Shown here: positions 1 to 64,000 of the stretch, piece after piece
Numbering within the stretch: position 1 is the stretch's first letter
Layout: the number at the start of each line of letters is the position of its first letter
Translations under genes and position numbers: made by a program
Notes under the pieces: model-generated
Told to the model about the DNA's origin: nothing
The model's input: the letters and a program-made list of their open reading frames with translations, nothing else
The model's database searches: none
Sequence record: ON568341.1
Direction: 5' to 3' (one strand)
DNA from: Escherichia phage UE-S1
Length of the DNA: 64,000 bases

Positions 1-44
1 GAGAAACATATTTCACAATCCGTCACCCAGAAGGATTTGAATTT

Positions 45-980
45 ATGATTAGTGCAAAAAACATGAATGATTTAATTATCAATAATGATATCATTAAAGG
101 TGTTTTTGTAGACCCAATGTTTTTTAACAATAACTTAGAATTGATTAATGGTAAAACAAAAACATTTGCTAAGTTAGTTGAAAAACAAAATAAAAAAGAA
201 CAACAAAAAGAAACTGTGGCAAGTCTTAAAGTTGGTGATGGTTTCACTTATCTTAAAGAAGATTACTATTACTGCGGTAAAGTACATGCAATTTGTATCA
301 AGAAAACTAAAGAATTTGCATATCCAGATAAAAGTTCAATATATCATTTAGTTTTTAATAGTACTCGTGGAACTTATGCATTGAATCAACGTTTGGATAA
401 TTACAATCTGGAACCTCGTGCACTCTTGAATAAGAAGACTACGACAGATGAAGAAATTAAACTTGCTAATGAATTTTGGCAAAGCTATAGAATAAACAGA
501 CATAACCCATTAGGTGAATCTAACATTCCAGTACTGGTACACAATAAATCATTTAAAGCAAAAGACCTTAAAATTAAATACGAAGAAATAAATGTTGATG
601 ATCTTATGAACAATGGACGTTTCAACGAAAACGTACCATTCATGACTAAAGATAATGAACAATCTTATCGCGTATTTTTTGGTGTAAGTGATAATACGAC
701 ACGTAGTTATTATGGACGTAGCGGGGATTATACTATTCATTATATTGATAAATTTGAACGCTTTAGTGCATACCCAGTTCAAATTGATGATAATGGAATT
801 ATGTCAATGGATGTTGATATTAATGAGCACACATCATTTAGTACATGGAATGGTTATCGTTCTCCATTCTTTCCACCAAATGAACGCAAAACATCAAGTA
901 CTCGTTACTATCAGGATAAACCATGTCACGTCCAATTATCAATTAGCAATCCACTTTTTATTGGAAAGTATTATCTATAA
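45..980 (+). CDS. hypothetical protein (311 aa)
   Basis: Long ORF immediately upstream of ligase in a co-directional array; no motif recognised. Confidence 0.5.
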   Translation: MISAKNMNDLIINNDIIKGVFVDPMFFNNNLELINGKTKTFAKLVEKQNKKEQQKETVASLKVGDGFTYLKEDYYYCGKVHAICIKKTKEFAYPDKSSIYHLVFNSTRGTYALNQRLDNYNLEPRALLNKKTTTDEEIKLANEFWQSYRINRHNPLGESNIPVLVHNKSFKAKDLKIKYEEINVDDLMNNGRFNENVPFMTKDNEQSYRVFFGVSDNTTRSYYGRSGDYTIHYIDKFERFSAYPVQIDDNGIMSMDVDINEHTSFSTWNGYRSPFFPPNERKTSSTRYYQDKPCHVQLSISNPLFIGKYYL

Positions 981-991
981 AGGAATATACA

Positions 992-2413
992 ATGAGCATT
1001 TTAGCAATTCTTGAAAGCATTAAAAATACTAGCAGTACTCTGGGTAAAAAAGCTATCCTTGAACAAAACAAAGATAACCAAACATTACAAAAAGTACTGA
1101 AATATACACTAGACCCTTCAATTGTAAGTGGGTATAAAAAGCTACCACAAGCTGATGATGTCTACCAACATATGACATTAGATGAAGCAATTGATAAGCT
1201 AGAATGCATTTACAAACGTGGTGTAACCGGAAATGCTGGACGTGACTTTATTGCTTCAGTACTGGGTTCTGTATCTGAAGATGATCAGGAAGTTCTACGA
1301 AGAATGCTCACTAAGAACCTTGATTGTGGTATTCAAGAAAAGAACTGCAATGATGTGTTCGGGAAAGGTTTTATCAAAGACGAACCATACATGCGTTGTT
1401 CTTTGATTGACAAAAAGACTGCAAAGAACATTAACTTCAAAGATTATGGTTATGCTATATCAGAAGTGAAAATGGATGGTCAGTACTTGAACCACGTTGT
1501 CATTAATGGTTCATTAACTTCTACATCCCGTAATGGTAAACTATACGACTTCCTGGGTTGTCGTGATGGTGAGATGGCAGGTCTTGCTCACATCATCCAA
1601 AGTAAAGATGAACGTTTTAGTAGTGGTGTAGTCTTTATGGGTGAAGGTGTAGTACTGGACAATGATGGAGAAACCATTCTCCCACGCACTACTGGCAATG
1701 GTATAATTCAGAAAGCTGGAAAAGATAGTATCAGTCAGAATGAAGCAATGCGTACTGTATTTGTTCTATGGGATGTTGTTCCATATGATGCATTTTGTGA
1801 AGGTGTATGGGATGTAAAACGTAAAGAACGTCGCGAGATCTTAGTAGATGCAATTAACGAACTCAGTAGTGATTTTGTTCGTATGGTTGGATTCCGTAAA
1901 GTTCTAAACATCAAAGAAGCATTTGAGTACAATAGTGAACTAATGAACGAAGGTGAAGAGGGTTCAGTACTGAAATGTGAAGATGGTATCTGGAAATCTC
2001 ACACTTCTCCTAAGCAATTGAAAATGAAACTTAAAATGCAATTGGACTTGCGTATTGTTGGTTTCAATGAAGGTGAAGGTAAGCGTAAAGGTAGCCTTGG
2101 TTCTTTACAACTGGAAAGTGCTTGTGGTACATTGAAAGTTAATGTAGGTACTGGAATTAAAGAGAAAGACGCAGAATGGACGTTTAAAACCATTTGGGAA
2201 AGAATGCAAGAACTCATTGGTCAAGTAGTAACCGTGCAGTGCAATGATATAGTGTATGATCAGCGTACTGGCGAACCATCACTATTTTTACCTGTGTTTA
2301 TTGAATTTAGATTTGACAAAAACACTTGTGACGACTATACTCGTATCTTAGAAATTCGTGATAGTGCTGTTGAAGTTTTTAGTAATGCTATCATAAAATC
2401 GTTAACTAACTAA
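992..2413 (+). CDS. ATP-dependent DNA ligase (T4 gp30-like)
   Basis: N-terminus KKAILEQNKDN resembles T4 ligase QKQAILEKNKDN; adenylation motif K-x-D-G (EVKMDGQY); AAGGAA RBS before ATG. Confidence 0.85.
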   Translation: MSILAILESIKNTSSTLGKKAILEQNKDNQTLQKVLKYTLDPSIVSGYKKLPQADDVYQHMTLDEAIDKLECIYKRGVTGNAGRDFIASVLGSVSEDDQEVLRRMLTKNLDCGIQEKNCNDVFGKGFIKDEPYMRCSLIDKKTAKNINFKDYGYAISEVKMDGQYLNHVVINGSLTSTSRNGKLYDFLGCRDGEMAGLAHIIQSKDERFSSGVVFMGEGVVLDNDGETILPRTTGNGIIQKAGKDSISQNEAMRTVFVLWDVVPYDAFCEGVWDVKRKERREILVDAINELSSDFVRMVGFRKVLNIKEAFEYNSELMNEGEEGSVLKCEDGIWKSHTSPKQLKMKLKMQLDLRIVGFNEGEGKRKGSLGSLQLESACGTLKVNVGTGIKEKDAEWTFKTIWERMQELIGQVVTVQCNDIVYDQRTGEPSLFLPVFIEFRFDKNTCDDYTRILEIRDSAVEVFSNAIIKSLTN

Positions 2414-2424
2414 AAAAGAATAAT

Positions 2425-3495
2425 ATGTATACTATTGATGATGAAATAATTAATAATAAATTTATTTCTGATACATACAATGCATATGATATATCTAAAA
2501 TAATTCTCAAGGAAAAGTATCCTCAATTTGATTGGGATACTATTGACCTTGAGAATTTAAAAACTGATGATTATTGTAAAAATGACATTATTGGATATAT
2601 ACAAGATAAAAAAAATATAAAATTGTATGGCATTAAATGTGAAAAATGCTCCCAAAATTACAAACTAAATGGTCTAGGGATATATTTTTCATATAAAGGA
2701 AATTTAGTTAAGGGTAAGTGTCCATGTAATTGTAGTAAGCATAAATTCTACACAAAATATCAAAATATTTTTTTGATTAATGAAAAAGCAAAAACGTTAA
2801 ATTATATTTTTTGTGGTTTTGTTGATGAGTATAAAGGTAAAAATAAAACAAAAATAAAATTATATTGTCCAAATAACAAACATGGTATATGGGATACAAC
2901 ATTAATATATAGTTTTATAGAATCAAACAATGGATGTATTAAATGTGCACATGAATCAGTCGGGTTAAGTAATAGTATAACTTTCGCAGATCATATAAAA
3001 GATTTTTTATCAACTGGTAAGTATAATAAAAATACAAAATTTTGGAAATCTAATAAGATTGACAGTAGAGGATATAATAATTATTGGTTTTGCCAATGTC
3101 CAATATGTAAAACTACAGTTGAGGCATCTACTACAAATCTTAAAAGTGGGAAAGTATCATGTTTATGTAACGGGAACACCCAGCAACAGGGATATATAAA
3201 TTTAGTACTTGACAATGATATACCAATTGCATTAAAATATGGAATAACATCTAATACAGAAGTCAGAGAAAAAACACAAAATCGCAATTCAATCTATGAT
3301 ATTGTAAACTGTGGTGTCTGGGAGTTTGAATCTTCTTTGTTATGTAAATCAGCAGAAGCGGAATGTAAAAGAACTTTCTCACCAGTACTTGAAGCTCGTG
3401 AAATGAAAGATGGATATACTGAAACTACATCACCATTAGATATTGACAAAATCATTGAAATATATGAAAATTGGGGTGGTGTGCGAATAAAATAA
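2425..3495 (+). CDS. Cys-rich hypothetical protein with three repeated Cys-cluster modules
   Basis: Clusters CEKC..CPCNC, CPNNKHG..CIKC, CQCPIC..CLCNG; likely zinc-binding. Confidence 0.5.
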   Translation: MYTIDDEIINNKFISDTYNAYDISKIILKEKYPQFDWDTIDLENLKTDDYCKNDIIGYIQDKKNIKLYGIKCEKCSQNYKLNGLGIYFSYKGNLVKGKCPCNCSKHKFYTKYQNIFLINEKAKTLNYIFCGFVDEYKGKNKTKIKLYCPNNKHGIWDTTLIYSFIESNNGCIKCAHESVGLSNSITFADHIKDFLSTGKYNKNTKFWKSNKIDSRGYNNYWFCQCPICKTTVEASTTNLKSGKVSCLCNGNTQQQGYINLVLDNDIPIALKYGITSNTEVREKTQNRNSIYDIVNCGVWEFESSLLCKSAEAECKRTFSPVLEAREMKDGYTETTSPLDIDKIIEIYENWGGVRIK

Positions 3496-3507
3496 CCGGA
3501 GGTAATT

Positions 3508-4299
3508 ATGAAATTTGTTGTAACGTCAGACGTACACGGTGGCACTGATTACCTCCATAGTGGTGATTACAGTGATACAGTACTGTTCATTGCTGGAGAC
3601 TTCGATGAAGTTAAACGCAGTCGTTACCGTACTGGTATCGAATCACTATGTAAGCAGTTCAAAAATGTAGTGCTGGTTCCTGGCAATCACGAATACTATG
3701 GTTCTAATATCCACAAAACGCATAAAGTTCTATCTGACATGCAAGATGAGATTCCCAATTTCATCTTTTTGCAAAACAAATTTGTATGGCTGGATGGGGT
3801 ACTTCTTGTTGGTAGTACTCTGTGGACAGACTTCGATAAAGGTAACTCTTTGACTAAGTTTGATGCTCGTCAAAAGATGAATGATTATAAACATATCCGT
3901 CATGGAACAACATCCGAGCCTTGGCGTAAGAAGTTGACACCAGATGATACGGAGTTCATGCATTATAAAGATAAACAATTTATTAAAAATTCTATTGACA
4001 CGGCTCGCTTTATGCATGATAATGATTTCAAGGTAATTGTGATTACACATCACGCACCAAGTTATCAAAGTGTTTCACCAAAATATAAAAATGATTCCCT
4101 GAATGGCTGTTACTGTTCAGATATGGATCAGTACATTGAAGATTTGGGTGCTGATATTTGGATTCATGGTCATGTTCATAGTAGCTTTGACTACCACATT
4201 GGTAAGACACGTATCATTTGTAATCCACGAGGCTATGAATCGTACAGTGGTGCTTGTGAGAATTTTGATTACAATCCTAAATTAGTATTTGAAATTTAA
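3508..4299 (+). CDS. calcineurin-like metallophosphoesterase
   Basis: Motifs SDVHGG, IAGDFD, PGNHEY, ITHHAPS, HGHVHSS; GGAGG RBS. Confidence 0.75.
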   Translation: MKFVVTSDVHGGTDYLHSGDYSDTVLFIAGDFDEVKRSRYRTGIESLCKQFKNVVLVPGNHEYYGSNIHKTHKVLSDMQDEIPNFIFLQNKFVWLDGVLLVGSTLWTDFDKGNSLTKFDARQKMNDYKHIRHGTTSEPWRKKLTPDDTEFMHYKDKQFIKNSIDTARFMHDNDFKVIVITHHAPSYQSVSPKYKNDSLNGCYCSDMDQYIEDLGADIWIHGHVHSSFDYHIGKTRIICNPRGYESYSGACENFDYNPKLVFEI

Positions 4300-4311
4300 T
4301 AAGAGGATATT

Positions 4312-4695
4312 GTGTCATTAATTTATTTTGAACTACCCGAATATACCAATTATCCAAGCCGAGTTATTTGCTCAATATATAGTAATGCATACCATCACTT
4401 GTTAGTGAATAGTAATAAAGCTGTGCATTATTATCGAGATAAAGAACCAATTATATTAAAGAATCGTTATGGATTTAACTCAACTGATCCTGAAGTTAAA
4501 CTCTGTGATTTATCAGGGGAAGTGTTGGTTGTAATGAAATGTGATACTAATCTTTTCCATACATACAAACTTAATCAGTACTTTATGGAAACACTTTCTA
4601 TACGTTCCCATGCTCCGATGATTAAAGTTGATTTGAATTATGTTGATGATAAATTAAAATACGATCTCATAAATTCACTTGTTTATTTGGAGTAA
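4312..4695 (+). CDS. hypothetical protein
   Basis: ORF in array, GTG start after AAGAGGA. Confidence 0.45.
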   Translation: MSLIYFELPEYTNYPSRVICSIYSNAYHHLLVNSNKAVHYYRDKEPIILKNRYGFNSTDPEVKLCDLSGEVLVVMKCDTNLFHTYKLNQYFMETLSIRSHAPMIKVDLNYVDDKLKYDLINSLVYLE

Positions 4696-4696
4696 T

Positions 4697-5101
4697 ATGA
4701 ATATACGTTCAGTACGAATATTTTCATTTGTTGATAAGAATGAAAAACACTCTTATGTGTTTGAAAATGTCAATAAGTTAAATCCTCATACAGCAAAAAT
4801 GATTGAAACAATGAAAATCTTTAGCTGGAAGATAGAAGTGTTCCATCTTAATGACGATTCTGTTTTTATATATGATGATGGATGGTATGACGGTGTGTTT
4901 TATGAGGACATTAGCACAACCTCAGATTACTACTTTCTAGTGAGTAATCCACTTTTCAGTACTAACACGTTGTTTGACATTACCATTTCAAACGCGTATG
5001 AAACAAGTCATGTTGAGTTACTTAAGTTTGATCCCGTATTATTCAATAAAGAAACAGCTTACTGGATGACTGATTTCTTTTCAAATATTCCAGTAAAATA
5101 G
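4697..5101 (+). CDS. hypothetical protein
   Basis: ORF in array; start moved to ATG at 4697 (GGAG RBS), directly after upstream stop. Confidence 0.45.
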   Translation: MNIRSVRIFSFVDKNEKHSYVFENVNKLNPHTAKMIETMKIFSWKIEVFHLNDDSVFIYDDGWYDGVFYEDISTTSDYYFLVSNPLFSTNTLFDITISNAYETSHVELLKFDPVLFNKETAYWMTDFFSNIPVK

Positions 5102-5102
5102 T

Positions 5103-5131
5103 TTGGACATTTTAAATCTTAGTGATATAAT
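5103..5131 (+). promoter_or_regulatory. sigma70-like promoter with extended -10
   Basis: TTGGAC - 17 nt - TATAAT preceded by TG; upstream of clpP. Confidence 0.5.
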
Positions 5132-5165
5132 ACTCACAACAACGAAATAATAGAGGAAATTAATA

Positions 5166-5861
5166 ATGGTTGAACAATTCAATTTTGGTGGTTATGCTAA
5201 TGGTGAAGTAAGTAACATTTCTATTCCGTATGTAGTTGAAAAAGTTAATGGTTCAGAGCGTACATATGATCTAGCATCTCGTATGATGCAAGACCGTATC
5301 ATTTTCCTTGATACTGATTTCAATGACCAGATGGCACATATCATCAAACAACAATTGGTGTGGTTAGACTCACAAGGTGATTCCCCTATTACATTCTATA
5401 TTAGTTCACCAGGTGGTTCAGTACATGCAGGTTTGGGCATCGCTGATATTGCTAAATCTTGTGTATCACCAATCCGTACTGTAGTAATGGGTTATGCAGC
5501 ATCAATGGGGTGTTATACACAATCTGTTATTGGGACTAAAGGCTTCCGTTTGGGTGGTAAACGTTCCTACTTCATGTGTCACCAAGTAAGTTCTGGTACG
5601 AAAGGTCTAATTACTGACCAGAAAATTTCACTTAAACATTCTGATGAACTGAACACGTTGCTGACGAAAGAAATCGCTGAAGCTGTTGGTGTTTCTCATG
5701 AACAACTACTGAAAGATGCAGACCGTGATTTGTGGTTGAATGCTGAAGAAGCACTCGAATATGGTGAAAAAGGATTTATCGATGGTATTATCCTTGGACC
5801 ACGCAACGAGAAAGGTCAATACCTAGTCAAGCGTCGTGGTGGTGTTGAAGAGTGGGTGTGA
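5166..5861 (+). CDS. clpP: ClpP-family serine peptidase
   Basis: Motifs SSPGGSV, GYAASMG (catalytic Ser), MCHQ (His); extended -10 promoter upstream. Confidence 0.75.
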   Translation: MVEQFNFGGYANGEVSNISIPYVVEKVNGSERTYDLASRMMQDRIIFLDTDFNDQMAHIIKQQLVWLDSQGDSPITFYISSPGGSVHAGLGIADIAKSCVSPIRTVVMGYAASMGCYTQSVIGTKGFRLGGKRSYFMCHQVSSGTKGLITDQKISLKHSDELNTLLTKEIAEAVGVSHEQLLKDADRDLWLNAEEALEYGEKGFIDGIILGPRNEKGQYLVKRRGGVEEWV

Positions 5862-5916
5862 TTTAGTGATGATTACACTTTATACCCACATTGTGTGGTA
5901 TTTCTAAGGAGCAAAA

Positions 5917-6213
5917 ATGACAAAAACTTTAGTTCGTAATAATTCAGCACAAGAGGCTGATGTTCTTGAAGATTCAGAATTCATCACTGTTGCCCTGGAA
6001 CAAATTAGTACTCAAGCATTGGCACTAAAAGATACTACACAGTCAGAAGACCTATTGGTAGGGATGGCTAATATCCTTGAACTAATGCAGGAAGTTCTAG
6101 TAAAGAACAATATTACACCAATTGATGCAGTACAATATGCTGCAAATCTACGAGCAGAATTCGGTTCATTCTGTGATAAGAAATATATCAGTACTGAAGA
6201 GGAAAAAGAATAA
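5917..6213 (+). CDS. hypothetical protein
   Basis: ORF with GGAG RBS. Confidence 0.5.
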   Translation: MTKTLVRNNSAQEADVLEDSEFITVALEQISTQALALKDTTQSEDLLVGMANILELMQEVLVKNNITPIDAVQYAANLRAEFGSFCDKKYISTEEEKE

Positions 6214-6214
6214 T

Positions 6215-6661
6215 ATGTCTAATGCACAACACAAAGAAGGTTATGACGCGTTTAAAAACAAAGTAGTTTTTAACAATGAACAGCTAAAATCACAGCACCC
6301 ACTATTCCGTCAAGGTTATCGTGCTGCACAAGCTGAAGCTATGAAGAAAAACAACGTAACATTCCCAACAACTCTGTATGATATTCCTAAACGTCCATCA
6401 GTGTTTAAAGCAGAATGGACTGACATTATGGCAGCAACTAAACGTCCTCGTTTTGCTAAACTTCACACTGATGAAGGTCGCTGGATGTTGATGGGTATTA
6501 TGAAAGCAGTCGAAAATCAATCACATAAGATTACTCGATATAAAGATGTTATTGCTATGGTTGATAAAGCATTTGATCTTGTTCTACAATATGGTTATGA
6601 CGAAGGTGTTCTAACTATTGCTGATTGTGAGCAATATCAGTACACCCCATATCAAAAATAA
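6215..6661 (+). CDS. hypothetical protein
   Basis: Track ORF 6122-6661 trimmed to internal ATG at 6215 (MSNAQHKEGY) to remove overlap with upstream ORF; terminator follows. Confidence 0.5.
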   Translation: MSNAQHKEGYDAFKNKVVFNNEQLKSQHPLFRQGYRAAQAEAMKKNNVTFPTTLYDIPKRPSVFKAEWTDIMAATKRPRFAKLHTDEGRWMLMGIMKAVENQSHKITRYKDVIAMVDKAFDLVLQYGYDEGVLTIADCEQYQYTPYQK

Positions 6662-6671
6662 TATAACAAAT

Positions 6672-6703
6672 AGGAATCCTAGTATGGGATTCCTATTTTT
6701 ATT
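6672..6703 (+). terminator. intrinsic terminator
   Basis: AGGAATCC / GGATTCCT stem then T-run. Confidence 0.7.
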
Positions 6704-6765
6704 ACTGCACGTCATCTTTTGATATAAATTTGAATACATTGTTGTTTATAATCTAGAGGGACATA

Positions 6766-7290
6766 ATGAAATACACACACCTAAGTATAGATGATACTAA
6801 TATCTGGTTAGATAACATAATCAAGACATTAGAATTAATTAAACTTACATTACAGAAATCAATTGATATTGAAACTAATATTAAACACGAAATATTAAAT
6901 TATTATCACAGAAACAAATATTGTACGTTTTTCTCTAAATTAATTTATGGATTATATGATAGTGAAGATATTTGTATCGGTTACAGTACTGGTATTTGCT
7001 TTACAATTAATGGTTTTATGAATGATTTAAATTTCCGTCTTTCAGAAGAACAGCAAAAGTTTCGTATATTTTGTGAGAATATTATCGATAAAGATGAAAT
7101 ATCATTTGTTATTGAATTAAATAGAACATGGTCTACATATGCAGATAAACCATTTGAAATTAATGAAACAGATGTGTTAAACTATATTCGAGTCATGAAA
7201 ATTCATGATTTGTGTAAAAATGCATTGTTAAGTATTGGAGCTTATAATGAAACATACGACTTGGTTGAAGATAGCAGAAGTAGTTGCTGA
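6766..7290 (+). CDS. hypothetical protein
   Basis: ORF in array; 3' end overlaps cd start. Confidence 0.45.
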   Translation: MKYTHLSIDDTNIWLDNIIKTLELIKLTLQKSIDIETNIKHEILNYYHRNKYCTFFSKLIYGLYDSEDICIGYSTGICFTINGFMNDLNFRLSEEQQKFRIFCENIIDKDEISFVIELNRTWSTYADKPFEINETDVLNYIRVMKIHDLCKNALLSIGAYNETYDLVEDSRSSC

Positions 7291-7726
7291 GGAAAGTAAA
7301 TGTATTTCACAAAAAGTTGGTTGTGTTATTGTTAAAAATAATCGAGTATTGAGTACTGGATATAACGGTACACCATCAAAGCAACCTAACTGTTGTGATG
7401 TTAATAAACATCTCGTAAACAATGGTCAATTTCAAAATTGGATTGATGAAGATGCAAAACACTTACATCACGAGTGGAGCAACATTCATGAGATTCATGC
7501 GGAAATGAATGCATTACTATATAGTTCACCACTAGAACGTCAGGGTGCAACACTTTACACCACACTTCAACCGTGCTATACTTGTTCTAAGTTAATCGCT
7601 GGTAGTGGTATTTCTCGTGTAATTTACGAAAAATCTTATCCTCGCACTCCACCAGAAGCTATTAAAGTACTGGAAGATGCTGGGATTATTGTTAATTGCA
7701 TTTATGATAAGGGTCTTGATAAATGA
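7247..7726 (+). CDS. cd: dCMP deaminase
   Basis: Zinc motifs HAEMNAL and PCYTCSKL; N-terminus aligns with T4 Cd (ESKC..VG.VI.KN.R..STGYNG). Confidence 0.8.
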   Translation: MKHTTWLKIAEVVAEESKCISQKVGCVIVKNNRVLSTGYNGTPSKQPNCCDVNKHLVNNGQFQNWIDEDAKHLHHEWSNIHEIHAEMNALLYSSPLERQGATLYTTLQPCYTCSKLIAGSGISRVIYEKSYPRTPPEAIKVLEDAGIIVNCIYDKGLDK

Positions 7727-7980
7727 CAGTAATGGTGATTATTGGTTTTTTAGTAATATTGTTATTCATTTTTATTTTATCAATGGTTGTCATTGATGAA
7801 CCTAATAGTTCTGTTAGAAATTATGAAGTTCGTTTTTCGGCACAAAACAATAAGTACTATATTGTAAACTGTGTGCATCGTAGTGAGAAAAAGGTAACTG
7901 GTAGGTTTGGATTTACAATTTATTATAAAGATCGAGTAGAAGCTGATATGATTTGTCAGAAACTTAATACAGTAGAATAA
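7723..7980 (+). CDS. small membrane protein
   Basis: Hydrophobic N-terminus IIGFLVILLFIFILSMVVI; bidirectional terminator follows. Confidence 0.45.
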   Translation: MTVMVIIGFLVILLFIFILSMVVIDEPNSSVRNYEVRFSAQNNKYYIVNCVHRSEKKVTGRFGFTIYYKDRVEADMICQKLNTVE

Positions 7981-8007
7981 AAAAAGGAGCCACATGGCTC
8001 CTTTTTT
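7981..8007. terminator. bidirectional intrinsic terminator
   Basis: A5-GGAGCC-ACAT-GGCTCC-T6. Confidence 0.7.
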
Positions 8008-8281
8008 ATGTTTTTACGTAATATGTATAGACAATTATGTAGTTTGATTTTGCGAATCATATACATAGTACAAAAACCTTCAACACTTGCTTCTTCATCT
8101 TTCAATTTAATGAAGAACGTATCATCTCTTAGATTATTAAAATATATAGTTTACAGAAAATAACTTCTCACTATTAATTTTAGCACCTGTAATTTCGATA
8201 CCATCAATAGAAAAAGGTTAATGCAATTATACTTCACGAAGGAAAGTGCATGAAAATTATCATGCACTATATTATTAAAAT

Positions 8282-10183
8282 TTACGCACTGATTGTTACA
8301 GTTGCAGTATCTGTTTTATTACCATCAGCAGTAGCCACTGTAATGACTACAGAACCTTCTTCTAGAGCAGTTACTAATCCCTCATCACTAATAGATACTT
8401 TAGTAGGTTCATCTGCACTATAAGTTACTGATTTGTTAGTTGCGTTAGATGGAAGAACTTCTGGAACTAGTTGAACTGTTTTAGTACCTGATAGTGAAAG
8501 TTCAGTAGTTTTAGGTGTTAAACTAACACTGGATACAGGAACTGGAATATTAACAGTAATAACACCTTGACCTGTTTTACCACTTCCATCAGCAGCAGTT
8601 GCGATAATGTTTGCAGTACCATTAGTTAGTGCAGTTACAATACCAGTACTAGCATCAACTTTTGCTACAGCAGGTTCACTAGAAGACCATGTTACAGATT
8701 TATTAGTTGCGTTAGATGGAAGAACTTCAGCAGCCATTGCTTGAGTTGCTTTAACAGCAGTCAATGTTTTAGTTGCTGGAGTAACATTAATAGATGCTAC
8801 AGGAACTGGAATATTAACAGTTACCACGCAAACTTTAGTAAATCCACCATCAGATGTGGTTGCTGTAATATTTGCAGTACCGTTTGCAACAGCAGTGATT
8901 AACCCAGTTGGACTTACCGTTGCGACACCCTCAGCAGAAGTAGTGTATGAAATATCTTTACGACGAGCGTTATCTGGAATAACAGATGCAGTTAATTGTT
9001 GAGTAGCACCTACCGAAGTTAGGGTTGCGGTCAACGGAGTCATATTAATACCAGTTACTGGGATCGTTACATCAATCACTGATTCAGCAGTTTTAGCACC
9101 ATCATCAGTGGTAACAGTAATAGTTGTAGTACCGTTATCAACCGAAGTTACTAGACCAGTATTACTAACTTTTGCTACGTCTGGATATGAAGAAACATAT
9201 GAAACTGCTTTATTGGATGCAGTTGCAGGAGCAACGGTTGTTTCTAATTGTTTAGTATCACCTAATGTTGAGAATGTATAAGTACTAGGAGTCATAGTGA
9301 CACCAGATACCGGTGTTTTCACAGTGATAGTAGTAGTATCAGTTTTAGCACCATCTTCGGTTGTTGCTGTAATCACCACTGTACCGTTAGCAACACCAGT
9401 TACTAGACCAGAAGTAGGGTTAACGGTTGCTACATCAGGTGTTGCTGAAGACCATGTAACGTTTTTATTAGTTGCATCATCAGGAGATACTGTAGCCGTT
9501 AATTGTTGAGTACCGCCAACGTTAATTGTTGCAGTTTTAGGAGAAACAATAACACCACTAACTGGAGTTGTTACGGTAAATGCACAAACATCGGTGAAAC
9601 CACCATCATGAGTAGTAACTGTTACATTTGCATTACCATTAGCACGGGCAATTGCTAAACCAGTTTCAGCATCAACTTCAACTATTGTTGGAGCAGAGGA
9701 ACTATAACTTACTGTTTTATCATTTGCATAATCTGGATCAATTGTAGCTGATAGCTGTTGTGTACTACCAACTTTAAGTGCTACAACTTTAGGTGAAATA
9801 ATAACACCATCAACTGGAGTAGTATAATCACGTTTAACCACACGACCATTGTTCAATTTAATAATACGACCCATATAAAGAGTAGTATATCCCTTACTAA
9901 TCCCATCATCTACATAAATCATGAATGAATTGTCTTGAACCATATTAATTGCGTCTACTGGTTTAACGGAATTTGGAATGTCGATACCACGGGTATCATA
10001 CCAACACATGGAAACTTTGTAATAGATATCACCATTATCATTTATGAGATCATAAACGTTACTGGAACGTTGACGGTTAATATATAAAGTTTCGGTTAAC
10101 ACCTTACCATCGATTTTAGCGACAGAAACTTTAATACCACCAATACCAAATGGCAATTTACCTTCACTAGATATTGCTTTCAT
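8282..10183 (-). CDS. Ig-like (Big_2-type) repeat protein, possible virion decoration protein
   Basis: Only convincing - strand gene; ~150-aa N-terminal domain then about six ~80-aa repeats (VTVTTHDGGFTDVCAFTVT, ITATTEDGAKTDTTTITV, ITVTTDDGAKTAESVIDV); AAGGAAAG RBS. Confidence 0.75.
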   Translation of the reverse strand: MKAISSEGKLPFGIGGIKVSVAKIDGKVLTETLYINRQRSSNVYDLINDNGDIYYKVSMCWYDTRGIDIPNSVKPVDAINMVQDNSFMIYVDDGISKGYTTLYMGRIIKLNNGRVVKRDYTTPVDGVIISPKVVALKVGSTQQLSATIDPDYANDKTVSYSSSAPTIVEVDAETGLAIARANGNANVTVTTHDGGFTDVCAFTVTTPVSGVIVSPKTATINVGGTQQLTATVSPDDATNKNVTWSSATPDVATVNPTSGLVTGVANGTVVITATTEDGAKTDTTTITVKTPVSGVTMTPSTYTFSTLGDTKQLETTVAPATASNKAVSYVSSYPDVAKVSNTGLVTSVDNGTTTITVTTDDGAKTAESVIDVTIPVTGINMTPLTATLTSVGATQQLTASVIPDNARRKDISYTTSAEGVATVSPTGLITAVANGTANITATTSDGGFTKVCVVTVNIPVPVASINVTPATKTLTAVKATQAMAAEVLPSNATNKSVTWSSSEPAVAKVDASTGIVTALTNGTANIIATAADGSGKTGQGVITVNIPVPVSSVSLTPKTTELSLSGTKTVQLVPEVLPSNATNKSVTYSADEPTKVSISDEGLVTALEEGSVVITVATADGNKTDTATVTISA

Positions 10184-10219
10184 ATACTTTCCTTTATAAA
10201 TTGTATTGTATTGTTATAT

Positions 10220-10227
10220 TATTTATA
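10220..10227 (-). promoter_or_regulatory. T4-late-type TATAAATA box
   Basis: TATAAATA on - strand ~37 nt upstream of the Ig-like gene start. Confidence 0.4.
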
Positions 10228-10251
10228 TTATAACAAAATTATTTTAGTATT

Positions 10252-10276
10252 AAAAAAGGAGTTCTAATGCTCCTTT
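10252..10276 (-). terminator. hairpin with T-run on - strand
   Basis: AGGAG / CTCCT stem, 8-nt loop, A6 on + strand; lies upstream of the - strand gene. Confidence 0.3.
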
Positions 10277-10493
10277 AAAATATAAAGGAACATACTGTGT
10301 AAATCTGGTTTGGTCAGGTTAATCTTTCAGAGAGAAGGAAGTAGTGAATGACATTTTATCATTAAAATCATCTCCTTATCTTTAAAATGGAATTGTAAAC
10401 TGCCTCTTAATATGATACCATAGTTCAAATGGTAAATCAATGAACTTAACAAAAAAAACTTGATACTACAGTCATAATTGTTCAGTTTTGTGC

Positions 10494-10522
10494 TTGACAT
10501 AATTAATCAATTATTGTACTAT
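10494..10522 (+). promoter_or_regulatory. sigma70-like promoter
   Basis: TTGACA - 17 nt - TACTAT in the divergent intergenic region upstream of 10558. Confidence 0.45.
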
Positions 10523-10557
10523 TAATAATGTTCCTTAACTCAAATCCGAGGTAATTA

Positions 10558-11163
10558 ATGAAACGATTATTGAAAGAGATTATACAAACCGTTGTTATAA
10601 TTGCTGCATTAAACTTTCCTGCGGCGGCAGAAGTTTCAAAAAAAGCATCTGTTTTTCTATTAAATGATCATGTTGGGTCAATTGATGGTGAACTAAATGA
10701 TAAAACTGTACAAGATGTGGAGCAGTTGTGGAAAGAAAAAAAATTTAAAATTTTAACAATTACATCACCTGGTGGTGATTTTGATGCTGGTATTAAAATG
10801 GGAAATTTTGTTAGAGACAATGGTATAAATTTAATTGTTTCTAGATATTGCAATTCAGCATGTACTGTGGTATTCTTTAGTGTGCCCCCTGAAAAGCGAT
10901 ATATGACAAATCAATCAGTACTGGGATTACATAACATTTCGATCAAAAGTAACGTTAGAGATAGGGATAATACCTTTGTATCTGTTAGACAATTATCAAC
11001 ATTTACTGAAGAAATGGCAACAAAAGTAGGATTTTTATTTACACTATATTCAGCTAATGGAATTCCACCTAGCGTTCTATATAGAGTTAGTCGTGCACGT
11101 GGTGAAGATGTTGTTATCTTAACAAAAAAAGACCTAATTCATTACGGTTCGGTAAATCCATAA
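10558..11163 (+). CDS. secreted ClpP/S49-fold protein
   Basis: Signal-peptide-like N-terminus (VVIIAALNFPAAAEV); ITSPGGDFDAG and NSACTVV..GLHN pattern parallels the ClpP motifs at 5166. Confidence 0.45.
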   Translation: MKRLLKEIIQTVVIIAALNFPAAAEVSKKASVFLLNDHVGSIDGELNDKTVQDVEQLWKEKKFKILTITSPGGDFDAGIKMGNFVRDNGINLIVSRYCNSACTVVFFSVPPEKRYMTNQSVLGLHNISIKSNVRDRDNTFVSVRQLSTFTEEMATKVGFLFTLYSANGIPPSVLYRVSRARGEDVVILTKKDLIHYGSVNP

Positions 11164-11231
11164 AAATAATTATAATAACAGGATGATTATGTTGTTCTTC
11201 CTTTGTTATTAACTATATCGGAAATATAACT

Positions 11232-11492
11232 ATGACAAACATCCAGAATTTGACGTCTATTATTTTTTATGCTACAGTGGTGATGTATACTATTGTACTT
11301 ATTTTAACAGTTTTTATTTACAAAGATTACAAAAAAGGCTTTATTAATAGCTCAACAATGAAGTTCAATTCTAAATTTGAAGCAATTATATTTTATGTTT
11401 TGACAACATCATATTTGTTGTGTATAATGTTATTAGGGTCATTGATTTATATTTTATATACAACATTATTTGCAATTGGAGCTATTTTATGA
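11232..11492 (+). CDS. small membrane protein
   Basis: Strongly hydrophobic segments; stop overlaps next start (ATGA). Confidence 0.45.
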   Translation: MTNIQNLTSIIFYATVVMYTIVLILTVFIYKDYKKGFINSSTMKFNSKFEAIIFYVLTTSYLLCIMLLGSLIYILYTTLFAIGAIL

Positions 11493-12085
11493 CATGTATT
11501 ATTGCACACACTGATGGTGTAACTTCATTTATTGCAGGGGACAAGATGGGGAGTGATGGTTTTACGAAATCAATCCAAACAGAGCCTAAAGTGTTTGAGA
11601 AAGAATTTGTAAAGATTAGTGGTGATGACGGCTTGACTCGTACAAAAGATGTTATGACAATTGGATTCACTACATCATTTCGTATGGGTCAACTGCTAAC
11701 TTATAATTTAAATTTACCAGACCAAAATTCAAATGAGACGTTTCTACAGTATTTAGTACTGAAAGTTATTCCTATTATTCGTCAAATGTTTAAAGACGAA
11801 TGGGGTGCACGTGATACAACACAAGATGTTGGTGGTGGTCAATTTATTATTTTGCACAATCATAAGATTTATGAAATTCAGGAAGATTTTTCAGTTCTCC
11901 AGGCAAAATCAAGAGTTGCATCAGTTGGTAGTGGTACATATCATGCAATTGCAGCGATGCAAGCATACATTGATCTTGAGAAAGAAACTAACGTACAACT
12001 ACATGAACGTATCAAATCCATTTTCAAAATTGTCAGTGATAATGTGTCGAGTGTAAGCGAAGAGTTTGATGTATTAAAATATTAA
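11489..12085 (+). CDS. HslV-like N-terminal-nucleophile (Thr1) peptidase
   Basis: MTCIIAHTDGVTSFIAGDKMGSDG resembles HslV N-terminus ([23 protein letters not shown]) with Thr directly after Met; VASVGSGTYHAIAAMQA resembles HslV IAIGSGGPYAQAAARA; start set at ATG 11489. Confidence 0.6.
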   Translation: MTCIIAHTDGVTSFIAGDKMGSDGFTKSIQTEPKVFEKEFVKISGDDGLTRTKDVMTIGFTTSFRMGQLLTYNLNLPDQNSNETFLQYLVLKVIPIIRQMFKDEWGARDTTQDVGGGQFIILHNHKIYEIQEDFSVLQAKSRVASVGSGTYHAIAAMQAYIDLEKETNVQLHERIKSIFKIVSDNVSSVSEEFDVLKY

Positions 12086-12100
12086 AATTATAAGAGAGAA

Positions 12101-12295
12101 ATGATGGCATACACAATTTATGAATGGATTTTGAGTTTTATTATAGTATTTTTTATGGTTGTAATTTACAATAATGCTACATGCTTATATAGAGATTTAA
12201 AATCCAATGGTTATCATGCAAACAATAATTTAATGTATGCCTATCATATTGGAATCATTCTATTATTATCAATATATTTAATTGGTTTTATATAA
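12101..12295 (+). CDS. small membrane protein
   Basis: Two hydrophobic helices. Confidence 0.4.
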   Translation: MMAYTIYEWILSFIIVFFMVVIYNNATCLYRDLKSNGYHANNNLMYAYHIGIILLLSIYLIGFI

Positions 12296-12304
12296 GGATT
12301 GCGT

Positions 12305-13057
12305 ATGATATCAGAAAAATTTATAAGTAATGAAGGAAACAAGAGATTACTTATCATCTCAGGAGCAGGTCTTTCCGTTGAAAGTGGGATGGAGCCATTT
12401 CGATTTGATGATGGCTTATGGGATACATTTAAAATTAATGACGTATGTAATATTGCAAATTTAGATACAAAATATCATGTTGTTCATTCGTTTTATAACA
12501 CACTGCGTGTTAAACTGGGTCAATGTGAACCAAATGCAATGCATTATTTTATCAAATCCTTAGAGGATCAATATGGTGATTGTTTCCTTCATATGACCTC
12601 CAACATGGATGATCTTTATACACGTATTGGTGGTAAAGAACTCAAACTTCATGGTAATTTGTGTGAAGTGATAGAAAATTATAGTATTAATGGTGATGAT
12701 TATAACATTGTTAACTGTGGTTATGAGCCATATATACCAAAACATGATGTTTTTGCTAAACCAAATGTAGTGATGATTGGTGAATATCACCGTTACGTTG
12801 ATGGTGTTCGTTTGCCAATATACGAAGAAAGAAATAATGTTTTAAAAACACTTACCGAAAACGATACTGTGATTGTTATTGGAAGTAGCGATACAGTGCT
12901 TGTGTGGTCCAGATTAGCTGCGGCATTGCCCTGTTATAGCGTTAATGTTAACATTCGCAAAAATGATAATGATTTTCTGTTCAATGAAAAAATTATCAAA
13001 CCAGCTACCAAAGCAATACATCAATTAGAGACTATAATTAAGGAACGTATGAAATGA
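12305..13057 (+). CDS. Sir2-family (sirtuin-like) NAD-dependent protein
   Basis: GAGLSVESGMEPFR (NAD-binding GAGIS..GIPDFR motif), TSNMDDL (TQNID-like), LHGNL (catalytic His), VIVIGSSDT; no Zn-binding Cys pairs; start at first ATG (track ORF begins at TTG 12299). Confidence 0.7.
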   Translation: MISEKFISNEGNKRLLIISGAGLSVESGMEPFRFDDGLWDTFKINDVCNIANLDTKYHVVHSFYNTLRVKLGQCEPNAMHYFIKSLEDQYGDCFLHMTSNMDDLYTRIGGKELKLHGNLCEVIENYSINGDDYNIVNCGYEPYIPKHDVFAKPNVVMIGEYHRYVDGVRLPIYEERNNVLKTLTENDTVIVIGSSDTVLVWSRLAAALPCYSVNVNIRKNDNDFLFNEKIIKPATKAIHQLETIIKERMK

Positions 13058-13605
13058 GTGTTAAAGAAGTTCCTTTTGGTGAATATGGTTCACGTGCCAA
13101 TTTTGTATTTTGCTATTTCTTTGCAAGAAAATGTAACCCTTACGAAAATTACGAATTGAATGATATACCAGAAGTAAATTTAGTATTACTCCAATTACGA
13201 TGGGATGGCCTTCTAGGGGGATGTGGTGGGACAGTTGAAAGTACTGATATCTCACTAGAAGATGCGTTACGTCGTGAAATTCAAGAAGAGATGGATTACA
13301 ATATTTTTGTTTCCCATCTTCGACCACTTAAAACTTTTGAAATTTATCCAGGTGCAAACAGTCATAGTTTTAGCTATGAAGTAACCTATGATGAGTTGAA
13401 ACACATTAGAGATGGATACACTAATGCTAAACATGCGAGTGCTGAAGTGGCTGGTGTAAATTTATGTCATATTTCTCGTTATTCTAAGGGACAAAATCGA
13501 GAAGCGGGATATAATAATCTTATGACTCAGAACTTCATTGGTACAGCAAAACAAGAATTGGAGTATCTGGTTCAAAAAGAAAACTTACTAATTAGTTATC
13601 TATAG
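13054..13605 (+). CDS. Nudix-like hydrolase (non-canonical box)
   Basis: GGCGGTVESTDISLEDALRREIQEEMD approximates the Nudix box with a 3-residue insertion; start overlaps Sir2 stop (ATGA). Confidence 0.45.
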   Translation: MSVKEVPFGEYGSRANFVFCYFFARKCNPYENYELNDIPEVNLVLLQLRWDGLLGGCGGTVESTDISLEDALRREIQEEMDYNIFVSHLRPLKTFEIYPGANSHSFSYEVTYDELKHIRDGYTNAKHASAEVAGVNLCHISRYSKGQNREAGYNNLMTQNFIGTAKQELEYLVQKENLLISYL

Positions 13606-13614
13606 GAGTTTAAC

Positions 13615-13935
13615 ATGTCTTACTCAATGTTTTTGGATGATATCCGTGATGCAAATCTATATTATCCAAACCAAGATATGGTGGTATGTCGTGACTTTAA
13701 AAGTGCATGTGAATATGTTATTGAAAATGGAATTCCAGCATTTGTATCATTTGACCATGACTTGGGTGATGTGAGCGAAGACGAAAAGACTGGATATTCT
13801 TTTGCTAAGTTTCTTATTGATTATATGTTTGATAATAATATTAAAGAACCGTTTGAGTACTTTGTTCACAGTAGTAATCCTGTTGGTAAAATTAATATTG
13901 AAACATACTTAAACAATGGGTTTAACGCATTATGA
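13615..13935 (+). CDS. small REC/CheY-like-fold protein (hypothetical)
   Basis: Motifs FLDDIRD, SFDHDLGD, HSSNPVG. Confidence 0.4.
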   Translation: MSYSMFLDDIRDANLYYPNQDMVVCRDFKSACEYVIENGIPAFVSFDHDLGDVSEDEKTGYSFAKFLIDYMFDNNIKEPFEYFVHSSNPVGKINIETYLNNGFNAL

Positions 13936-14234
13936 TTCAAACACACATCAAAAGTCTTATTTGTACTATTCTGTTGGGCACGGGAGTGTTTTTGTTCGGA
14001 CAATATCACGAGAATACTAAGCGTACCAACATTCACTACAATACCGCAGAAGTTGTTAGTTTAGGGCAATGTAGTGAGTCAAAATGTTCGTTTATGTACA
14101 AAACCAGCAATGGTGAAGTACGTAATGGACTATCAAGAGAACCAGTTTCAATTGGTCAACTTGTTTACCAGGAGTGCTGGGAAGAAAAGGTTCGAGGTTC
14201 CCGTTGCTATGTTGAATACGAACCAAATATGTAA
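13932..14234 (+). CDS. hypothetical protein, N-terminal TM helix
   Basis: ORF in array, ATGA overlap with upstream stop. Confidence 0.45.
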   Translation: MIQTHIKSLICTILLGTGVFLFGQYHENTKRTNIHYNTAEVVSLGQCSESKCSFMYKTSNGEVRNGLSREPVSIGQLVYQECWEEKVRGSRCYVEYEPNM

Positions 14235-14294
14235 TAATCCGAGTCAATAACATTAGTCGAGTACAAGGATGTACTCATAACTCAAGGATGTTTT

Positions 14295-15734
14295 ATGAAA
14301 AAATATACAATTGACACAAACGTACTTCTATCTGACCCTAATGCATCTATTGCGTTTGATGGTGCTGCAATCATTCTACCATTTACTGTTCTAGAAGAAT
14401 TGGATTCAATTAAGAGTCGTAGTGTGGATGTTTCACGAGATGCTCGCGTTGCTATTCGTAACATTGAAGCAATTATTGCAAATGCATCTCATGATGAAAT
14501 TAGTAGTTCTGGTGTTAATATTGCTGATGTTCATACCAATATGAATCCTGACAGCAAATTGTTTGTTATTACAAACGAAGAAGCTGAAGCACTAATTCGT
14601 ACTAAAGGTTCAAACGACAAAGTTCAAACCCTTCTCAAAAGCACTGTACCTGATGATAAAATTATTCTGGTAGCTTTAGCAACCGAATCAGTACTGGTAA
14701 CTCGTGATATCAACATGCGTATCAAAGCACTAAGTTATGGTGTCGAGGTACAAGACTATCGTCATGATATTGTTATTGGTGATAGTGATTTGATTCACAT
14801 TGGTCAACATCATATGGAAATTAATTTTTGGGATGTATATAGCAATTTAACAAATACAAATATTAAAACTGAACAAATCGGTCGTCGATTGTATCATTAC
14901 ATCCCTAAAAGCTTGATTGAGCATTTGCTTCCACAAAATCTATGTATTGGTGATTATCTATATGATGATGCTGATGTATTATTTGTATACGAAGGTCAAT
15001 CAGCCATTGAGGAAGATGATGGTACACTAACACCAGAAGATATTTTGGTATTCCAAGATATTGGTCAATCAGTAGCGTTGCGTACTAAAGTATGGGATAT
15101 TAAAGCAAAGAATATTCAGCAAGCACTTGCCATCAACAGTATTCTCGATCCTGATGTACATCTAACAGTACTACTAGGTTCGGCTGGAACTGGCAAAACA
15201 TTAGTGACGATTGCTACTGCACTAGAGTTAGTACTGGAAAAACGCAAATATGACCGTGTTGTGTTCTCAAAACCACAAGATTCACAATGGGCTGAAATTG
15301 GTTTCTTACCAGGTTCCGAAATGGAAAAAATGCTACCACATTGTGGCCCTGCACTGGATGCATTAGAATTTTTACACAAAGATGATGCCTCACCACAAGG
15401 TAGTATCGAAGAGATTCTTAAACGTAACGTGATGCAATTTAAAGCACTAAACTTTGTGCGTGGACGCTCATTCACTAATACGATTCTTGTAGTTGATGAA
15501 TTCCAAAACATTACACCTGCACAAGCAAAAACTATCTTGACACGAGCAGGATTAAACTGTAAAGTAGTGATTATGGGAAACTTAGCACAGATTGATAGCA
15601 AATTTATCAGTCCAGTAAACAGTGGTTTGACATATGTAACTGAAAAATTCAAAGATTGGAGTGGTTGCCGTATCATTGAATTAGAAGGTGTTGTTCGTTC
15701 ACCACTTGCTGAATTTGCTGAAGAAAATATGTAA
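14295..15734 (+). CDS. phoH: PIN-domain PhoH-like ATPase
   Basis: N-terminal PIN motif (IDTNVLL..PFTVLEELD); Walker A GSAGTGKT in C-terminal PhoH domain. Confidence 0.8.
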   Translation: MKKYTIDTNVLLSDPNASIAFDGAAIILPFTVLEELDSIKSRSVDVSRDARVAIRNIEAIIANASHDEISSSGVNIADVHTNMNPDSKLFVITNEEAEALIRTKGSNDKVQTLLKSTVPDDKIILVALATESVLVTRDINMRIKALSYGVEVQDYRHDIVIGDSDLIHIGQHHMEINFWDVYSNLTNTNIKTEQIGRRLYHYIPKSLIEHLLPQNLCIGDYLYDDADVLFVYEGQSAIEEDDGTLTPEDILVFQDIGQSVALRTKVWDIKAKNIQQALAINSILDPDVHLTVLLGSAGTGKTLVTIATALELVLEKRKYDRVVFSKPQDSQWAEIGFLPGSEMEKMLPHCGPALDALEFLHKDDASPQGSIEEILKRNVMQFKALNFVRGRSFTNTILVVDEFQNITPAQAKTILTRAGLNCKVVIMGNLAQIDSKFISPVNSGLTYVTEKFKDWSGCRIIELEGVVRSPLAEFAEENM

Positions 15735-15802
15735 TATAGTATGGGACGTACTGTCCCATACATGATATAATGTTGATATCATAATACAAAAGGAGATATA
15801 AA

Positions 15803-15991
15803 ATGGCTAAACAACCTAAGAAAAAAGAACCAGTAGCTAAAGTTAAAAAAGAAAAAGTTATTCAATCCAAAGAACAACGTCTGTACGAACAACGTAAGAG
15901 TGAAACACTATCTGGACTACAAGCTCTACGTAAACAAGGTATTCTAACTCGTGCACAATATCGTGAACTAGTATCTATGAAAGGCTTTTGA
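15803..15991 (+). CDS. small basic protein
   Basis: Lys-rich N-terminus; AAGGAG RBS. Confidence 0.5.
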   Translation: MAKQPKKKEPVAKVKKEKVIQSKEQRLYEQRKSETLSGLQALRKQGILTRAQYRELVSMKGF

Positions 15992-16009
15992 TTCATTTGA
16001 AGCAATATT

Positions 16010-16076
16010 ATGGAGTTCTTAATAAATACTTTTATAAGAATAATAATACTTTTTATTAAATTAAAAAGAACTCCAT
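16010..16076. repeat. 11-bp inverted repeat flanking a 45-nt AT-rich spacer
   Basis: ATGGAGTTCTT ... AAGAACTCCAT; spacer has repeated TACTTTT(T)AT. Confidence 0.5.
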
Positions 16077-16094
16077 GTGTTATTTCAGTTTTTT

Positions 16095-16122
16095 ATCCCT
16101 GTCAATTGGCAGGGATTTTTTC
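16095..16122 (+). terminator. intrinsic terminator
   Basis: ATCCCTG / CAGGGAT stem then T5. Confidence 0.7.
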
Positions 16123-16217
16123 TATCTCTATCTTGACAAAAGGTTTAAAACATGAGAACATACATTAAAGGTAGAATGACATTCCATTAGGTTATTTTTA
16201 ACTTAAAGGAGATATAT

Positions 16218-16775
16218 ATGTTTTTTGACCAAACATTTACGTTGTATCACGATTCTGGTAAAGTTGAGATTATTGATAATCTGCTACTGTACATTTCTGA
16301 GCATGAAGGGATAGACCGTTTTCATAGTAAGATGAAATTCGATTTAGCTGAATTCAACAAAAAGAATCGTGAAACTTTTTGGAAGAACCGATTCTATTAT
16401 GAAATGTTCCCAGAAAGGTTTGTTGGTTATTATCTTTGTACTGAGAAAGGTTTATTAGTATCTCCAGATTTACTTATGGGTGAATACATGGTTCTCTATA
16501 ATGAGTACTGGAAAAATAAACGCAACGCTCGTGACATTGAATGGAGACACAAGCGTTCTTATATGTACAAACACAACCACTCCCGATACAAACGTCCTAA
16601 AACTCAACAAGAGCGTCGTATGGCGTGTGCGGTACTGAAGGATGAGGGAGAACCTGATATACGTGGAAGACGTAAGATGCGTTCACTACCATCGTATTGG
16701 GACGATACCAGAACAAGACACAGTACTGGCTGGAAATACAGTACTAAGCGTAAAAAACAATACAAAGGGAGCTAA
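16218..16775 (+). CDS. hypothetical protein with basic C-terminus
   Basis: AAGGAG RBS; terminator hairpin overlaps the stop codon. Confidence 0.5.
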   Translation: MFFDQTFTLYHDSGKVEIIDNLLLYISEHEGIDRFHSKMKFDLAEFNKKNRETFWKNRFYYEMFPERFVGYYLCTEKGLLVSPDLLMGEYMVLYNEYWKNKRNARDIEWRHKRSYMYKHNHSRYKRPKTQQERRMACAVLKDEGEPDIRGRRKMRSLPSYWDDTRTRHSTGWKYSTKRKKQYKGS

Positions 16776-16790
16776 TGCTCCCTATTTTAT
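16766..16790 (+). terminator. intrinsic terminator
   Basis: AGGGAGC / GCTCCCT stem overlapping the stop codon. Confidence 0.6.
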
Positions 16791-16802
16791 AGGTTAAACT
16801 TT

Positions 16803-17972
16803 ATGAGCAAAATTAATGTTGATGTAGTTATTGGTTATATTGAAATTGAACCGTGTAGTATTGATACAATGATTGACACTCTTAATAAGTATCGTTTAGA
16901 GTACAGGGGACATATTAGTATTTCGCCCGACGGTGGTTACGGTGGATTCCATGGATACAATGTAATTTGGACCAGAGAAGAAACTGACGAAGAATATAAT
17001 ACACGAATTGAAGCTGAATCTAAAAGACGTGAAGAAATTGATCGTCAAGAAATGAAACACTTAATGAACAAGAAAATCATTAAGTTCCGAAGAGAAAGAA
17101 AAACTTCTAACATACATCAAGGATTACATGTAATGAAAAATGTAACTCAAGAAAAGATTCTGTACCTTGCAAAGTACAATGGTGGTTTCAATATCATTAG
17201 CCGTGAGTATCGTGGTAATTTGGCTAAGTTGATTGACAGCTTGTTAGAATTCGATTTCATTAAATGGGAAACTAATGAACTTTGGTATGAATATGCTGGT
17301 CAGAAATGGGAAAGTGATTATGATAATGCAACACATACCTATACTATCACCAAAGCAGGTGAAGTTCGTCTATTGATTTATCGTCTAGCATATGCTTATA
17401 AGAATCATAAAGATACTGATAAGCACCAACGTAGGATTGATGAATTACAGCAAGCACTTCAACAATATGATTTAGATATTAATAATTTCAAAGATTGTTG
17501 TTCTAAGAATGAACTTAAAGCAATTAATGATTTCAATAGTAAGACCACAAATGTTGAATTAACTGATTCTGTTGACTTAGAACTTTCACCATACAATACC
17601 AATCCTACTTGGGGAAGAACTCTTACTAATATCAATGATATTGATTTCAGCCAACCAGCACTGAATAATATGTTCCAAATGAGTTCAATGCTGGGTGCTA
17701 AAGGTTTTGATGCGTCAAGAACTGATGATTATGTTCTTCGTAAAATAAATGAAGAACTTGGTGAAATGACACTTGAAATGAACATCCGTGATGGGTTATC
17801 ATATAAAGAAGCAGGTAAAGATGGTGTCAAAGGTGAAGCTGTAGATCTTTGCATTTGTGCACTTGACATGTTCGCTTTGCAATGCGATAATATGAGTCCA
17901 GAAGAGATGGAACGTGAGTTCCTTACTTACATGAATGTTAAACTAGCCAAATGGCGTAAATCAATTCAATAG
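16803..17972 (+). CDS. hypothetical protein with C-terminal MazG-like domain
   Basis: C-terminal INEELGEMTLEM ... GEAVDLCICALDMFAL resembles MazG EExGE / ExxD motifs. Confidence 0.45.
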   Translation: MSKINVDVVIGYIEIEPCSIDTMIDTLNKYRLEYRGHISISPDGGYGGFHGYNVIWTREETDEEYNTRIEAESKRREEIDRQEMKHLMNKKIIKFRRERKTSNIHQGLHVMKNVTQEKILYLAKYNGGFNIISREYRGNLAKLIDSLLEFDFIKWETNELWYEYAGQKWESDYDNATHTYTITKAGEVRLLIYRLAYAYKNHKDTDKHQRRIDELQQALQQYDLDINNFKDCCSKNELKAINDFNSKTTNVELTDSVDLELSPYNTNPTWGRTLTNINDIDFSQPALNNMFQMSSMLGAKGFDASRTDDYVLRKINEELGEMTLEMNIRDGLSYKEAGKDGVKGEAVDLCICALDMFALQCDNMSPEEMEREFLTYMNVKLAKWRKSIQ

Positions 17973-17980
17973 GTTTTTTA

Positions 17981-18952
17981 ATGAAAACTAAAATTATTTC
18001 TGAACAAAAAATCGGCAATACTACAGTACTGAATATTGAAGTTCAAGATCTTAGTAATGTTCGTTCTCTTACTGTTTGTACTCAGAGAGATGATTTGACT
18101 GATTTTTATAACTCCGAATACATGTCAGAAGAACATTGGGATATGGGATGGTTAGACGGTAGTAGTTATATCAGTTCTCGTTATAGTTTTGGTTCTCATG
18201 AAAATATTGAACAAGTAAAAAATGAGTATATTAAACTCAGTGATACTATTGAAATGAAAGAAGAAGATTGTGTAGAACTTTTCATTTTTGAATTCGATGC
18301 AGGAAATGGTAATTCATTACTAGTAAGTAATATTGAAGAACATTTAATGTATCATGATATTGAAGATGTAGATTTTAAAAGTATTAAAAATGTTGTTCAT
18401 ATGGTTGGTGGTAGTATTACTGATGATTCAGATATCGGTCATAATATTTCACTGTGCTTAATTTCTCATCCAAAAACTCGTGGTTTTAAAGTTCCACAAG
18501 ATGAAACTTACGTGTTTGAAACTGCTGATGAAGGAATTTATCCTTGGAATGATTATGTAGAATACTATGGTCATTTCTGTTCTGATATAAAAGAACTGAA
18601 AAAAGGCGAACGATATTTTGATATGTTCCGTGCAGCACAGCGTTTAGTACTGAATAATACTGAACTATTTCCTGATCGCGGTGAAGAAAATATGATTGAT
18701 ATTATCTTCAAGAACTATGATTATGTGCAGAACATTCCTGATAATGTACATTTGGAATATGTTCACGGTTCTTCAAACAAATTCTATAATATTGAATTGA
18801 ATGTTTCAGTGTGTGAAGTAATCATTGAGTACGGTGCTATTGGTAAAACCAGTACTACCGATGGTGAAGAATTCGAAACTATTGAAGAAGCACGTAAGTT
18901 CTTCGAGAAGAAAGTAATTTCCAAAATTAAAAGTGGTTATATCCCAAAATGA
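17981..18952 (+). CDS. hypothetical protein with C-terminal WGR-like domain
   Basis: C-terminus KFYNIEL..EYGAIGKTSTTDGEEFETIEEARKFFEKKVISKIKSGY resembles WGR domain. Confidence 0.45.
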   Translation: MKTKIISEQKIGNTTVLNIEVQDLSNVRSLTVCTQRDDLTDFYNSEYMSEEHWDMGWLDGSSYISSRYSFGSHENIEQVKNEYIKLSDTIEMKEEDCVELFIFEFDAGNGNSLLVSNIEEHLMYHDIEDVDFKSIKNVVHMVGGSITDDSDIGHNISLCLISHPKTRGFKVPQDETYVFETADEGIYPWNDYVEYYGHFCSDIKELKKGERYFDMFRAAQRLVLNNTELFPDRGEENMIDIIFKNYDYVQNIPDNVHLEYVHGSSNKFYNIELNVSVCEVIIEYGAIGKTSTTDGEEFETIEEARKFFEKKVISKIKSGYIPK

Positions 18953-18962
18953 GAAAAATATC

Positions 18963-19196
18963 ATGAAAAATATATTCATTACATTAACAATATTTGTATC
19001 CATTATTCTCTGTGGTTGTGCTCCTAAAGTTGATGAGATGGATGCTGAAATCATCCGTCAAGGTTTAACAAAACTAAATCACCAAGGAACACTATACGCA
19101 TGTCATACTATGCGTCATGGGCAAGATCTTAATCTCATGTGCAGGAAGATTGTGAACCGCAAACGTCTTAATACTATTCCGAAGGATGCACAATGA
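18963..19196 (+). CDS. small secreted/lipoprotein-like protein
   Basis: MKNIFITLTIFVSIILCGC signal-like N-terminus; start taken at internal ATG. Confidence 0.4.
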   Translation: MKNIFITLTIFVSIILCGCAPKVDEMDAEIIRQGLTKLNHQGTLYACHTMRHGQDLNLMCRKIVNRKRLNTIPKDAQ

Positions 19197-19363
19197 AAGA
19201 AGTAATTGGCTACAAATGCAAAAATTGTGGCAAAGATATGGGTAAGCATTCAGTACAAGGTATGGCTTGTCCAAATCCAGGACGTGGTAATTTCAGAGGG
19301 TTCAGTACTGAAAAGTTTTATGAACCTGATTATTCAAAACCAGTAATGGGTTATAAATTATGA
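19193..19363 (+). CDS. small Cys-containing (zinc-ribbon-like) protein, 56 aa
   Basis: Not on track (<60 aa); MKEVIGYKCKNCGKDMGKHSVQGMACPN; ATGA overlaps at both ends. Confidence 0.35.
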   Translation: MKEVIGYKCKNCGKDMGKHSVQGMACPNPGRGNFRGFSTEKFYEPDYSKPVMGYKL

Positions 19364-19719
19364 GTGATTATGTGGCATTTCTTCATCGCTTTGGTGAAGC
19401 TAAAGAAAAACATATTATTCGTATGCCCGTATATGGTGAAAAAGACTGGTACAAAAGCACTATCAGTGTTGGTGCATTTCGTGACCGTGAAGCTGAATTC
19501 TTTCTGGGTAAGCAGCATGAACGAGAAGTACTTTGCTCACTTTGGCGTTTAGATGAGTGGGATAGTGAAAATTCCAGAACGGCTGAATCAATGATGGCTA
19601 TTGTTGGTATTGCGAACTATCAGCACCCATATAATCTATTACCTACATTTGAACATGCTTCTTTGTTTGACTTTTACAAAGCTGTAGGGTATGATTATAA
19701 AAAGAAACGTTACGTTTAA
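19360..19719 (+). CDS. hypothetical protein
   Basis: ORF in array. Confidence 0.5.
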   Translation: MSDYVAFLHRFGEAKEKHIIRMPVYGEKDWYKSTISVGAFRDREAEFFLGKQHEREVLCSLWRLDEWDSENSRTAESMMAIVGIANYQHPYNLLPTFEHASLFDFYKAVGYDYKKKRYV

Positions 19720-19752
19720 CATCAGTAATGTTCTTTTAAATTGGAGATTATT

Positions 19753-20367
19753 ATGACTACATCGGAAAAGTACTGGTGGATTTTGGGTCATCCTAAATTC
19801 ATAAACAAAGATATGGTTCCAGCTAGGATTGAGATAGAACCCCATGATGTGTGTCCAATGACAAATCGAATTGAAGATTTCAAAGCATTAAATACAAAGA
19901 CTCAATTTTGGGTAGAATTTCTTTCACCAATGTATATTGAGCAAGACGATGAATGGGTACAAGCACATGATTACCAATTAGATTGTGGTGGTGATACGTA
20001 TGAAGAGGCCATTGATGAATTATACAAAAATGTGCTAAAAACATATGGTGATTATACCCAACAAGAAGCTGACGATAAATTTAATAAGACCCATGCATTC
20101 AAATCTACTCAATCAATTTTTAATCCCACTAAAACTGTTTGGGAGGAACGACATAGTTGGAGTTCATGTGTAATCGATGAAGAAACCAAAGAAACAATTA
20201 TCGATGACATAAAAAATGTAAAAAATACAATAGAAGCCTTGCGTGAATTCATAAAGTCTTGTACAATAGAACAACAGAAAGAGGCAAAGATACATTTGGA
20301 GAGTGAAGAATGTAAACTTTGGGTTCTAGAGAAATCGATTGAAAAGGGTATAGACTTAGACATATGA
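19753..20367 (+). CDS. hypothetical protein
   Basis: Track ORF; start set at MTTSEK Met after GGAG. Confidence 0.45.
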   Translation: MTTSEKYWWILGHPKFINKDMVPARIEIEPHDVCPMTNRIEDFKALNTKTQFWVEFLSPMYIEQDDEWVQAHDYQLDCGGDTYEEAIDELYKNVLKTYGDYTQQEADDKFNKTHAFKSTQSIFNPTKTVWEERHSWSSCVIDEETKETIIDDIKNVKNTIEALREFIKSCTIEQQKEAKIHLESEECKLWVLEKSIEKGIDLDI

Positions 20368-20732
20368 ATAGTAAATTGGCGAAACTAATCGAAGATTTAC
20401 GCCAGATGCCGCCTATTGAACAAGTAGGAAATTACAAACGGTATCGTGTTATTGCTCGTGCACTTGATAAAAAAGGTCGAGTACTGGCAACTCGTACCAA
20501 TTCTTATACACAGACTCACCCAGTACAGAAGGGTTTCGCCATTCGTGCTGGGCGACCGCAAGGTGAGTTTCTTCATGCTGAAATTTCATGCTTACTGGCT
20601 GCTCGTGCTGATGTTCATACTTTACTGATTGCACGGATAAGTAAAGATGGAATTCCTGTTCCAGCCAAGCCTTGTGAGATTTGTACGTTGGCAATTATGG
20701 AATATGGGGTCAAAGAAATTATTCACACATGA
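20364..20732 (+). CDS. small cytidine-deaminase-fold zinc protein
   Basis: FLHAEISCLLAA and KPCEICTLA = H-A-E / P-C-x-x-C zinc-deaminase signature; second CDA-fold gene in window. Confidence 0.5.
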   Translation: MNSKLAKLIEDLRQMPPIEQVGNYKRYRVIARALDKKGRVLATRTNSYTQTHPVQKGFAIRAGRPQGEFLHAEISCLLAARADVHTLLIARISKDGIPVPAKPCEICTLAIMEYGVKEIIHT

Positions 20733-20956
20733 AAAAAATTGAACGCTACAAAAACCATACAGTTGTGGCTGAAGATGATATATTTTATTATTATATTTTC
20801 AGACCCACACACTGTTTACAAATAACGACATTTGATAATGATAATAATTTCAAAGATGTCAACTTCCATATAACAGATTTAGCTAAATATTCCAGTACTG
20901 AACACTTTAGTAATCTAGTATTTGTGTACTGTATACCAAACCCAAATAATAAGTAG
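20729..20956 (+). CDS. hypothetical protein
   Basis: ATGA overlap with upstream stop. Confidence 0.4.
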   Translation: MKKIERYKNHTVVAEDDIFYYYIFRPTHCLQITTFDNDNNFKDVNFHITDLAKYSSTEHFSNLVFVYCIPNPNNK

Positions 20957-20965
20957 GAGATTCAA

Positions 20966-21325
20966 ATGGCTAAAACAATTTCTTTAAAAAATGAAAAGGT
21001 AGGACAACGAAAAGATGGTTTCTATGGTTTTTCTTGGACTACATTATTTTTTGGACCTTTCCCTGCATTGTTCCGTGGTGACTTTATTACGTTCATCGGT
21101 GCATTTGTAATTTACTTTATCCTAAACGCAGTGTCTTTTTGGATTGTAGGTTCTATTGCCATGATCGTATGGGCATTTCTTTATAATAAGTACTACACAG
21201 TGAATCTCATCAAGAATGGGTATAAATTCAATGGTACACATGAAGAAAATGCTGAAGCTGCAATGGCTTTGCAAATTGATTTGAATAAAAACAACACAGT
21301 TGATAAAAATAAAGATCCTGAATAA
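20966..21325 (+). CDS. membrane protein
   Basis: Two long hydrophobic helices; AGGAG RBS. Confidence 0.5.
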   Translation: MAKTISLKNEKVGQRKDGFYGFSWTTLFFGPFPALFRGDFITFIGAFVIYFILNAVSFWIVGSIAMIVWAFLYNKYYTVNLIKNGYKFNGTHEENAEAAMALQIDLNKNNTVDKNKDPE

Positions 21326-21544
21326 ATGGAAAAATACGATATAATTTACGATTATTATGGTAAGGCTTATATGAAGTGTGGGCGTTATGTTGAACTATCT
21401 AATAGAGATTCAATAGATCCTCACACTATTATAACAATTCACAACTCTTACTATAAAAAAGTTACAATAGCTAATTTTGCAACATACGTAAATAATCCTT
21501 TATTTCCTTACATTATTCAGTACTACTGTCGAGTTATAAAATAA
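21326..21544 (+). CDS. hypothetical protein
   Basis: Starts directly after upstream stop. Confidence 0.4.
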   Translation: MEKYDIIYDYYGKAYMKCGRYVELSNRDSIDPHTIITIHNSYYKKVTIANFATYVNNPLFPYIIQYYCRVIK

Positions 21545-21555
21545 GGTAAAAAGAC

Positions 21556-21966
21556 ATGTTAGCCGATGATTTTATGTCTCTAAGTACCAAAATATTTGAT
21601 ATATTAGGAGATGAAATCGATTTTCATCTAAATGATGCAACTATACCGTTAGAAGATGGTGGTTATTTTTTCGCAATTGGTTATAAGTACAATGTTGATT
21701 TTTCAATTCCGATTCCTGATGGAAGTGATTACACATCATCAACATATTTTGAATTTCAGTTCAGAGGACACAAAGAGCGTTTACTAACGTACAGACGTAA
21801 AGGTAATTTCAGTAGACCAGAGATTATATTAATGGATATTGAAAAACGCATAGAAATTGCAAAGAATAATCCATTCTTCAGTTCTTATGCATTAAACCAA
21901 CTTATTGAACTATTTGATGGCTATCCAGACAGAATACGAGGGTCGTTACGTATAAATGCAGAATGA
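21556..21966 (+). CDS. hypothetical protein
   Basis: ORF in array. Confidence 0.45.
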   Translation: MLADDFMSLSTKIFDILGDEIDFHLNDATIPLEDGGYFFAIGYKYNVDFSIPIPDGSDYTSSTYFEFQFRGHKERLLTYRRKGNFSRPEIILMDIEKRIEIAKNNPFFSSYALNQLIELFDGYPDRIRGSLRINAE

Positions 21967-22141
21967 AATCTTCAAAAAAGAATACGATGGTGAAAGTCTC
22001 TATGATATTCAAAGAGACGTACATGAAGCCTTCGATTCAAGATTTAACCCATTAGCTGAACAAATCCCACAAGATGAATTTGGTTTTCAGGAAGGCACTT
22101 TCACAGTGACTATTACATGGAGTCCAGATGAGACTAGCTAA
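21956..22141 (+). CDS. small hypothetical protein
   Basis: Short ORF overlapping upstream stop. Confidence 0.35.
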   Translation: MQNEIFKKEYDGESLYDIQRDVHEAFDSRFNPLAEQIPQDEFGFQEGTFTVTITWSPDETS

Positions 22142-22243
22142 ACTTGTCATAGGGTGTAGTGCAATTGCTGCATATATGATTTTTTCACCTCCAACCAATG
22201 TATTACTGCTAATTTGGGCGGTTGTTATATTAGCAGTACTTTA

Positions 22244-22267
22244 AAAGCACCTTAGTGGTGCTTTTTA
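22244..22267 (+). terminator. intrinsic terminator
   Basis: AAGCACC / GGTGCTT stem then T5. Confidence 0.7.
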
Positions 22268-22404
22268 TATTTGTGCAAATAAAAACCAATGTGACTTTTC
22301 CTTGATATATATCAAGAGAAATAGCCTGTTCTGACGCTATAATATTGTCTGGTGATATTAAATATCTTCACCCCCAGATGATTTCAAAATACAAGGAATG
22401 TACA

Positions 22405-24210
22405 ATGCAGCTAGATAAATTATATAATGACGTAACGAATTTCCTAAATCAGAGTAATACAGATCTCACAAATGAAAATGCGAACAAAGATGCGAAGTGC
22501 GTCAATACACACAGGGATTTACTTGCAGGTATCCTATCTAAACATTATTCACAAGATGTTATCCCAAATGAACTAATGCAGTGGCATAATGATGGTTATG
22601 GACATATTCATGATTTAGACTACTATATCAGTCCATTAACCAACTGTTGCTTAGTCAACTACCCAGATATGCTAAAAAATGGATTTACTATTGGCTGTGC
22701 TAAAATTGAAGAACCAAAAAGTTTTAGTGTTGCATGTACAGTACTAACACAGATTGTACAAGCTGTAGCTAGTTCACAATACGGAGGTCAATCGTTGGCT
22801 CACATTGATGTCGGGTTGGAACCTTACGTTAAAAAGTCATGGGATAAACTATTAGAAAAACAAAAGAAATATAATCTAAGTGATGAATACATTGAAGAAG
22901 AATTACGAAAAGAAGTATACGATGGATGTCAAACATTACTTTATCAAACTAATTCAATGATTAGTACTAATGGTCAAGCTGCATTTATTTCTCTTAGTTT
23001 AGGTTTGAATACTTCCAAATTTGGTAAATTAATCACCGAACAGTACTTAAAAGTTCATGAGAATGGTTTAGGTAAAGATAAGATTACTCCAGTGTTTCCT
23101 AAAGTGATTTTCTTTTTACAAGATGGTATAAACATGAATACCAATGATTGTAATTATGACCTTAAACAGTTAGCTATGCGTTGTGCATCAAAACGAATCT
23201 ACCCAGACTTTGTTTCAGTTCCATTAAATCACAAAGTGACGGGAAGTAGTGGCACTGCTGTAACACCGATGGGCTGTCGTTCATTCTTAGGAAAATGGGA
23301 AGATTCAAATGGAAATGAACAATATAACGGTCGCTTCAATTTAGGTGTAGTTTCTATCAATTTACCACTAATTGCTCTTGAAAGTGCTACAGATGGAGAG
23401 TTTTTTGATAAGATAGATGAGCATATGAATATTGCATATCGTGCTCAGATGAACCGCGTAGAGCGTTTAAAAGGTACAAAAGCGAAACAGAATCCAATTT
23501 TGTTTATGGAAGGTGCATTAGCACGTTTAGATGCAGAAGAGACTATTGACAAGCTATTTTACAATGGTTATGCTAGTATTAGTATTGGTTATGTTGGACT
23601 TGTTGAATGTTCGGAAATCCTCACTGGTTCTATCAGTAAGGAGTTTTGTATGTCAGTACTGAATTATATGAAAGTAAAATGCGATGAGTTTAAAAAAGAA
23701 AGTAATATTGCTTTTAGTTTATATGGAACTCCAGCAGAGTCACTTTGTTATAAATTTGCACGTTGCATTGAAGCAAAGTATCCGTCTGTTCTAAAACGTA
23801 ATTATATTACAAATTCATTCCATCAACCAGTATGGGTTGAAAGTTCTGCTTTTGAAAAGTGGGATTATGAGGAAAACTTTGCTTATCTAAGCAATGGTGG
23901 TAATATTAGCTATGTCGAAACACCAAACTTAACAAACAACATTCAAGCACTTGAAACATTAATCAATTATGCCTATAAAAAAATTCCATATTTTGGAATA
24001 AACCAGCCTATAGATCATTGTCATAAATGTAATTTTGAAGGTGAATTCAGCGTCGATAAAAACGGTTTCCACTGTCCAGTTTGTAATAATAGAGATGAAA
24101 AATCTATGTCAGTTATTCGAAGAGTTAGCGGATATCTTAGTGCACCAAATAGTCGCCCATTCAATAAAGGAAAGCAAGATGAAGTGATTCAGAGAATTCG
24201 CCATTTATAA
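22405..24210 (+). CDS. nrdD: anaerobic ribonucleoside-triphosphate reductase
   Basis: Close resemblance to T4 NrdD (TDLTNENANKD, PLTNCCLV, GCRSFLG); C-terminal Zn ribbon CHKCNFEGEF..CPVCNN and glycyl-radical motif RRVSGYL; start at ATG 22405 aligning with T4 N-terminus. Confidence 0.9.
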   Translation: MQLDKLYNDVTNFLNQSNTDLTNENANKDAKCVNTHRDLLAGILSKHYSQDVIPNELMQWHNDGYGHIHDLDYYISPLTNCCLVNYPDMLKNGFTIGCAKIEEPKSFSVACTVLTQIVQAVASSQYGGQSLAHIDVGLEPYVKKSWDKLLEKQKKYNLSDEYIEEELRKEVYDGCQTLLYQTNSMISTNGQAAFISLSLGLNTSKFGKLITEQYLKVHENGLGKDKITPVFPKVIFFLQDGINMNTNDCNYDLKQLAMRCASKRIYPDFVSVPLNHKVTGSSGTAVTPMGCRSFLGKWEDSNGNEQYNGRFNLGVVSINLPLIALESATDGEFFDKIDEHMNIAYRAQMNRVERLKGTKAKQNPILFMEGALARLDAEETIDKLFYNGYASISIGYVGLVECSEILTGSISKEFCMSVLNYMKVKCDEFKKESNIAFSLYGTPAESLCYKFARCIEAKYPSVLKRNYITNSFHQPVWVESSAFEKWDYEENFAYLSNGGNISYVETPNLTNNIQALETLINYAYKKIPYFGINQPIDHCHKCNFEGEFSVDKNGFHCPVCNNRDEKSMSVIRRVSGYLSAPNSRPFNKGKQDEVIQRIRHL

Positions 24211-24286
24211 TATAGTATAACATGATTACCTCGATTTAACATAAATATTTAAAATTAAATCGAGTAAACTAATTATGAAATGAAAA

Positions 24287-24320
24287 ATGAACAAAGAATC
24301 TAATTTTTTGTTCATTTGTT
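24287..24320 (+). terminator. hairpin downstream of nrdD
   Basis: ATGAACAAA / TTTGTTCAT stem, interrupted T-run. Confidence 0.4.
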
Positions 24321-24384
24321 TATGAAATATCGTTTGATGATAGAATATTAAAAAAAACACTGAAATAAAATTAAGGAGAAATAT

Positions 24385-24744
24385 ATGTTAGAAGCTAAAC
24401 AGGTAATGTCAGGTGAACATCGTGGAACTATTTTTCTAAAAGAAGATGATGTTGTAAAAATTGTAGTATCTAAAACTTTTTCCGAAGATGATGAAGTACT
24501 ATTGAGTACTTTTGATGGTGAGGTTCTACGTGATGTACAGATCAAACATGAACCAGTAATTGAAGGTGGTCAGCATTTAAATGTAAATGTCTTATCTAAA
24601 GAACAACTCATTGATGCACAAAATAATCCAGAAAAATATCCGCAACTTACCATTCGTGTCAGTGGTTATGCTGTTCGTTTCAATTCACTAACAAAAGAAC
24701 AACAAGATGATGTAATTTCTCGTACCTTTACAAAGGAAATTTGA
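24385..24744 (+). CDS. grcA: autonomous glycyl-radical cofactor protein (GrcA/YfiD-like)
   Basis: [11 protein letters not shown] and [26 protein letters not shown] are near-identical to the E. coli GrcA / PFL C-terminal glycyl-radical domain. Confidence 0.75.
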
Positions 24745-25070
24745 TGGATTTAAAGCCAATTGTGGTTAACAAATACAAAGAACCGTATGATGTGTACATT
24801 GGTCGTGGGTCTAAATGGGGTAACCCATTTACCCATATCAATGATAAACAGACGAAAGCCGAGTTCATTGTTGCTACAAGGGAAGAATCAATCGAAAAGT
24901 TCAGAGAATACATAATTGAACGTATTTCTAATGGCGAAGTTAAAATTGATGATTTACTTGAATTAGCAGGGAAACGTCTTGGTTGTTTCTGTAAACCAAA
25001 ATCATGTCATGGTGATGTTCTCGTTGAAATAGTGAGTGCAATACTAGATGAATTACCAGACGATAATTAA
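24741..25070 (+). CDS. DUF4326-like small protein
   Basis: [11 protein letters not shown] and [14 protein letters not shown] motifs. Confidence 0.5.
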
Positions 25071-25518
25071 AGATGACCTTATTAATGGTGAGGGGGTGAG
25101 ATGTTCCCTCTTTGTTAGTGGGTGCAGTCATGGGTGTCCTGGATGCTTTAACGAAGTTGCATGGGATTACCGAAGTGGACAAGAGTTCAGTACTGAAACA
25201 ATTGATATAATTTTAGCTGAACTCAGTAAACCGTACATTAGTGGGTTATCACTACTTGGTGGAGATCCACTAATGAAAAAGAACATCGAAACAATTTTAG
25301 AACTATGTAAAATTGTAAAAGATACTTATCCAAATAAAACTATTTGGTGCTGGAGTGGGTATACTTTACAAGAGATTATGGTCAATCATGCCTCTCCAAT
25401 ACTGGAGTACATAGATGTATTGGTTGATGGTAAATTCATAGAAGCAGAAAAGAATTTAAAATTACCTTTTCGTGGTTCTAACAACCAACGAATTTTATAT
25501 AAAAATAAAGATTTTTAG
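25048..25518 (+). CDS. nrdG: anaerobic RNR activating enzyme (radical SAM)
   Basis: MNYQ..NGEGVRCSLFVSGCSHGCPGCFN aligns with T4 NrdG; Cys cluster; LLGGDPL. Confidence 0.85.
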   Translation: MNYQTIIKDDLINGEGVRCSLFVSGCSHGCPGCFNEVAWDYRSGQEFSTETIDIILAELSKPYISGLSLLGGDPLMKKNIETILELCKIVKDTYPNKTIWCWSGYTLQEIMVNHASPILEYIDVLVDGKFIEAEKNLKLPFRGSNNQRILYKNKDF

Positions 25519-25522
25519 TACA

Positions 25523-25547
25523 AAAGCACCCGTCGGGTGCTTTTTTG
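25523..25547 (+). terminator. intrinsic terminator
   Basis: GCACCC / GGGTGC stem then T6. Confidence 0.7.
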
Positions 25548-25554
25548 TTATGTA

Positions 25555-25562
25555 TATAAATA
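25555..25562 (+). promoter_or_regulatory. T4-late-type TATAAATA box
   Basis: Exact TATAAATA ~30 nt upstream of tail fibre ATG, just after the nrdG terminator. Confidence 0.45.
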
Positions 25563-25593
25563 CATTAACTAATATCTAATTTATAAGGGATAT

Positions 25594-28293
25594 ATGATGT
25601 CAAAGAAAATATATGGTGGATTAGATGTCACACATAATGTGACAGTTAATGGAAAAAGAACAATACAAGGTATTAACAAACAAGTGTTTGACGAAAATGG
25701 TAATATGGTGTTGGATACATATTCAAAAAATGAAATGAATGATATCATTGGTATGTTACCAATTTCACATTATGGTTCCATGAACTATCTACCTGCTGGG
25801 GTCGGTGGGGATTTCAATGGTGCATCAGAAAATCAGGCATATCGCAGGAATAAGGTATTATTGGAAAATGATGGAACACTCGTTCTTTTGCGTAGTGGTA
25901 CAAACGGTAGTGTTGAAGGTTTATATTATTCTTATTTGTCTAATGCATTAGCAGTTACTGATATGAGTCGTACAATTAACACAAGTCGTCAATACAAACC
26001 AGGATTCTTCGGTCCAAATCGTGTTGCACTTGGTTTATTTAACACTGATCAAAATATTATAATGGGGAGATATAAAGATATTTCAAACAACACAATTGGT
26101 ACATTCATTTCTATTACTAATGGTACACTTAATGATACATTACACACAGGTTTTTTTGTAAATCAAACTGATATATCACCTGAAGGTGGTGTTGAATATG
26201 CTATGATGGCAGAAGACGGTTCAATATATGTTTTTAATGTAATTAATGAAAATAATAAATTTGAAATAGCCATTGTTAAAGTTGTATTTAATGTGGATAA
26301 TGGTTCTTACACAGCAACCCGCATCACAGGGTGGACTACAAAAACATTTTATAATACTACTTATTCTGGGCAAAATAATATTGTGATAACTAATGCAATG
26401 ACGTCAACTAATATTGCGGATAAGCCTTATGTATTTGTTCCTCCGAATTTGTATGGTATGGGGATTTATATGACATCTATTGATTTATATGTTGCACAAC
26501 AACCAGGAACACAAAATTTTCGTTTCAGGATGAATGGTGACGCTTATTTCGCCATGCCAACATATAGTTCGCGTCCACAACACAATTATAGTTTCACGTT
26601 CGATATGAACTCAAAGCAATGTACATTAGATGCAGGTAACGATATTGGCTCCTTCCAAGCACCGTTGGTTATAACAAATACAGGTTCTGACTTAGTTGCA
26701 TCTGGTAATGTGTTGAATTTAGACCCACTATATGACCACAATGGATATAGAAACATTTATAGTTCATATTTTTATTTAAATTCTGGTGACGTGTTTTGTA
26801 CTGCATGTCCAAACTTAGCAGAGCCACTCGCTATGCAAAAAGCAAAGTTTCCTGTGCAAATAGTATATAACATGTTAAATGTTCGTGCTGTTATATCATC
26901 AAACTTCATAGGTGGTATCGTCCGACCATCATTTGGTTCAGCGGTTGGTTCATATATTAATGGCGTTGAACTACTTCCAGATAACAGTACTAAACAATAT
27001 TCACGAGCATCTGGTTCAGGTGGTTTTAGTCCGTCATATGCAGTTCATAAAAGTACTCCGAATTTTACATTTCAATCGTTATCATTGGGAACAATTCAAG
27101 GTTATGAACCCACCACTGAGCGTAAAAATGTAAGTGAAAATAACAACAATAGAATTTTCATTAGTACTGTGTCTGGGTCAACAGTTACAACTAATGGTGG
27201 TATTTTTATGGTCGGACAACGTTATTCACAATCACTGTCTTTTGATAAAAACTTAAATGGTACAGGTAGTATTAGTGTTTCGCAATCAGTTCTTGATGGG
27301 TTCAGAGACTCTGAATATGCTAAAGTTTTAAGTGATTGGAATTTATCTCCGCAAGCGGGTAAAGATATGACATTGTTTGTACCGCAACAAGCGGATATTC
27401 CAGCATTTGTCATGCTCAGTACAATAACTAATGATTTTAAAAACTACATTAGAATTGCTGAAGTTAATGTAAACACCAGAGTAGGTGAAATCAAATCGAT
27501 AACATTCAAGCGTTTAGTTCTTGAAAATAGATATGGTGATAGTTTCACACCGAATGTTGGCGGTTATATTGCACCATCATCTGTTGGTTTAACAATTTAT
27601 GATGGTGGTTCTTTTTATTTCATTGGCGGTTCAGATCCATTAACACATCCAACAATTGGTAATACAGCAACACACATATTTCGTGCATACGTAAACAAAT
27701 CATCTGCACAATTTGAGAGTTTTATTATTGATGGTATCCATGCGTACTATAATCAAGGCCGTCAATTCACTGCATTACCTGATATTGGATTTGGATATTT
27801 TGATACAATAGACTATGATAACAAAATGATTTTCCGCAAATGTGGAACTACTATTGAAGAATATAATAACTGGAAAGAACAAGGTAATCCAATCAACGTT
27901 GTTTCACAAGATGTTGCACAAGGATTTGTTGTTTATTTTACAGAAGAAACTCCAGTTATTCTTTCTGGTAAATCATTTACCTTACCAGTGTCAAATATTG
28001 ATTTAAGAACAATAAAGCCAAACCCAGCCAATACAACATTTCATGTATATGTTAAGTTAAAACAAGGATTAGTAACTTATCATATAACTACCGATGTTAT
28101 TTCAGAAACTGGGACAATTGCATATAATATATTGTGGATAGGAACAATTAGAACTAACGATATTCAAATTGTATCAATTGATATACAAAAACGTTCACGA
28201 TTGGATATTTTTGGTGCTTCACTTGAAGCGGCAGGGGTTTCGTTCCCAGTCAGCTACGGTCTACCATCACAAACAGGAACCATAAACTGGTAA
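25594..28293 (+). CDS. tail fibre protein (paralogue A, 899 aa)
   Basis: Large Ser/Thr/Asn/Gly-rich protein; paralogous to 28911-31643; conserved C-terminal module ending TGTINW; TATAAATA late-promoter-like box upstream. Confidence 0.65.
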   Translation: MMSKKIYGGLDVTHNVTVNGKRTIQGINKQVFDENGNMVLDTYSKNEMNDIIGMLPISHYGSMNYLPAGVGGDFNGASENQAYRRNKVLLENDGTLVLLRSGTNGSVEGLYYSYLSNALAVTDMSRTINTSRQYKPGFFGPNRVALGLFNTDQNIIMGRYKDISNNTIGTFISITNGTLNDTLHTGFFVNQTDISPEGGVEYAMMAEDGSIYVFNVINENNKFEIAIVKVVFNVDNGSYTATRITGWTTKTFYNTTYSGQNNIVITNAMTSTNIADKPYVFVPPNLYGMGIYMTSIDLYVAQQPGTQNFRFRMNGDAYFAMPTYSSRPQHNYSFTFDMNSKQCTLDAGNDIGSFQAPLVITNTGSDLVASGNVLNLDPLYDHNGYRNIYSSYFYLNSGDVFCTACPNLAEPLAMQKAKFPVQIVYNMLNVRAVISSNFIGGIVRPSFGSAVGSYINGVELLPDNSTKQYSRASGSGGFSPSYAVHKSTPNFTFQSLSLGTIQGYEPTTERKNVSENNNNRIFISTVSGSTVTTNGGIFMVGQRYSQSLSFDKNLNGTGSISVSQSVLDGFRDSEYAKVLSDWNLSPQAGKDMTLFVPQQADIPAFVMLSTITNDFKNYIRIAEVNVNTRVGEIKSITFKRLVLENRYGDSFTPNVGGYIAPSSVGLTIYDGGSFYFIGGSDPLTHPTIGNTATHIFRAYVNKSSAQFESFIIDGIHAYYNQGRQFTALPDIGFGYFDTIDYDNKMIFRKCGTTIEEYNNWKEQGNPINVVSQDVAQGFVVYFTEETPVILSGKSFTLPVSNIDLRTIKPNPANTTFHVYVKLKQGLVTYHITTDVISETGTIAYNILWIGTIRTNDIQIVSIDIQKRSRLDIFGASLEAAGVSFPVSYGLPSQTGTINW

Positions 28294-28304
28294 AGGATTA
28301 TACA

Positions 28305-28892
28305 ATGGCATATAAAATAAGAGCAGATCTTAAAGCAATGGAACAGGTTACAGTACAAGGTAAAAGAACTGGACTTGGTGTGTTAGGTAATAATATGACG
28401 TATTATCCAACAAATTCAGATGGGGAATGTACTTTCCCATCTATTACAAAAGATGATATTGATTTTATTGTAAATGGTTTTCCCATTACACAATATGGTG
28501 AATTATATGATAATGAAAATCTAAATATTACATCATCTGGTAACAAACTTACATTTAATAGAGAGATACCATCATTTATTGGTGGTTATCTATACAAGTT
28601 TCCGGCAGTTTCTGTTTTTGCATCACCAGTTACATCGGGAACACAGACTCAATATGTATATGCAACATTGGTTCTAGGTGAACCAATTTATAAAGTATCT
28701 CCGATACAAATGCAAGAATCTGAAATTATAATGTTTATTGGTACTATTATTGTTGGAACAAGTGGTATTACAAATATAAACATCGATAAGGTGTCAAGAT
28801 TTAGTACGTTTAGACCTAACGTTACACAAAAAGGTTCGTCATTCCCAGTTAGTTCTGGAAAACCATCCGAAACCGGTTCGATTAGTTGGTAA
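28305..28892 (+). CDS. small tail-fibre-associated protein sharing the fibre C-terminal module
   Basis: 195 aa; C-terminus (ITNINIDKVSRFSTFRP..SGKPSETGSISW) homologous to the C-termini of both flanking fibres. Confidence 0.55.
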   Translation: MAYKIRADLKAMEQVTVQGKRTGLGVLGNNMTYYPTNSDGECTFPSITKDDIDFIVNGFPITQYGELYDNENLNITSSGNKLTFNREIPSFIGGYLYKFPAVSVFASPVTSGTQTQYVYATLVLGEPIYKVSPIQMQESEIIMFIGTIIVGTSGITNINIDKVSRFSTFRPNVTQKGSSFPVSSGKPSETGSISW

Positions 28893-28910
28893 ATTAAGGA
28901 AAAGAAAAAA

Positions 28911-31643
28911 ATGTCATCAAAACGAATTATAGGAAGTGCTGAGATCCTTGGAAACTTAGCGATTGGTGGAAAATATGCAATGCGTACATTTAACGGAACT
29001 TCCCCCGATGCAAACACTGGAATAGTTAATTATCCAATATATAATAGGTCGGAAGTACAACGTATTTTAGACATGCTACCAATATCACGTATAGGAGAAA
29101 TGGATTATCTTCCATTAAACGTGAATGGCTCATATGAAGGGGCAACATCAAATTCAGATATATATCGCGTTCAACCGACTATCATTGAAGATGATGGAAC
29201 TGGTGTGGTATTACGTGCAGGTACTAATGGTAGTGAAAAAGGTTTCTATTATTCTTTCATACGAGATTTAAGAAATGTTTCTTCTTTAACTCAAGATATG
29301 GTCATTTCAACCACAAGTAAATATAAACCATCCATTCTCAGTGCTGGGGAAAGTGTTACTAGATTTATTGGTTCTAATGGGTATGAGCTTTTAGTTTCAT
29401 ATACATCGAACTTAAATTATATTTTTACGTTAACAAATGGTACATTCAATGAAACATCCCATATCCATGCTAAATTGGTTGGTACACAATTTAATACGGA
29501 TAAACCATTATATGCACATATAGTTGGGGCAAATATATTCATTTGGTGTAAAGATACAACAGTAACTAATGGTGGCATGGCATATACATTATACACCGTA
29601 TCAAAAAGTGATGTGATTAATGGCACGATGACATCTTTTGCTAAAGTTACAGGATTTTCTGGACAAACAGTTAGAAATACAAGCTATAGTTCATCAAACA
29701 ACATTCGTGTATTTGATAGTTATTTTTCCACAAATTCTGACTCGGACTCTCTATTTGTTATTAACAGTCCCGTGAATAGTGTAGAGTATATTGATTATAA
29801 TGACTATAATATCCAAGCGAATGCCAGTTCTGATAACTCTAGAATACGAGTTACTTTATATATAACACCACGTTTCAGTACACCATTGATTGTATCTCCT
29901 GTATTCGCAACAGGTATAAGTTTTGTTTATACTATTAGCTCAAAATCTATGTCATTGGACGGTAGTGCCAGAGCACCAGTTACAGTATCGTATACTAATA
30001 ATAAGTTTGTGGTTTCTAACCAGTTTGAAATTTCAATGAGTAATTTTACTGGTTCAAAGAACAGTTTATCTTCATTAGGTGATTGTGGCTCAATATGTCA
30101 AACAACAGATGGTCTAGTTTTCACTTCAAAATCCAGATGGGTTTCTGATGAGACATATGGCTTACAACTATATAAAGTTCAAGGTACACCATACGATAGT
30201 TGGGTTGCTAGTTCCCGTAAAGCAAGTGATTTAATAAACGTAAATGTTAAACCAACATACGGTTCGGCTGTAGGTGAAAACTTACTTGGTGTTAGATTCA
30301 TTGATACCAGAAAGATACTTCTTGCATGTTCAAGTACTAGCAATGGTGTAACTTATGGTTATGATAGTACTGTGTATTCTCAAATTGGGGAAAATCCAAC
30401 ACATACATATAATAGTGTTACTACTGGAAAATCTATAGAAGGGTTTGCACCTGAATCAGAACGTAAATATCTAGGTAATAGTTATGATTACAGTGCTATG
30501 ATTTCGTTAATCGCAGAAGACGGTACAGTAAGGTCTTATGGTTCATCATTTATTGAAGGAATTACCAAAGATGCAACTGGGTTACTAGATCCAGTTACAA
30601 TGACATTCTCTGGAAAATATACAATATCTGATGCTACTTTAATGGAGTTAAAACAATCTATCATTACTAGCTCTAAAATTTCTGGTACTAGTACTTCTAG
30701 AATATGCTTTTATTATGTACCTGACACTACATTCTCAAGATCTATGGCAGTCGTTTGTACATACAGCCCAACTAATAACCAAGGGTATGCTATTTTTGCT
30801 GAAGTTGATGTTGTACTTAGTGGTTCTGAAATCACAAGTGCATCAGTATATTCAACTAGATACGAAGTTGAAGATAATGTTTCTGGTATACAAAGCAATG
30901 CAATATTAAAGCGTTGCACGGGAATGACAGTTGCGAAATACACAGGGTTCAATTATCTTGGAATTGATACAATTCACCAGTTCACTGTACCTGGCGATGT
31001 TCATCAAAAAATGATGATAGCTAAAGTTAAAAATGGAGATATTAGTAGTAATCGTTATTTCACAACTTATCATGTTAATGCTAATAATAGCTTTGCTTTC
31101 CAACATGGTGCAATTCCCAATGTTGGGTTTGGGTATTATAACTTCAACATTTCAGATTTACAGACAAAAGCAGTTTTTTCTGTATTTGGTACAACTGAAG
31201 CACAAATGGATGGTTTGATTGCGGGGACTGGAGCAGTGCTGAATAATTATGTCATTGTGTCACAGGACGTTGCACAGGGTTTTAACGTATACTTCACTCG
31301 TGATGTACCAGTGTTTTTGGGTGGAATGTTTGACAGACTACCAGTTCAAAGTATAGATTTGAAAACTATTAAAACTAATCCTGCTAACAGTACTTTTTAT
31401 ATTTACATTCAAATGGATCGCAACACTGGAAAAGCGGCATACGTTATTAGTACTACCCTTCTCGATGAGACATTGACAAATGTTTATATTGGTAATATCA
31501 TCACTGGAAGTACAAGTATCACGTCGATTGATACTGAAAAGGTAACTCGCTTCTTGACCTACCGACCTAGTACCACAAAACGTGGGTCCGCAATACCTGC
31601 CAGTACTGGTGTACCATCTGGGCCTGGCTCCCGTTGGAAATAA
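28911..31643 (+). CDS. tail fibre protein (paralogue B, 910 aa)
   Basis: Shares N-terminal (MLPIS.IGEM.YLP) and C-terminal (SQDVAQGF..TIK.NPAN) blocks with 25594-28293. Confidence 0.65.
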   Translation: MSSKRIIGSAEILGNLAIGGKYAMRTFNGTSPDANTGIVNYPIYNRSEVQRILDMLPISRIGEMDYLPLNVNGSYEGATSNSDIYRVQPTIIEDDGTGVVLRAGTNGSEKGFYYSFIRDLRNVSSLTQDMVISTTSKYKPSILSAGESVTRFIGSNGYELLVSYTSNLNYIFTLTNGTFNETSHIHAKLVGTQFNTDKPLYAHIVGANIFIWCKDTTVTNGGMAYTLYTVSKSDVINGTMTSFAKVTGFSGQTVRNTSYSSSNNIRVFDSYFSTNSDSDSLFVINSPVNSVEYIDYNDYNIQANASSDNSRIRVTLYITPRFSTPLIVSPVFATGISFVYTISSKSMSLDGSARAPVTVSYTNNKFVVSNQFEISMSNFTGSKNSLSSLGDCGSICQTTDGLVFTSKSRWVSDETYGLQLYKVQGTPYDSWVASSRKASDLINVNVKPTYGSAVGENLLGVRFIDTRKILLACSSTSNGVTYGYDSTVYSQIGENPTHTYNSVTTGKSIEGFAPESERKYLGNSYDYSAMISLIAEDGTVRSYGSSFIEGITKDATGLLDPVTMTFSGKYTISDATLMELKQSIITSSKISGTSTSRICFYYVPDTTFSRSMAVVCTYSPTNNQGYAIFAEVDVVLSGSEITSASVYSTRYEVEDNVSGIQSNAILKRCTGMTVAKYTGFNYLGIDTIHQFTVPGDVHQKMMIAKVKNGDISSNRYFTTYHVNANNSFAFQHGAIPNVGFGYYNFNISDLQTKAVFSVFGTTEAQMDGLIAGTGAVLNNYVIVSQDVAQGFNVYFTRDVPVFLGGMFDRLPVQSIDLKTIKTNPANSTFYIYIQMDRNTGKAAYVISTTLLDETLTNVYIGNIITGSTSITSIDTEKVTRFLTYRPSTTKRGSAIPASTGVPSGPGSRWK

Positions 31644-31649
31644 TTTTAA

Positions 31650-31678
31650 AGCTCGTCTATTGACGGGCTTTTCTTTTG
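31650..31678 (+). terminator. intrinsic terminator
   Basis: AGCTCGTC / GACGGGCT stem (one G-U) then T-rich run. Confidence 0.6.
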
Positions 31679-31711
31679 TGTGTATAATACAAAGAAATAT
31701 AGGAGGAAATT

Positions 31712-32278
31712 ATGGTCAAATCATTACTACCACCACCAAAACGACATAAAATCAAAGAAATGAAAGAACAACGCACATTAAAGATGTACAACAACTTAGT
31801 TAAGTTACTTTGCAAAAGCCCATCACTCAAAGAAGTATTCACAACAGATGATGATCGTAATGCACTTATTGAGATGAAATATATGCTCAGTAAAATGTCC
31901 TTTTACAAATTTGTCAAAGAATACTCAACTGAACCATTCAGTCCTCGTTGGCGAGTCAAACCAAGAGAGTATTTTTTCGGTGGTTCATATACTGATATCA
32001 TTCAAGATACGGTGATAGGCGTAGAGTTCGAGATTGATTATGAGCCTAATGGTGTGGAAAACTGGCAGATTGACAAACATTTACCAAGTGAAGATGAAAT
32101 TTATGTTTATGCAAGAAAACAGACAACCTTCAGTTCAAGAATTGCTCTTAATAATTTAGATTCATTTATTATTTTCTATACACGTGTAGGTGTAGATAAA
32201 ATGGTAACTAAACTCAATGAATTATCATTACAACAAAAACAGATTAATGCATACAAAGACATTACAGATTTATACTAA
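31712..32278 (+). CDS. hypothetical protein, tandem paralogue 1 of 3
   Basis: Shares S.LK....T.DDR..L.E.KY.LSK N-terminal pattern with the next two ORFs. Confidence 0.5.
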   Translation: MVKSLLPPPKRHKIKEMKEQRTLKMYNNLVKLLCKSPSLKEVFTTDDDRNALIEMKYMLSKMSFYKFVKEYSTEPFSPRWRVKPREYFFGGSYTDIIQDTVIGVEFEIDYEPNGVENWQIDKHLPSEDEIYVYARKQTTFSSRIALNNLDSFIIFYTRVGVDKMVTKLNELSLQQKQINAYKDITDLY

Positions 32279-32284
32279 TGAGGA

Positions 32285-32806
32285 TTGGATATGTTTTTTG
32301 GACAGTTAAAAAAACCTAACAGTACTTTAATTTGGCATGAAATCATCTTTAAAATTATATCTAAAAGCTACTCACTAAAAGATATTATCAAAACAGATCA
32401 TGATCGACATGTTCTGTTAGAAGCAAAATATAAATTGAGCAAACACCCGTTACTTTCGTTAATCATTGATTACGTTAATGATTATGAATCCAGTCGTTGG
32501 CAGTGGGAAGACGGAGGTTTATTTCGTGGAAAAACATTCTACGGTGCCGAACGATATGTATTCAGTGATACAGCAAATGATGTTAAGTTTGCTATTAGAA
32601 ACTTTAACTCCAAAGAAAATGATTATCTTGAAAGTGGAGTTAAGGTGTATATAGATAATAATAGCAATGTACTTACATATGACGAATCACTAATTATGTT
32701 ACAAATAATGCGTGGAGTTGAAAGTGTAAGACACAATCTTACTAAGTTGAAAATCCAGCAAAATGATATACATAATAGACAGAAAATTAAGGGTTTATAT
32801 AAATGA
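32285..32806 (+). CDS. hypothetical protein, tandem paralogue 2 of 3
   Basis: YSLKDIIKTDHDRHVLLEAKYKLSK. Confidence 0.5.
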   Translation: MDMFFGQLKKPNSTLIWHEIIFKIISKSYSLKDIIKTDHDRHVLLEAKYKLSKHPLLSLIIDYVNDYESSRWQWEDGGLFRGKTFYGAERYVFSDTANDVKFAIRNFNSKENDYLESGVKVYIDNNSNVLTYDESLIMLQIMRGVESVRHNLTKLKIQQNDIHNRQKIKGLYK

Positions 32807-33312
32807 TTTCATTTTTCAAAAAGAAAGAAAAAGTTGATGAAACTGGATTAGAATCGTTTCTATGGACTCTTATCATTAAAAAAAGTCCATTGATGAAAGA
32901 ATATGCTATCAATGATGCTAATAGAAAAACTATCATTGAATACAAATATGAATTATCAAAATGTGATCCAATTGTTTATCACTTTGCGAAGTACTGTTCT
33001 AACAATTTATCGGATATCACTATTGAACACGAGTCAGTACCAATGAGTTTTCCTTATGGTGATTGGGTAGATACTTTTGATATTTTTGATGGTTCAAATG
33101 GTTTCAGTTTCTTTTACTCGTCAAATAAAGCAAATGTTCGTATTAAAACAGAGATAGGTTGGACACAGCATAGCTCAAATAAAGAAGATTATAATTTACT
33201 AGCTGACGTATACCGAAGTGTGAAGAATTCAAAGGATATTGATGAAAGAATTAAAAAGCAAAATCGTATTTCTTTATCACTTGAAACATACAAGTCAAAG
33301 TATGGTGGTTAA
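32803..33312 (+). CDS. hypothetical protein, tandem paralogue 3 of 3
   Basis: SPLMKEYAINDANRKTIIEYKYELSK. Confidence 0.5.
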   Translation: MISFFKKKEKVDETGLESFLWTLIIKKSPLMKEYAINDANRKTIIEYKYELSKCDPIVYHFAKYCSNNLSDITIEHESVPMSFPYGDWVDTFDIFDGSNGFSFFYSSNKANVRIKTEIGWTQHSSNKEDYNLLADVYRSVKNSKDIDERIKKQNRISLSLETYKSKYGG

Positions 33313-33314
33313 CT

Positions 33315-33716
33315 ATGACTACAGTTGATGATATCTATAGTACTATACGAAATATGAGTACAGATAGAAAAGTATTTGGTGATAAAGAAAAATCTAAGTG
33401 TTATGGTATTGATTCTTTTGATATAATTTCGTATGAGTACAACACGAATGGAAATAGTTCACTGAATATCGTCTGCCCTCGTGACCCAGAAAATAATTTT
33501 ATGTATGTTGAAATTAATAATGATGGGATGTTTTTTACAAAAGTTTTCAAAGGTGGTATTAATTACGAACCTATTGAATGTATGAATGAAGAAACTTTCT
33601 TTCAAGAAGATACAATTATCAATTTAGGTTTTAGTTTTGCGGATTATAAAACATTAGAACATGACTTTAATCGTTATTATAACGGTTTCTTAAAGGAGTT
33701 AACAATTTATCTATGA
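33315..33716 (+). CDS. hypothetical protein
   Basis: ORF in array. Confidence 0.45.
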   Translation: MTTVDDIYSTIRNMSTDRKVFGDKEKSKCYGIDSFDIISYEYNTNGNSSLNIVCPRDPENNFMYVEINNDGMFFTKVFKGGINYEPIECMNEETFFQEDTIINLGFSFADYKTLEHDFNRYYNGFLKELTIYL

Positions 33717-34945
33717 ATAACCAATATGTTGAACAAACAATAGTGAAACACTTGGCTGGGTCACAAGCCTACGGAACCAGTACGCCTGAAAGTGATACTG
33801 ATTATCGTGGTATTTTTCTTGCTAATAAAGAATTTATTCTTACGCCATTCTATAAGGTTAAAGAAGTAGCTGATAAAAATGAAGAAGATACCAAATTCTA
33901 TGAGTTAAATCAGTATTTAAAATTATACACTGAAGCCAACCCTAATATTCTGGAATCACTATGGGTTGAACCAGAACACATTGTAGAAAGTACTGAGATT
34001 TATGACTATCTTCGTTCATTTAACCAAAAACTTCTTAGTTCTAAGATTGCATTTTCATATACTGGATATGCATATAATCAGATTAAGCGTATGACAAATC
34101 ATCACGGTTGGATGGATAAAGAGCGAATTGCTGAAAAACGTTTAAATGAGATTTTAGAAGAACACCCTGTCGATGAGGTTCTTGCGTGGATGTATGATTC
34201 ATTCCCACAATATCTTGTTGAACGTTTAGATACATCTAACTTACATCCATTTAATACTAAAAAGATTGATTTTGAAAAATATATGCGTGATACGTCATTG
34301 CAGTTAGTTTCGAAAAATCCATTAAAGCAATATCATTTTGTAAGATTAGTGCATAACTACACTACTGACAAAATTCTAGATCGTGATTTCAATTTATTGA
34401 ATTTTAATAATGGCTATGAACTAATTCATTACGGAGAAAACATTTTTGCGATTATTAAAAATCCAAATGAAAGCACTATCAACGGTGATGGATCATTGCG
34501 TTATTTTTCTAAAGAGCGTAGTACTGAAGAATTGAAAACTAAACCAGAACTAATTGTCAAATTTAACGAAAAAGAATATCAGGAAAATAGTGAGAATAGA
34601 AAAAGTTATCATAAATGGAAAGAAAATCGTAATGCCAAACGTGCTATTTTAGAATCACAACACGGATACGATTGTAAACATGCTATGCACACAATCCGAC
34701 TTTTGAATAGTGCAGAAGAAGCATTACAAAGTGGAATTATTCAAGTTAAACGACCAGATGCACAAATGTTGATGGATATTCGTAATGGTAAATGGAAGTA
34801 TGAAGAAGTCTTAGAATATTTCGATGATAAAGTACAATACATTCGTGATGTTCTATATAAGAAATCAGTACTTCCCAAAAAACCTAACATCAAGTTAGCA
34901 TCGAAAATTATAATTGATATTCGAGAAATGCAATGGTATAAGTAA
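33713..34945 (+). CDS. pol-beta-superfamily nucleotidyltransferase
   Basis: N-terminal GSQAYGTSTPESDTDYRG matches the NTase-fold signature G[SG]..(9-13)..D.D; 410 aa with uncharacterised C-terminal region. Confidence 0.55.
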   Translation: MNNQYVEQTIVKHLAGSQAYGTSTPESDTDYRGIFLANKEFILTPFYKVKEVADKNEEDTKFYELNQYLKLYTEANPNILESLWVEPEHIVESTEIYDYLRSFNQKLLSSKIAFSYTGYAYNQIKRMTNHHGWMDKERIAEKRLNEILEEHPVDEVLAWMYDSFPQYLVERLDTSNLHPFNTKKIDFEKYMRDTSLQLVSKNPLKQYHFVRLVHNYTTDKILDRDFNLLNFNNGYELIHYGENIFAIIKNPNESTINGDGSLRYFSKERSTEELKTKPELIVKFNEKEYQENSENRKSYHKWKENRNAKRAILESQHGYDCKHAMHTIRLLNSAEEALQSGIIQVKRPDAQMLMDIRNGKWKYEEVLEYFDDKVQYIRDVLYKKSVLPKKPNIKLASKIIIDIREMQWYK

Positions 34946-35007
34946 TATATGGGTGTAATAGTTATAAAAATTCCATTACACACCAAATCACTTCAGTGAT
35001 TTATAAC

Positions 35008-35035
35008 TTGACATTGAAAAATAATTATGTATAAT
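35008..35035 (+). promoter_or_regulatory. sigma70-like promoter
   Basis: TTGACA - 16 nt - TATAAT; -10 abuts the terminator hairpin. Confidence 0.5.
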
Positions 35036-35037
35036 TA

Positions 35038-35065
35038 GAGAACTTCATATGGAGTTCTCTTTTTT
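35038..35065 (+). terminator. intrinsic terminator
   Basis: GAGAACT / AGTTCTC stem then T6. Confidence 0.6.
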
Positions 35066-35079
35066 ATAAGGGTGATAAA

Positions 35080-35481
35080 ATGTTAAATGAACGTATTAAA
35101 AATGCACTATATGTATTGAACCAAGAAGTTAATTCTATTCATAAAAGTACTGAGCGATATAAAGTATTACATGAAATTAGACAAGAATTGGAATCCATTA
35201 ATAAGGGAAAATGGGTTCTTGAACGCGAACGAACTATTGTTGAAAAAGCAATTGCAAAATTCATCTCGGAACGTTATGGTAAAATTTCAGAGGAAGATGT
35301 ACTAATGAACTTACATCTTTCACAAACGGAAGTGATGGAGAAATTTCATTTTGATTCATTAGACTGGTTAGAAATGATCATGGAATTGGAAGAAGAATTC
35401 AATGTAGAAGTAGATTTATATTATGAAAAACAAGAAACCAAACTATATGAACTAGCAGAACACATTAAACTAATGATGTAA
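35080..35481 (+). CDS. acyl-carrier-protein-like protein
   Basis: C-terminal FDSLDWLEMIMELEEEFNVEVD matches the ACP phosphopantetheine-attachment region (DSLD..E..M.LEEEF); ~55-aa N-terminal extension. Confidence 0.55.
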   Translation: MLNERIKNALYVLNQEVNSIHKSTERYKVLHEIRQELESINKGKWVLERERTIVEKAIAKFISERYGKISEEDVLMNLHLSQTEVMEKFHFDSLDWLEMIMELEEEFNVEVDLYYEKQETKLYELAEHIKLMM

Positions 35482-35534
35482 ACATATACCATTATATACT
35501 CTAAATAATATCATCAACCACAGGAGATATTATT

Positions 35535-35909
35535 ATGAGTATACTAGAAATAATAGTTTCAAACATTCTTATTCCATATTGGAAACCAATTTCTTTTGCA
35601 TTATTAATTAGTGGTTCAGCAATTGCGGGTTGGAAAGCTAATACTTATTATACTGGTTATCAAGAAAGTATAGAGCAACAAATAGCCAAAAAAGTTGATA
35701 TAGCACTTGATAAAATGCAACAAGAAAATACAAAAAGCTATCTTGAAACAAAAAAAATTATGGAAGATAATACAAAAGTCATTGAAACAAAGGTTCCTTA
35801 TATAGTAGAACGTGAAGTTTATAAAAATGTTTGTTTAGATGAAGATGGTGTGAAAGTACTGAATGAACTTAAACAAAATTCTAAAGCGGCAAGGAATAAA
35901 TTCAAATGA
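35535..35909 (+). CDS. i-spanin-like protein
   Basis: N-terminal TM helix (ISFALLISGSAIAGW) then charged coiled-coil-like region; overlaps next gene by ATGA. Confidence 0.5.
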   Translation: MSILEIIVSNILIPYWKPISFALLISGSAIAGWKANTYYTGYQESIEQQIAKKVDIALDKMQQENTKSYLETKKIMEDNTKVIETKVPYIVEREVYKNVCLDEDGVKVLNELKQNSKAARNKFK

Positions 35910-36214
35910 AAAAAATGTTAGTACCGTTTATTTCTTTTTTAATTATAAGTGGATGTGCAGAACAAGTAAAAGTACAATCCCCTGCACCAATTAAACAAGA
36001 AATTCTGTTAGAAAGATGTGATGATGACACACCACTACCACAAAAAATTATGATTGACCAAAACGGATTTAAAGGGTATAGTGGGAGTGAAATTCTCAAA
36101 GTTCTTACCCGTTGGGATGCAATCTATAACGAATGTGCATTGAAACATGATGCATTGATCAAAACCATTCGTGATTTACAAGGTAAAGATATTAAAATAA
36201 ATATCAAGGATTAA
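35906..36214 (+). CDS. o-spanin-like lipoprotein
   Basis: Lipobox-like FLIISGC at N-terminus; position immediately after TM/coiled-coil gene. Confidence 0.5.
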   Translation: MKKMLVPFISFLIISGCAEQVKVQSPAPIKQEILLERCDDDTPLPQKIMIDQNGFKGYSGSEILKVLTRWDAIYNECALKHDALIKTIRDLQGKDIKINIKD

Positions 36215-36215
36215 A

Positions 36216-36827
36216 ATGAACAAATATCATGTTTATTATACAACAAAGTTATCCCTTCTTGATGAATTAAATCACCGAAGTACTAAGATGAAACGTTATA
36301 CTTTAAATGGTATTACTTTTCGATATTTCCCACAAAAAGTCCTTACTTTTGTCAAGAATCCAAAATGCGTGGCATGTGGGATTGAAGCCACTGAAGTACG
36401 CATTGAACGTACATTTAGTTCTGATCCAGTTTATGGTAAACCACATTTAAATGTATATGCGGTATGTGGTCTTTATGAAGTGTTGATGACAGTTGATCAC
36501 AACCATCTGGCATCGAAGGGTGGTTGTGATTTAGAGTCAAACTTTAATACTATGTGCTCCAAATGCAATCAACTACGTTCTAATAAAACCGAAACAGTTG
36601 ATGAGTTTCTTGAGAAAGTTAAAGATCGTAATCTTCTCCAAGAACATATGAATAAATTCTTTAACGTACAAAAAAAGAAAAATAACATTGACAAGTCGAA
36701 ACTACTAGAAGAACGTAGGTTACGTCAAGAATTATGGGAAACAGACCATCTATGGCATGTTCGAGAATTTGGTCGTCATATGAAAGCTTTGAAAAAAGAA
36801 CAGAAGAAATTGAATAAACATGATTGA
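36216..36827 (+). CDS. HNH endonuclease
   Basis: VDHNHLASKGGCDLESNFNTMCSKCNQLRSN (HNH core with CxxC); CxxC also upstream (CVAC); strong terminator follows. Confidence 0.7.
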   Translation: MNKYHVYYTTKLSLLDELNHRSTKMKRYTLNGITFRYFPQKVLTFVKNPKCVACGIEATEVRIERTFSSDPVYGKPHLNVYAVCGLYEVLMTVDHNHLASKGGCDLESNFNTMCSKCNQLRSNKTETVDEFLEKVKDRNLLQEHMNKFFNVQKKKNNIDKSKLLEERRLRQELWETDHLWHVREFGRHMKALKKEQKKLNKHD

Positions 36828-36840
36828 TATGATATTATAG

Positions 36841-36868
36841 GGACTTGAGTATTCAAGTCCTTTTTTTT
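36841..36868 (+). terminator. intrinsic terminator
   Basis: GGACTTGA / TCAAGTCC stem then T8. Confidence 0.8.
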
Positions 36869-36879
36869 GGAGAAGATAA

Positions 36880-37236
36880 ATGAAATCTAAAATATTTTTA
36901 CCACAATTAATGTGGCATCTGGCAGAGTTAGATGAAGATGATGAATATACTGACTATGGTGCATGGGATGACAGTACTGAAACTTTTAAATCAGATGTAA
37001 AATATAAAATCATCTGCAATGAAAGCAAAGGGCACAGAAGGTGGACTGAAGAATTTGATCTCGTATTTCTTGACATGAGTACAAATAAGTTTTATCATTG
37101 TACTTATGAACGAGGTTTAACAGAAGATAGACCAGTACAACCATTCAGTAATGAAACGGATGGTGTTAAGTGCAATGAAGTTTCTGTAACCAGAGAAGAA
37201 ATTATTACTTATCGAACTTTGTGGAAATATTTGTAA
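36880..37236 (+). CDS. hypothetical protein
   Basis: ORF with GGAG RBS. Confidence 0.5.
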   Translation: MKSKIFLPQLMWHLAELDEDDEYTDYGAWDDSTETFKSDVKYKIICNESKGHRRWTEEFDLVFLDMSTNKFYHCTYERGLTEDRPVQPFSNETDGVKCNEVSVTREEIITYRTLWKYL

Positions 37237-37237
37237 A

Positions 37238-37636
37238 ATGCTTAAAGAATTAGATTTTTCAAACTTAGAAATTATCAGTGCTGTAAAAAACATTTCCGAT
37301 ATGGGTGATGAGAAAGCAGTTCTTGTTACTATTACTTTTGTAAAAGAAAAAGATAGCTATAGCCATTTAACGGGTATTGAAGAACTAATTCATAAAACCA
37401 ATCTTGAGAATGATGGTAAACTCATCAAGCTTCAGGCTTCCTATACGCAAAAAACGTCAAATTTTATAGACCTAAATAATGTAGTCAAGGTGGTATACAA
37501 TCATCCTGAACACACATATAGGAATACGTCAAGAAATGAAAATGTTGCTAACGATTCGAATATTATCGAAGATGTTGAATTCATAAACACAATTTTTGAT
37601 CGTTGTTCTAAGGATTTAAAAAAAGTATACATGTAA
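37238..37636 (+). CDS. hypothetical protein
   Basis: ORF in array. Confidence 0.5.
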   Translation: MLKELDFSNLEIISAVKNISDMGDEKAVLVTITFVKEKDSYSHLTGIEELIHKTNLENDGKLIKLQASYTQKTSNFIDLNNVVKVVYNHPEHTYRNTSRNENVANDSNIIEDVEFINTIFDRCSKDLKKVYM

Positions 37637-37656
37637 TGGGACATTATATGTTCCAA

Positions 37657-37665
37657 TGATATAAT
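37657..37665 (+). promoter_or_regulatory. extended -10 promoter element
   Basis: TGATATAAT at the start of the ORF-poor island. Confidence 0.4.
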
Positions 37666-37739
37666 GTATATAGAAAATGACAACGGACATTGAAAAATGG
37701 ACACTGAGAACCTACTTCTCTTGAAAATGTAAAGGATAG

Positions 37740-37856
37740 ATGAGCTTTACCGTTGTAGCGAACAGCAGAAGAAACCTGTTAGAGTACTGGCATTCAAACA
37801 AACACGATATAAGACCACGAATCACGGCGACACGGCTGTATAAAGAACTCCGATAA
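37740..37856 (+). CDS. candidate small ORF (38 aa) in island
   Basis: AAAGGA RBS 4 nt upstream of ATG; MSFTVVANSRRNLLEYWHSNKHDIRPRITATRLYKELR. Confidence 0.25.
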   Translation: MSFTVVANSRRNLLEYWHSNKHDIRPRITATRLYKELR

Positions 37857-37879
37857 GCATACAGAGAGTTCCTAGATAG

Positions 37880-38044
37880 ATGTATAAGGTTCGCACCTTA
37901 CCAGATTTGCTAAGGGAGTTCAAGAATTGCGGACGCATTTTTACAAGAAAGTTGCGTCCAAAATTTGAGAACAAGTACTACTTTGATCGAATAGAGTTAG
38001 TACTGAGTGCTGTTGATGAAAAGACCAGCGACCGTTGCATATGA
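37880..38044 (+). CDS. candidate small ORF (54 aa) in island, contains repeat copy A
   Basis: Encodes ..FTRKLRPKFENKYYF..; weak RBS; stop overlaps next ATG (ATGA). Confidence 0.25.
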   Translation: MYKVRTLPDLLREFKNCGRIFTRKLRPKFENKYYFDRIELVLSAVDEKTSDRCI

Positions 38045-38139
38045 CTGCGATAGAGAGAAACCGAGCAACCCGCTTTCGCTCTCTAATTTTTGGTACAAGA
38101 AAGATCCGTCCAAAATTTGAGAAATTCGCAATTCGATAA
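38041..38139 (+). CDS. candidate small ORF (32 aa) in island, contains repeat copy B
   Basis: Encodes ..FGTRKIRPKFEKFAIR; the repeat is in the same frame as in the 54-aa ORF. Confidence 0.25.
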   Translation: MTAIERNRATRFRSLIFGTRKIRPKFEKFAIR

Positions 38140-38161
38140 TATCCGATGCCATCATCGTCAA

Positions 38162-38186
38162 GAGAGACTTAATTGTCTCTTTTTTA
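38162..38186 (+). terminator. intrinsic terminator at end of ORF-poor island
   Basis: GAGAGAC / GTCTCT stem then T6. Confidence 0.6.
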
Positions 38187-38325
38187 TTACCTTCATTCCC
38201 CTGCGGGGGGATGTAATAGTCCTCAACAAATCCCGTCAAGTTTTTAAAGTACATTATCATTTTTAGAAGGAACTAGTTTACGAAGTAAACGCAGTGACTT
38301 CTTGAGTTACGAGAGAACGAAGTGA

Positions 38326-38754
38326 ATGAGTAACACAACGAAAATATCCGATAAATCTGAATTAACACAAATGTTATTCAAAGAATATTTTGAGTTTCAG
38401 ATAAAAGACGAACATCAATTACCACAGCAATATTTGAAAAGAATTAAAGATCCGTCAATAATTACTAAAGAAACAAATTTTTATAATAGTATTTTTGATT
38501 TCGTTAAATCAGTTCATACAACAAGACCTATTGTAGTTTTGTTTTTTGATAAATCTATTCCTTTAGTAGTTCCTGAAAATGTATTTTTTATTTCAGAAAC
38601 TGATTTAAATAACCAAAGTACTGTAAGTAGATTAAGAAATTGCTTACTTGTAGTATGTGATTCTTCATTATATAATAACAGAATACTATGGGATAGAAGT
38701 AAACGCAATGCAATTGCAGAAATGAATCCTGAAGTTACATTTATTATTAACTAA
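38326..38754 (+). CDS. hypothetical protein
   Basis: ORF in array. Confidence 0.5.
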   Translation: MSNTTKISDKSELTQMLFKEYFEFQIKDEHQLPQQYLKRIKDPSIITKETNFYNSIFDFVKSVHTTRPIVVLFFDKSIPLVVPENVFFISETDLNNQSTVSRLRNCLLVVCDSSLYNNRILWDRSKRNAIAEMNPEVTFIIN

Positions 38755-38785
38755 ATACCATATAATAACTCTAAGGAGAGATTTT

Positions 38786-39226
38786 ATGGAAAATATTGAA
38801 AATTTAAGACATGTTATGGATTTTATCATTGATACTGAAGAAGATAATGCTTATGATGAAATCTTACTAACTTTTATTGAAAATAGTTTGTTTTTAAGTT
38901 CTGCTGCACATAGCTGGCATTTACAAAGCCGTTTCTACACAAAGCATCTTCAATTGGATGAACTATACAAAGAGTTACCAGAGTACGTTGATGCATTTGT
39001 TGAGGGTATAATGAATACTCGTGGGGCATTACAGGTAGGTACTGGTAACAGTTATCGATTTACCCACATTGAGGATTGTGTTCCAATTCTTGAAGAGTAT
39101 TCTAGCCAATGTAAAGCAATTCATGCTATGCTCGAAGAGGCAGAAGACTATGGCAGTACTAACACACTAGAAGATATTATGAGTTTTGTTGATGGTGTGC
39201 TTTACAAACTTAAAGTTTTACAATAA
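38786..39226 (+). CDS. hypothetical protein
   Basis: AAGGAGAG RBS; terminator follows. Confidence 0.5.
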   Translation: MENIENLRHVMDFIIDTEEDNAYDEILLTFIENSLFLSSAAHSWHLQSRFYTKHLQLDELYKELPEYVDAFVEGIMNTRGALQVGTGNSYRFTHIEDCVPILEEYSSQCKAIHAMLEEAEDYGSTNTLEDIMSFVDGVLYKLKVLQ

Positions 39227-39233
39227 ACTATAT

Positions 39234-39262
39234 GGAGAGTCATAGTGACTCTCCTTTTCTTT
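39234..39262 (+). terminator. intrinsic terminator
   Basis: GGAGAGTCA / TGACTCTCC stem then T-rich run. Confidence 0.8.
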
Positions 39263-39272
39263 TGGAGAATAT

Positions 39273-39626
39273 ATGAGTGACTACCGAGTAACATCTGGAC
39301 TAATGGCACGTCTTACTGAAGCAGTTCCTGAAGATGATTATGAAGCTATTTCAGATCGTCTTTTTGACGCAGATTCTAAACTCCATATTACATATGATGG
39401 TGCATTGATTTACAGTACTGATATTGATATCCCTAGCTATGAATTTGAGATTTCTTTTGGTAGTAAATTAACCACTGAAGAATTCGCTCGAAAATGTGAG
39501 CGTGAAGGGTTGTGTATTGATATTAGTTCAGTTCAGCCATATACATCACTGTGGTATGATGGTGCTGATAGTCCAATGTCTACTACATCTTTAAAGGATT
39601 TTCTAAATGCAAATCAAAAAGATTAA
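39273..39626 (+). CDS. hypothetical protein
   Basis: GGAG RBS. Confidence 0.5.
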   Translation: MSDYRVTSGLMARLTEAVPEDDYEAISDRLFDADSKLHITYDGALIYSTDIDIPSYEFEISFGSKLTTEEFARKCEREGLCIDISSVQPYTSLWYDGADSPMSTTSLKDFLNANQKD

Positions 39627-39999
39627 ATTCCACCAGCATTGTTCTATACATGAATGTGATGATTGTGGTATGAACATGAGTAACATTTATACAGTTTCCT
39701 GTAAAGGATTTAAATTCACTCACGGTGAACCTGCTTATTGTTATGGCACAGAAGAAGGTGATATCGAGGTAGTTCTGAAAGAATTATTCCAATACTTGCA
39801 AAGTACTGGACATGATGTTACAATGCCCACATATTACGAAGATGATTATGACTCACATATAGAAGAAAATACATATTATAATCAATTCGTTCATGGTAAT
39901 GGTTTTATCACATACCTTCATGAGAATGGCATTGAGGTAAAAACTAAGTACACTAGTGATGATTATGAAGGTGATGACTCTATGGAGATTGAAGATTGA
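39607..39999 (+). CDS. hypothetical Cys/His-containing protein
   Basis: HQHCSIHECDDCG near N-terminus. Confidence 0.45.
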   Translation: MQIKKIKFHQHCSIHECDDCGMNMSNIYTVSCKGFKFTHGEPAYCYGTEEGDIEVVLKELFQYLQSTGHDVTMPTYYEDDYDSHIEENTYYNQFVHGNGFITYLHENGIEVKTKYTSDDYEGDDSMEIED

Positions 40000-40577
40000 A
40001 AGCAAAAGACTTAGCAGCACTGTTGATGCAGAATCCTGAAATGGAAGTGTATCATGAGCACATGCATATTAATGATATGTGTGAATCGTACTATTCACCA
40101 GAAAATGTGTCTGGAATTGAAATCACACCAAGTGGTGTATTCATCAGTACTGAATATATTGATTTCGATGACCGTCAAGAAATCAAAACTCCACACAATA
40201 AGCCCAGAATCGGAACTATCGATCTGGTATTCCATCAGGAACGTTTAGTTGAGTACGATGAAGACGATGGTTCTATGGTAACTGATGTTGAAAATGTCGT
40301 TTTTCCTTTTTATAACGCATATGAAGACCCAACTACTGGAGAAGATTTCTTCCGTGAGCTATTCGAGGATGGTCAAGTTTATGGTCAGGATGGTACTGTT
40401 TTTGTACTGGACCCTAACTATGTGCCAGATCACAATACATGGCAATTCTATACACCACAAGATGTAATGGAAGTTAAAGTACTTACGGACATTGACGAAA
40501 AATGGAATCCGGTATATACTACAATGACATATGAAGAGGCTAAAAAATACTTCATTTCTAAATTAAACATTACATAA
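39996..40577 (+). CDS. hypothetical protein
   Basis: ATGA overlap with upstream stop. Confidence 0.5.
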   Translation: MKAKDLAALLMQNPEMEVYHEHMHINDMCESYYSPENVSGIEITPSGVFISTEYIDFDDRQEIKTPHNKPRIGTIDLVFHQERLVEYDEDDGSMVTDVENVVFPFYNAYEDPTTGEDFFRELFEDGQVYGQDGTVFVLDPNYVPDHNTWQFYTPQDVMEVKVLTDIDEKWNPVYTTMTYEEAKKYFISKLNIT

Positions 40578-40597
40578 TAGTAAGGATTCATAAATTT

Positions 40598-40879
40598 ATG
40601 AAAATTGTTGCAAGTGCATGGATGAAACTGACAGATGGTACAACTGCTTTTGAAGATTATGGTTTTGTTGAAAGTGTTGATGATTTAAAGCGTTTTAAAC
40701 GTGATAACAGTGATAATGTATTTGAAATTGTATTTACATATCATCACATTTCAAACGATACTGATTATGAACATTATTACTATCATCCTGAGTTATTGGA
40801 AATCCTTGTATGTGATAATCATCATGAAATTGATGAAAATACAGCTTTGATTATGTTGAGTACCGTATCTCCGGTATAA
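40598..40879 (+). CDS. hypothetical protein
   Basis: AAGGA RBS. Confidence 0.45.
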   Translation: MKIVASAWMKLTDGTTAFEDYGFVESVDDLKRFKRDNSDNVFEIVFTYHHISNDTDYEHYYYHPELLEILVCDNHHEIDENTALIMLSTVSPV

Positions 40880-40887
40880 GGAGTAAT

Positions 40888-41367
40888 ATGTATAATCTTA
40901 TAATTATCCGAGAGCCACATTATAGTGGTGATGAATCAGTAGAGGGTGAGGTTTTAGTATATCAAAGTTATGAATACAGTGGGATTGAAACTGAATTAAT
41001 GGTTTATTTACGTGAGCATTTGTATCTGTATCGCACAGAACCCCATAAACAGTATGGGGATATAATGTTTATCGTAACGCATAATGGTACAGTTATTGAA
41101 CATGTTAATATGACAAATAACATGGATTTTCATAATTACACACAACCTACTAAACCCATAAGTAATAAATTCATTGATGTTTATAATGAATTACGTAAGA
41201 ATGTTTCCAAAAATGATGCATTCTGTACTAATATTAGGATAGAAGAAAGTAAAACAAAAAGGAATCTTATTAAAAAGTATGAGGAAGAACGTAAAAAAGA
41301 TCAGGAGATTAAACGTTTACATGAGTTAATGAAGAAATATCCAGATGAGGTTAAAAGTGGCACTTAG
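40888..41367 (+). CDS. hypothetical protein
   Basis: AGGAG RBS. Confidence 0.5.
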   Translation: MYNLIIIREPHYSGDESVEGEVLVYQSYEYSGIETELMVYLREHLYLYRTEPHKQYGDIMFIVTHNGTVIEHVNMTNNMDFHNYTQPTKPISNKFIDVYNELRKNVSKNDAFCTNIRIEESKTKRNLIKKYEEERKKDQEIKRLHELMKKYPDEVKSGT

Positions 41368-41695
41368 AGGTTCAACTCAATATAAATGCATTACTGAGAT
41401 CAGGAAGAAAGACGGAACACTAATTGACAGGCAATTAAAACAGGAGTATAAAGACCTAATAGATGTTCTACGAAATGAAAGTTTTGGTGGTAAGCGTAGA
41501 CAGAAGATTTATGAATTCATGAAGAATGGTTTGGAAATTCAAGTTAATGGTATTCATTGTACACAAACCAAAAATGATCCAGATATTTTACGTCTTTTAA
41601 AAGAGGGTAAAATAGAAATGTTTAATGTCCCTATTTCATCCTACGGCAATAGACTAAAATGTAAGCACACATACTTAAGGATGAAAAATGGGTAA
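41345..41695 (+). CDS. hypothetical protein
   Basis: Track ORF; exact start uncertain. Confidence 0.4.
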   Translation: MRLKVALRGSTQYKCITEIRKKDGTLIDRQLKQEYKDLIDVLRNESFGGKRRQKIYEFMKNGLEIQVNGIHCTQTKNDPDILRLLKEGKIEMFNVPISSYGNRLKCKHTYLRMKNG

Positions 41696-42272
41696 ATTAG
41701 TATATTACTATGGTAGTATGTCCAGTGGTAAAAGCACTCATCTTTTACAAAACGCATATAACCATAAGAAAAATGGAATGAAGGTAATTTACTTAACCAG
41801 TGCACTTGATGATCGTTATGGAACCGGAAAGATCACTTCAAGAATTGGTATTGAAGCTGATGCTGAAGTAATTCCAAAAAATGACATTAGTGTTCTTCTT
41901 AAAGTTAAAGAAACACTCAATAATGATGTTGACATTAACAGCATTTATGTTGATGAATGTCAATTTTTAAACAGAGAGCAGATTGACCATTTGGCTGATA
42001 TTGCCGATAATTATGGTGTTGATGTTTCCTGTTATGGTATTCGAACAGATTTTGAATCTAATCTATTTGAAGGTTCCCACCGACTTTTTGAAATAGCTGA
42101 TGATATACATGAACTTAAGAATGTGTGTGAGAATCAGAAGTGTGGGAAAGAAGCTACCATGAATGCACGTATTGTAGACAGTACTGAAAAAGTTTTCATT
42201 GGTGGTAACGAATCCTATAAAAGTTTGTGTAGAAAATGTTATAAAGAATATATGAGGAATAAAAATGGTTGA
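41688..42272 (+). CDS. tk: thymidine kinase
   Basis: P-loop YYGSMSSGKST; C-terminal Cys pairs (CENQKCG .. CRKCY). Confidence 0.85.
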   Translation: MGKLVYYYGSMSSGKSTHLLQNAYNHKKNGMKVIYLTSALDDRYGTGKITSRIGIEADAEVIPKNDISVLLKVKETLNNDVDINSIYVDECQFLNREQIDHLADIADNYGVDVSCYGIRTDFESNLFEGSHRLFEIADDIHELKNVCENQKCGKEATMNARIVDSTEKVFIGGNESYKSLCRKCYKEYMRNKNG

Positions 42273-42486
42273 TTCATTCATGAAACGAGTTTTAACAGAT
42301 GTTCTATCTGGATTTAAAAAAGCAACTAATATTATTTTCAGTTCAATTGTGATGGTTATTACTGTATTGACATTTTCTCTAGTGTTACATTTTGTGCCAT
42401 TCTGGTTAATCTTTATTGTATTAATTGGTCTTCTATGTGCACATGTTTATCATGTTTACAGTGAAATGTTGGATAATGACGATTAA
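42265..42486 (+). CDS. small membrane protein
   Basis: Two hydrophobic helices; terminator follows. Confidence 0.45.
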   Translation: MVDSFMKRVLTDVLSGFKKATNIIFSSIVMVITVLTFSLVLHFVPFWLIFIVLIGLLCAHVYHVYSEMLDNDD

Positions 42487-42494
42487 ATATATTT

Positions 42495-42518
42495 GACCCC
42501 ACTATGTGGGGTCTTTTT
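42495..42518 (+). terminator. intrinsic terminator
   Basis: GACCCCA / TGGGGTC stem then T5. Confidence 0.7.
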
Positions 42519-42531
42519 GAAGGTAAATTTT

Positions 42532-42975
42532 ATGTACATTGAAGTTGAAACATTCAAACGATTTATTGACATTTGTCGTCATACTAATCTTATATATTTG
42601 GGTCCAGGAGCAAACTTCAGAACTTTATCTTCAATTTTAGGATATACTGAACCATCATGCTTATATTGCGATGGGAACATGATTCATCTCACTGATGGTG
42701 ATTACAATGTTCAGTACATTTCTCAATGTGATTTGTATGTATTAAATACTCCAGAATATAATATTATTATTGAAGAACGTACTAAAGATAATTACCCAAC
42801 CCAATATGTAAGTTGGGATAGAACAGATTGCGTATATGCCACTGGTCCAGTACAGAAACCTATGAACTATCCTACTATTCATTTGAATGTTATCCATGAT
42901 GAATTGAAAGATTACTGTAACAGTATTTCAGATTCGGAAACAAAATACTTTCCTATTATATTTTATAAGGTTTAA
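42532..42975 (+). CDS. hypothetical protein
   Basis: Track ORF 42493-42975 trimmed to ATG 42532 because the terminator hairpin occupies 42495-42518. Confidence 0.45.
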   Translation: MYIEVETFKRFIDICRHTNLIYLGPGANFRTLSSILGYTEPSCLYCDGNMIHLTDGDYNVQYISQCDLYVLNTPEYNIIIEERTKDNYPTQYVSWDRTDCVYATGPVQKPMNYPTIHLNVIHDELKDYCNSISDSETKYFPIIFYKV

Positions 42976-42977
42976 TT

Positions 42978-43367
42978 ATGAGATGGCGTAAACGACATAC
43001 TAAAAGATTTAATACTATAATTAAGAAATATTATTCCCATAAGTTGGATTCAATGATTCTTCAATTAAGAAGTAGTATTTTTGACAGGCGTTATCCACAG
43101 TGTTTAGAATCGTACAGTAGGAGGCGTTCAAAGAATGAGTATCAAATATATCGTTATGATCTATCTGAATTATTTTTGAATACCCGTGTTTCTGTACCAA
43201 TTAGACTGTATTCAAGGTCTAAACGAAGTAGAATTCAAGATATTACATATGGATATCTCATGCTTGATATTGACGAATTGAATGAAAAAATGGATAGAAA
43301 CTTCAGTGCTTTATGTCTGGAAAACAATAATACCATTAAACATATCATAAAAAATTTGGATAAGTAG
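42978..43367 (+). CDS. hypothetical basic protein
   Basis: ORF in array. Confidence 0.45.
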   Translation: MRWRKRHTKRFNTIIKKYYSHKLDSMILQLRSSIFDRRYPQCLESYSRRRSKNEYQIYRYDLSELFLNTRVSVPIRLYSRSKRSRIQDITYGYLMLDIDELNEKMDRNFSALCLENNNTIKHIIKNLDK

Positions 43368-43384
43368 AAGTTTTAGTGATATAA

Positions 43385-43741
43385 TTGGAGATGAGTATGA
43401 AATATATAGATAAAGGTACAGTGGAGACACAGTACTGGAATATTCATATTGCGGGTGATATTAACACCGCAAGAGAGTACACAAGAAAGTTTGCGTTTAA
43501 AAATGGGTTTTGTGTACAATTGATTCCATGTGAATATATCTATACTGGTGGTCTTGAAAGTGGAATCTGTGCTCGTATTATTCAGTACCCACGCTTTCCT
43601 AAAGAAGAAGTGTACCTAAATCGAGATGTACTAAATTACGCTAAGGGATTAGCTGAAGAGTTGTGTCAGAAGAGTTTCACTATTGAGAGAAATAATGATA
43701 CAATTTATTATGAAAGTGATGACCCTTTACACAAGAAATAA
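43385..43741 (+). CDS. hypothetical protein
   Basis: GGAG RBS. Confidence 0.5.
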   Translation: MEMSMKYIDKGTVETQYWNIHIAGDINTAREYTRKFAFKNGFCVQLIPCEYIYTGGLESGICARIIQYPRFPKEEVYLNRDVLNYAKGLAEELCQKSFTIERNNDTIYYESDDPLHKK

Positions 43742-43752
43742 AAGGAAACTAT

Positions 43753-43884
43753 ATGAATGGACTAAAAAAGTTTGGTAAAGATTTTCTACAGTGCATCAAA
43801 TATACATATGATGCAAATCCAGAAATGACTGCGATTGTAGGTGTATTTATTGCATTAGTTGTATTAAGTTTCATTATGGGGTAA
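43753..43884 (+). CDS. small membrane protein (43 aa)
   Basis: Not on track; AAAGGAAA RBS; C-terminal TM segment TAIVGVFIALVVLSFIMG. Confidence 0.35.
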   Translation: MNGLKKFGKDFLQCIKYTYDANPEMTAIVGVFIALVVLSFIMG

Positions 43885-43887
43885 CAT

Positions 43888-44091
43888 ATGATTGAAATTA
43901 ATGCTGATATCTACTGTAGTGCTTTTCCAAATTACTTCATTTATGCATTAAGTACATTTGGTGAAACAGAAGGTGAGACGTTTGTTTTAGTAGATAATAC
44001 TACTTGGTATAAAACAAGTAATAAAATTTCTGAAGATGTTTTTGAAACATATGTTCGTATTGAAAATAAAAACATATATGTAAATTTATAG
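43888..44091 (+). CDS. small hypothetical protein
   Basis: ORF in array. Confidence 0.4.
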   Translation: MIEINADIYCSAFPNYFIYALSTFGETEGETFVLVDNTTWYKTSNKISEDVFETYVRIENKNIYVNL

Positions 44092-44098
44092 GTAAAAT

Positions 44099-44509
44099 AT
44101 GATTGAAATGGAAGGCATTCTGGTGTATGATCCAGATCGTGGAGCTATGAAAAAGAAGAAGGATTTCTGGTTAGTCCTACAACTTCCATTACAGTTGGTT
44201 AGATACTACCAGTACTTCATTCGAACTGACTTACATATTGACATTAAAGACCCACAATGGGGTGCACACGTCAGTATTGTTCGTGGGGAAGTGCCACCAA
44301 ATCCAGAGTACTGGAAGAAGTACCATGGTAAAAAAATCAAAATAAAATTTAATCCTGATATCATACAAGTGAAAGACAAAAAGAATCCAGGTTCGTTCTT
44401 TATTATAGAGTTTGATGATGAATTTATTGGTCATATTCGAAATGAATTAGGATTACAATCGAAGTTCTTACGTTATCACATTACAGTTGGTAGAACGTAC
44501 TACGATTAG
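44099..44509 (+). CDS. 2H-phosphoesterase-like protein
   Basis: Two H-x-[ST]-x motifs ~70 residues apart (HVSIV and HITVG), the arrangement typical of 2H phosphoesterases. Confidence 0.45.
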   Translation: MIEMEGILVYDPDRGAMKKKKDFWLVLQLPLQLVRYYQYFIRTDLHIDIKDPQWGAHVSIVRGEVPPNPEYWKKYHGKKIKIKFNPDIIQVKDKKNPGSFFIIEFDDEFIGHIRNELGLQSKFLRYHITVGRTYYD

Positions 44510-44527
44510 TTTAGTGGTAAATATATC

Positions 44528-44555
44528 TTGACTGAAAATAAAAATATGCTATAAT
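44528..44555 (+). promoter_or_regulatory. sigma70-like promoter with extended -10
   Basis: TTGACT - 16 nt - TATAAT preceded by TGC; upstream of lysozyme gene. Confidence 0.5.
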
Positions 44556-44673
44556 ACTTAAACACTTGAAAATAACGTTTTAGTACTGTAGAAAGTCCGA
44601 TGAGGCTTTTGCAAAATGGCCTCTTTGCCATCTTTGTGATTGCCCCGTCTTAACAATCAACAAAGGAGGCGTT

Positions 44674-45600
44674 TTGAAACAAGCGAAAAAAGCACTGAAA
44701 ACTAAAATTGCCGTAGGCGTATTAGTTTCATCAGCCCTATTCGCTGCTATTGGATTTTATGGTTTTTCACGACATGATCATGTACCATCATTAGACGAAA
44801 GTCAGGTGCATAATTTAAAACCACAGTTTACTCAAATTCAAAAGCAGGAACTTCCAGTGGTGTCAATACCGAAAGAAGTTTCAAGCAGCGAGAAACATTA
44901 TACGGTTCAACCAGGTGATAGTTATTATTCTATTGCTAAAAAGTTTAAGCCTAAAAATGTACAACTTGAAGAGTATGTTATTTTGTTGAAAAATATCAAT
45001 TTAAATGCTACACTTCATACTTCTCAGGGTATCTTTATCCCAACAAAAGAGGATTTGAAAAACATATTATTACCAGATGTGACTGTACTGTTTGATTATA
45101 CTGATCCTGAAATTGTCAATCACATCAAAGAAGCTGAAGGTTCAATTGAATTTCAGTCTAAAAATAAACGCCGTTTACTTGGTGGGCAAGTTGGTGTATC
45201 ATATCGTAATTCTAAATTTTATCCATATCGTGATGTAAAAGGTAACTACACAATTGGGTACGGACATTACCTTGGAAGGAATGCTTCAGATGCAAGTAAA
45301 TATCGCAATGGAATTACTAAATCGCAAGCACATGAACTTTTATTGTCTGATATGGAACGAATTAATAATGATTTAATTTTATTATTGAAGAAAAGAAATG
45401 CAACAAACCTTACGGTTGAACAACAAAGAATTTTATTTGAGATGGCATTTACTTTAGGTGTTGATAAATTAAACACTTTCAACAAACTATGGAAAAGTGT
45501 TGAAAATCAAAATTACAACAAGTTCAAAAAAGAAATTAAGAATTCTCTATGGTATCGACAAGTTGGAAACCGTGCAGAATTGTTGTTAAGTTCACTCTAA
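44674..45600 (+). CDS. membrane-anchored LysM-lysozyme (T4-lysozyme-fold; endolysin candidate)
   Basis: N-terminal TM/signal-anchor (IAVGVLVSSALFAAIGFYGF); LysM motif YTVQPGDSYYSIAKKF; C-terminal YTIGYGHYL .. GITK .. SLWYRQVGNRAELL resembles T4 lysozyme; TTG start after AAAGGAGG. Confidence 0.75.
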   Translation: MKQAKKALKTKIAVGVLVSSALFAAIGFYGFSRHDHVPSLDESQVHNLKPQFTQIQKQELPVVSIPKEVSSSEKHYTVQPGDSYYSIAKKFKPKNVQLEEYVILLKNINLNATLHTSQGIFIPTKEDLKNILLPDVTVLFDYTDPEIVNHIKEAEGSIEFQSKNKRRLLGGQVGVSYRNSKFYPYRDVKGNYTIGYGHYLGRNASDASKYRNGITKSQAHELLLSDMERINNDLILLLKKRNATNLTVEQQRILFEMAFTLGVDKLNTFNKLWKSVENQNYNKFKKEIKNSLWYRQVGNRAELLLSSL

Positions 45601-45617
45601 AAAAAGGAAGGTGAAAT

Positions 45618-45950
45618 ATGCTAAATCTAAATATTCAAGGCAACGTTGATATCACTCCAGCAATCCAAGATGCTATTTATAATGAAGCAAAAAGTCTGGA
45701 TAAGTACCGTACTTCTTCAGTACTAGACATTGGTGTTCATGTTAAGAAAGAGCATAAAACTCAATATGCTGTAACTTTAACTGCTGGTAGTAAATCAGTA
45801 ACTGCTGATGATGCTGATTTGTATAAAGCAATTGTTGAATCTTTTGATAAGATGGAAACTGTATTCAGTAAAGACAAAAGCATTAAATTACACCGCCGAA
45901 ACCATCCAGAACACCCCGTTCTTGATGATTTGACAGAAAACGAAGAGTAA
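45618..45950 (+). CDS. hypothetical protein
   Basis: AAGGAAGG RBS; terminator follows. Confidence 0.5.
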   Translation: MLNLNIQGNVDITPAIQDAIYNEAKSLDKYRTSSVLDIGVHVKKEHKTQYAVTLTAGSKSVTADDADLYKAIVESFDKMETVFSKDKSIKLHRRNHPEHPVLDDLTENEE

Positions 45951-45961
45951 GATAGACTAAA

Positions 45962-45990
45962 GGGACAGATTAATTCTGTCCCTTTTCTTA
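45962..45990 (+). terminator. intrinsic terminator
   Basis: GGGACAGA / TCTGTCCC stem then T-rich run. Confidence 0.8.
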
Positions 45991-46003
45991 TGGAGTTTTA
46001 ATT

Positions 46004-46399
46004 ATGAATTATTCCTGGATGGAAATTGTAAAATCTCTAATATCAACACATGATATGGACTTACCTGAACACTTAGTTATTAATAGATGGTACTATCCAT
46101 ATCCAGATAACCGTTGTGTTGGGATTGGATTTTTTATTAATGAAAAATCTCAATATATTGGATTAATTGAAGATTATACAAAAACCAACATTGCGTTCTC
46201 AATTGAGTTGAATGTAGATCACATAAAATACTACACTAATAAAATGGACGAAGACGATGGTGATGTTATAATTCCAGCAGAAATAGATGAAGCTTCATTT
46301 TTTCAGTTATCATTAATTCATGATGTATCTGATATTACTTATGATAATGTGAAAGACCTTTTTATATTGTACAATAAACTGTATAATTACTTTTTATAA
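46004..46399 (+). CDS. hypothetical protein
   Basis: ORF in array. Confidence 0.5.
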   Translation: MNYSWMEIVKSLISTHDMDLPEHLVINRWYYPYPDNRCVGIGFFINEKSQYIGLIEDYTKTNIAFSIELNVDHIKYYTNKMDEDDGDVIIPAEIDEASFFQLSLIHDVSDITYDNVKDLFILYNKLYNYFL

Positions 46400-46412
46400 C
46401 AGAGGAATTGTA

Positions 46413-46598
46413 ATGGAATATACCATATGTGTAATTGTATGTATCGTAGCCTTACTTGCAGGAGTTGGTGTGATGATTTACTGTGATGCGGAACCCAGTA
46501 CAGAAACAGGAACAACTATTGAACTTAAGCCTGGTGTTAAGGTAAATGATTCATATTGTTACGATCCACATAGTAATAAGTATGTGATTTGTCTATGA
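46413..46598 (+). CDS. small membrane protein
   Basis: N-terminal TM helix ICVIVCIVALLAGVGVMIY. Confidence 0.4.
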   Translation: MEYTICVIVCIVALLAGVGVMIYCDAEPSTETGTTIELKPGVKVNDSYCYDPHSNKYVICL

Positions 46599-47005
46599 AA
46601 AAGTTTGATATTAAACCTATGATCGATGCTATCGAAATTAAATTAAAAAATACTAAAAAGACAGATAGTACATGTTTGTTCTTTAGCTTAGATAAAATGT
46701 ATTATGAAACACACGTGTCAAGTTATGATAGAACAGGAAATCTCTTCATCCGTACTTATAACATATTTTATAGTGACGATGTTTTTATGATAGATATAAA
46801 TCTGGATGAAAGTATAGTGTTGATGTATATTGAGGATGTTCAATCAACAGAACAACGAAACGGGACTCTTCCTATTGCTGCTACAGAGGAAGAGTTTATG
46901 CAATATCAGTTCATTGATGATACCTTTGGCATTGACTTTGACACATATCAGAGTATAATGAGGGTATACGAACTTTATGAGGATTATGTGATTGGACGTT
47001 ACTAA
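46589..47005 (+). CDS. hypothetical protein, paralogue 1 of 2
   Basis: C-terminal QYQFIDDTFGIDFDTYQSIMRVYELY paralogous to next ORF. Confidence 0.5.
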   Translation: MSMKKFDIKPMIDAIEIKLKNTKKTDSTCLFFSLDKMYYETHVSSYDRTGNLFIRTYNIFYSDDVFMIDINLDESIVLMYIEDVQSTEQRNGTLPIAATEEEFMQYQFIDDTFGIDFDTYQSIMRVYELYEDYVIGRY

Positions 47006-47414
47006 AATTTCAAAATTTAATGAAACTTTAAAGTACTTTGCTGAACACGAAATCAGTACTGAAAGACGCGGTTTAATTTCATACAATCCACATCGTGTTC
47101 TGTACACTAATAATTTTCAGGGTACAGTTCGTATTAAATTTCGTAATGCACTCGAAGACAATGATGAATTGTTAATTTTACTACGAAAAAGTAAGATTGA
47201 ATTAACATACGTAACTCACGATATTGAAAGTGAGTTGATGTGGCACACGCTGTCAAAAAAAGAAGGTTCATTGCCAGTTGTTGATAATGGCCCTGAAACA
47301 CTTGATCAGTACATGTTCATTGATGATACATTTGGCATTGACTATTCTGCGTATCAATGTATACTAGCTATATACGAAAAATATTACGACCGTCTACGTG
47401 ACAGATTAATTTAA
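46992..47414 (+). CDS. hypothetical protein, paralogue 2 of 2
   Basis: C-terminal DQYMFIDDTFGIDYSAYQCILAIYEKY. Confidence 0.5.
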   Translation: MDVTKISKFNETLKYFAEHEISTERRGLISYNPHRVLYTNNFQGTVRIKFRNALEDNDELLILLRKSKIELTYVTHDIESELMWHTLSKKEGSLPVVDNGPETLDQYMFIDDTFGIDYSAYQCILAIYEKYYDRLRDRLI

Positions 47415-47425
47415 TTGGAGGCATT

Positions 47426-47548
47426 GTGATTACAGTATTAGAAGAGGATTGGGGTGTTTCAGAGCAAGGAACTGACGAATATGAATACCCAGAATATAAG
47501 ACTAAAGGCTTTTGGGAACGTTTTCGTGATTGGTTGATGGGGGAATAA
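47426..47548 (+). CDS. candidate small ORF (40 aa)
   Basis: Not on track; GTG start 5 nt after GGAGG; stop directly precedes CCA-enzyme ATG. Confidence 0.3.
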   Translation: MITVLEEDWGVSEQGTDEYEYPEYKTKGFWERFRDWLMGE

Positions 47549-47549
47549 T

Positions 47550-48662
47550 ATGAAAAAGTATTTGGTTGGCGGTTACGTCCGTGACCGTTTAATGGGTCTT
47601 CGTGCAAAAGACAAAGATTATGTCATTGTTGGTGCATCCGAATCTGATCTTAAGTACTTGCAAAGTATTGGCTATAAGCAAGTAGGTAAGGATTTCCCAG
47701 TATATCTAAGTCCAGAAGGTAATGAACACGCATTAGCCCGTACTGAGCGTAAAACTGGTACTGGATATGGTGGATTTGAAGTGGATACAAAAGGCGTAAC
47801 ACTAGAACAAGATTTGTATCGCCGTGACCTTACAATAAACAGTATCGCGTATGATCCAGTACTGCAAATTCACATCGACCCATACGGTGGAAAAGCTGAT
47901 ATCAAGAATAAAGTTCTACGCCATGTATCCGAACACTTCAAAGAAGATCCATTGCGTGTATTACGCCTGTGTCGCTTTGCAACGCGTTATTCTGATTTCT
48001 CTATACACGAGACTACTGAAGCACTTGTCATCGATATGGTAGCGTCTGGTGAGCTAAATCATCTTGTTCCAGACCGTGTTTTTGTGGAATTTGAAAAAGC
48101 ACTGTCGGAAGAAAAGCCAGCTAAGTTCCTTAAGACTCTAAGTCATTTTGGTTATTACGAAAATGTGTTTAAAACACCATTGACCAAAAAGAATTTGGAT
48201 CTCATTGATTATATTTCAGATAACTGTACTGATGTATATAAACCATATTTTCTGTGGTCTATTCTTCTAGAAAATGAAGAAGTAAATAATGACTCAGAAA
48301 TTAACGGTGCTATTAAAGTTCCTGTTAAATATGTCAAATTTAGTAATTACATCAAACTTTTCCGTGATGATATCAAAACATTCCGTAAAAAGACCCCAAA
48401 TGAAATGGGACAGTTATTACTGGATATGAATATTAAAAATAATGGAGGTGAAGAATTCCTTTATAAAGTGTTGGAATACTTCATTTTGCGAAAAGAAATT
48501 GATTTAGAACTTGAAGATCTAATTATTAAAGTTTATGATCGTTATACTGATGTTGAATTACCTGATATTCAGCAAATGGTTAAAGATGGTGAACTTGAAA
48601 CGTCAGAAATTCGTGATTTTGTTTGTGAACTCCGATGTGAAGCAATCAAGAAACTATTCTAA
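47550..48662 (+). CDS. tRNA nucleotidyltransferase (CCA-adding enzyme)
   Basis: N-terminal GGYVRDRLMG and KDKDYV match the Pol-beta head domain of CCA-adding enzymes / poly(A) polymerases. Confidence 0.7.
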   Translation: MKKYLVGGYVRDRLMGLRAKDKDYVIVGASESDLKYLQSIGYKQVGKDFPVYLSPEGNEHALARTERKTGTGYGGFEVDTKGVTLEQDLYRRDLTINSIAYDPVLQIHIDPYGGKADIKNKVLRHVSEHFKEDPLRVLRLCRFATRYSDFSIHETTEALVIDMVASGELNHLVPDRVFVEFEKALSEEKPAKFLKTLSHFGYYENVFKTPLTKKNLDLIDYISDNCTDVYKPYFLWSILLENEEVNNDSEINGAIKVPVKYVKFSNYIKLFRDDIKTFRKKTPNEMGQLLLDMNIKNNGGEEFLYKVLEYFILRKEIDLELEDLIIKVYDRYTDVELPDIQQMVKDGELETSEIRDFVCELRCEAIKKLF

Positions 48663-48770
48663 AAAACAGTGGGACAGAATACCAATAACTGATATAATTA
48701 TTAGTATCTGAACATCGATTGATGAAAAAGAGATAAGATATGCGTTATAGTTGTGGTATAATATTTTATC

Positions 48771-49172
48771 GTGATGGTCAGATACTTATCGGACATACAA
48801 CACGGACAGAAACATTGGGATTTACCTAAAGGGAAAGCAGAGGGTGAAGAAACATTCAAAGAAGCTGCTGTGCGTGAATGTTTTGAAGAGACAGGATACG
48901 AAATCGATGAAGATGATCTTCTGTTTCTTGGTGATGTATCCTATAGAAAGGGAAAAAGGTTGGTTCTTTTCTTTTATACTGCTAAAGACAAGCCTGTACC
49001 AGATGAATTAGTATGTAAAAGTACATATACTAATAGATATGGTAAGAGTCATCCAGAATTGGATAAGTTCATGTACATTGATGTGCGAGAATGTCAAAAG
49101 TATTTGACTGAACGAATGTGTAACAGTATAATAAAAGCGGTTAAAGCTTTTCAAAGAAATAAAAGGAAATAA
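48771..49172 (+). CDS. Nudix hydrolase (N-terminal strand encoded in a different frame; possible frameshift)
   Basis: Canonical Nudix box GKAEGEETFKEAAVRECFEETGYEI; a 29-codon ORF at 48740-48829 in another frame encodes MRYSCGIIFYRDGQILIGHTTRT, the expected Nudix N-terminal strand. Confidence 0.55.
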   Translation: MMVRYLSDIQHGQKHWDLPKGKAEGEETFKEAAVRECFEETGYEIDEDDLLFLGDVSYRKGKRLVLFFYTAKDKPVPDELVCKSTYTNRYGKSHPELDKFMYIDVRECQKYLTERMCNSIIKAVKAFQRNKRK

Positions 49173-49173
49173 T

Positions 49174-49422
49174 ATGAAAGTTAAAATTTATGGTCGCACG
49201 ACTGGTTGTAAATTTTGCGATACTGCAAAAGCTGTATGTGAGCAAAATAAATTTGACATGGAATTTGTAGATATTGTTACTGAAGGTATTGATGGTGCAA
49301 AGCTATCAGAAATTTGTGGTGAGCCAGTACGTCAGGTTCCTCAAATTTTTGTAAATGACATTTATGTACCTGGGGGTTGTACTGGATTTATTGAAGGACT
49401 TAAAGAAGGTCGTTGGAAATAA
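49174..49422 (+). CDS. nrdC: glutaredoxin/thioredoxin (NrdC-like)
   Basis: KIYGRTTGCKFCDTAK CxxC active site; overall resemblance to T4 NrdC (KVYG..C.YCDNAK .. PQ.F). Confidence 0.65.
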   Translation: MKVKIYGRTTGCKFCDTAKAVCEQNKFDMEFVDIVTEGIDGAKLSEICGEPVRQVPQIFVNDIYVPGGCTGFIEGLKEGRWK

Positions 49423-49664
49423 TGGATATTGAAAAAGTATCATCTCGTGCAAAACAACTAGCTGACACGTTGGGAGTAGAGTTCAAAATTCCTGATATCA
49501 CCATCGCTAAAGAAAAAGCACAGAATAAAATTAATAAGATGAAAGAATATCTATCTAAACAGGAGCAATATGATTCTGCTGTAGAATTTATTATGAAATC
49601 ATTTAGTAAAGATGATATTTTGGCATTCATCAAATATGTGAAGGTTTCTGGTAACCCTAAATAA
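49422..49664 (+). CDS. hypothetical protein
   Basis: Start overlaps upstream stop (TAATG). Confidence 0.45.
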   Translation: MDIEKVSSRAKQLADTLGVEFKIPDITIAKEKAQNKINKMKEYLSKQEQYDSAVEFIMKSFSKDDILAFIKYVKVSGNPK

Positions 49665-49694
49665 CAATGAAGAACAAAAGTTCTTCTTAACAAT

Positions 49695-49949
49695 TTGGGA
49701 GATACTATTATGCTCAGTTTTCGTGAACAATTAGCAAAAGGTCAAATTAAGACTCAAGCTCAAACTAATATTCCTAAAAAATCTGCATTTTTGGGAACAA
49801 TTACGGAAGATGGATATTGTGACTATGATGCACCAGAAGATTCATGGTATATTACAAAAGACACAAAACGTAGTAATAGACTTCACAAAAGTACAATAGC
49901 TAGAAAGCATCGAAAAGAATTGAAAAAAATTCGTTTCGGTGAAGAATAA
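49695..49949 (+). CDS. small basic protein
   Basis: GGGAGA RBS; terminator follows. Confidence 0.45.
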   Translation: MGDTIMLSFREQLAKGQIKTQAQTNIPKKSAFLGTITEDGYCDYDAPEDSWYITKDTKRSNRLHKSTIARKHRKELKKIRFGEE

Positions 49950-49963
49950 TAAAATATAAATTA

Positions 49964-49993
49964 AGGACTCTGTGTTTGGAGTCCTTTCTTTTC
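49964..49993 (+). terminator. intrinsic terminator
   Basis: AGGACTC / GAGTCCT stem then T-rich run. Confidence 0.7.
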
Positions 49994-50003
49994 GGAGAAC
50001 ATA

Positions 50004-50480
50004 ATGATACATGAGCACCGAGGTAATCTGTTTGAATTGTTCAGTACTGTAACCGATGATGAAACTGCATTGCATATTATTGCACATGGTTGCAACGCCC
50101 AAGGTAAAATGGGTTCTGGTTTTGCAAAAGAACTAAGAAATCGTTACCCAATGGCATATGATGATTATAAAGCATATGAAAAGGAAATGGGATTTCTAAG
50201 AACTGGAAAAATTGCATATTCTTCGGTAAGTGATGATTTACTTATTGCAAACTGTATTACCCAACAATTCTACGGGAATGATGGTAAAAAATATGTAAGT
50301 TATGATGCAATTGATGATATTTTCAAAGAGATAAATTACTTATGTAATATTGAACGTAGTGTTTATGTACACTTTCCGAAAATTGGAGCCGATTTGGGTG
50401 GTGGTAACTGGAACGTTATCAAAGAAATTATTGATCACAGACTGGTCAATGCAGAAAAACACTTATATATTCTAAAATAA
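50004..50480 (+). CDS. macro-domain protein (ADP-ribose binding/processing)
   Basis: HGCNAQGKMGSGFAKEL and HFPKIGADLGGGNW resemble macro-domain Gly-rich loops. Confidence 0.6.
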   Translation: MIHEHRGNLFELFSTVTDDETALHIIAHGCNAQGKMGSGFAKELRNRYPMAYDDYKAYEKEMGFLRTGKIAYSSVSDDLLIANCITQQFYGNDGKKYVSYDAIDDIFKEINYLCNIERSVYVHFPKIGADLGGGNWNVIKEIIDHRLVNAEKHLYILK

Positions 50481-50491
50481 TCAAAAAGGAC

Positions 50492-50809
50492 TTGACAAAA
50501 ATGACTATGACCGTTAAACTACTAAACATCAATAACATTGGCCCAGTACTAGCTGTTCTTCAAACTGATTCTGCTGAAGCAGTGGTAGTTAACTACCCAG
50601 CACAATTAGGTACTGATGAAAATGGTGAAATCATTCTTCGTGATTATCTAGAGTTTGTTAGTATGGAGAAAAATGTTATTTTTTATAAATCCAACATTAT
50701 TAGTGTTAGTGATGCAAACCCTGCATTAGTTGATGCTTATGTTGATGCTATTAAAGCAATCGAAGACACTCCAAAAGTTTTTGTTCCTGAGAATAAAATT
50801 ATTCTATAA
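50492..50809 (+). CDS. hypothetical protein
   Basis: ORF in array. Confidence 0.5.
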   Translation: MTKMTMTVKLLNINNIGPVLAVLQTDSAEAVVVNYPAQLGTDENGEIILRDYLEFVSMEKNVIFYKSNIISVSDANPALVDAYVDAIKAIEDTPKVFVPENKIIL

Positions 50810-50823
50810 TAGAGGTATATAAA

Positions 50824-51201
50824 ATGGCTGTTAATGACGTTAAAGTAAAAACTATTCAAGCTATCGTAGTACTGAAAGATTCAACTCCATCTCCAAAAGA
50901 ATTGGTAATGGCTGGGATGACAATGCTTCATCAATACAATCCTGAATCACCAAATTATGTTCAAGAATACGAAGCAAAGCAGTTTAAAGAACATTGGCAG
51001 TCATGGATTAAAGATAATGAAATGGAGCAAGTTGTTTATGCTGCTGATGACATTTTCGAATTAGAACAAATTGAATATCTAGCAGGTCAACAATCTGTGC
51101 CGTTGAGTATCTTCGGTAATGGTGAAGAAGTCTTAGTTCTAGGACCATTCACTGCCGATGTAATTACACACTTACTAAGTAATTGTGAAAAAATTGGCTA
51201 A
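50824..51201 (+). CDS. hypothetical protein
   Basis: ORF in array. Confidence 0.5.
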   Translation: MAVNDVKVKTIQAIVVLKDSTPSPKELVMAGMTMLHQYNPESPNYVQEYEAKQFKEHWQSWIKDNEMEQVVYAADDIFELEQIEYLAGQQSVPLSIFGNGEEVLVLGPFTADVITHLLSNCEKIG

Positions 51202-51412
51202 ATGCTTAAAATTATCAGGATACCGAAACAATACATTGATGTTAAATAATATAAAGTATTGGGTTGATCCATACTTTAATAATTCATTGTTAATGTACAG
51301 AGATAAAAGTCGAGATTTATACGGAATATATGTTACACAGTTAATATATGCTATAGATTCAGAACATTTTACTCCGTTGGTATACCTGTACTGTTTGTAT
51401 AATTCAGAATAA
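51185..51412 (+). CDS. small hypothetical protein
   Basis: ORF overlapping upstream stop. Confidence 0.35.
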   Translation: MKKLAKCLKLSGYRNNTLMLNNIKYWVDPYFNNSLLMYRDKSRDLYGIYVTQLIYAIDSEHFTPLVYLYCLYNSE

Positions 51413-51417
51413 GTATT

Positions 51418-51465
51418 AGCACCTCTAAATAATGTATATATAAACATTAATGAGGTGCTTTTTTA
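51418..51465 (+). terminator. long-loop hairpin with T-run
   Basis: AGCACCTC / GAGGTGCT stem, 26-nt AT-rich loop, T6 running into the next ATG. Confidence 0.4.
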
Positions 51466-52256
51466 TGTCTTACAATTATATGGGTGGAAATCCAGATGCT
51501 CCTAACTTTGATCATCGTGAAAAACTGAAAGATGTTATCACTCAAATGTTGGGAGCAGGTGCAGTTGAGGTAGAAATTACTGATGGTCAATTAGAAATTG
51601 CAATTGATAATGCTGTATCAAATTACAGAGCGTGGAGTTCTGCTTCTAAAGAAGAAGCTTTTTTAAATATGAAATTTTATGATTCACAATCTGTATATAT
51701 GCTCCCAACTGAAGTTGAAATAGTTAAAAAGATTTACCGCTATGGTAATGGTTATTTAAGTTCTGGGTCAGGTAACAGCGTAGACCCATTCTCATTGGCA
51801 TTCACGAATACATATCTATTGACGTCGGCTAGGAATGCAGGTGGATATGATCTAACAACTTATGATTTCAGCTTTCAATTTCAAGAATTGGTTGGTCGTA
51901 TGTTTGGACGTGAAATTATATTCCAATTTAACCCAATGACTAAGAAACTTATTATTGATCGTGATATTCGCGGTACAGAAGAAGTATTACTACATGTGTA
52001 TCATAATATTCCAGAACCATTATTGTTCCAACGTCAGCAAAGCTACCCGTGGCTTCGTGATTGGGCATTGTCTGAAGCAATGATTATGCTTGGTCGTAAC
52101 CGTGCTAAGTTTGCTAGTTTGCCTGGACCACAAGGGACATTTTCAATGGATGGTGATACATTAAGAAATGAAGGTATCCAATTACAAGAACAACTAAAAG
52201 AACAGTTGAAGCGATATAAAGATGGTGGAGAACCACTTGGAATGATTATCGGGTAA
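51465..52256 (+). CDS. hypothetical protein (possible virion/tail-associated)
   Basis: Track ORF 51450-52256 trimmed to MSYNYMGG Met; sits upstream of the tail module. Confidence 0.45.
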   Translation: MSYNYMGGNPDAPNFDHREKLKDVITQMLGAGAVEVEITDGQLEIAIDNAVSNYRAWSSASKEEAFLNMKFYDSQSVYMLPTEVEIVKKIYRYGNGYLSSGSGNSVDPFSLAFTNTYLLTSARNAGGYDLTTYDFSFQFQELVGRMFGREIIFQFNPMTKKLIIDRDIRGTEEVLLHVYHNIPEPLLFQRQQSYPWLRDWALSEAMIMLGRNRAKFASLPGPQGTFSMDGDTLRNEGIQLQEQLKEQLKRYKDGGEPLGMIIG

Positions 52257-52284
52257 ATTTTAAACATTAAAAAAAGAGTACTAT

Positions 52285-54279
52285 ATGAATAATGAAGAAT
52301 TGAAAAAACTTTTGTTGTCAAAACATATTAATTCATGGGTACATTTATACAAAGGGGACTCTCATGTGAGAGATCTCCTTTCTGTTTTTGGAATAGAACC
52401 AAAAACTGATTTCGAAATATATAAAATTCTATATATGTTCATGAATGATATAACAACAGTTCCAACTGCATATTGTGGAAAAAAAGCAAGATACAAAAAT
52501 TTTCAAAAAGGATTTTATAAATTTTGTGATGATTATGTAATTAATAAGAAAAATACGTGTAATGTATGCCATGAGATGTATTATAAAAATCGAACTAATA
52601 AAACAAAATCAACATTAATGAATATGTATGGTGTATCTAATGTATCCCAGATCCAAGAAGTAAAACAAAAGAAAGAAAAAACTAACATTGAACGTTATGG
52701 TGTCTCTACTAATTTACAGACAACAGAATCTAAAGAGAAAATCAAACAAACTAATATAGAGCGATATGGATGTGAATATCCAAATCAAAACCCTGAAATA
52801 TTCAATAAAGTAAAAGAAACAAATTTAAAAAAGTATGGTGTTGAATTCCAAAGTAAAAGAAATGAAGTAAAAGAGAAAGCCAAAAATACAAATATATTAA
52901 GATACGGAACTGAGTATTCTTTATCATCACCGACTATTCGCGAAAAAATCAATAAAACAAATCTTGAACGATATGGTGGAAACCCACTATCAAATAAAAT
53001 TATCCAAGATAAAATAAAAAACACCAACACATTGAAGTATAATTCATTTTATCCAATGAGCAATATGAGTATTCAGGAAAAAGTTCATAATACCAATGTG
53101 GAACGATATGGTGTAAAATACCCAGCCCAAAATAATTCTATCATTGAAAAAATGAAAGAAACCACAAAAAATAGATATGGTTCAGAACACTACTCACAAA
53201 CAGATGAGTATAAAGATAAAATATCACTTGCCCGTCTAGACGAAAGATATAATATAATTGTTGCAAATATTGATAAAAACTATATTCCATTATTTGAAAA
53301 TACCGATCTGATTATGAAAGTTAATACAGACGAATACCCATTTTGGTGTGAGTATTGTGATGATTTGTTTTATAGTAAGTATAAAAATCATAAAGTGAAA
53401 TGTAAGTGTCAGAAAAATAATGGTCATTCCTTGAAAGAGAAAGATTTAGTTGATTATATAAAATCATTAATACCAAATACCGAAATCATAGAAAATGACC
53501 GTTCAGTACTGAAACCTAAAGAGTTGGATGTGTATATCCCTGACCGAAATCTAGCTATTGAATTTAATGGTGTGTATTGGCATAATGATGAAAATGTCAA
53601 TTCTACTAAACACCAAGATAAGGTATTGGATTGTTTAAAACATGGGGTGAATCTTATTCACATTTATGAAGATGAATGGGATAACCCATTAACAAATAAA
53701 ATAATCAAGGAACGTTTAAAGAATAAACTTCTAGTGTCAAATAGAATTTATGCTAGAAAATGTACTGTTAGAAATATAGACAAACAAGTAAGTAATATGT
53801 TTACTAAATCACACCATATTCAAGGTGTTGCACAAGCAAGTATTCACATTGGACTTTACTATGGAAGTGAGTTGGTTGCAGTTATGACCTTTGGTAAATC
53901 AAGGTTTGATAAAAACTATGAATATGAATTAATCAGATACTGTTCATCCGGTACAGTTGTTGGTGGTGCATCAAAATTACTAAAATATTTTGAAACAGTA
54001 TATAATCCACAATCATTATTGACATATGCGGATATGGATTGGAGTAGTGGTGATCTTTATACAGTTCTAGGCTTTGAGTTTGATAGTTATACAGAACCAG
54101 GATATTTTTATTATGACCCACAAACACATGAGAGGATTTCACGTCAGAAATGTCAAAAACATAAATTGGTCAAGAAAGGTTATGATATTAACTTAACCGA
54201 GAGACAAATTTGCTGTGATGTGTTGGGATATTATAAGATTTACAACTCTGGTAATATAAAATACACAAAAAAATATTAA
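52285..54279 (+). CDS. free-standing homing-endonuclease-like protein with tandem peptide repeats and a Vsr/PD-(D/E)xK-like nuclease core
   Basis: Eight or nine tandem ~23-29-aa repeats with core TN(I/L/V)ERYG; nuclease-like block ELDVYIPDRNLAIEFNGVYWH; extra C-terminal domain (GGASKLL). Confidence 0.6.
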   Translation: MNNEELKKLLLSKHINSWVHLYKGDSHVRDLLSVFGIEPKTDFEIYKILYMFMNDITTVPTAYCGKKARYKNFQKGFYKFCDDYVINKKNTCNVCHEMYYKNRTNKTKSTLMNMYGVSNVSQIQEVKQKKEKTNIERYGVSTNLQTTESKEKIKQTNIERYGCEYPNQNPEIFNKVKETNLKKYGVEFQSKRNEVKEKAKNTNILRYGTEYSLSSPTIREKINKTNLERYGGNPLSNKIIQDKIKNTNTLKYNSFYPMSNMSIQEKVHNTNVERYGVKYPAQNNSIIEKMKETTKNRYGSEHYSQTDEYKDKISLARLDERYNIIVANIDKNYIPLFENTDLIMKVNTDEYPFWCEYCDDLFYSKYKNHKVKCKCQKNNGHSLKEKDLVDYIKSLIPNTEIIENDRSVLKPKELDVYIPDRNLAIEFNGVYWHNDENVNSTKHQDKVLDCLKHGVNLIHIYEDEWDNPLTNKIIKERLKNKLLVSNRIYARKCTVRNIDKQVSNMFTKSHHIQGVAQASIHIGLYYGSELVAVMTFGKSRFDKNYEYELIRYCSSGTVVGGASKLLKYFETVYNPQSLLTYADMDWSSGDLYTVLGFEFDSYTEPGYFYYDPQTHERISRQKCQKHKLVKKGYDINLTERQICCDVLGYYKIYNSGNIKYTKKY

Positions 54280-54286
54280 TAAAAAA

Positions 54287-54310
54287 GACTCCTATGTGGG
54301 GTCTTTTTTC
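54287..54310 (+). terminator. intrinsic terminator
   Basis: GACTCC / GGGGTC stem (one G-U) then T6; loop and 3' arm nearly identical to terminator at 42495. Confidence 0.6.
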
Positions 54311-54354
54311 TTTATCTGTGATATAATGATAATATTAATAGAAGAGAATATAAC

Positions 54355-54624
54355 ATGAATGATAATATAAATGTAATGTATAACAGATATCGTTGCGGGA
54401 AACCAACGCTTGATTATGAATCTACGGAAAAGTATTGGAAATTTATAAAAGATTCAATTGTTGATGTATTCGGTCGAGATCGTATAAATGCGTGGGCCAG
54501 TATATATCGTGATGAGCATGGAGAAACATTTTTCATTACTTATGTTTCTGTTTATAATAGTAACGAATCAATAGTTAAATTGCTTCAATGTTTGGTGGGG
54601 AAGGATTTTGTTGTATTGGAATAA
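54355..54624 (+). CDS. hypothetical protein
   Basis: ORF in array. Confidence 0.45.
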   Translation: MNDNINVMYNRYRCGKPTLDYESTEKYWKFIKDSIVDVFGRDRINAWASIYRDEHGETFFITYVSVYNSNESIVKLLQCLVGKDFVVLE

Positions 54625-54641
54625 TTTCATGGAGAAATATT

Positions 54642-55268
54642 ATGGAAAGACAAATAATCGCAATTAATGGAACAATAGGAAGTGGAAAAGATACTTTTGC
54701 AAAAACATTTATTGAAAATGGATATACAAAAATGTCATTTGCTACCAATTTAAAAGACTCAGTATCTTCTATTTTTGGGTGGGATCGTGAAATGCTTGAA
54801 GGAACGACTAAGGAAAGCCGCATGATTCGTGAAAAACCGGATAAGTACTGGTGTGAAAAATTGGGGCGTGATGATGTATCCCCTCGATGGGTATTACAAA
54901 ATTATGGTACTAATATACTACGTAAGTATTTTCATAATGATATTTGGGTATTCAGTTTAGAAAAATCTATGCAAGAAGTAAATGGAAATATCATCATCAC
55001 TGATTGTCGTTTTCCTAATGAATTAAAAATGATTAGATCTCAACATGGTACGATTATTGAAGTGCAACGTGTACTTCCACATTGGTATGGATTGGCTGCA
55101 TCTTATAATAAAGGAAATATTAAAATTAAACCAGTAGAACTTGAATCAGTACATGAATCAGAGTGGGCTTGGATTGGAATAAACAAACCTGATATAATTA
55201 TTCATAATAGCAGCACATTAGATGACTTACATCAAAAAGCAATGGCGATTATTTATTCTAATATGTAA
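54642..55268 (+). CDS. P-loop kinase, dNMP-kinase-like (T4 gp1-like)
   Basis: INGTIGSGKDTFAKTF P-loop resembles T4 dNMP kinase (LSGVKRSGKDTTADFI); start at ATG after GGAG. Confidence 0.55.
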   Translation: MERQIIAINGTIGSGKDTFAKTFIENGYTKMSFATNLKDSVSSIFGWDREMLEGTTKESRMIREKPDKYWCEKLGRDDVSPRWVLQNYGTNILRKYFHNDIWVFSLEKSMQEVNGNIIITDCRFPNELKMIRSQHGTIIEVQRVLPHWYGLAASYNKGNIKIKPVELESVHESEWAWIGINKPDIIIHNSSTLDDLHQKAMAIIYSNM

Positions 55269-55365
55269 AATATAAACAATAAAGACTTGTCATTTAGATC
55301 CTTCAATAAATAAGATTATACGAATATATAATTCGAACAACCAATTATTTTTGGAGGATTTTAAT

Positions 55366-58029
55366 ATGGCAGGAGATCTACTCTCACCTGGCGTGTCTAT
55401 CTCAGTAACTGATAACAGTATGAGTACTGCTGCTGCTCCAGGCACAGTACCACTATTTGTAATTGCTACTGCTGAAGACAAACTTGTTCCTGGTAGCAAT
55501 GCAATTGCTGTAGGAACTACTAAAGCAAATGCTGGAAAACTACAGCTTTTGACATCACAAAAAAGCTCACTTGATACCTATGGTACACCAATTTTCCAAA
55601 CGAATAACGGTTCTGTTGTTCAGGGGGATGAACTAAACGAATATGGTCTACATGCAGTATATTCTTATCTAGGGATTACTAATCGTGCATATGTAATTCG
55701 TGCTGACATTGATCTAGCACAATTAGCACCAAGTGCACAAGCCCCAACTGGTCCAGTTTCAAATGGCACTTTGTGGTTTGATACTGCACAATCACAAGTT
55801 GAGGCATATGTAGCTAAGAAAGACAGCCCTAGTAGTTTTTATGATTGGCAGCTTAAACCAGTCACTATTGTAAGTGCAGAAGAAGTTGAGGATGTAAGTT
55901 TAGTTGGTTTGAATGTTGATGATTTGGTTCTACGTTATAAACCAAGTAATGGTCAGATGCTAATGTATAAACGTTCCGCTTCTGGTTTGGTGCAAATGGA
56001 AACTTACCTATCCCCTATCAACAAAGTTCCAGTAGGCTCCACTGTGGAGAAAGGAAACATTTGGATTCGTGATGGTTATACCCAAAATGGGTCAAACTAT
56101 TTTGGCACTCGTTTTGTTATTAAACGTTATGCATCTTTAACTCAAGTTTGGAATATTGTGCCAGCATTTACTGGTAATTCATTCCAAGAAATTGAAGCGA
56201 AAAGTGGTGTTCTAAATAATAGTTATATCGCATCTCGCTTTGATGATGATAGCAAAAGTTTCTCTTTTTATATTCAAAGTGCAAAACTATCAACAATTAG
56301 TGCTCCTGCTTTGCCATTAGGTGAAACCATTATTGAACAAGCAGGTGATGATAGTTATATGATTTTCACTTATTTGAACAAATCTGTTAAAGTTCTAGCA
56401 GTACCTAATGGTGGTGTTATCAATACACAAACTATCATCAATAATCTAAATTCTAATGCTGAAGTAATTAACGATGGTTTCAAATTCAAACGTGAAACTA
56501 ATGGAGGTTTGGTTATCACCAATACTAAAGGGTATAGTTTCAAAATTACCCAAAGTGGTGATGATATTTTTGCAGCAGATGAACTACAAAAACTAACTGT
56601 AAACAGTAACAACTACTCCCAAATCAATCTTAAAAACTTCCGTGTTAGTTATGAAGTACCACGTAATATCGCAAAAGATGGTACATTATGGTATAATTTT
56701 GGAAACTCTGATAATTTAAATGTTACTTTGTATGTAGCTGATGTAGCAAACGACAAATGGGAGCTTGTTCAAGACGAAAACAAATATGTACAAGTCGATG
56801 AGCCAGCAGCAGATCGTACAATTTGGGTATGCCCTCTTTCACAAGGTATCGATGGATACGAATTCTATCGTAATGTCGATGGTGAATGGGTTAAACTTGA
56901 CAATACAGATCAAAGCACATTAAATGGTATGGTTTTCCATGACTTTAATACTCCATCAAAAGTTCCCGCTGCTGCATTGTATCAAAATGGTATGTTGGCA
57001 GTAGACTTAGGCAATACTGAAGGTGTTGTTAAGAAAATGGTTAATGGAAAATGGGAAGTTGTTAGTGGTGTAAGTATTGATGGTGCTGGTTTGTTTGGTC
57101 GTGCTGCACAACGTCAACTTGTCGTCGAAGCACTGGCAGCAGTTATTGTTGGTAATGATGAAATTCGTTCCGAATTTATTGATTTCAATCTAATTTGTGT
57201 ACCTGGTTATGTTGAAACTCTAGCTGAATGTGTAACTTTAAATACAGATCGTAAAGAAACTGCATTTATCGTAACTGACGTTCCTGCACGATTGGACCCA
57301 ACTGGTAATGGTAGTGCTGTTCAGAAATGGGCTACTAATGCTAATAATGCACCAAGTAATGGCCCAGTTGGTAGAACAACTGCATATGATTATGCAGCCC
57401 AGTATATGGGGTGGTGTCTAAGTACAAACGTAGATGGTATGGAAGTTGCTGTACCAGGAAGCACTATTGCAATGCGTACTTATGCATATAGTGATAGCGT
57501 TAGTTATGTGTGGTATCCACCTGCTGGTACAACTCGTGGCGTTGTGACTAATGCTGCAAGTACTGGTTTCATTAATAGTGAAGGTGAATATCAACCAGTT
57601 GTATACAATCAAGGCCAACGTGATGTTATGTATACAAACAACATTAACCCAATTGCAATGCGTCCGAATCGTGGCTTACTTGTGTATGGAGATAAAACGC
57701 TATCTGCTAATCAAACATCAGCACTAAGCCGCGTTAACGTCGCACGTTTAGTTGTTTATATTCGTCGTCAACTTGAAATTATTTCTGAACCATTCCTATT
57801 CCGTTTGAATACCCCAAGTACTCGTCAGGAATTCAGTGGTGTAGTTAATAGTTTTTTGGCAGAAATTGTTCAACAACAAGGTCTATATAATTTCGCAGTA
57901 GTTTGTGACGAAAGTAACAACACTTCTGAACGTATTGACCGTAATGAACTTTGGATGGATATTGCAATCCAACCAACCAAGTCTATTAACTTCATATACG
58001 TACCAATTCGTATTGAAAAGACTCAATAA
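55366..58029 (+). CDS. tail sheath protein (gp18-like)
   Basis: N-terminal LLSPGV and C-terminal RVNVARL .. VVCDESNNTSERIDRNELW .. IQPTKSINFIYV match conserved myovirus sheath termini; GGAGG RBS; terminator follows. Confidence 0.85.
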   Translation: MAGDLLSPGVSISVTDNSMSTAAAPGTVPLFVIATAEDKLVPGSNAIAVGTTKANAGKLQLLTSQKSSLDTYGTPIFQTNNGSVVQGDELNEYGLHAVYSYLGITNRAYVIRADIDLAQLAPSAQAPTGPVSNGTLWFDTAQSQVEAYVAKKDSPSSFYDWQLKPVTIVSAEEVEDVSLVGLNVDDLVLRYKPSNGQMLMYKRSASGLVQMETYLSPINKVPVGSTVEKGNIWIRDGYTQNGSNYFGTRFVIKRYASLTQVWNIVPAFTGNSFQEIEAKSGVLNNSYIASRFDDDSKSFSFYIQSAKLSTISAPALPLGETIIEQAGDDSYMIFTYLNKSVKVLAVPNGGVINTQTIINNLNSNAEVINDGFKFKRETNGGLVITNTKGYSFKITQSGDDIFAADELQKLTVNSNNYSQINLKNFRVSYEVPRNIAKDGTLWYNFGNSDNLNVTLYVADVANDKWELVQDENKYVQVDEPAADRTIWVCPLSQGIDGYEFYRNVDGEWVKLDNTDQSTLNGMVFHDFNTPSKVPAAALYQNGMLAVDLGNTEGVVKKMVNGKWEVVSGVSIDGAGLFGRAAQRQLVVEALAAVIVGNDEIRSEFIDFNLICVPGYVETLAECVTLNTDRKETAFIVTDVPARLDPTGNGSAVQKWATNANNAPSNGPVGRTTAYDYAAQYMGWCLSTNVDGMEVAVPGSTIAMRTYAYSDSVSYVWYPPAGTTRGVVTNAASTGFINSEGEYQPVVYNQGQRDVMYTNNINPIAMRPNRGLLVYGDKTLSANQTSALSRVNVARLVVYIRRQLEIISEPFLFRLNTPSTRQEFSGVVNSFLAEIVQQQGLYNFAVVCDESNNTSERIDRNELWMDIAIQPTKSINFIYVPIRIEKTQ

Positions 58030-58037
58030 AACACAAA

Positions 58038-58062
58038 GGGAACCTCGTGGTTCCCTTTTTTA
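58038..58062 (+). terminator. intrinsic terminator after sheath gene
   Basis: GGGAACC / GGTTCCC stem then T6. Confidence 0.8.
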
Positions 58063-58113
58063 TTATTTAAAATTAAATATATTATCTATTAATCACACTT
58101 TTTTGGATATATT

Positions 58114-58260
58114 ATGGAAGAAATACTCAAAAAAACATTACAAGAAGTTAGTAACACCGTATCAACACAGGCTGAATCATTATTGATATTAAAAGCATTT
58201 ATGGAGAATTTAGAACATTGTCGGTATTATTCGTGGTTATACTGTATACACAAATGGTAA
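58114..58260 (+). CDS. candidate small ORF (48 aa)
   Basis: Not on track; between sheath terminator and tube gene; weak RBS. Confidence 0.2.
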   Translation: MEEILKKTLQEVSNTVSTQAESLLILKAFMENLEHCRYYSWLYCIHKW

Positions 58261-58418
58261 ATGGTCTATTGGAATAAATTATATAGATTATAAACAAACT
58301 AAAAAATACTTGTATTGTGTTAATATAGATTGGTTCCCATGTTAATGACATACTTGAATAAAAGTATAAGTAATCGATAAATAAAATAAAGATGTCATTC
58401 CATGATAGGAGAATATAA

Positions 58419-59105
58419 ATGGCTACAATGCTTGATCGATATGGCGTGCCGCTGGCAGGTGGTGGTCGTATCTCTATGAAACAACCGAAGGCAAAATATA
58501 AATTTCGTGTCATTTTCTTTGGTTTCGGTACTAATGATGATGGTAATATGATTACACTAGACACTAATACCGTAGGTGCAGTATCGGTATCACATGAAAA
58601 CGTTACTGTTCATAGTTATAACAGTTCTGCACACTATAAAGGTAAGTACACATGGGATACTATTGAAATTGCTTTCCGTGATTCAGTTGGTAATGCTTCT
58701 GCTAAAGCACTATATAACCAAATGCGTAAAGAATTTAACTATTATAGTCAAGAATCACGTATGACCGATTCTCAATTCAAGTTCGAAATGTGGATTCAAG
58801 AACTTGATGGCTCTAATAGTGAAAATACGTCAAACCTGTTTGAAGGTACATTAAGTACTTGGGTATGTCAAGGTTGCTTTATTGAATCTAGTAACTTTGG
58901 TGATTGGGACTATTCTTCAAGTGATGCACAAGTCATTTCTATGACAGTACAACCTGATGGGTGTGCCAAGTTGGGTCCAAACGGTGAAGCATTTGGTGAT
59001 GAAGTTAGTGGTTTCGGTAATCCATCAACAGCTACTTCTATTTCTGGTGCACAAACTAATATTAGTAGCACTACACTACCAGATAGTAATTTCTATGAAA
59101 AATAA
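58419..59105 (+). CDS. tail tube-like protein (paralogue 1)
   Basis: Follows sheath; N-terminal KYGVPL..GGR.SM.QPKAKYKFRVI shared with next gene; GGAGAA RBS; terminator follows. Confidence 0.6.
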   Translation: MATMLDRYGVPLAGGGRISMKQPKAKYKFRVIFFGFGTNDDGNMITLDTNTVGAVSVSHENVTVHSYNSSAHYKGKYTWDTIEIAFRDSVGNASAKALYNQMRKEFNYYSQESRMTDSQFKFEMWIQELDGSNSENTSNLFEGTLSTWVCQGCFIESSNFGDWDYSSSDAQVISMTVQPDGCAKLGPNGEAFGDEVSGFGNPSTATSISGAQTNISSTTLPDSNFYEK

Positions 59106-59124
59106 TTTCATTTAAACTTAATAT

Positions 59125-59153
59125 AGCCTCGAATCATTTCGAGGCTTTTTTTA
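59125..59153 (+). terminator. intrinsic terminator after first tube gene
   Basis: AGCCTCGAA / TTCGAGGCT stem then T7. Confidence 0.8.
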
Positions 59154-59197
59154 TGCTAAATAAAGTATAATACCTTATAAAATAAAAAGAGGTTGCT

Positions 59198-59974
59198 ATG
59201 GCAAATAACATGATTAATAAATATGGGGTTCCTTTACCATCAGGGCGTAATAGATCTATGCTACAACCAAAAGCAAAATACAAGTTTCGTGTTATTGTAT
59301 ATAATTTCGGTACTGAAATAAATGAACGAGATCACATTGCACTTGATGTGGATAAAATAGATAGACCTACTGTCACATTTAGTACACATAAACTGTATCA
59401 ATTTACTACAAATACATCATATATTGGTAGTTATGATTGGGAACCAATCACATTATCGATCCGTGATTCGGTTGGTAACGCTTCTGCAAAAGCATTATCT
59501 AGACAGTTACAAAAACAACTTGACTTTCAGCGTAGAATAACATCAAGAAGAGTTCATGACTATGGTTCATATAAATTTGGATTAGTTATACAAATGCTTA
59601 GTGGACGTAACTCTGATGATACATTAGATAATTTGGGTAGAGATACATTAGTTGATGCATCCACCGCAGCAACAAATAATACTGGATTGGTTAATGCTGT
59701 CGATCAATTTATAGGTGGTTCGTCTTATAATAGTGCTGGTGTCATGGAATACTTTGTTTTAACGGGATGTGTTATACAAAACATAACATATGACTCTCTT
59801 GATTATAGTTCAAGTTCACCAGTTGAAATGGTAGTAACAATAAAACCAGATAACTGTATACAATTTGATAACATTGAAGAAATGTATAGTACCAGAATAA
59901 ATTCTCTTTTACCTGAAAATGTCAATCAAGGATTAGATATCATTGATCGTGTTTTTGGTAATGTTGGATTTTAA
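59198..59974 (+). CDS. tail tube-like protein (paralogue 2)
   Basis: N-terminus KYGVPLPSGRNRSMLQPKAKYKFRVI and RDSVGNASAKAL shared with 58419-59105. Confidence 0.6.
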   Translation: MANNMINKYGVPLPSGRNRSMLQPKAKYKFRVIVYNFGTEINERDHIALDVDKIDRPTVTFSTHKLYQFTTNTSYIGSYDWEPITLSIRDSVGNASAKALSRQLQKQLDFQRRITSRRVHDYGSYKFGLVIQMLSGRNSDDTLDNLGRDTLVDASTAATNNTGLVNAVDQFIGGSSYNSAGVMEYFVLTGCVIQNITYDSLDYSSSSPVEMVVTIKPDNCIQFDNIEEMYSTRINSLLPENVNQGLDIIDRVFGNVGF

Positions 59975-59985
59975 GGAGATGATGG

Positions 59986-61080
59986 ATGAGTGATTTTTTT
60001 GATTCATTTGTCAGTACTGGCACAAGTATTGTAAATGGGGTTGTTGATAATATAGAAATAGTAAAAGACCCTGCATTCAAAAACTATAATGCTGCTCAAC
60101 GTGTTTTTGGAACAGCAGGTGAAATGGGTTTTTCATTTTATAATTTACCTAAATTTAAAAATAGTTTTATAATTGAATTTGTGTTAACTCCTTTTGCAAA
60201 AAACTTTATTAAAACTCAATTACCAGACACACATACTGGTTTTGACGTTAATAATGTATCATGTTTTGTTAAAGATGTTACATTACCAAGCTTTTCATTT
60301 AATATTGAAACAGTCAATCAATATAATAAAAAACGATTAGTTACTGGAGACATAGTTTATAAACCAAGTAATGTGGTTTTTTATGATACTGTTGATGGTG
60401 CTGGGTACTTATTATTGGATGCATATAGAAAGTTTTATTATGGTGATTTCTTTGATAAAAATCCCCAATCGTACCGTAATGATGTTCTAAGTACACCTGA
60501 TAACTTTAATGGTTTGGGGGGTAACTGGGGTCGTTCCGTTATGAACAACGGTAATTATGATAACCAATACTTTTTTAAATCAATTAATATATATGAAATT
60601 GATAATGAAACATACACAGTACATAATATGATAAACGTATTCATCGAAGATGTACAGTTAGAAACTAAATCTATGGAAAGTGAAGCAGAACCGTCTGTTA
60701 TTTCTTTAACTATGAGATACGAAGCATGTAACAACTTTGGACCTGATGGATATTTGAGTATTAGTGTACCTTCAATGGAGATTGCACATTTGATTACAAA
60801 CACAGAAGGACTTGGTGTTAGTGGTTTCTTCAAATATTTTGGTGAATTGGATGATAAAACAACAGGAATAGAGACAGTTGGCAAAATTATCCGAGCAGGT
60901 ACGTCAGTTAGTGATATAATCAGTAGTGTTGATGATATATTGCGTGGGGACACTACACCTGACACTATTAGAAACATCGGGGCGGCTGTAACCAGAGGTT
61001 CTAATGCTATTGGATTTGGTAGTGTTGTGTCTGAAGCAAGTTCTAAATTTGGACTTGGTAATATACTAGGAGATTTCTAA
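59986..61080 (+). CDS. tail tube-related structural protein (paralogue 3, 364 aa)
   Basis: Shares blocks (SFIIEFVL; ISLTMRYEACNNFGPDG vs ISMTVQPDGCAKLGPNG) with the two upstream tube-like genes. Confidence 0.5.
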   Translation: MSDFFDSFVSTGTSIVNGVVDNIEIVKDPAFKNYNAAQRVFGTAGEMGFSFYNLPKFKNSFIIEFVLTPFAKNFIKTQLPDTHTGFDVNNVSCFVKDVTLPSFSFNIETVNQYNKKRLVTGDIVYKPSNVVFYDTVDGAGYLLLDAYRKFYYGDFFDKNPQSYRNDVLSTPDNFNGLGGNWGRSVMNNGNYDNQYFFKSINIYEIDNETYTVHNMINVFIEDVQLETKSMESEAEPSVISLTMRYEACNNFGPDGYLSISVPSMEIAHLITNTEGLGVSGFFKYFGELDDKTTGIETVGKIIRAGTSVSDIISSVDDILRGDTTPDTIRNIGAAVTRGSNAIGFGSVVSEASSKFGLGNILGDF

Positions 61081-61152
61081 CACACATTTCGTGGAATATT
61101 GAAATGTTTAGAATTAAATATTGTTAAATTAATAAAATCAAAAGGTATATAA

Positions 61153-62163
<1,011 letters not shown>

Positions 62164-62192
62164 CTAAAACATCTATTTAATGGAGTTATTAA

Positions 62193-62729
62193 ATGAACAA
62201 GCTACAACAAATTCTAACACAAAATAAGCCTGTATATGAATATCGTGTCAAATTTGCATTTGAGCCTAGTGCTGAACAATTGAGTAAAGTAACGCAACGT
62301 CTTGTTGATCGTTATGATGCTTTTGAAGTTGGTGCGTTAAAGAAAACAATTTTTATGGAAAAACCACTAGATTTTTATGAACTTGATTGTGGTGAAATTT
62401 GGATGTTTGATTTTAAATGCAATCGTGGTGTACAGTCTAATGTACTAATGTATGAAATTGGAAACCTTCTATCTGTCACCGAAGCACTTATTCGTGTTCG
62501 TAATAAAGATGAACCTCGTCAAATTGAAATGACTGATTTGGAAGATGATATTGATTTTGATGATATCGATGAACCAATTATCGGGGTGGATTTTGGGAAA
62601 CCAGAAGACAGTTATGATTTAGCAGGACAAGAACGTGCTGATACAGCAGTTTCTGATGCAATTGATGCATTTAAAAAAGACAATAAATACTCTCAATATA
62701 TGAGTGCTGGTTTTGGTAAAAAGGATTAA
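62193..62729 (+). CDS. hypothetical protein
   Basis: GGAG RBS. Confidence 0.5.
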   Translation: MNKLQQILTQNKPVYEYRVKFAFEPSAEQLSKVTQRLVDRYDAFEVGALKKTIFMEKPLDFYELDCGEIWMFDFKCNRGVQSNVLMYEIGNLLSVTEALIRVRNKDEPRQIEMTDLEDDIDFDDIDEPIIGVDFGKPEDSYDLAGQERADTAVSDAIDAFKKDNKYSQYMSAGFGKKD

Positions 62730-62732
62730 CAC

Positions 62733-63284
62733 ATGAGTATACTTAATGAAATGTTAGACTATGATGACAAAGAGTTAAACGAGGCTCGCCCATATAGTCG
62801 TTCACAAAGTGCTATTGATAGTGCTAAAGGTAAAGTGAAAGGTTTTTTTGGTAGTGGGCAAATTGAACAAGGTGCACAAGAAGTTGGTGCTGAAGCGAAC
62901 AAGTTGTGGGCTGAGTTTAAACGATATGTAGGCCGCAAATATGGAAAAGCACAGCCAACCGTACCTTATGCTGATGTTGCACAGTTTTTTAAAGGGAACA
63001 ATCTTGATATTAAATACTTGGGTAATAATACACGTCGTTCTTTTACACCAAAAGATGTAGGTACTGCTTTATTAAACGCTGCTCGTGATCTAATGAATGA
63101 CTATCGTGACCAACAAGGCGAGGAAGAACGTTCTGAACCACAACAGTCACAGCGTACTGCACCAGAACAGCAAGAACAGCCAGCACAACAAGAACAACCA
63201 AAAGCACAAGGTTCCAGTATCCCTGATGCTCTACAAAAATTAAGTCCAGAGCAACGCGACCAACTGTTACGTATGCTTTCTTAA
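62733..63284 (+). CDS. hypothetical protein with Gln/Glu-rich low-complexity C-terminus
   Basis: QQSQRTAPEQQEQPAQQEQPKAQ. Confidence 0.5.
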   Translation: MSILNEMLDYDDKELNEARPYSRSQSAIDSAKGKVKGFFGSGQIEQGAQEVGAEANKLWAEFKRYVGRKYGKAQPTVPYADVAQFFKGNNLDIKYLGNNTRRSFTPKDVGTALLNAARDLMNDYRDQQGEEERSEPQQSQRTAPEQQEQPAQQEQPKAQGSSIPDALQKLSPEQRDQLLRMLS

Positions 63285-63298
63285 GGAGAATCAACGCA

Positions 63299-64000
63299 TG
63301 GATAATTTTTTCAGTACTGAAACTGTCACCGTTCCTAATGGTTATGTATATACGTCACATACTGGTGCAAAATATGTATTTCTTGAAGGATTCTGGTTTA
63401 ATGACAGCAACATGTTAATGGTAGACCCTAGAAAATACCCATCCATGTACGCAAGTGCTCGTCAACAAATTGTCGAGCATAATCTAGCCTCAAATGAATA
63501 TAAGATTGGTAAAAAATATATTGTTGAAGGTAAAGAGTGTACATTTATTGGTGAAAACCGTTTCAAAACAAAAGATGGAATTCTGCTGTCTGAAAGTGAA
63601 ATCATCACAGAATTAATGGCAGATGATCATCGTGTATATAACGTTTCAAAAGAAACACTCCAAAAAGAATGGAATGCATTAAAATTTTACATTCTTCCTC
63701 CCTATGCTGATGATATATCAATTCCAGCAGGTATGGAAATTAGTGGTTTTAAGTTTGTTCCAAAGAATCACCGTTTTGTCGATATGAAATCAGGCAGACC
63801 AGTTGATCCAGCAATGACCCGCAAGCTATCCGATGAAGGCATACGTATTGCTCGTCAGTTAGCTTCAAAAAACAAACTAATTCCAATCAAATCAACTTTA
63901 GTTCAAGGTAATACACGTTGTGAGTGGAATGGTAAAGACTTTTGCGATAACGATGGTAATGTGGTAATTCCAGAACAAAATGCACATGCAATTATTAAGG
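63299..64000 (+). CDS. hypothetical protein (5' part; ORF runs off window end)
   Basis: ATG after AAGGAGAA; open to end of window. Confidence 0.4.

Follow-up and report, generated by a model that had tools for sequence, protein, structure and literature searches.

The window, by which is meant the whole stretch of 64,000 nucleotides of Escherichia phage UE-S1 (sequence record ON568341.1) that was analysed, carries at 50004-50480 (+) an open reading frame with an ATG start, 158 codons and a stop codon. Its product, referred to below as the macro protein, is a stand-alone macrodomain of the ALC1/TARG1-like class (SCO6735/BT1257 type). A ribosome-binding site, GGAG (49994-49997, +), can be read from the sequence 6 nt 5' of the ATG, and a terminator-like hairpin with a 10-bp stem, a 4-nt loop and a following TCTTTT (49963-49986, +) separates the macro gene from the small ORF that precedes it. 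Consensus scans counted five terminator-like sites in the region against 1.5 expected, and sigma-70-like promoter sites at chance level.

Just 5' of the hairpin is TATAAATT (49955-49962, +). A T4-type late promoter in front of the macro gene is not supported: this site is a 7/8 match, and the exact octamer is too rare in the window to serve as a guide. The octamer itself, TATAAATA, is strongly depleted, 13 copies being expected and 3 present (10220-10227, -; 25555-25562, +; 45674-45681, -). Of these, two sit 30-40 nt 5' of long ORFs (8282-10183, -, and 25594-28293), a placement that hints at T4-type late promoters in this phage.

A megablast search with positions 48000-53000 of the window matched 43 phage records. 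Escherichia phage ph0011 came first, at 92.5% identity and 99% query coverage; next were further Asteriusvirus jumbo phages (about 350 kb), among them 121Q, PBECO4 and Sharanji. Judged by nucleotide similarity, the window is Asteriusvirus DNA, that is, DNA of a 121Q/PBECO4-like jumbo coliphage. Orthologues of the macro gene are labelled 'macro domain-containing protein', 'Appr-1-p processing domain protein' or 'phosphatase' in GenBank relatives. The gene lies in a conserved order, namely CCA-adding enzyme (47550-48662), Nudix (48771-49172; E = 1.6e-12), glutaredoxin, two small ORFs, macro, two small ORFs and neck protein, which is kept in 121Q, in ph0011 and in the Alcyoneusvirus KP13-7, a Klebsiella phage. 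In a comparison of four orthologues in all, dN/dS was 0.07-0.17 against those of Asteriusviruses and 0.16-0.32 against that of KP13-7, and from these low values it was concluded that the macro gene is real and under purifying selection. Recent horizontal gain of the gene was rejected, since its GC content of 0.33 equals that of its flanks and synteny is kept in 121Q, ph0011 and KP13-7.

Other ORFs of this neighbourhood deserve mention in their own right. That at 50824-51201 is called an 'aminoacyl-tRNA hydrolase' in ph0011; here it is without a Pfam or NCBIfam match and falls in phrog_14786, a family of unknown function, so that the label looks unsupported. The ORF at 52285-54279 encodes 664 aa with many tandem copies of '..TN(I/L)xRYG..' and matches Pfam DUF7487 (3.4e-38), and its orthologue in ph0011 is annotated as an endonuclease-domain protein. 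Because ph0011 and TH47 align across this ORF, whereas 121Q-type genomes align only to about 52260, it is possibly a homing-endonuclease-like mobile element that inserted behind the neck gene.

Fold and class of the macro protein

In a phmmer search of PDB sequences, the macro protein retrieved BT1257 (E = 1.3e-16), SCO6735 (2.5e-11), Poa1p (4e-7) and DarG (about 1e-3); matches to glutamate receptor and integrase sequences in this search (E 0.19-1) were set aside as noise. A PDB search with a profile of 118 homologues added TARG1 at 1e-10 and raised all the other scores, bringing Poa1p to 8e-16, and E values below 1e-9 were reached by the ALC1/TARG1-like class only. The AlphaFold2 model, built from the 118-homologue alignment, has a pLDDT of 94 and a pTM of 0.91, and with it Foldseek returned 225 PDB matches at E<=0.001, of which the best 50 are almost all macrodomains. 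The top matches have a probability of 1.00, with a TM score of 0.80-0.82 for BT1257. BT1257, SCO6735, Poa1p, Thermus aquaticus DarG and TARG1 come first in the ranking, and coronavirus and MacroD-type domains stand behind them.

Comparison with the Pfam Macro family (PF01661), the check named in the original prediction, gave a divided answer: the match extends over 115 of the 118 model positions at E = 9e-4, but its 19.6 bits lie under the gathering score of 22. A precomputed PF01661 match is present on many homologues, and the sub-threshold score reflects sensitivity and is not evidence against the macrodomain fold. The sole PADLOC match of the macro protein is to DarG (2e-10; positions 17-136 of the 329-position model), and the sole NCBIfam match is to the macro part of the antitoxin DarG, which scores 30.4 bits where the cut-off is 250.

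Another fold, the outcome that was to have spoken against the original prediction, was given by no search, significant matches in Pfam, NCBIfam, PHROGs, PADLOC, the PDB sequence search and Foldseek being to macrodomains only. That a stand-alone macro-domain protein is encoded at 50004-50480, as had been proposed, is borne out by a real ORF and by agreement among the PDB, PHROG 335, AlphaFold2 and Foldseek evidence. On the modelled structure, assignment of the product to the macrodomain fold, three alpha/beta/alpha layers around a central mixed sheet, is secure. Because the nearest PDB relatives by sequence, profile and structure are BT1257, SCO6735, Poa1p, DarG and TARG1, the class is ALC1/TARG1-like and, within it, the SCO6735/BT1257 subclass, not MacroD or PARG.

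Active-site loops and the residue at position 130

SCO6735 residues were mapped onto the macro protein through the phmmer alignment, where the chain numbering of 5e3b is the native numbering plus 20 and all named residue types agree. In this way His24, Val25, Asn27, Gln85, Gly126 and Gly128 of SCO6735 were found to correspond to His28, Gly29, Asn31, Gln87, Gly128 and Asp130, respectively. Loop 1 with helix 1, HGCNAQGKMGSGFAKEL (50085-50135, +; residues 28-44), was placed by alignment to 5e3b and 2fg1, and loop 2, the phosphate-binding loop HFPKIGADLGGGNW (50370-50411, +), comprises residues 123-136. These two strings had been picked out beforehand as ADP-ribose-binding loops, and both align with the loops of SCO6735 and of BT1257 beyond chance. 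The codon for Gln87 (50262-50264, +) falls at the position of SCO6735 Gln85, TARG1 Lys84 and DarG Lys80, and opens the mobile loop QQFYGNDGKKYVSY (50262-50303, +), which extends over 14 residues from Gln87 to Tyr100.

The SCO6735/BT1257 subclass has a longer mobile loop, and in it Gln85 stands where TARG1 and DarG have their catalytic lysine (Lys84 and Lys80, respectively; PMC9411070). The loop has 15 residues in SCO6735, 16 in BT1257 and 10 in T4 Tk.4. In the macro protein pLDDT drops to 74 at residues 91-100, the sole lower-confidence segment of the model, and lysine or arginine is conserved at positions 95-96. Invariant throughout the 118 homologues are H28, G29, N31, Q87, G128 and G133; in the wider set of relatives N31 and Q87 are each present in 263 of 264 and H28 in 258. 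The SCO6735 residues that match this active site matter by mutagenesis (PMC9411070).

The deviation lies at residue 130, where the macro protein has aspartate and SCO6735, BT1257, TARG1, DarG, Poa1p and Tk.4 have glycine. In SCO6735 the G128E substitution at this site costs most of the activity, reportedly via a stiffer loop and DNA repulsion (PMC9411070), and this would suit a catalytically weakened ADP-ribose binder, serving as a sensor or sponge, in which the acidic residue of the phosphate loop impairs catalysis. That the macro protein is such a binder is nevertheless very improbable, given the invariance of His28, Asn31 and Gln87, the strong purifying selection and the latitude of the column itself. 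Among the 264 relatives, position 130 holds glycine in 174, aspartate in 52, alanine in 13, valine in 10 and a few others, glutamate, serine and threonine also occurring. In counts that ignore shared ancestry, a residue other than glycine at 130 goes with glycine at 132 in 88 of 90 relatives, and alanine at 132 goes with glycine at 130 in 39 of 41. Likewise, with shared ancestry again ignored, lysine or arginine occupies position 35 in 46 of the 52 relatives with Asp130 and in 44 of the 174 with Gly130.

Since residues other than glycine are tolerated at 130 together with Gly132, and Asp130 tends to come with lysine or arginine at 35, these co-occurrences suggest a compensated loop and not a dead enzyme; Lys35 and Asp130 may pair with each other over the cleft. 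Roughly a fifth of the relatives sampled, the Asterius/Alcyoneus jumbo-phage clade among them, have Asp130. That Asp130 together with the basic residue 35 on the opposite loop defines a macrodomain subtype whose active site is re-wired and whose preferred substrate is not DarT2-modified DNA is a doubtful proposition; candidate substrates for such a subtype could be RNA-base, protein or phosphorylated ADP-ribose. With Asp130/Lys35 as a natural variant, the importance of the 'invariant' loop glycine could be tested at little cost.

Candidate functions and the ADP-ribose genes of the window

By analogy with characterised homologues, we lean, without great assurance, towards the macro protein being an orphan antitoxin-like DNA ADP-ribosylglycohydrolase, of the phage AdfM type and the SCO6735/BT1257 subclass, that counters DarT2-type defence. 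In a host E. coli with a DarTG2-type system, the DarT2 toxin would ADP-ribosylate thymidines in single-stranded phage DNA, blocking replication. The macro protein would bind the ADP-ribose in two loops rich in glycine (residues 28-44 and 123-136), grip the DNA by means of the mobile loop with its basic residues (87-100 in all) and cleave the thymine-ribose bond by a lysine-independent, SCO6735-type mechanism, wherein Gln87 would place the substrate, Asn31 would lock Gln87 and the backbone of residue 29 would hold the water. Free ADP-ribose would be released and the base restored. The gene, its fold and class, the conserved active-site residues and the homology to Tk.4 and gp104 rest on the data given here; the substrate, the chemistry and the role in infection are what we infer.

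Reversal of DarT-type ADP-ribosylation had been put forward as a candidate role, and as a candidate it has gained experimental support in the homologues. T4 Tk.4 is AdfM (anti-DarT factor macrodomain), which a transposon screen and a clean knockout identified as needed on DarTG2 hosts (preprint 10.1101/2025.11.20.689424). PhiKZ gp104 is likewise an AdfM, taking DarT2-made ADP-ribose off DNA and rescuing cells from DarT2 (PMC13309987). SCO6735, too, hydrolyses ADP-ribose linked to thymidine in DNA, and E. coli is rescued from DarT by it (PMC9411070). More distant relatives of the macro gene adjoin Gad2, on a T5-like contig, or SAM synthetase and SAM lyase, on a 401-kb contig, and these neighbours fit an anti-defence role. 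Counting against the anti-DarT reading are an identity to Tk.4 of just 29% with a mobile loop of differing length, the promiscuity of SCO6735/TARG1-class enzymes, the location of the macro gene among tRNA- and RNA-related genes (CCA-adding enzyme, Nudix) with no obvious anti-defence island, and, as the main caveat, Asp130 in place of the conserved glycine. In the literature searched, no paper links an Asteriusvirus macro gene to DarTG; the one paper that this search turned up names only a T7-like kinase. The macro gene is undiscussed in the Sharanji genome paper, and macro genes are not covered in the paper on NAD and jumbo phages.

The main rival explanation looks to the NAD- and RNA-related genes of the window. 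These include a CobB-like Sir2 (12299-13057; Pfam SIR2, 7e-20), a Nudt16-like Nudix that overlaps it by 4 nt (13054-13605; 1e-18) and, after two small ORFs, a PIN-PhoH fusion protein (14295-15734; PIN_4 4e-20, PhoH 1.6e-42). The stretch 12299-15734 matches the sirtuin-Nudix-PIN neighbourhood, a predicted NAD-dependent RNA-repair module of jumbo phages (PMC9503650). Elsewhere lie a gene for the RNA-repair nucleotidyltransferase RlaP (33713-34945; 2.9e-16) and genes for an ATP-dependent ligase (992-2413) and a calcineurin-like phosphoesterase (3508-4299), which flank one for a protein with two CapR homology domains (2425-3495; 5e-16). A ribosome hibernation-factor-like protein (45618-45950; Ribosomal_S30AE, 3.3e-10) makes up, with RlaP and the CCA-adding enzyme, a large translation/RNA-maintenance gene set. 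As a separate observation, a DUF4326 protein is encoded at 24741-25070 (2.3e-24), between NrdD/GrcA-like genes and NrdG; DUF4326 has been proposed by comparative-genomics papers to be rhodanese-phosphatase-like and to act on phosphates of ADP-ribose derivatives, and it is a further candidate NAD/ADP-ribose gene, absent from the original prediction.

In such company the macro protein might be a Poa1p-like small-molecule enzyme, an ADP-ribose-1''-phosphate phosphatase or O-acyl-ADP-ribose deacylase, which would clear by-products of the phage's NAD-consuming enzymes (CobB-like Sir2, NAD-dependent RNA repair). Poa1p is a significant relative by both single-sequence and profile searches, the window carries the genes just described (Sir2, Nudt16-like Nudix, PIN-PhoH, RlaP, ATP-dependent ligase, metallophosphoesterase, CCA-adding enzyme), and a Nudix gene lies five genes upstream of the macro gene in conserved synteny. 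Processing of Appr1p and O-acyl-ADP-ribose from systems of this kind has been proposed for the Macro domains of phages in comparative-genomics papers, including PMC9503650. The Sir2 gene, however, is 37 kb from the macro gene, and sirtuin RNA-repair neighbourhoods are described as uncoupled from Macro genes (PMC9503650). The phage-collection matches differ too, with 1,768 records for the macro family, out of 50,697, and 974 for the Sir2 family. Of the putatively functional positions named in Poa1p mutant structures (His23, Ser30, Phe152), the alignments show only the histidine to be kept, as His28, the others being Lys35 and Gly132. The closest relatives of known activity, SCO6735 and Tk.4, moreover act on DNA adducts. 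A small-molecule role is on balance unlikely.

The same evidence bears on the ADP-ribose 'toolkit' of the original prediction. Its companion genes exist, the Sir2 and both Nudix genes lying where given above, and they co-occur in the window with the macro gene; with Sir2 37 kb away in an RNA-repair-like cluster, the 'toolkit' is therefore gene co-occurrence and no demonstrated system. Processing of products of the phage's own Sir2, the other role that had been suggested, finds no support, Sir2 lying that far upstream in a Sir2-Nudix-PIN/PhoH cluster, and functional coupling of the macro and Sir2 genes was rejected on these grounds and on the differing family distributions. The phage Sir2 gave no defence-type match in PADLOC.

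A different substrate, rather than a small molecule, has also to be weighed. SCO6735 and TARG1 are promiscuous and hydrolyse protein ADP-ribosylation and uracil-linked RNA ADP-ribose as well (PMC9411070), and because of this promiscuity some weight was given to a de-ADP-ribosylase for another macromolecule, be it protein-linked ADP-ribose (on Glu/Asp, from host or phage transferases) or uracil-linked RNA. The Asp130/Lys35 pair, which is specific to the subclade of the macro protein, could be the sign of a substrate switch, and genes with RNA-related functions lie nearby. An ADP-ribosyltransferase, though, was not seen in the window, and the known phenotypes of phage family members are against DarTG2 only, which leaves this alternative rather unlikely.

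The finding is correct but ordinary: the gene is already known, with its orthologue annotated in relatives, and its likely function follows from work of 2025-2026. The current view of phage counter-defence is unchanged by it. If the anti-DarT reading is true, 121Q/PBECO4-type jumbo coliphages hold a ready-made counter to DarTG2, which bears on host-range prediction for candidate therapeutic phages on DarTG2-carrying E. coli, and the recently defined AdfM family gains a branch of the glutamine type that resembles SCO6735 and has a long mobile loop.

Relation to anti-DarT factors and cellular macrodomains

The family to which the macro protein belongs is large, with 7,490 representatives at 50% clustering and E<=1e-3, and phrog_335 takes in the macro protein (4e-43), T4 Tk.4 (1e-65) and PhiKZ gp104 (8e-43). 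Like the macro protein, Tk.4 is a phage stand-alone macrodomain of about 155 aa with BT1257 as its top PDB match, and its further ranking (Poa1p, SCO6735, DarG, TARG1) is much the same. The relationship is recovered by BLASTP (29% identity, E = 4e-12) and by hhalign (99.6% probability, E = 1.4e-23), and the two proteins have in common the HGCN loop, Thr-Gln at the catalytic position and the PxIGA...GNW loop 2. They differ in the loop that follows the glutamine, which is four residues shorter in T4, and in the residues at two positions, T4 having Gly for Asp130 and Thr for Lys35. The T4 gene is set in the vs-tk region, unlike the Asteriusvirus macro locus, and genetic evidence of function exists for T4 alone.

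The closest solved structures are those of SCO6735 (PDB 5e3b) and of BT1257 from Bacteroides (2fg1/2afc), with TM scores of 0.76-0.82 and 23-26% identity. Both are like the macro protein in the His, Asn and Gln active-site residues and in having an extended mobile loop, and the mechanism without lysine that has been proposed for SCO6735 is presumably common to the phage protein. Both are cellular proteins, that of Streptomyces coelicolor (SCO6735) being DNA-damage regulated. SCO6735 Lys89 is Gly91 in the phage protein, where basic residues have moved to 95-96.

DarG, the DarTG2 antitoxin (PDB 5m31, 5m3i), has a macrodomain of the same class and carries out the reaction that is predicted for the macro protein. 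The macro protein differs from it in having Gln87 for the catalytic Lys80 (T. aquaticus), and it is without the C-terminal DarT-binding domain and without an adjacent darT; a true DarG antitoxin was ruled out on these three counts. PhiKZ gp104 is, like the macro protein, a phage stand-alone macrodomain of PHROG 335, but unlike it belongs to the DarG type proper and has the FPTK lysine, to which Gln87 aligns in hhalign (98.3% probability); its best PDB match is Mycobacterium tuberculosis DarG (9e-25). Gp104 is imported into the phage nucleus, and Asteriusviruses are not known to build one. Finally, yeast Poa1p, an ADP-ribose-1''-phosphate phosphatase (PDB 6lfq-6lfu), belongs to the same class and is the source of the 'phosphatase' label of PHROG 335; its TM score is lower, at 0.69, and its Ser30 and Phe152 are replaced in the phage protein by lysine and glycine.

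Follow-up and report, generated by a model that had tools for sequence, protein, structure and literature searches.

A probable Hef-like homing endonuclease gene with DUF7487 repeats and a Mom-like domain in the jumbo phage UE-S1

Directly downstream of a neck gene, Escherichia phage UE-S1 carries a gene whose product (UTS53863.1) is recorded as a "hypothetical protein," and the question raised by this locus is what kind of protein is encoded here and how its gene came to occupy this site. The window examined is a stretch of 64,000 nucleotides from sequence record ON568341.1, which matches Asteriusvirus (121Q/PBECO4-like jumbo phages of E. coli). An initial annotation made from the letters of the sequence had recognized a large endonuclease-like reading frame, and its coordinates were confirmed (Table 1); the same annotation took the genome to be T4-like, a description that applies to the neck and sheath genes of what is in fact a RaK2/121Q-like jumbo phage.

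Sequence comparisons indicate that the protein is, with good confidence, a functional free-standing homing endonuclease from the Hef-like clade of Vsr-like ("EDxHD") enzymes. This view is supported by the arrangement of the domains, by the family to which the protein belongs, by catalytic residues that are all intact, by purifying selection, by a precise presence/absence polymorphism and by a shared flanking island. The protein is matched by PHROG 3339, "homing endonuclease" (E 6e-166), and by PHROG 559 (E 8e-80), it belongs to a family of more than 3,300 homologues, and RefSeq already labels the RaK2 and K64-1 orthologues "homing endonuclease." Searches of NCBIfam with the whole protein and with its separate domains gave no match, and no paralogue of the gene was found within the window by tblastn. 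The reading frame is intact and full length in all three carrier phages (UE-S1, TH47, and ph0011) and has its full 664 codons in 12 of 14 cluster members. Among the three carriers dN/dS is about 0.10, ranging from 0.07 to 0.14 across every domain, and the value of about 0.08 for the Mom-like domain denotes purifying selection; the dN/dS of the TH47 neck gene is invalid, as this record is UNVERIFIED and contains a 1-nt indel.

Table 1. Features of the locus, in window coordinates.
Feature	Coordinates	Strand	Remarks
Gp13-like neck (head-tail adaptor) gene	51450..52256	+	Upstream flank
Mobile segment, ~2.02 kb	52260..54279	+	25-nt leader with AAGAG Shine-Dalgarno-like box, plus ORF; absent from 121Q, PBECO4, fEgEco12, CMSTMSU, and others
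Probable homing endonuclease gene	52285..54279	+	664 aa; UTS53863.1
N-terminal region	52285..52569	+	Four helices (residues 1–55) and beta-hairpin with Cys64/81/92/95 (residues 60–95); AF2 model, pLDDT >90
Nine tandem 23-aa DUF7487 repeats	52591..53208	+	Residues 103–308; consensus IkEKiKnTNieRYGveypsQnxE
Zinc ribbon CxxC...CxC	53332..53409	+	Cys355/358/371/373, N-terminal to nuclease; family consensus KCxxCG...CxxCxP
Vsr-like (EDxHD-type) nuclease domain	53422..53694	+	Residues 380–470; profile match to I-Bth0305I (3R3P)
Mom-like GNAT-fold domain	53707..54276	+	Residues 475–664; Foldseek, hhalign vs. Mom
Intrinsic terminator hairpin	54281..54309	+	Same hairpin directly 3' of neck-gene stop in gene-less genomes
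Small conserved ORF	54355..54624		Between endonuclease gene and dNMP kinase gene
Identity island common with carrier TH47	50900..55140		95–99% vs. background 80–87%; sliding-window identities

Domain architecture

In the structural model the N-terminal hairpin resembles a zinc ribbon, and C64, C81, and C92 are invariant or nearly so across the family. The repeats that follow match Pfam DUF7487 (PF24308; 132 bits against a gathering cut-off of 27, E 3.4e-38), and each unit consists of a 15-residue helix and then a short helix. They are in register, eight units having 23 aa and one having 22, with the T-N-x-x-R/K-Y-G core starting at residues 110, 133, 156, 179, 202, 225, 247, 270, and 293, and any two units share on average 35% identity, compared with 7.6 ± 0.9% (maximum 11.5%) in 2000 shuffles. 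Eight or nine repeats with this core had been described initially with a period of about 25 aa; the core and the number stand, whereas the period is 23 aa. Since TRF detected no tandem repeats at the DNA level, the repeats are old and visible in the protein only. A search for a solved structural relative of the unit found none, and the Pfam NUMOD models did not match the protein.

The repeat region has a net charge of +15, and family members have between 2 and 18 copies of the repeats, which are invariably joined to nuclease modules, these being of at least two types and occurring in both phages and giant viruses. From this charge, variable copy number and nuclease linkage it is plausible that the DUF7487 repeats are modular DNA-binding units, and the array could constitute a new modular, copy-number-variable DNA-recognition repeat, of possible interest to engineers of DNA-targeting proteins if the units specify DNA sequence.

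The zinc ribbon that precedes the nuclease is modeled with a beta-hairpin at residues 350–365 and is weakly matched by PF24749. The Vsr / PD-(D/E)xK-like block noticed in the initial annotation, ELDVYIPDRNLAIEFNGVYWH (residues 413–433), aligns with the catalytic domain of I-Bth0305I (3R3P), which is matched at E 0.018 by the single sequence and at E 2.4e-6 by a profile of 60 homologues. The nuclease core is predicted to adopt an alpha-beta-beta-beta-alpha-beta arrangement (pLDDT >90), and homologues carry PF18741.

The key nuclease residues are S382, E385, E413, D415, E426, N428, H433, H443, and K446, the last of which aligns with K225 of I-Bth0305I. Among the 60 homologues, Glu occupies position 385 in 54, D415 and H433 are present in every one, and position 428, the x of the motif (N/H in I-Bth0305I-type enzymes), is Asn in 46 and Asp in 13. 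E385, E413, D415, E426, H433, H443, and K446 vary little or not at all in the family, and the UE-S1 protein has every one of them; a lack of catalytic residues, which would have spoken against a nuclease, was therefore not found. The motif ends in Asp in I-Bth0305I (D222) and in Vsr (D97); the residue aligned with it here is His443, and 58 of the 60 have His, so that the motif of this clade is "EDxHH." Taylor et al. (2011) all the same count Hef-type proteins among the family. As an observation in its own right, the replacement of the last EDxHD residue by His443 counts against a homing endonuclease reading.

The C-terminal domain containing GGASKLL had been noted with a length of about 200 aa and left unidentified; it is present, spans about 190 aa, and is a Mom-like GNAT domain. 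Its best Foldseek match in the PDB is Mu Mom (8BV8, E 1.3e-7), with generic GNATs at 7e-5 or worse, and hhalign against the Mom family gives a probability of 94% (E 1.4e-7). The Mom HMM matches homologues directly and several of these have a precomputed match to Pfam Mom (PF25680), a model that the UE-S1 domain reaches below the gathering score (18.0 vs. 27.1 bits, E 0.0024, profile positions 3–50 only). When the PDB was searched by sequence and profile, 3R3P alone and not 8BV8 was found, and recognition of the kinship with Mom therefore needed structure search and profile-profile comparison.

Residues conserved in this domain comprise R491, H511, Q513, G514, R540, R551, GGASK (560–564), D583, Y592, F597, Y607, R620, and K625. 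The counterparts of Mom H58, R111, D149, and Y159 are H511 (60/60), R551 (60/60), D583 (43/60), and Y592 (60/60), respectively, so that the essential R111 and D149 have their equivalents, and the canonical GNAT motif-A-like VVGGASK is retained. The essential R151, whose exchange in R151A inactivates Mom (PMC13219725), has none: it aligns with D585, next to M584, and 19 of the 60 homologues have Arg at 585 and 31 have it at 584; M-D/N is found throughout the neck-site lineage. Opposite Mom S124, hhalign and hmmsearch alike place V559, a position held by V or I in the family; hhalign confidence is low in this stretch, where a shift of four residues would instead pair S124 with S563 (conserved in 53/60).

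Insertion site and distribution

Gene-less genomes show a single clean gap in which the flanks meet at TAAATT followed directly by AAAAAAGACTCC; with 121Q the gap is exact, spanning 2022 columns (window 52260–54281). The insertion lies between the stop codon of the neck gene and the neck gene's own terminator, that is, the downstream hairpin is the ancestral neck-gene terminator, now also ending the endonuclease transcript. Flanking terminators had been proposed on both sides, and of these the downstream one is real and the upstream one is not, as the neck-gene stop is separated from the ATG by 28 nt in which no hairpin was found; a "terminator-like" match at 52359–52372 is internal to the ORF and was discounted as a chance occurrence. 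An RBS-sequestering hairpin, such as occurs in some T4 endonuclease genes, was not found either (MFE -6.7 kcal/mol, z = +1.7). The gene had been placed between a structural gene and the dNMP-kinase/sheath genes, which holds for the neck gene upstream and needs amendment downstream, where the small conserved ORF intervenes before the dNMP kinase.

Carriers represent 3 of about 30 Asteriusvirus genomes; among 42 matching records only TH47 and ph0011 have the gene in addition to UE-S1, and about 26 records match both flanks without it. The synteny comparison proposed in the initial annotation, in which presence in all relatives would have argued against mobility, thus revealed a gene absent from most Asteriusvirus. 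The identity island shared with TH47 extends beyond the gene on both sides, and with ph0011 it reaches no further downstream than the gene's 3' end (~54150). Outside the island the gene-less 121Q is the closer match to the window, at 92–96% in several stretches upstream (e.g., 48.2–49.9 kb). Over the neck gene's 3' portion, however, its identity to the window is just 80–85%. Judged from these identities, the island looks like a tract co-converted around the endonuclease gene by homing, and together with the precise empty site in most relatives this co-conversion-like block, common to the three carriers, bears out the earlier suggestion of a mobile insertion. Recombination unrelated to the nuclease is an alternative source of such an island. 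The last ~410 bp of the neck gene hold 27 fixed differences between carriers and non-carriers, densest at 52150–52199; this cluster is a candidate target site, and the neck gene a candidate target gene, of the endonuclease. The three carrier alleles are 4–7% apart in nucleotides and the transfers are therefore not recent.

Orthologues (44–55% identity) lie directly after a gp13-like gene in phiKp_21, RaK2, K64-1, and two metagenomic jumbo phages. All eight sequenced Alcyoneusvirus phages have one, although these genomes are 97–100% identical at the locus and hence amount to roughly one sample. The divergence of the orthologues parallels that of the flanks (94 > 55 > 52 > 44% for the endonuclease vs. 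99.6 > 79 > 72 > 55% for the neck protein), which, with the carriage by all eight Alcyoneusvirus, means that part of the distribution is accounted for by long-lasting vertical inheritance accompanied by losses. Elsewhere, a single genome can carry several paralogues at different sites: Campylobacter phages have them in 10–12 places, LIMEstone1 in 6, and Paride in 5.

Proposed homing cycle and alternative explanations

In the cycle that we infer for this element, the neck gene is the probable source of transcription: as the endonuclease gene lies 3' of the neck gene and 5' of its terminator, it would probably be expressed when late transcription of the neck gene reads through into it. If a gene-less relative infects the same cell, the protein would bind an extended site close to where the neck gene and g549 meet, through the DUF7487 array and the Mom-like domain, both basic, as well as through the zinc ribbons, and the DNA would be cut by the Vsr-like active site (E385, D415, E426/N428, H433, H443/K446). 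Recombinational repair off the HEG-carrying genome would then copy the gene into the recipient, along with flanking DNA, up to ~1.4 kb on the upstream side and ~0.9 kb on the downstream side. Textbook homing endonucleases offer, to our knowledge, no precedent for a conserved Mom-like domain. This domain might be catalytic on DNA (adenine acylation/aminoacylation), or a derived base-flipping reader, and so mark or read the element's own target site; such a role is considered rather unlikely, and if it were true, Hef-like elements would be one-polypeptide "modify or recognise self, cut rival" homing systems.

Iyer et al. (2021; PMC7824862) predicted that the Mom-REase fusions found in jumbo phages are modification-restriction pairs, and the UE-S1 protein might likewise be a single-polypeptide module for inter-genome conflict in which the Mom-like domain modifies the phage's own adenines and the nuclease attacks unmodified host or rival DNA. 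The position of Mom as the nearest solved structure, the conserved equivalents of H58, R111, D149, and Y159, the preserved motif-A-like stretch and the purifying selection on the domain agree with such a module, which nevertheless appears improbable in view of the missing R151 (D585 and M584 here, M-D/N in the neck-site lineage), the pairing of S124 with V559 (low-confidence alignment), the subthreshold Pfam score and the lack of the gene in most sister phages. Moreover, an empty site, co-converted flanks, a conserved insertion site and multiple paralogues per genome are hallmarks of homing endonuclease genes and not of restriction-modification, and published accounts describe Hef-type members as homing enzymes that act at specific sites (PMC3239194, PMC2988022).

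A domesticated, vertically inherited nuclease with a housekeeping role (host-DNA degradation or superinfection exclusion), ancestral in RaK2-like phages and lost in most Asteriusvirus, would account for fixation in the sequenced Alcyoneusvirus, for divergence in step with the flanking genes and for the low dN/dS. It is judged very improbable, because the Alcyoneusvirus genomes count for about one sample, independent losses would rarely be expected to leave a scar-free junction in every non-carrier, and the flank allele common to the carriers conflicts with backbone relatedness, which implies lateral movement of the block. According to the homing-cycle model, homing endonuclease genes degenerate after fixation, and a decaying, catalytically dead remnant that persists by hitch-hiking would fit this expectation and the uninformative record annotation. 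However, the intact frames in the carriers and in most cluster members, the retention of all family-invariant nuclease residues and a dN/dS of about 0.1 in all domains make such a remnant scarcely credible.

The reading as a free-standing homing endonuclease, advanced at the outset, is upheld by the PHROG 3339 and I-Bth0305I profile matches, the residues, the empty site and the island. In kind the element is an ordinary selfish one, and the Mom-REase architecture has already been noted in the literature; it provides a clean natural example, in which the empty site is exact, an apparent co-conversion tract can be seen and orthologues from different genera share one site. It could also settle the dispute on whether the family consists of homing endonucleases (Sandegren et al., 2005; Taylor et al., 2011) or of modification-restriction fusions (Iyer et al., 2021).

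Comparison with known systems

Free-standing homing endonucleases of the Hef type are known from T4-related phages as well as from other large ones. Named examples include the "Hef-like" F-LimIII/VII/VIII/X of Dickeya phage LIMEstone1 and the U5 phage enzyme Hef (Sandegren et al., 2005), reported in secondary citations (PMC2988022) to cleave near nrdB; phage Hef-type enzymes have been placed in the I-Bth0305I family (Taylor et al., 2011; PMC3239194). By tblastn the nuclease plus Mom-like domain of the UE-S1 protein (C-terminal ~280 aa) matches phage genes whose annotation reads Hef-like or homing endonuclease (e.g., in CPX and JC221, and F-LimIII) at 30–44%, and the "putative Hef-like homing endonuclease" of CPX, JC221, and SG1 at 37–44% over residues ~377–663. 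These genes belong to the same PHROG families and, like the UE-S1 gene, are free-standing and intergenic, adjoin a conserved structural gene and have a sporadic distribution; the presence/absence polymorphism, the precise empty site and the co-converted flanks likewise place the UE-S1 gene among them. The short Hef-like proteins among the tblastn matches (~270–290 aa matched) lack the ~375 N-terminal residues of the UE-S1 protein, which hold the helical domain, the zinc-ribbon-like hairpin, the nine DUF7487 repeats and the second zinc ribbon. NUMODs, described by Sitbon and Pietrokovski in 2003, are short repeated DNA-binding modules N-terminal to various nuclease domains in mobile endonucleases; DUF7487 is likened to them by analogy alone, being a distinct 23-aa helix-loop-short-helix module in 2–18 copies.

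I-Bth0305I, the prototype of EDxHD / Vsr-like homing endonucleases (PMC3239194), is an intron-encoded protein of 266 aa whose N-terminal motifs are of the NUMOD type and which lacks a C-terminal domain. Its E170, D196, E206, N208, and H213 correspond to E385, D415, E426, N428, and H433 here, whereas the UE-S1 protein has His443 in place of D222, an extra invariant E413 before D415, and a Mom-like GNAT after the nuclease. Mu Mom (8BV8; PF25680), a tRNA-dependent DNA adenine-modifying GNAT enzyme, is the nearest solved fold to residues 475–664 and has in common with them an additional helical segment inserted behind the GNAT core, where a K-H-K/H-K-F stretch is shared; however, identity is about 16–22%, the Pfam match is below threshold, R151 has no equivalent, W48, Y59, and W181 are not conserved, and the UE-S1 domain is fused to a nuclease. 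That fusion is the architecture of the Mom-REase proteins (PMC7824862), which also join a Mom-family GNAT to a restriction-endonuclease fold in jumbo phages and whose PA5oct copies are among the matches; in contrast to the reading given to them there, the comparative evidence from the empty site, the co-conversion island and the conserved site points to a homing element.

Gene neighbourhood and insertion site

The open reading frame listing of the window places the gene on the + strand with exactly the position and length (664 aa) of the initial annotation, and its product is identical to UTS53863.1 ('hypothetical protein UES1_496', Escherichia phage UE-S1). The nearest relatives of the window are Escherichia phages TH47 (94% nucleotide identity) and ph0011 (92%), followed by 121Q, PBECO4, G17 and others (~87%), all jumbo phages (~350 kb) of the genus Asteriusvirus. 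A structural gene lies upstream, as had been described, and the g549-like, dNMP kinase and tail sheath genes are on the downstream side, although a small conserved ORF intervenes where direct adjacency to the dNMP kinase gene had been claimed (see table). The mechanically called dNMP kinase ORF (54588..55268) overlaps the g549-like ORF; comparison with the 627-bp annotated genes of 121Q and ph0011 points to the ATG at 54642 as its probable true start (54642..55268). Small accessory genes (NUDIX hydrolase, glutaredoxin, macro-domain protein and PTH2-like aminoacyl-tRNA hydrolase) form a run upstream of the neck gene (48771-51201); this run is conserved in related jumbo phages, which have a tRNA nucleotidyltransferase further upstream.

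Features of the locus (window coordinates), of the protein (residues), and aligned residues of I-Bth0305I and phage Mu Mom
Feature	Position	Basis or remark
gp13-like neck/head-tail adaptor gene	51450..52256	upstream
Endonuclease gene	52285..54279 (+)	ORF listing
Terminator-like hairpin	54281-54309	downstream
TGTGATATAAT box	54317-54327	extended -10-like
Small conserved ORF, PHROG 34967	54355..54624	between endonuclease and dNMP kinase genes
Four helices	1-55	AlphaFold2 model
Beta-hairpin with Cys64/81/92/95	60-95	AlphaFold2 model
Repeat array (15-residue helix, then short helix)	103-308	AlphaFold2 model
Zinc ribbon CxxC...CxC	350-375	
Nuclease core, alpha-beta-beta-beta-alpha-beta	380-470	AlphaFold2 model
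Nuclease block ELDVYIPDRNLAIEFNGVYWH	413-433	
GNAT fold with C-terminal helical insertion	475-664	AlphaFold2 model
GGASKLL	560-566	
I-Bth0305I E170	E385	alignment
I-Bth0305I D196	D415	alignment
I-Bth0305I E206	E426	alignment
I-Bth0305I N208	N428	alignment
I-Bth0305I H213	H433	alignment
I-Bth0305I D222	His443	alignment; H in 58/60 homologues
I-Bth0305I K225	K446	alignment
Mom H58	H511	60/60 homologues
Mom R111	R551	60/60 homologues
Mom S124	V559, or S563 after 4-residue shift	low-confidence stretch; 559 V/I, S at 563 in 53/60
Mom D149	D583	43 D, 8 N among 60
Mom R151	D585 (neighbour M584)	R at 585 in 19/60, at 584 in 31/60
Mom Y159	Y592	60/60 homologues

Among 42 phage records matching the 5-kb neighbourhood, the gene is covered only in TH47 and ph0011, and ~26 match both flanks without it. 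Alignment with 121Q gives a single clean gap (52260-54281). In non-carriers a terminator hairpin (AAAAAAGACTCC...GGAGTCTTTTTT) comes immediately after the neck-gene stop (TAAATT) and precedes a conserved TGTGATATAATG box, and in carriers a 25-nt leader and the ORF are placed between stop and hairpin. The initial annotation had the gene flanked by terminators; the downstream one is present, and upstream of the gene no terminator was found. Neither was an RBS-masking structure found at the gene, which is presumably transcribed by read-through from the neck gene. The TGTGATATAAT box just past the terminator is kept in all compared Asteriusvirus genomes, with or without the endonuclease gene, and may be the promoter of the g549-like and dNMP kinase genes.

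Exchange and persistence at the locus

Between ~50.9 and ~55.1 kb the window shares 95-99% sliding-window identity with TH47, and 80-87% elsewhere; with ph0011, values of generally 91-99% start at ~50.4 kb and drop to 82% past the gene's 3' end. Upstream of this island, several stretches of the window (e.g., 48.2-49.9 kb) are nearer the gene-less 121Q (92-96%) than TH47, and across the 3' part of the neck gene identity to 121Q falls to 80-85%. In the final ~410 bp of that gene, 27 fixed differences separate carriers from non-carriers, densest at 52150-52199 (8 per 50 bp). Co-conversion of flanking markers during homing would leave such a pattern, and the neck-gene 3' end is a candidate target or immunity region. 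The exact empty site and these co-converted-looking flanks support the mobile insertion initially proposed.

Block exchange among these phages is frequent, as shown by a mosaic segment at ~46480-47220 with the reverse pattern (68-76% to TH47 and ph0011, 92-96% to 121Q). TH47 carries a 1072-bp insertion at window position 47548, an empty site in the window and absent from ph0011 and 121Q; its 355-aa product has treble-clef/zinc-ribbon motifs (PF14311, E 1.7e-7) as well as a 'DFYLVDYDICIEYDGKQHF' block of PD-(D/E)xK-like appearance at the C-terminus, and the insertion is probably a second, unrelated free-standing nuclease gene. A 502-bp insertion at 46408 (longest ORF 83 aa) occurs in ph0011 and not in the window, TH47 or 121Q.

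Orthologues (44-55% identity) directly follow the gp13-like gene in phiKp_21, two metagenomic jumbo-phage contigs and Alcyoneusvirus, the latter in 8/8 sequenced genomes (RaK2, K64-1 and Muenster among them); in RefSeq, 'homing endonuclease' is the label of the RaK2 and K64-1 copies. The lineage is old at the neck site, because its divergence runs parallel to that of the flanking genes. Gain through homing, combined with persistence, best accounts for the patchy distribution in Asteriusvirus, with some losses possible. A decaying remnant is disfavored by dN/dS among the three carriers (~0.10 overall, 0.07-0.14 per domain). For the TH47 neck gene (locus ~6451-7258 of the unannotated record MT446416.1, flagged UNVERIFIED) this ratio is invalid owing to a frame-breaking 1-nt indel relative to the window, probably a sequencing error. 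DNA similarity to the endonuclease gene occurs at three places each in ph0011, RaK2, K64-1 and Muenster, so these genomes carry further paralogues; no second copy was found in the 64-kb window.

Repeat array and nuclease

Two AlphaFold2 models built from homologue alignments (residues 1-352 and 340-664) are both confident (mean pLDDT 92.1 and 93.1), and the repeats, nuclease and GNAT domain have net charges of +15, -7 and +10, respectively. The tandem array noted initially comprises nine in-register units (consensus IkEKiKnTNieRYGveypsQnxE; T-N-x-x-R/K-Y-G cores starting at 110, 133, 156, 179, 202, 225, 247, 270, and 293), with a period of 23 aa (one of 22) rather than ~25. The repeats match Pfam DUF7487 (E 3.4e-38), for which no mention was found in the literature searched, and share a mean pairwise identity of 35% (7.6 +/- 0.9% in 2000 composition-preserving shuffles). 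They are ancient, as Tandem Repeats Finder detects no DNA-level repeat in the gene. Lactococcus phage LW81 has a 313-aa 'homing endonuclease' that joins a zinc ribbon and DUF7487 repeats to a different small nuclease module without a Mom-like domain, short Hef-like proteins have nuclease and Mom-like domain without repeats, and 120 homologues carry 2-18 units (crude count). Judged from these architectures the array is a basic, nuclease-associated module of variable copy number, for which DNA binding is a reasonable inference.

The Vsr-like character claimed for the nuclease block is borne out by a PDB sequence search that matched the I-Bth0305I catalytic domain (3R3P) and no other entry, at E 0.018 when the single sequence was the query and at 2.4e-6 when a 60-homologue profile was used. 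I-Bth0305I serves as prototype for the Vsr-like 'EDxHD' family of homing endonucleases, in which its authors place 'bacteriophage Hef type homing endonucleases' (PMC3239194). The active site looks intact, since E413, D415, E426, H433, and K446, invariant across the 60 homologues, are all kept in the UE-S1 protein.

Homing, modification and the Mom-like domain

The C-terminal domain is clearly Mom-derived and under strong constraint. With the AlphaFold2 model as query, the best Foldseek match in the PDB is 8BV8, phage Mu Mom (E 1.3e-7), ahead of generic GNAT acetyltransferases (7e-5 or worse), and profile-profile comparison with the Mom family alignment gives 94% probability (E 1.4e-7). The Pfam Mom model scores 18 bits on the UE-S1 protein, below its 27.1 threshold; Pfam Mom is recorded for several homologues, and a Mom-family HMM matches many directly.

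For jumbo-phage proteins in which Mom is fused to a REase, Iyer et al. (PMC7824862) predicted modification-restriction modules with self-protection, a reading with which the strong conservation of several Mom pocket residues agrees. The homing literature, in contrast, regards this family as one of Hef-type homing endonucleases (PMC3239194). For the UE-S1 gene the comparative evidence favors homing: the empty site is exact, the co-converted flanks clash with backbone relatedness, the insertion site is conserved, and other phages carry multiple paralogues at different sites. It is likely a free-standing gene for a functional homing endonuclease, of the Hef-like (Vsr-like/EDxHD-related) family. 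In comparison with I-Bth0305I, the sole change specific to the clade is His in place of Asp at the final position of the motif. Among the functionally important Mom residues H58, R111, S124, D149, R151, and Y159 (PMC13219725), at least R151, essential in Mom, is missing in the UE-S1 lineage, which weakens an active-Mom reading there; given the strong conservation of other pocket residues, the domain may have a catalytic or base-flipping role, and W48, Y59, and W181 of phage Mu Mom are not conserved.
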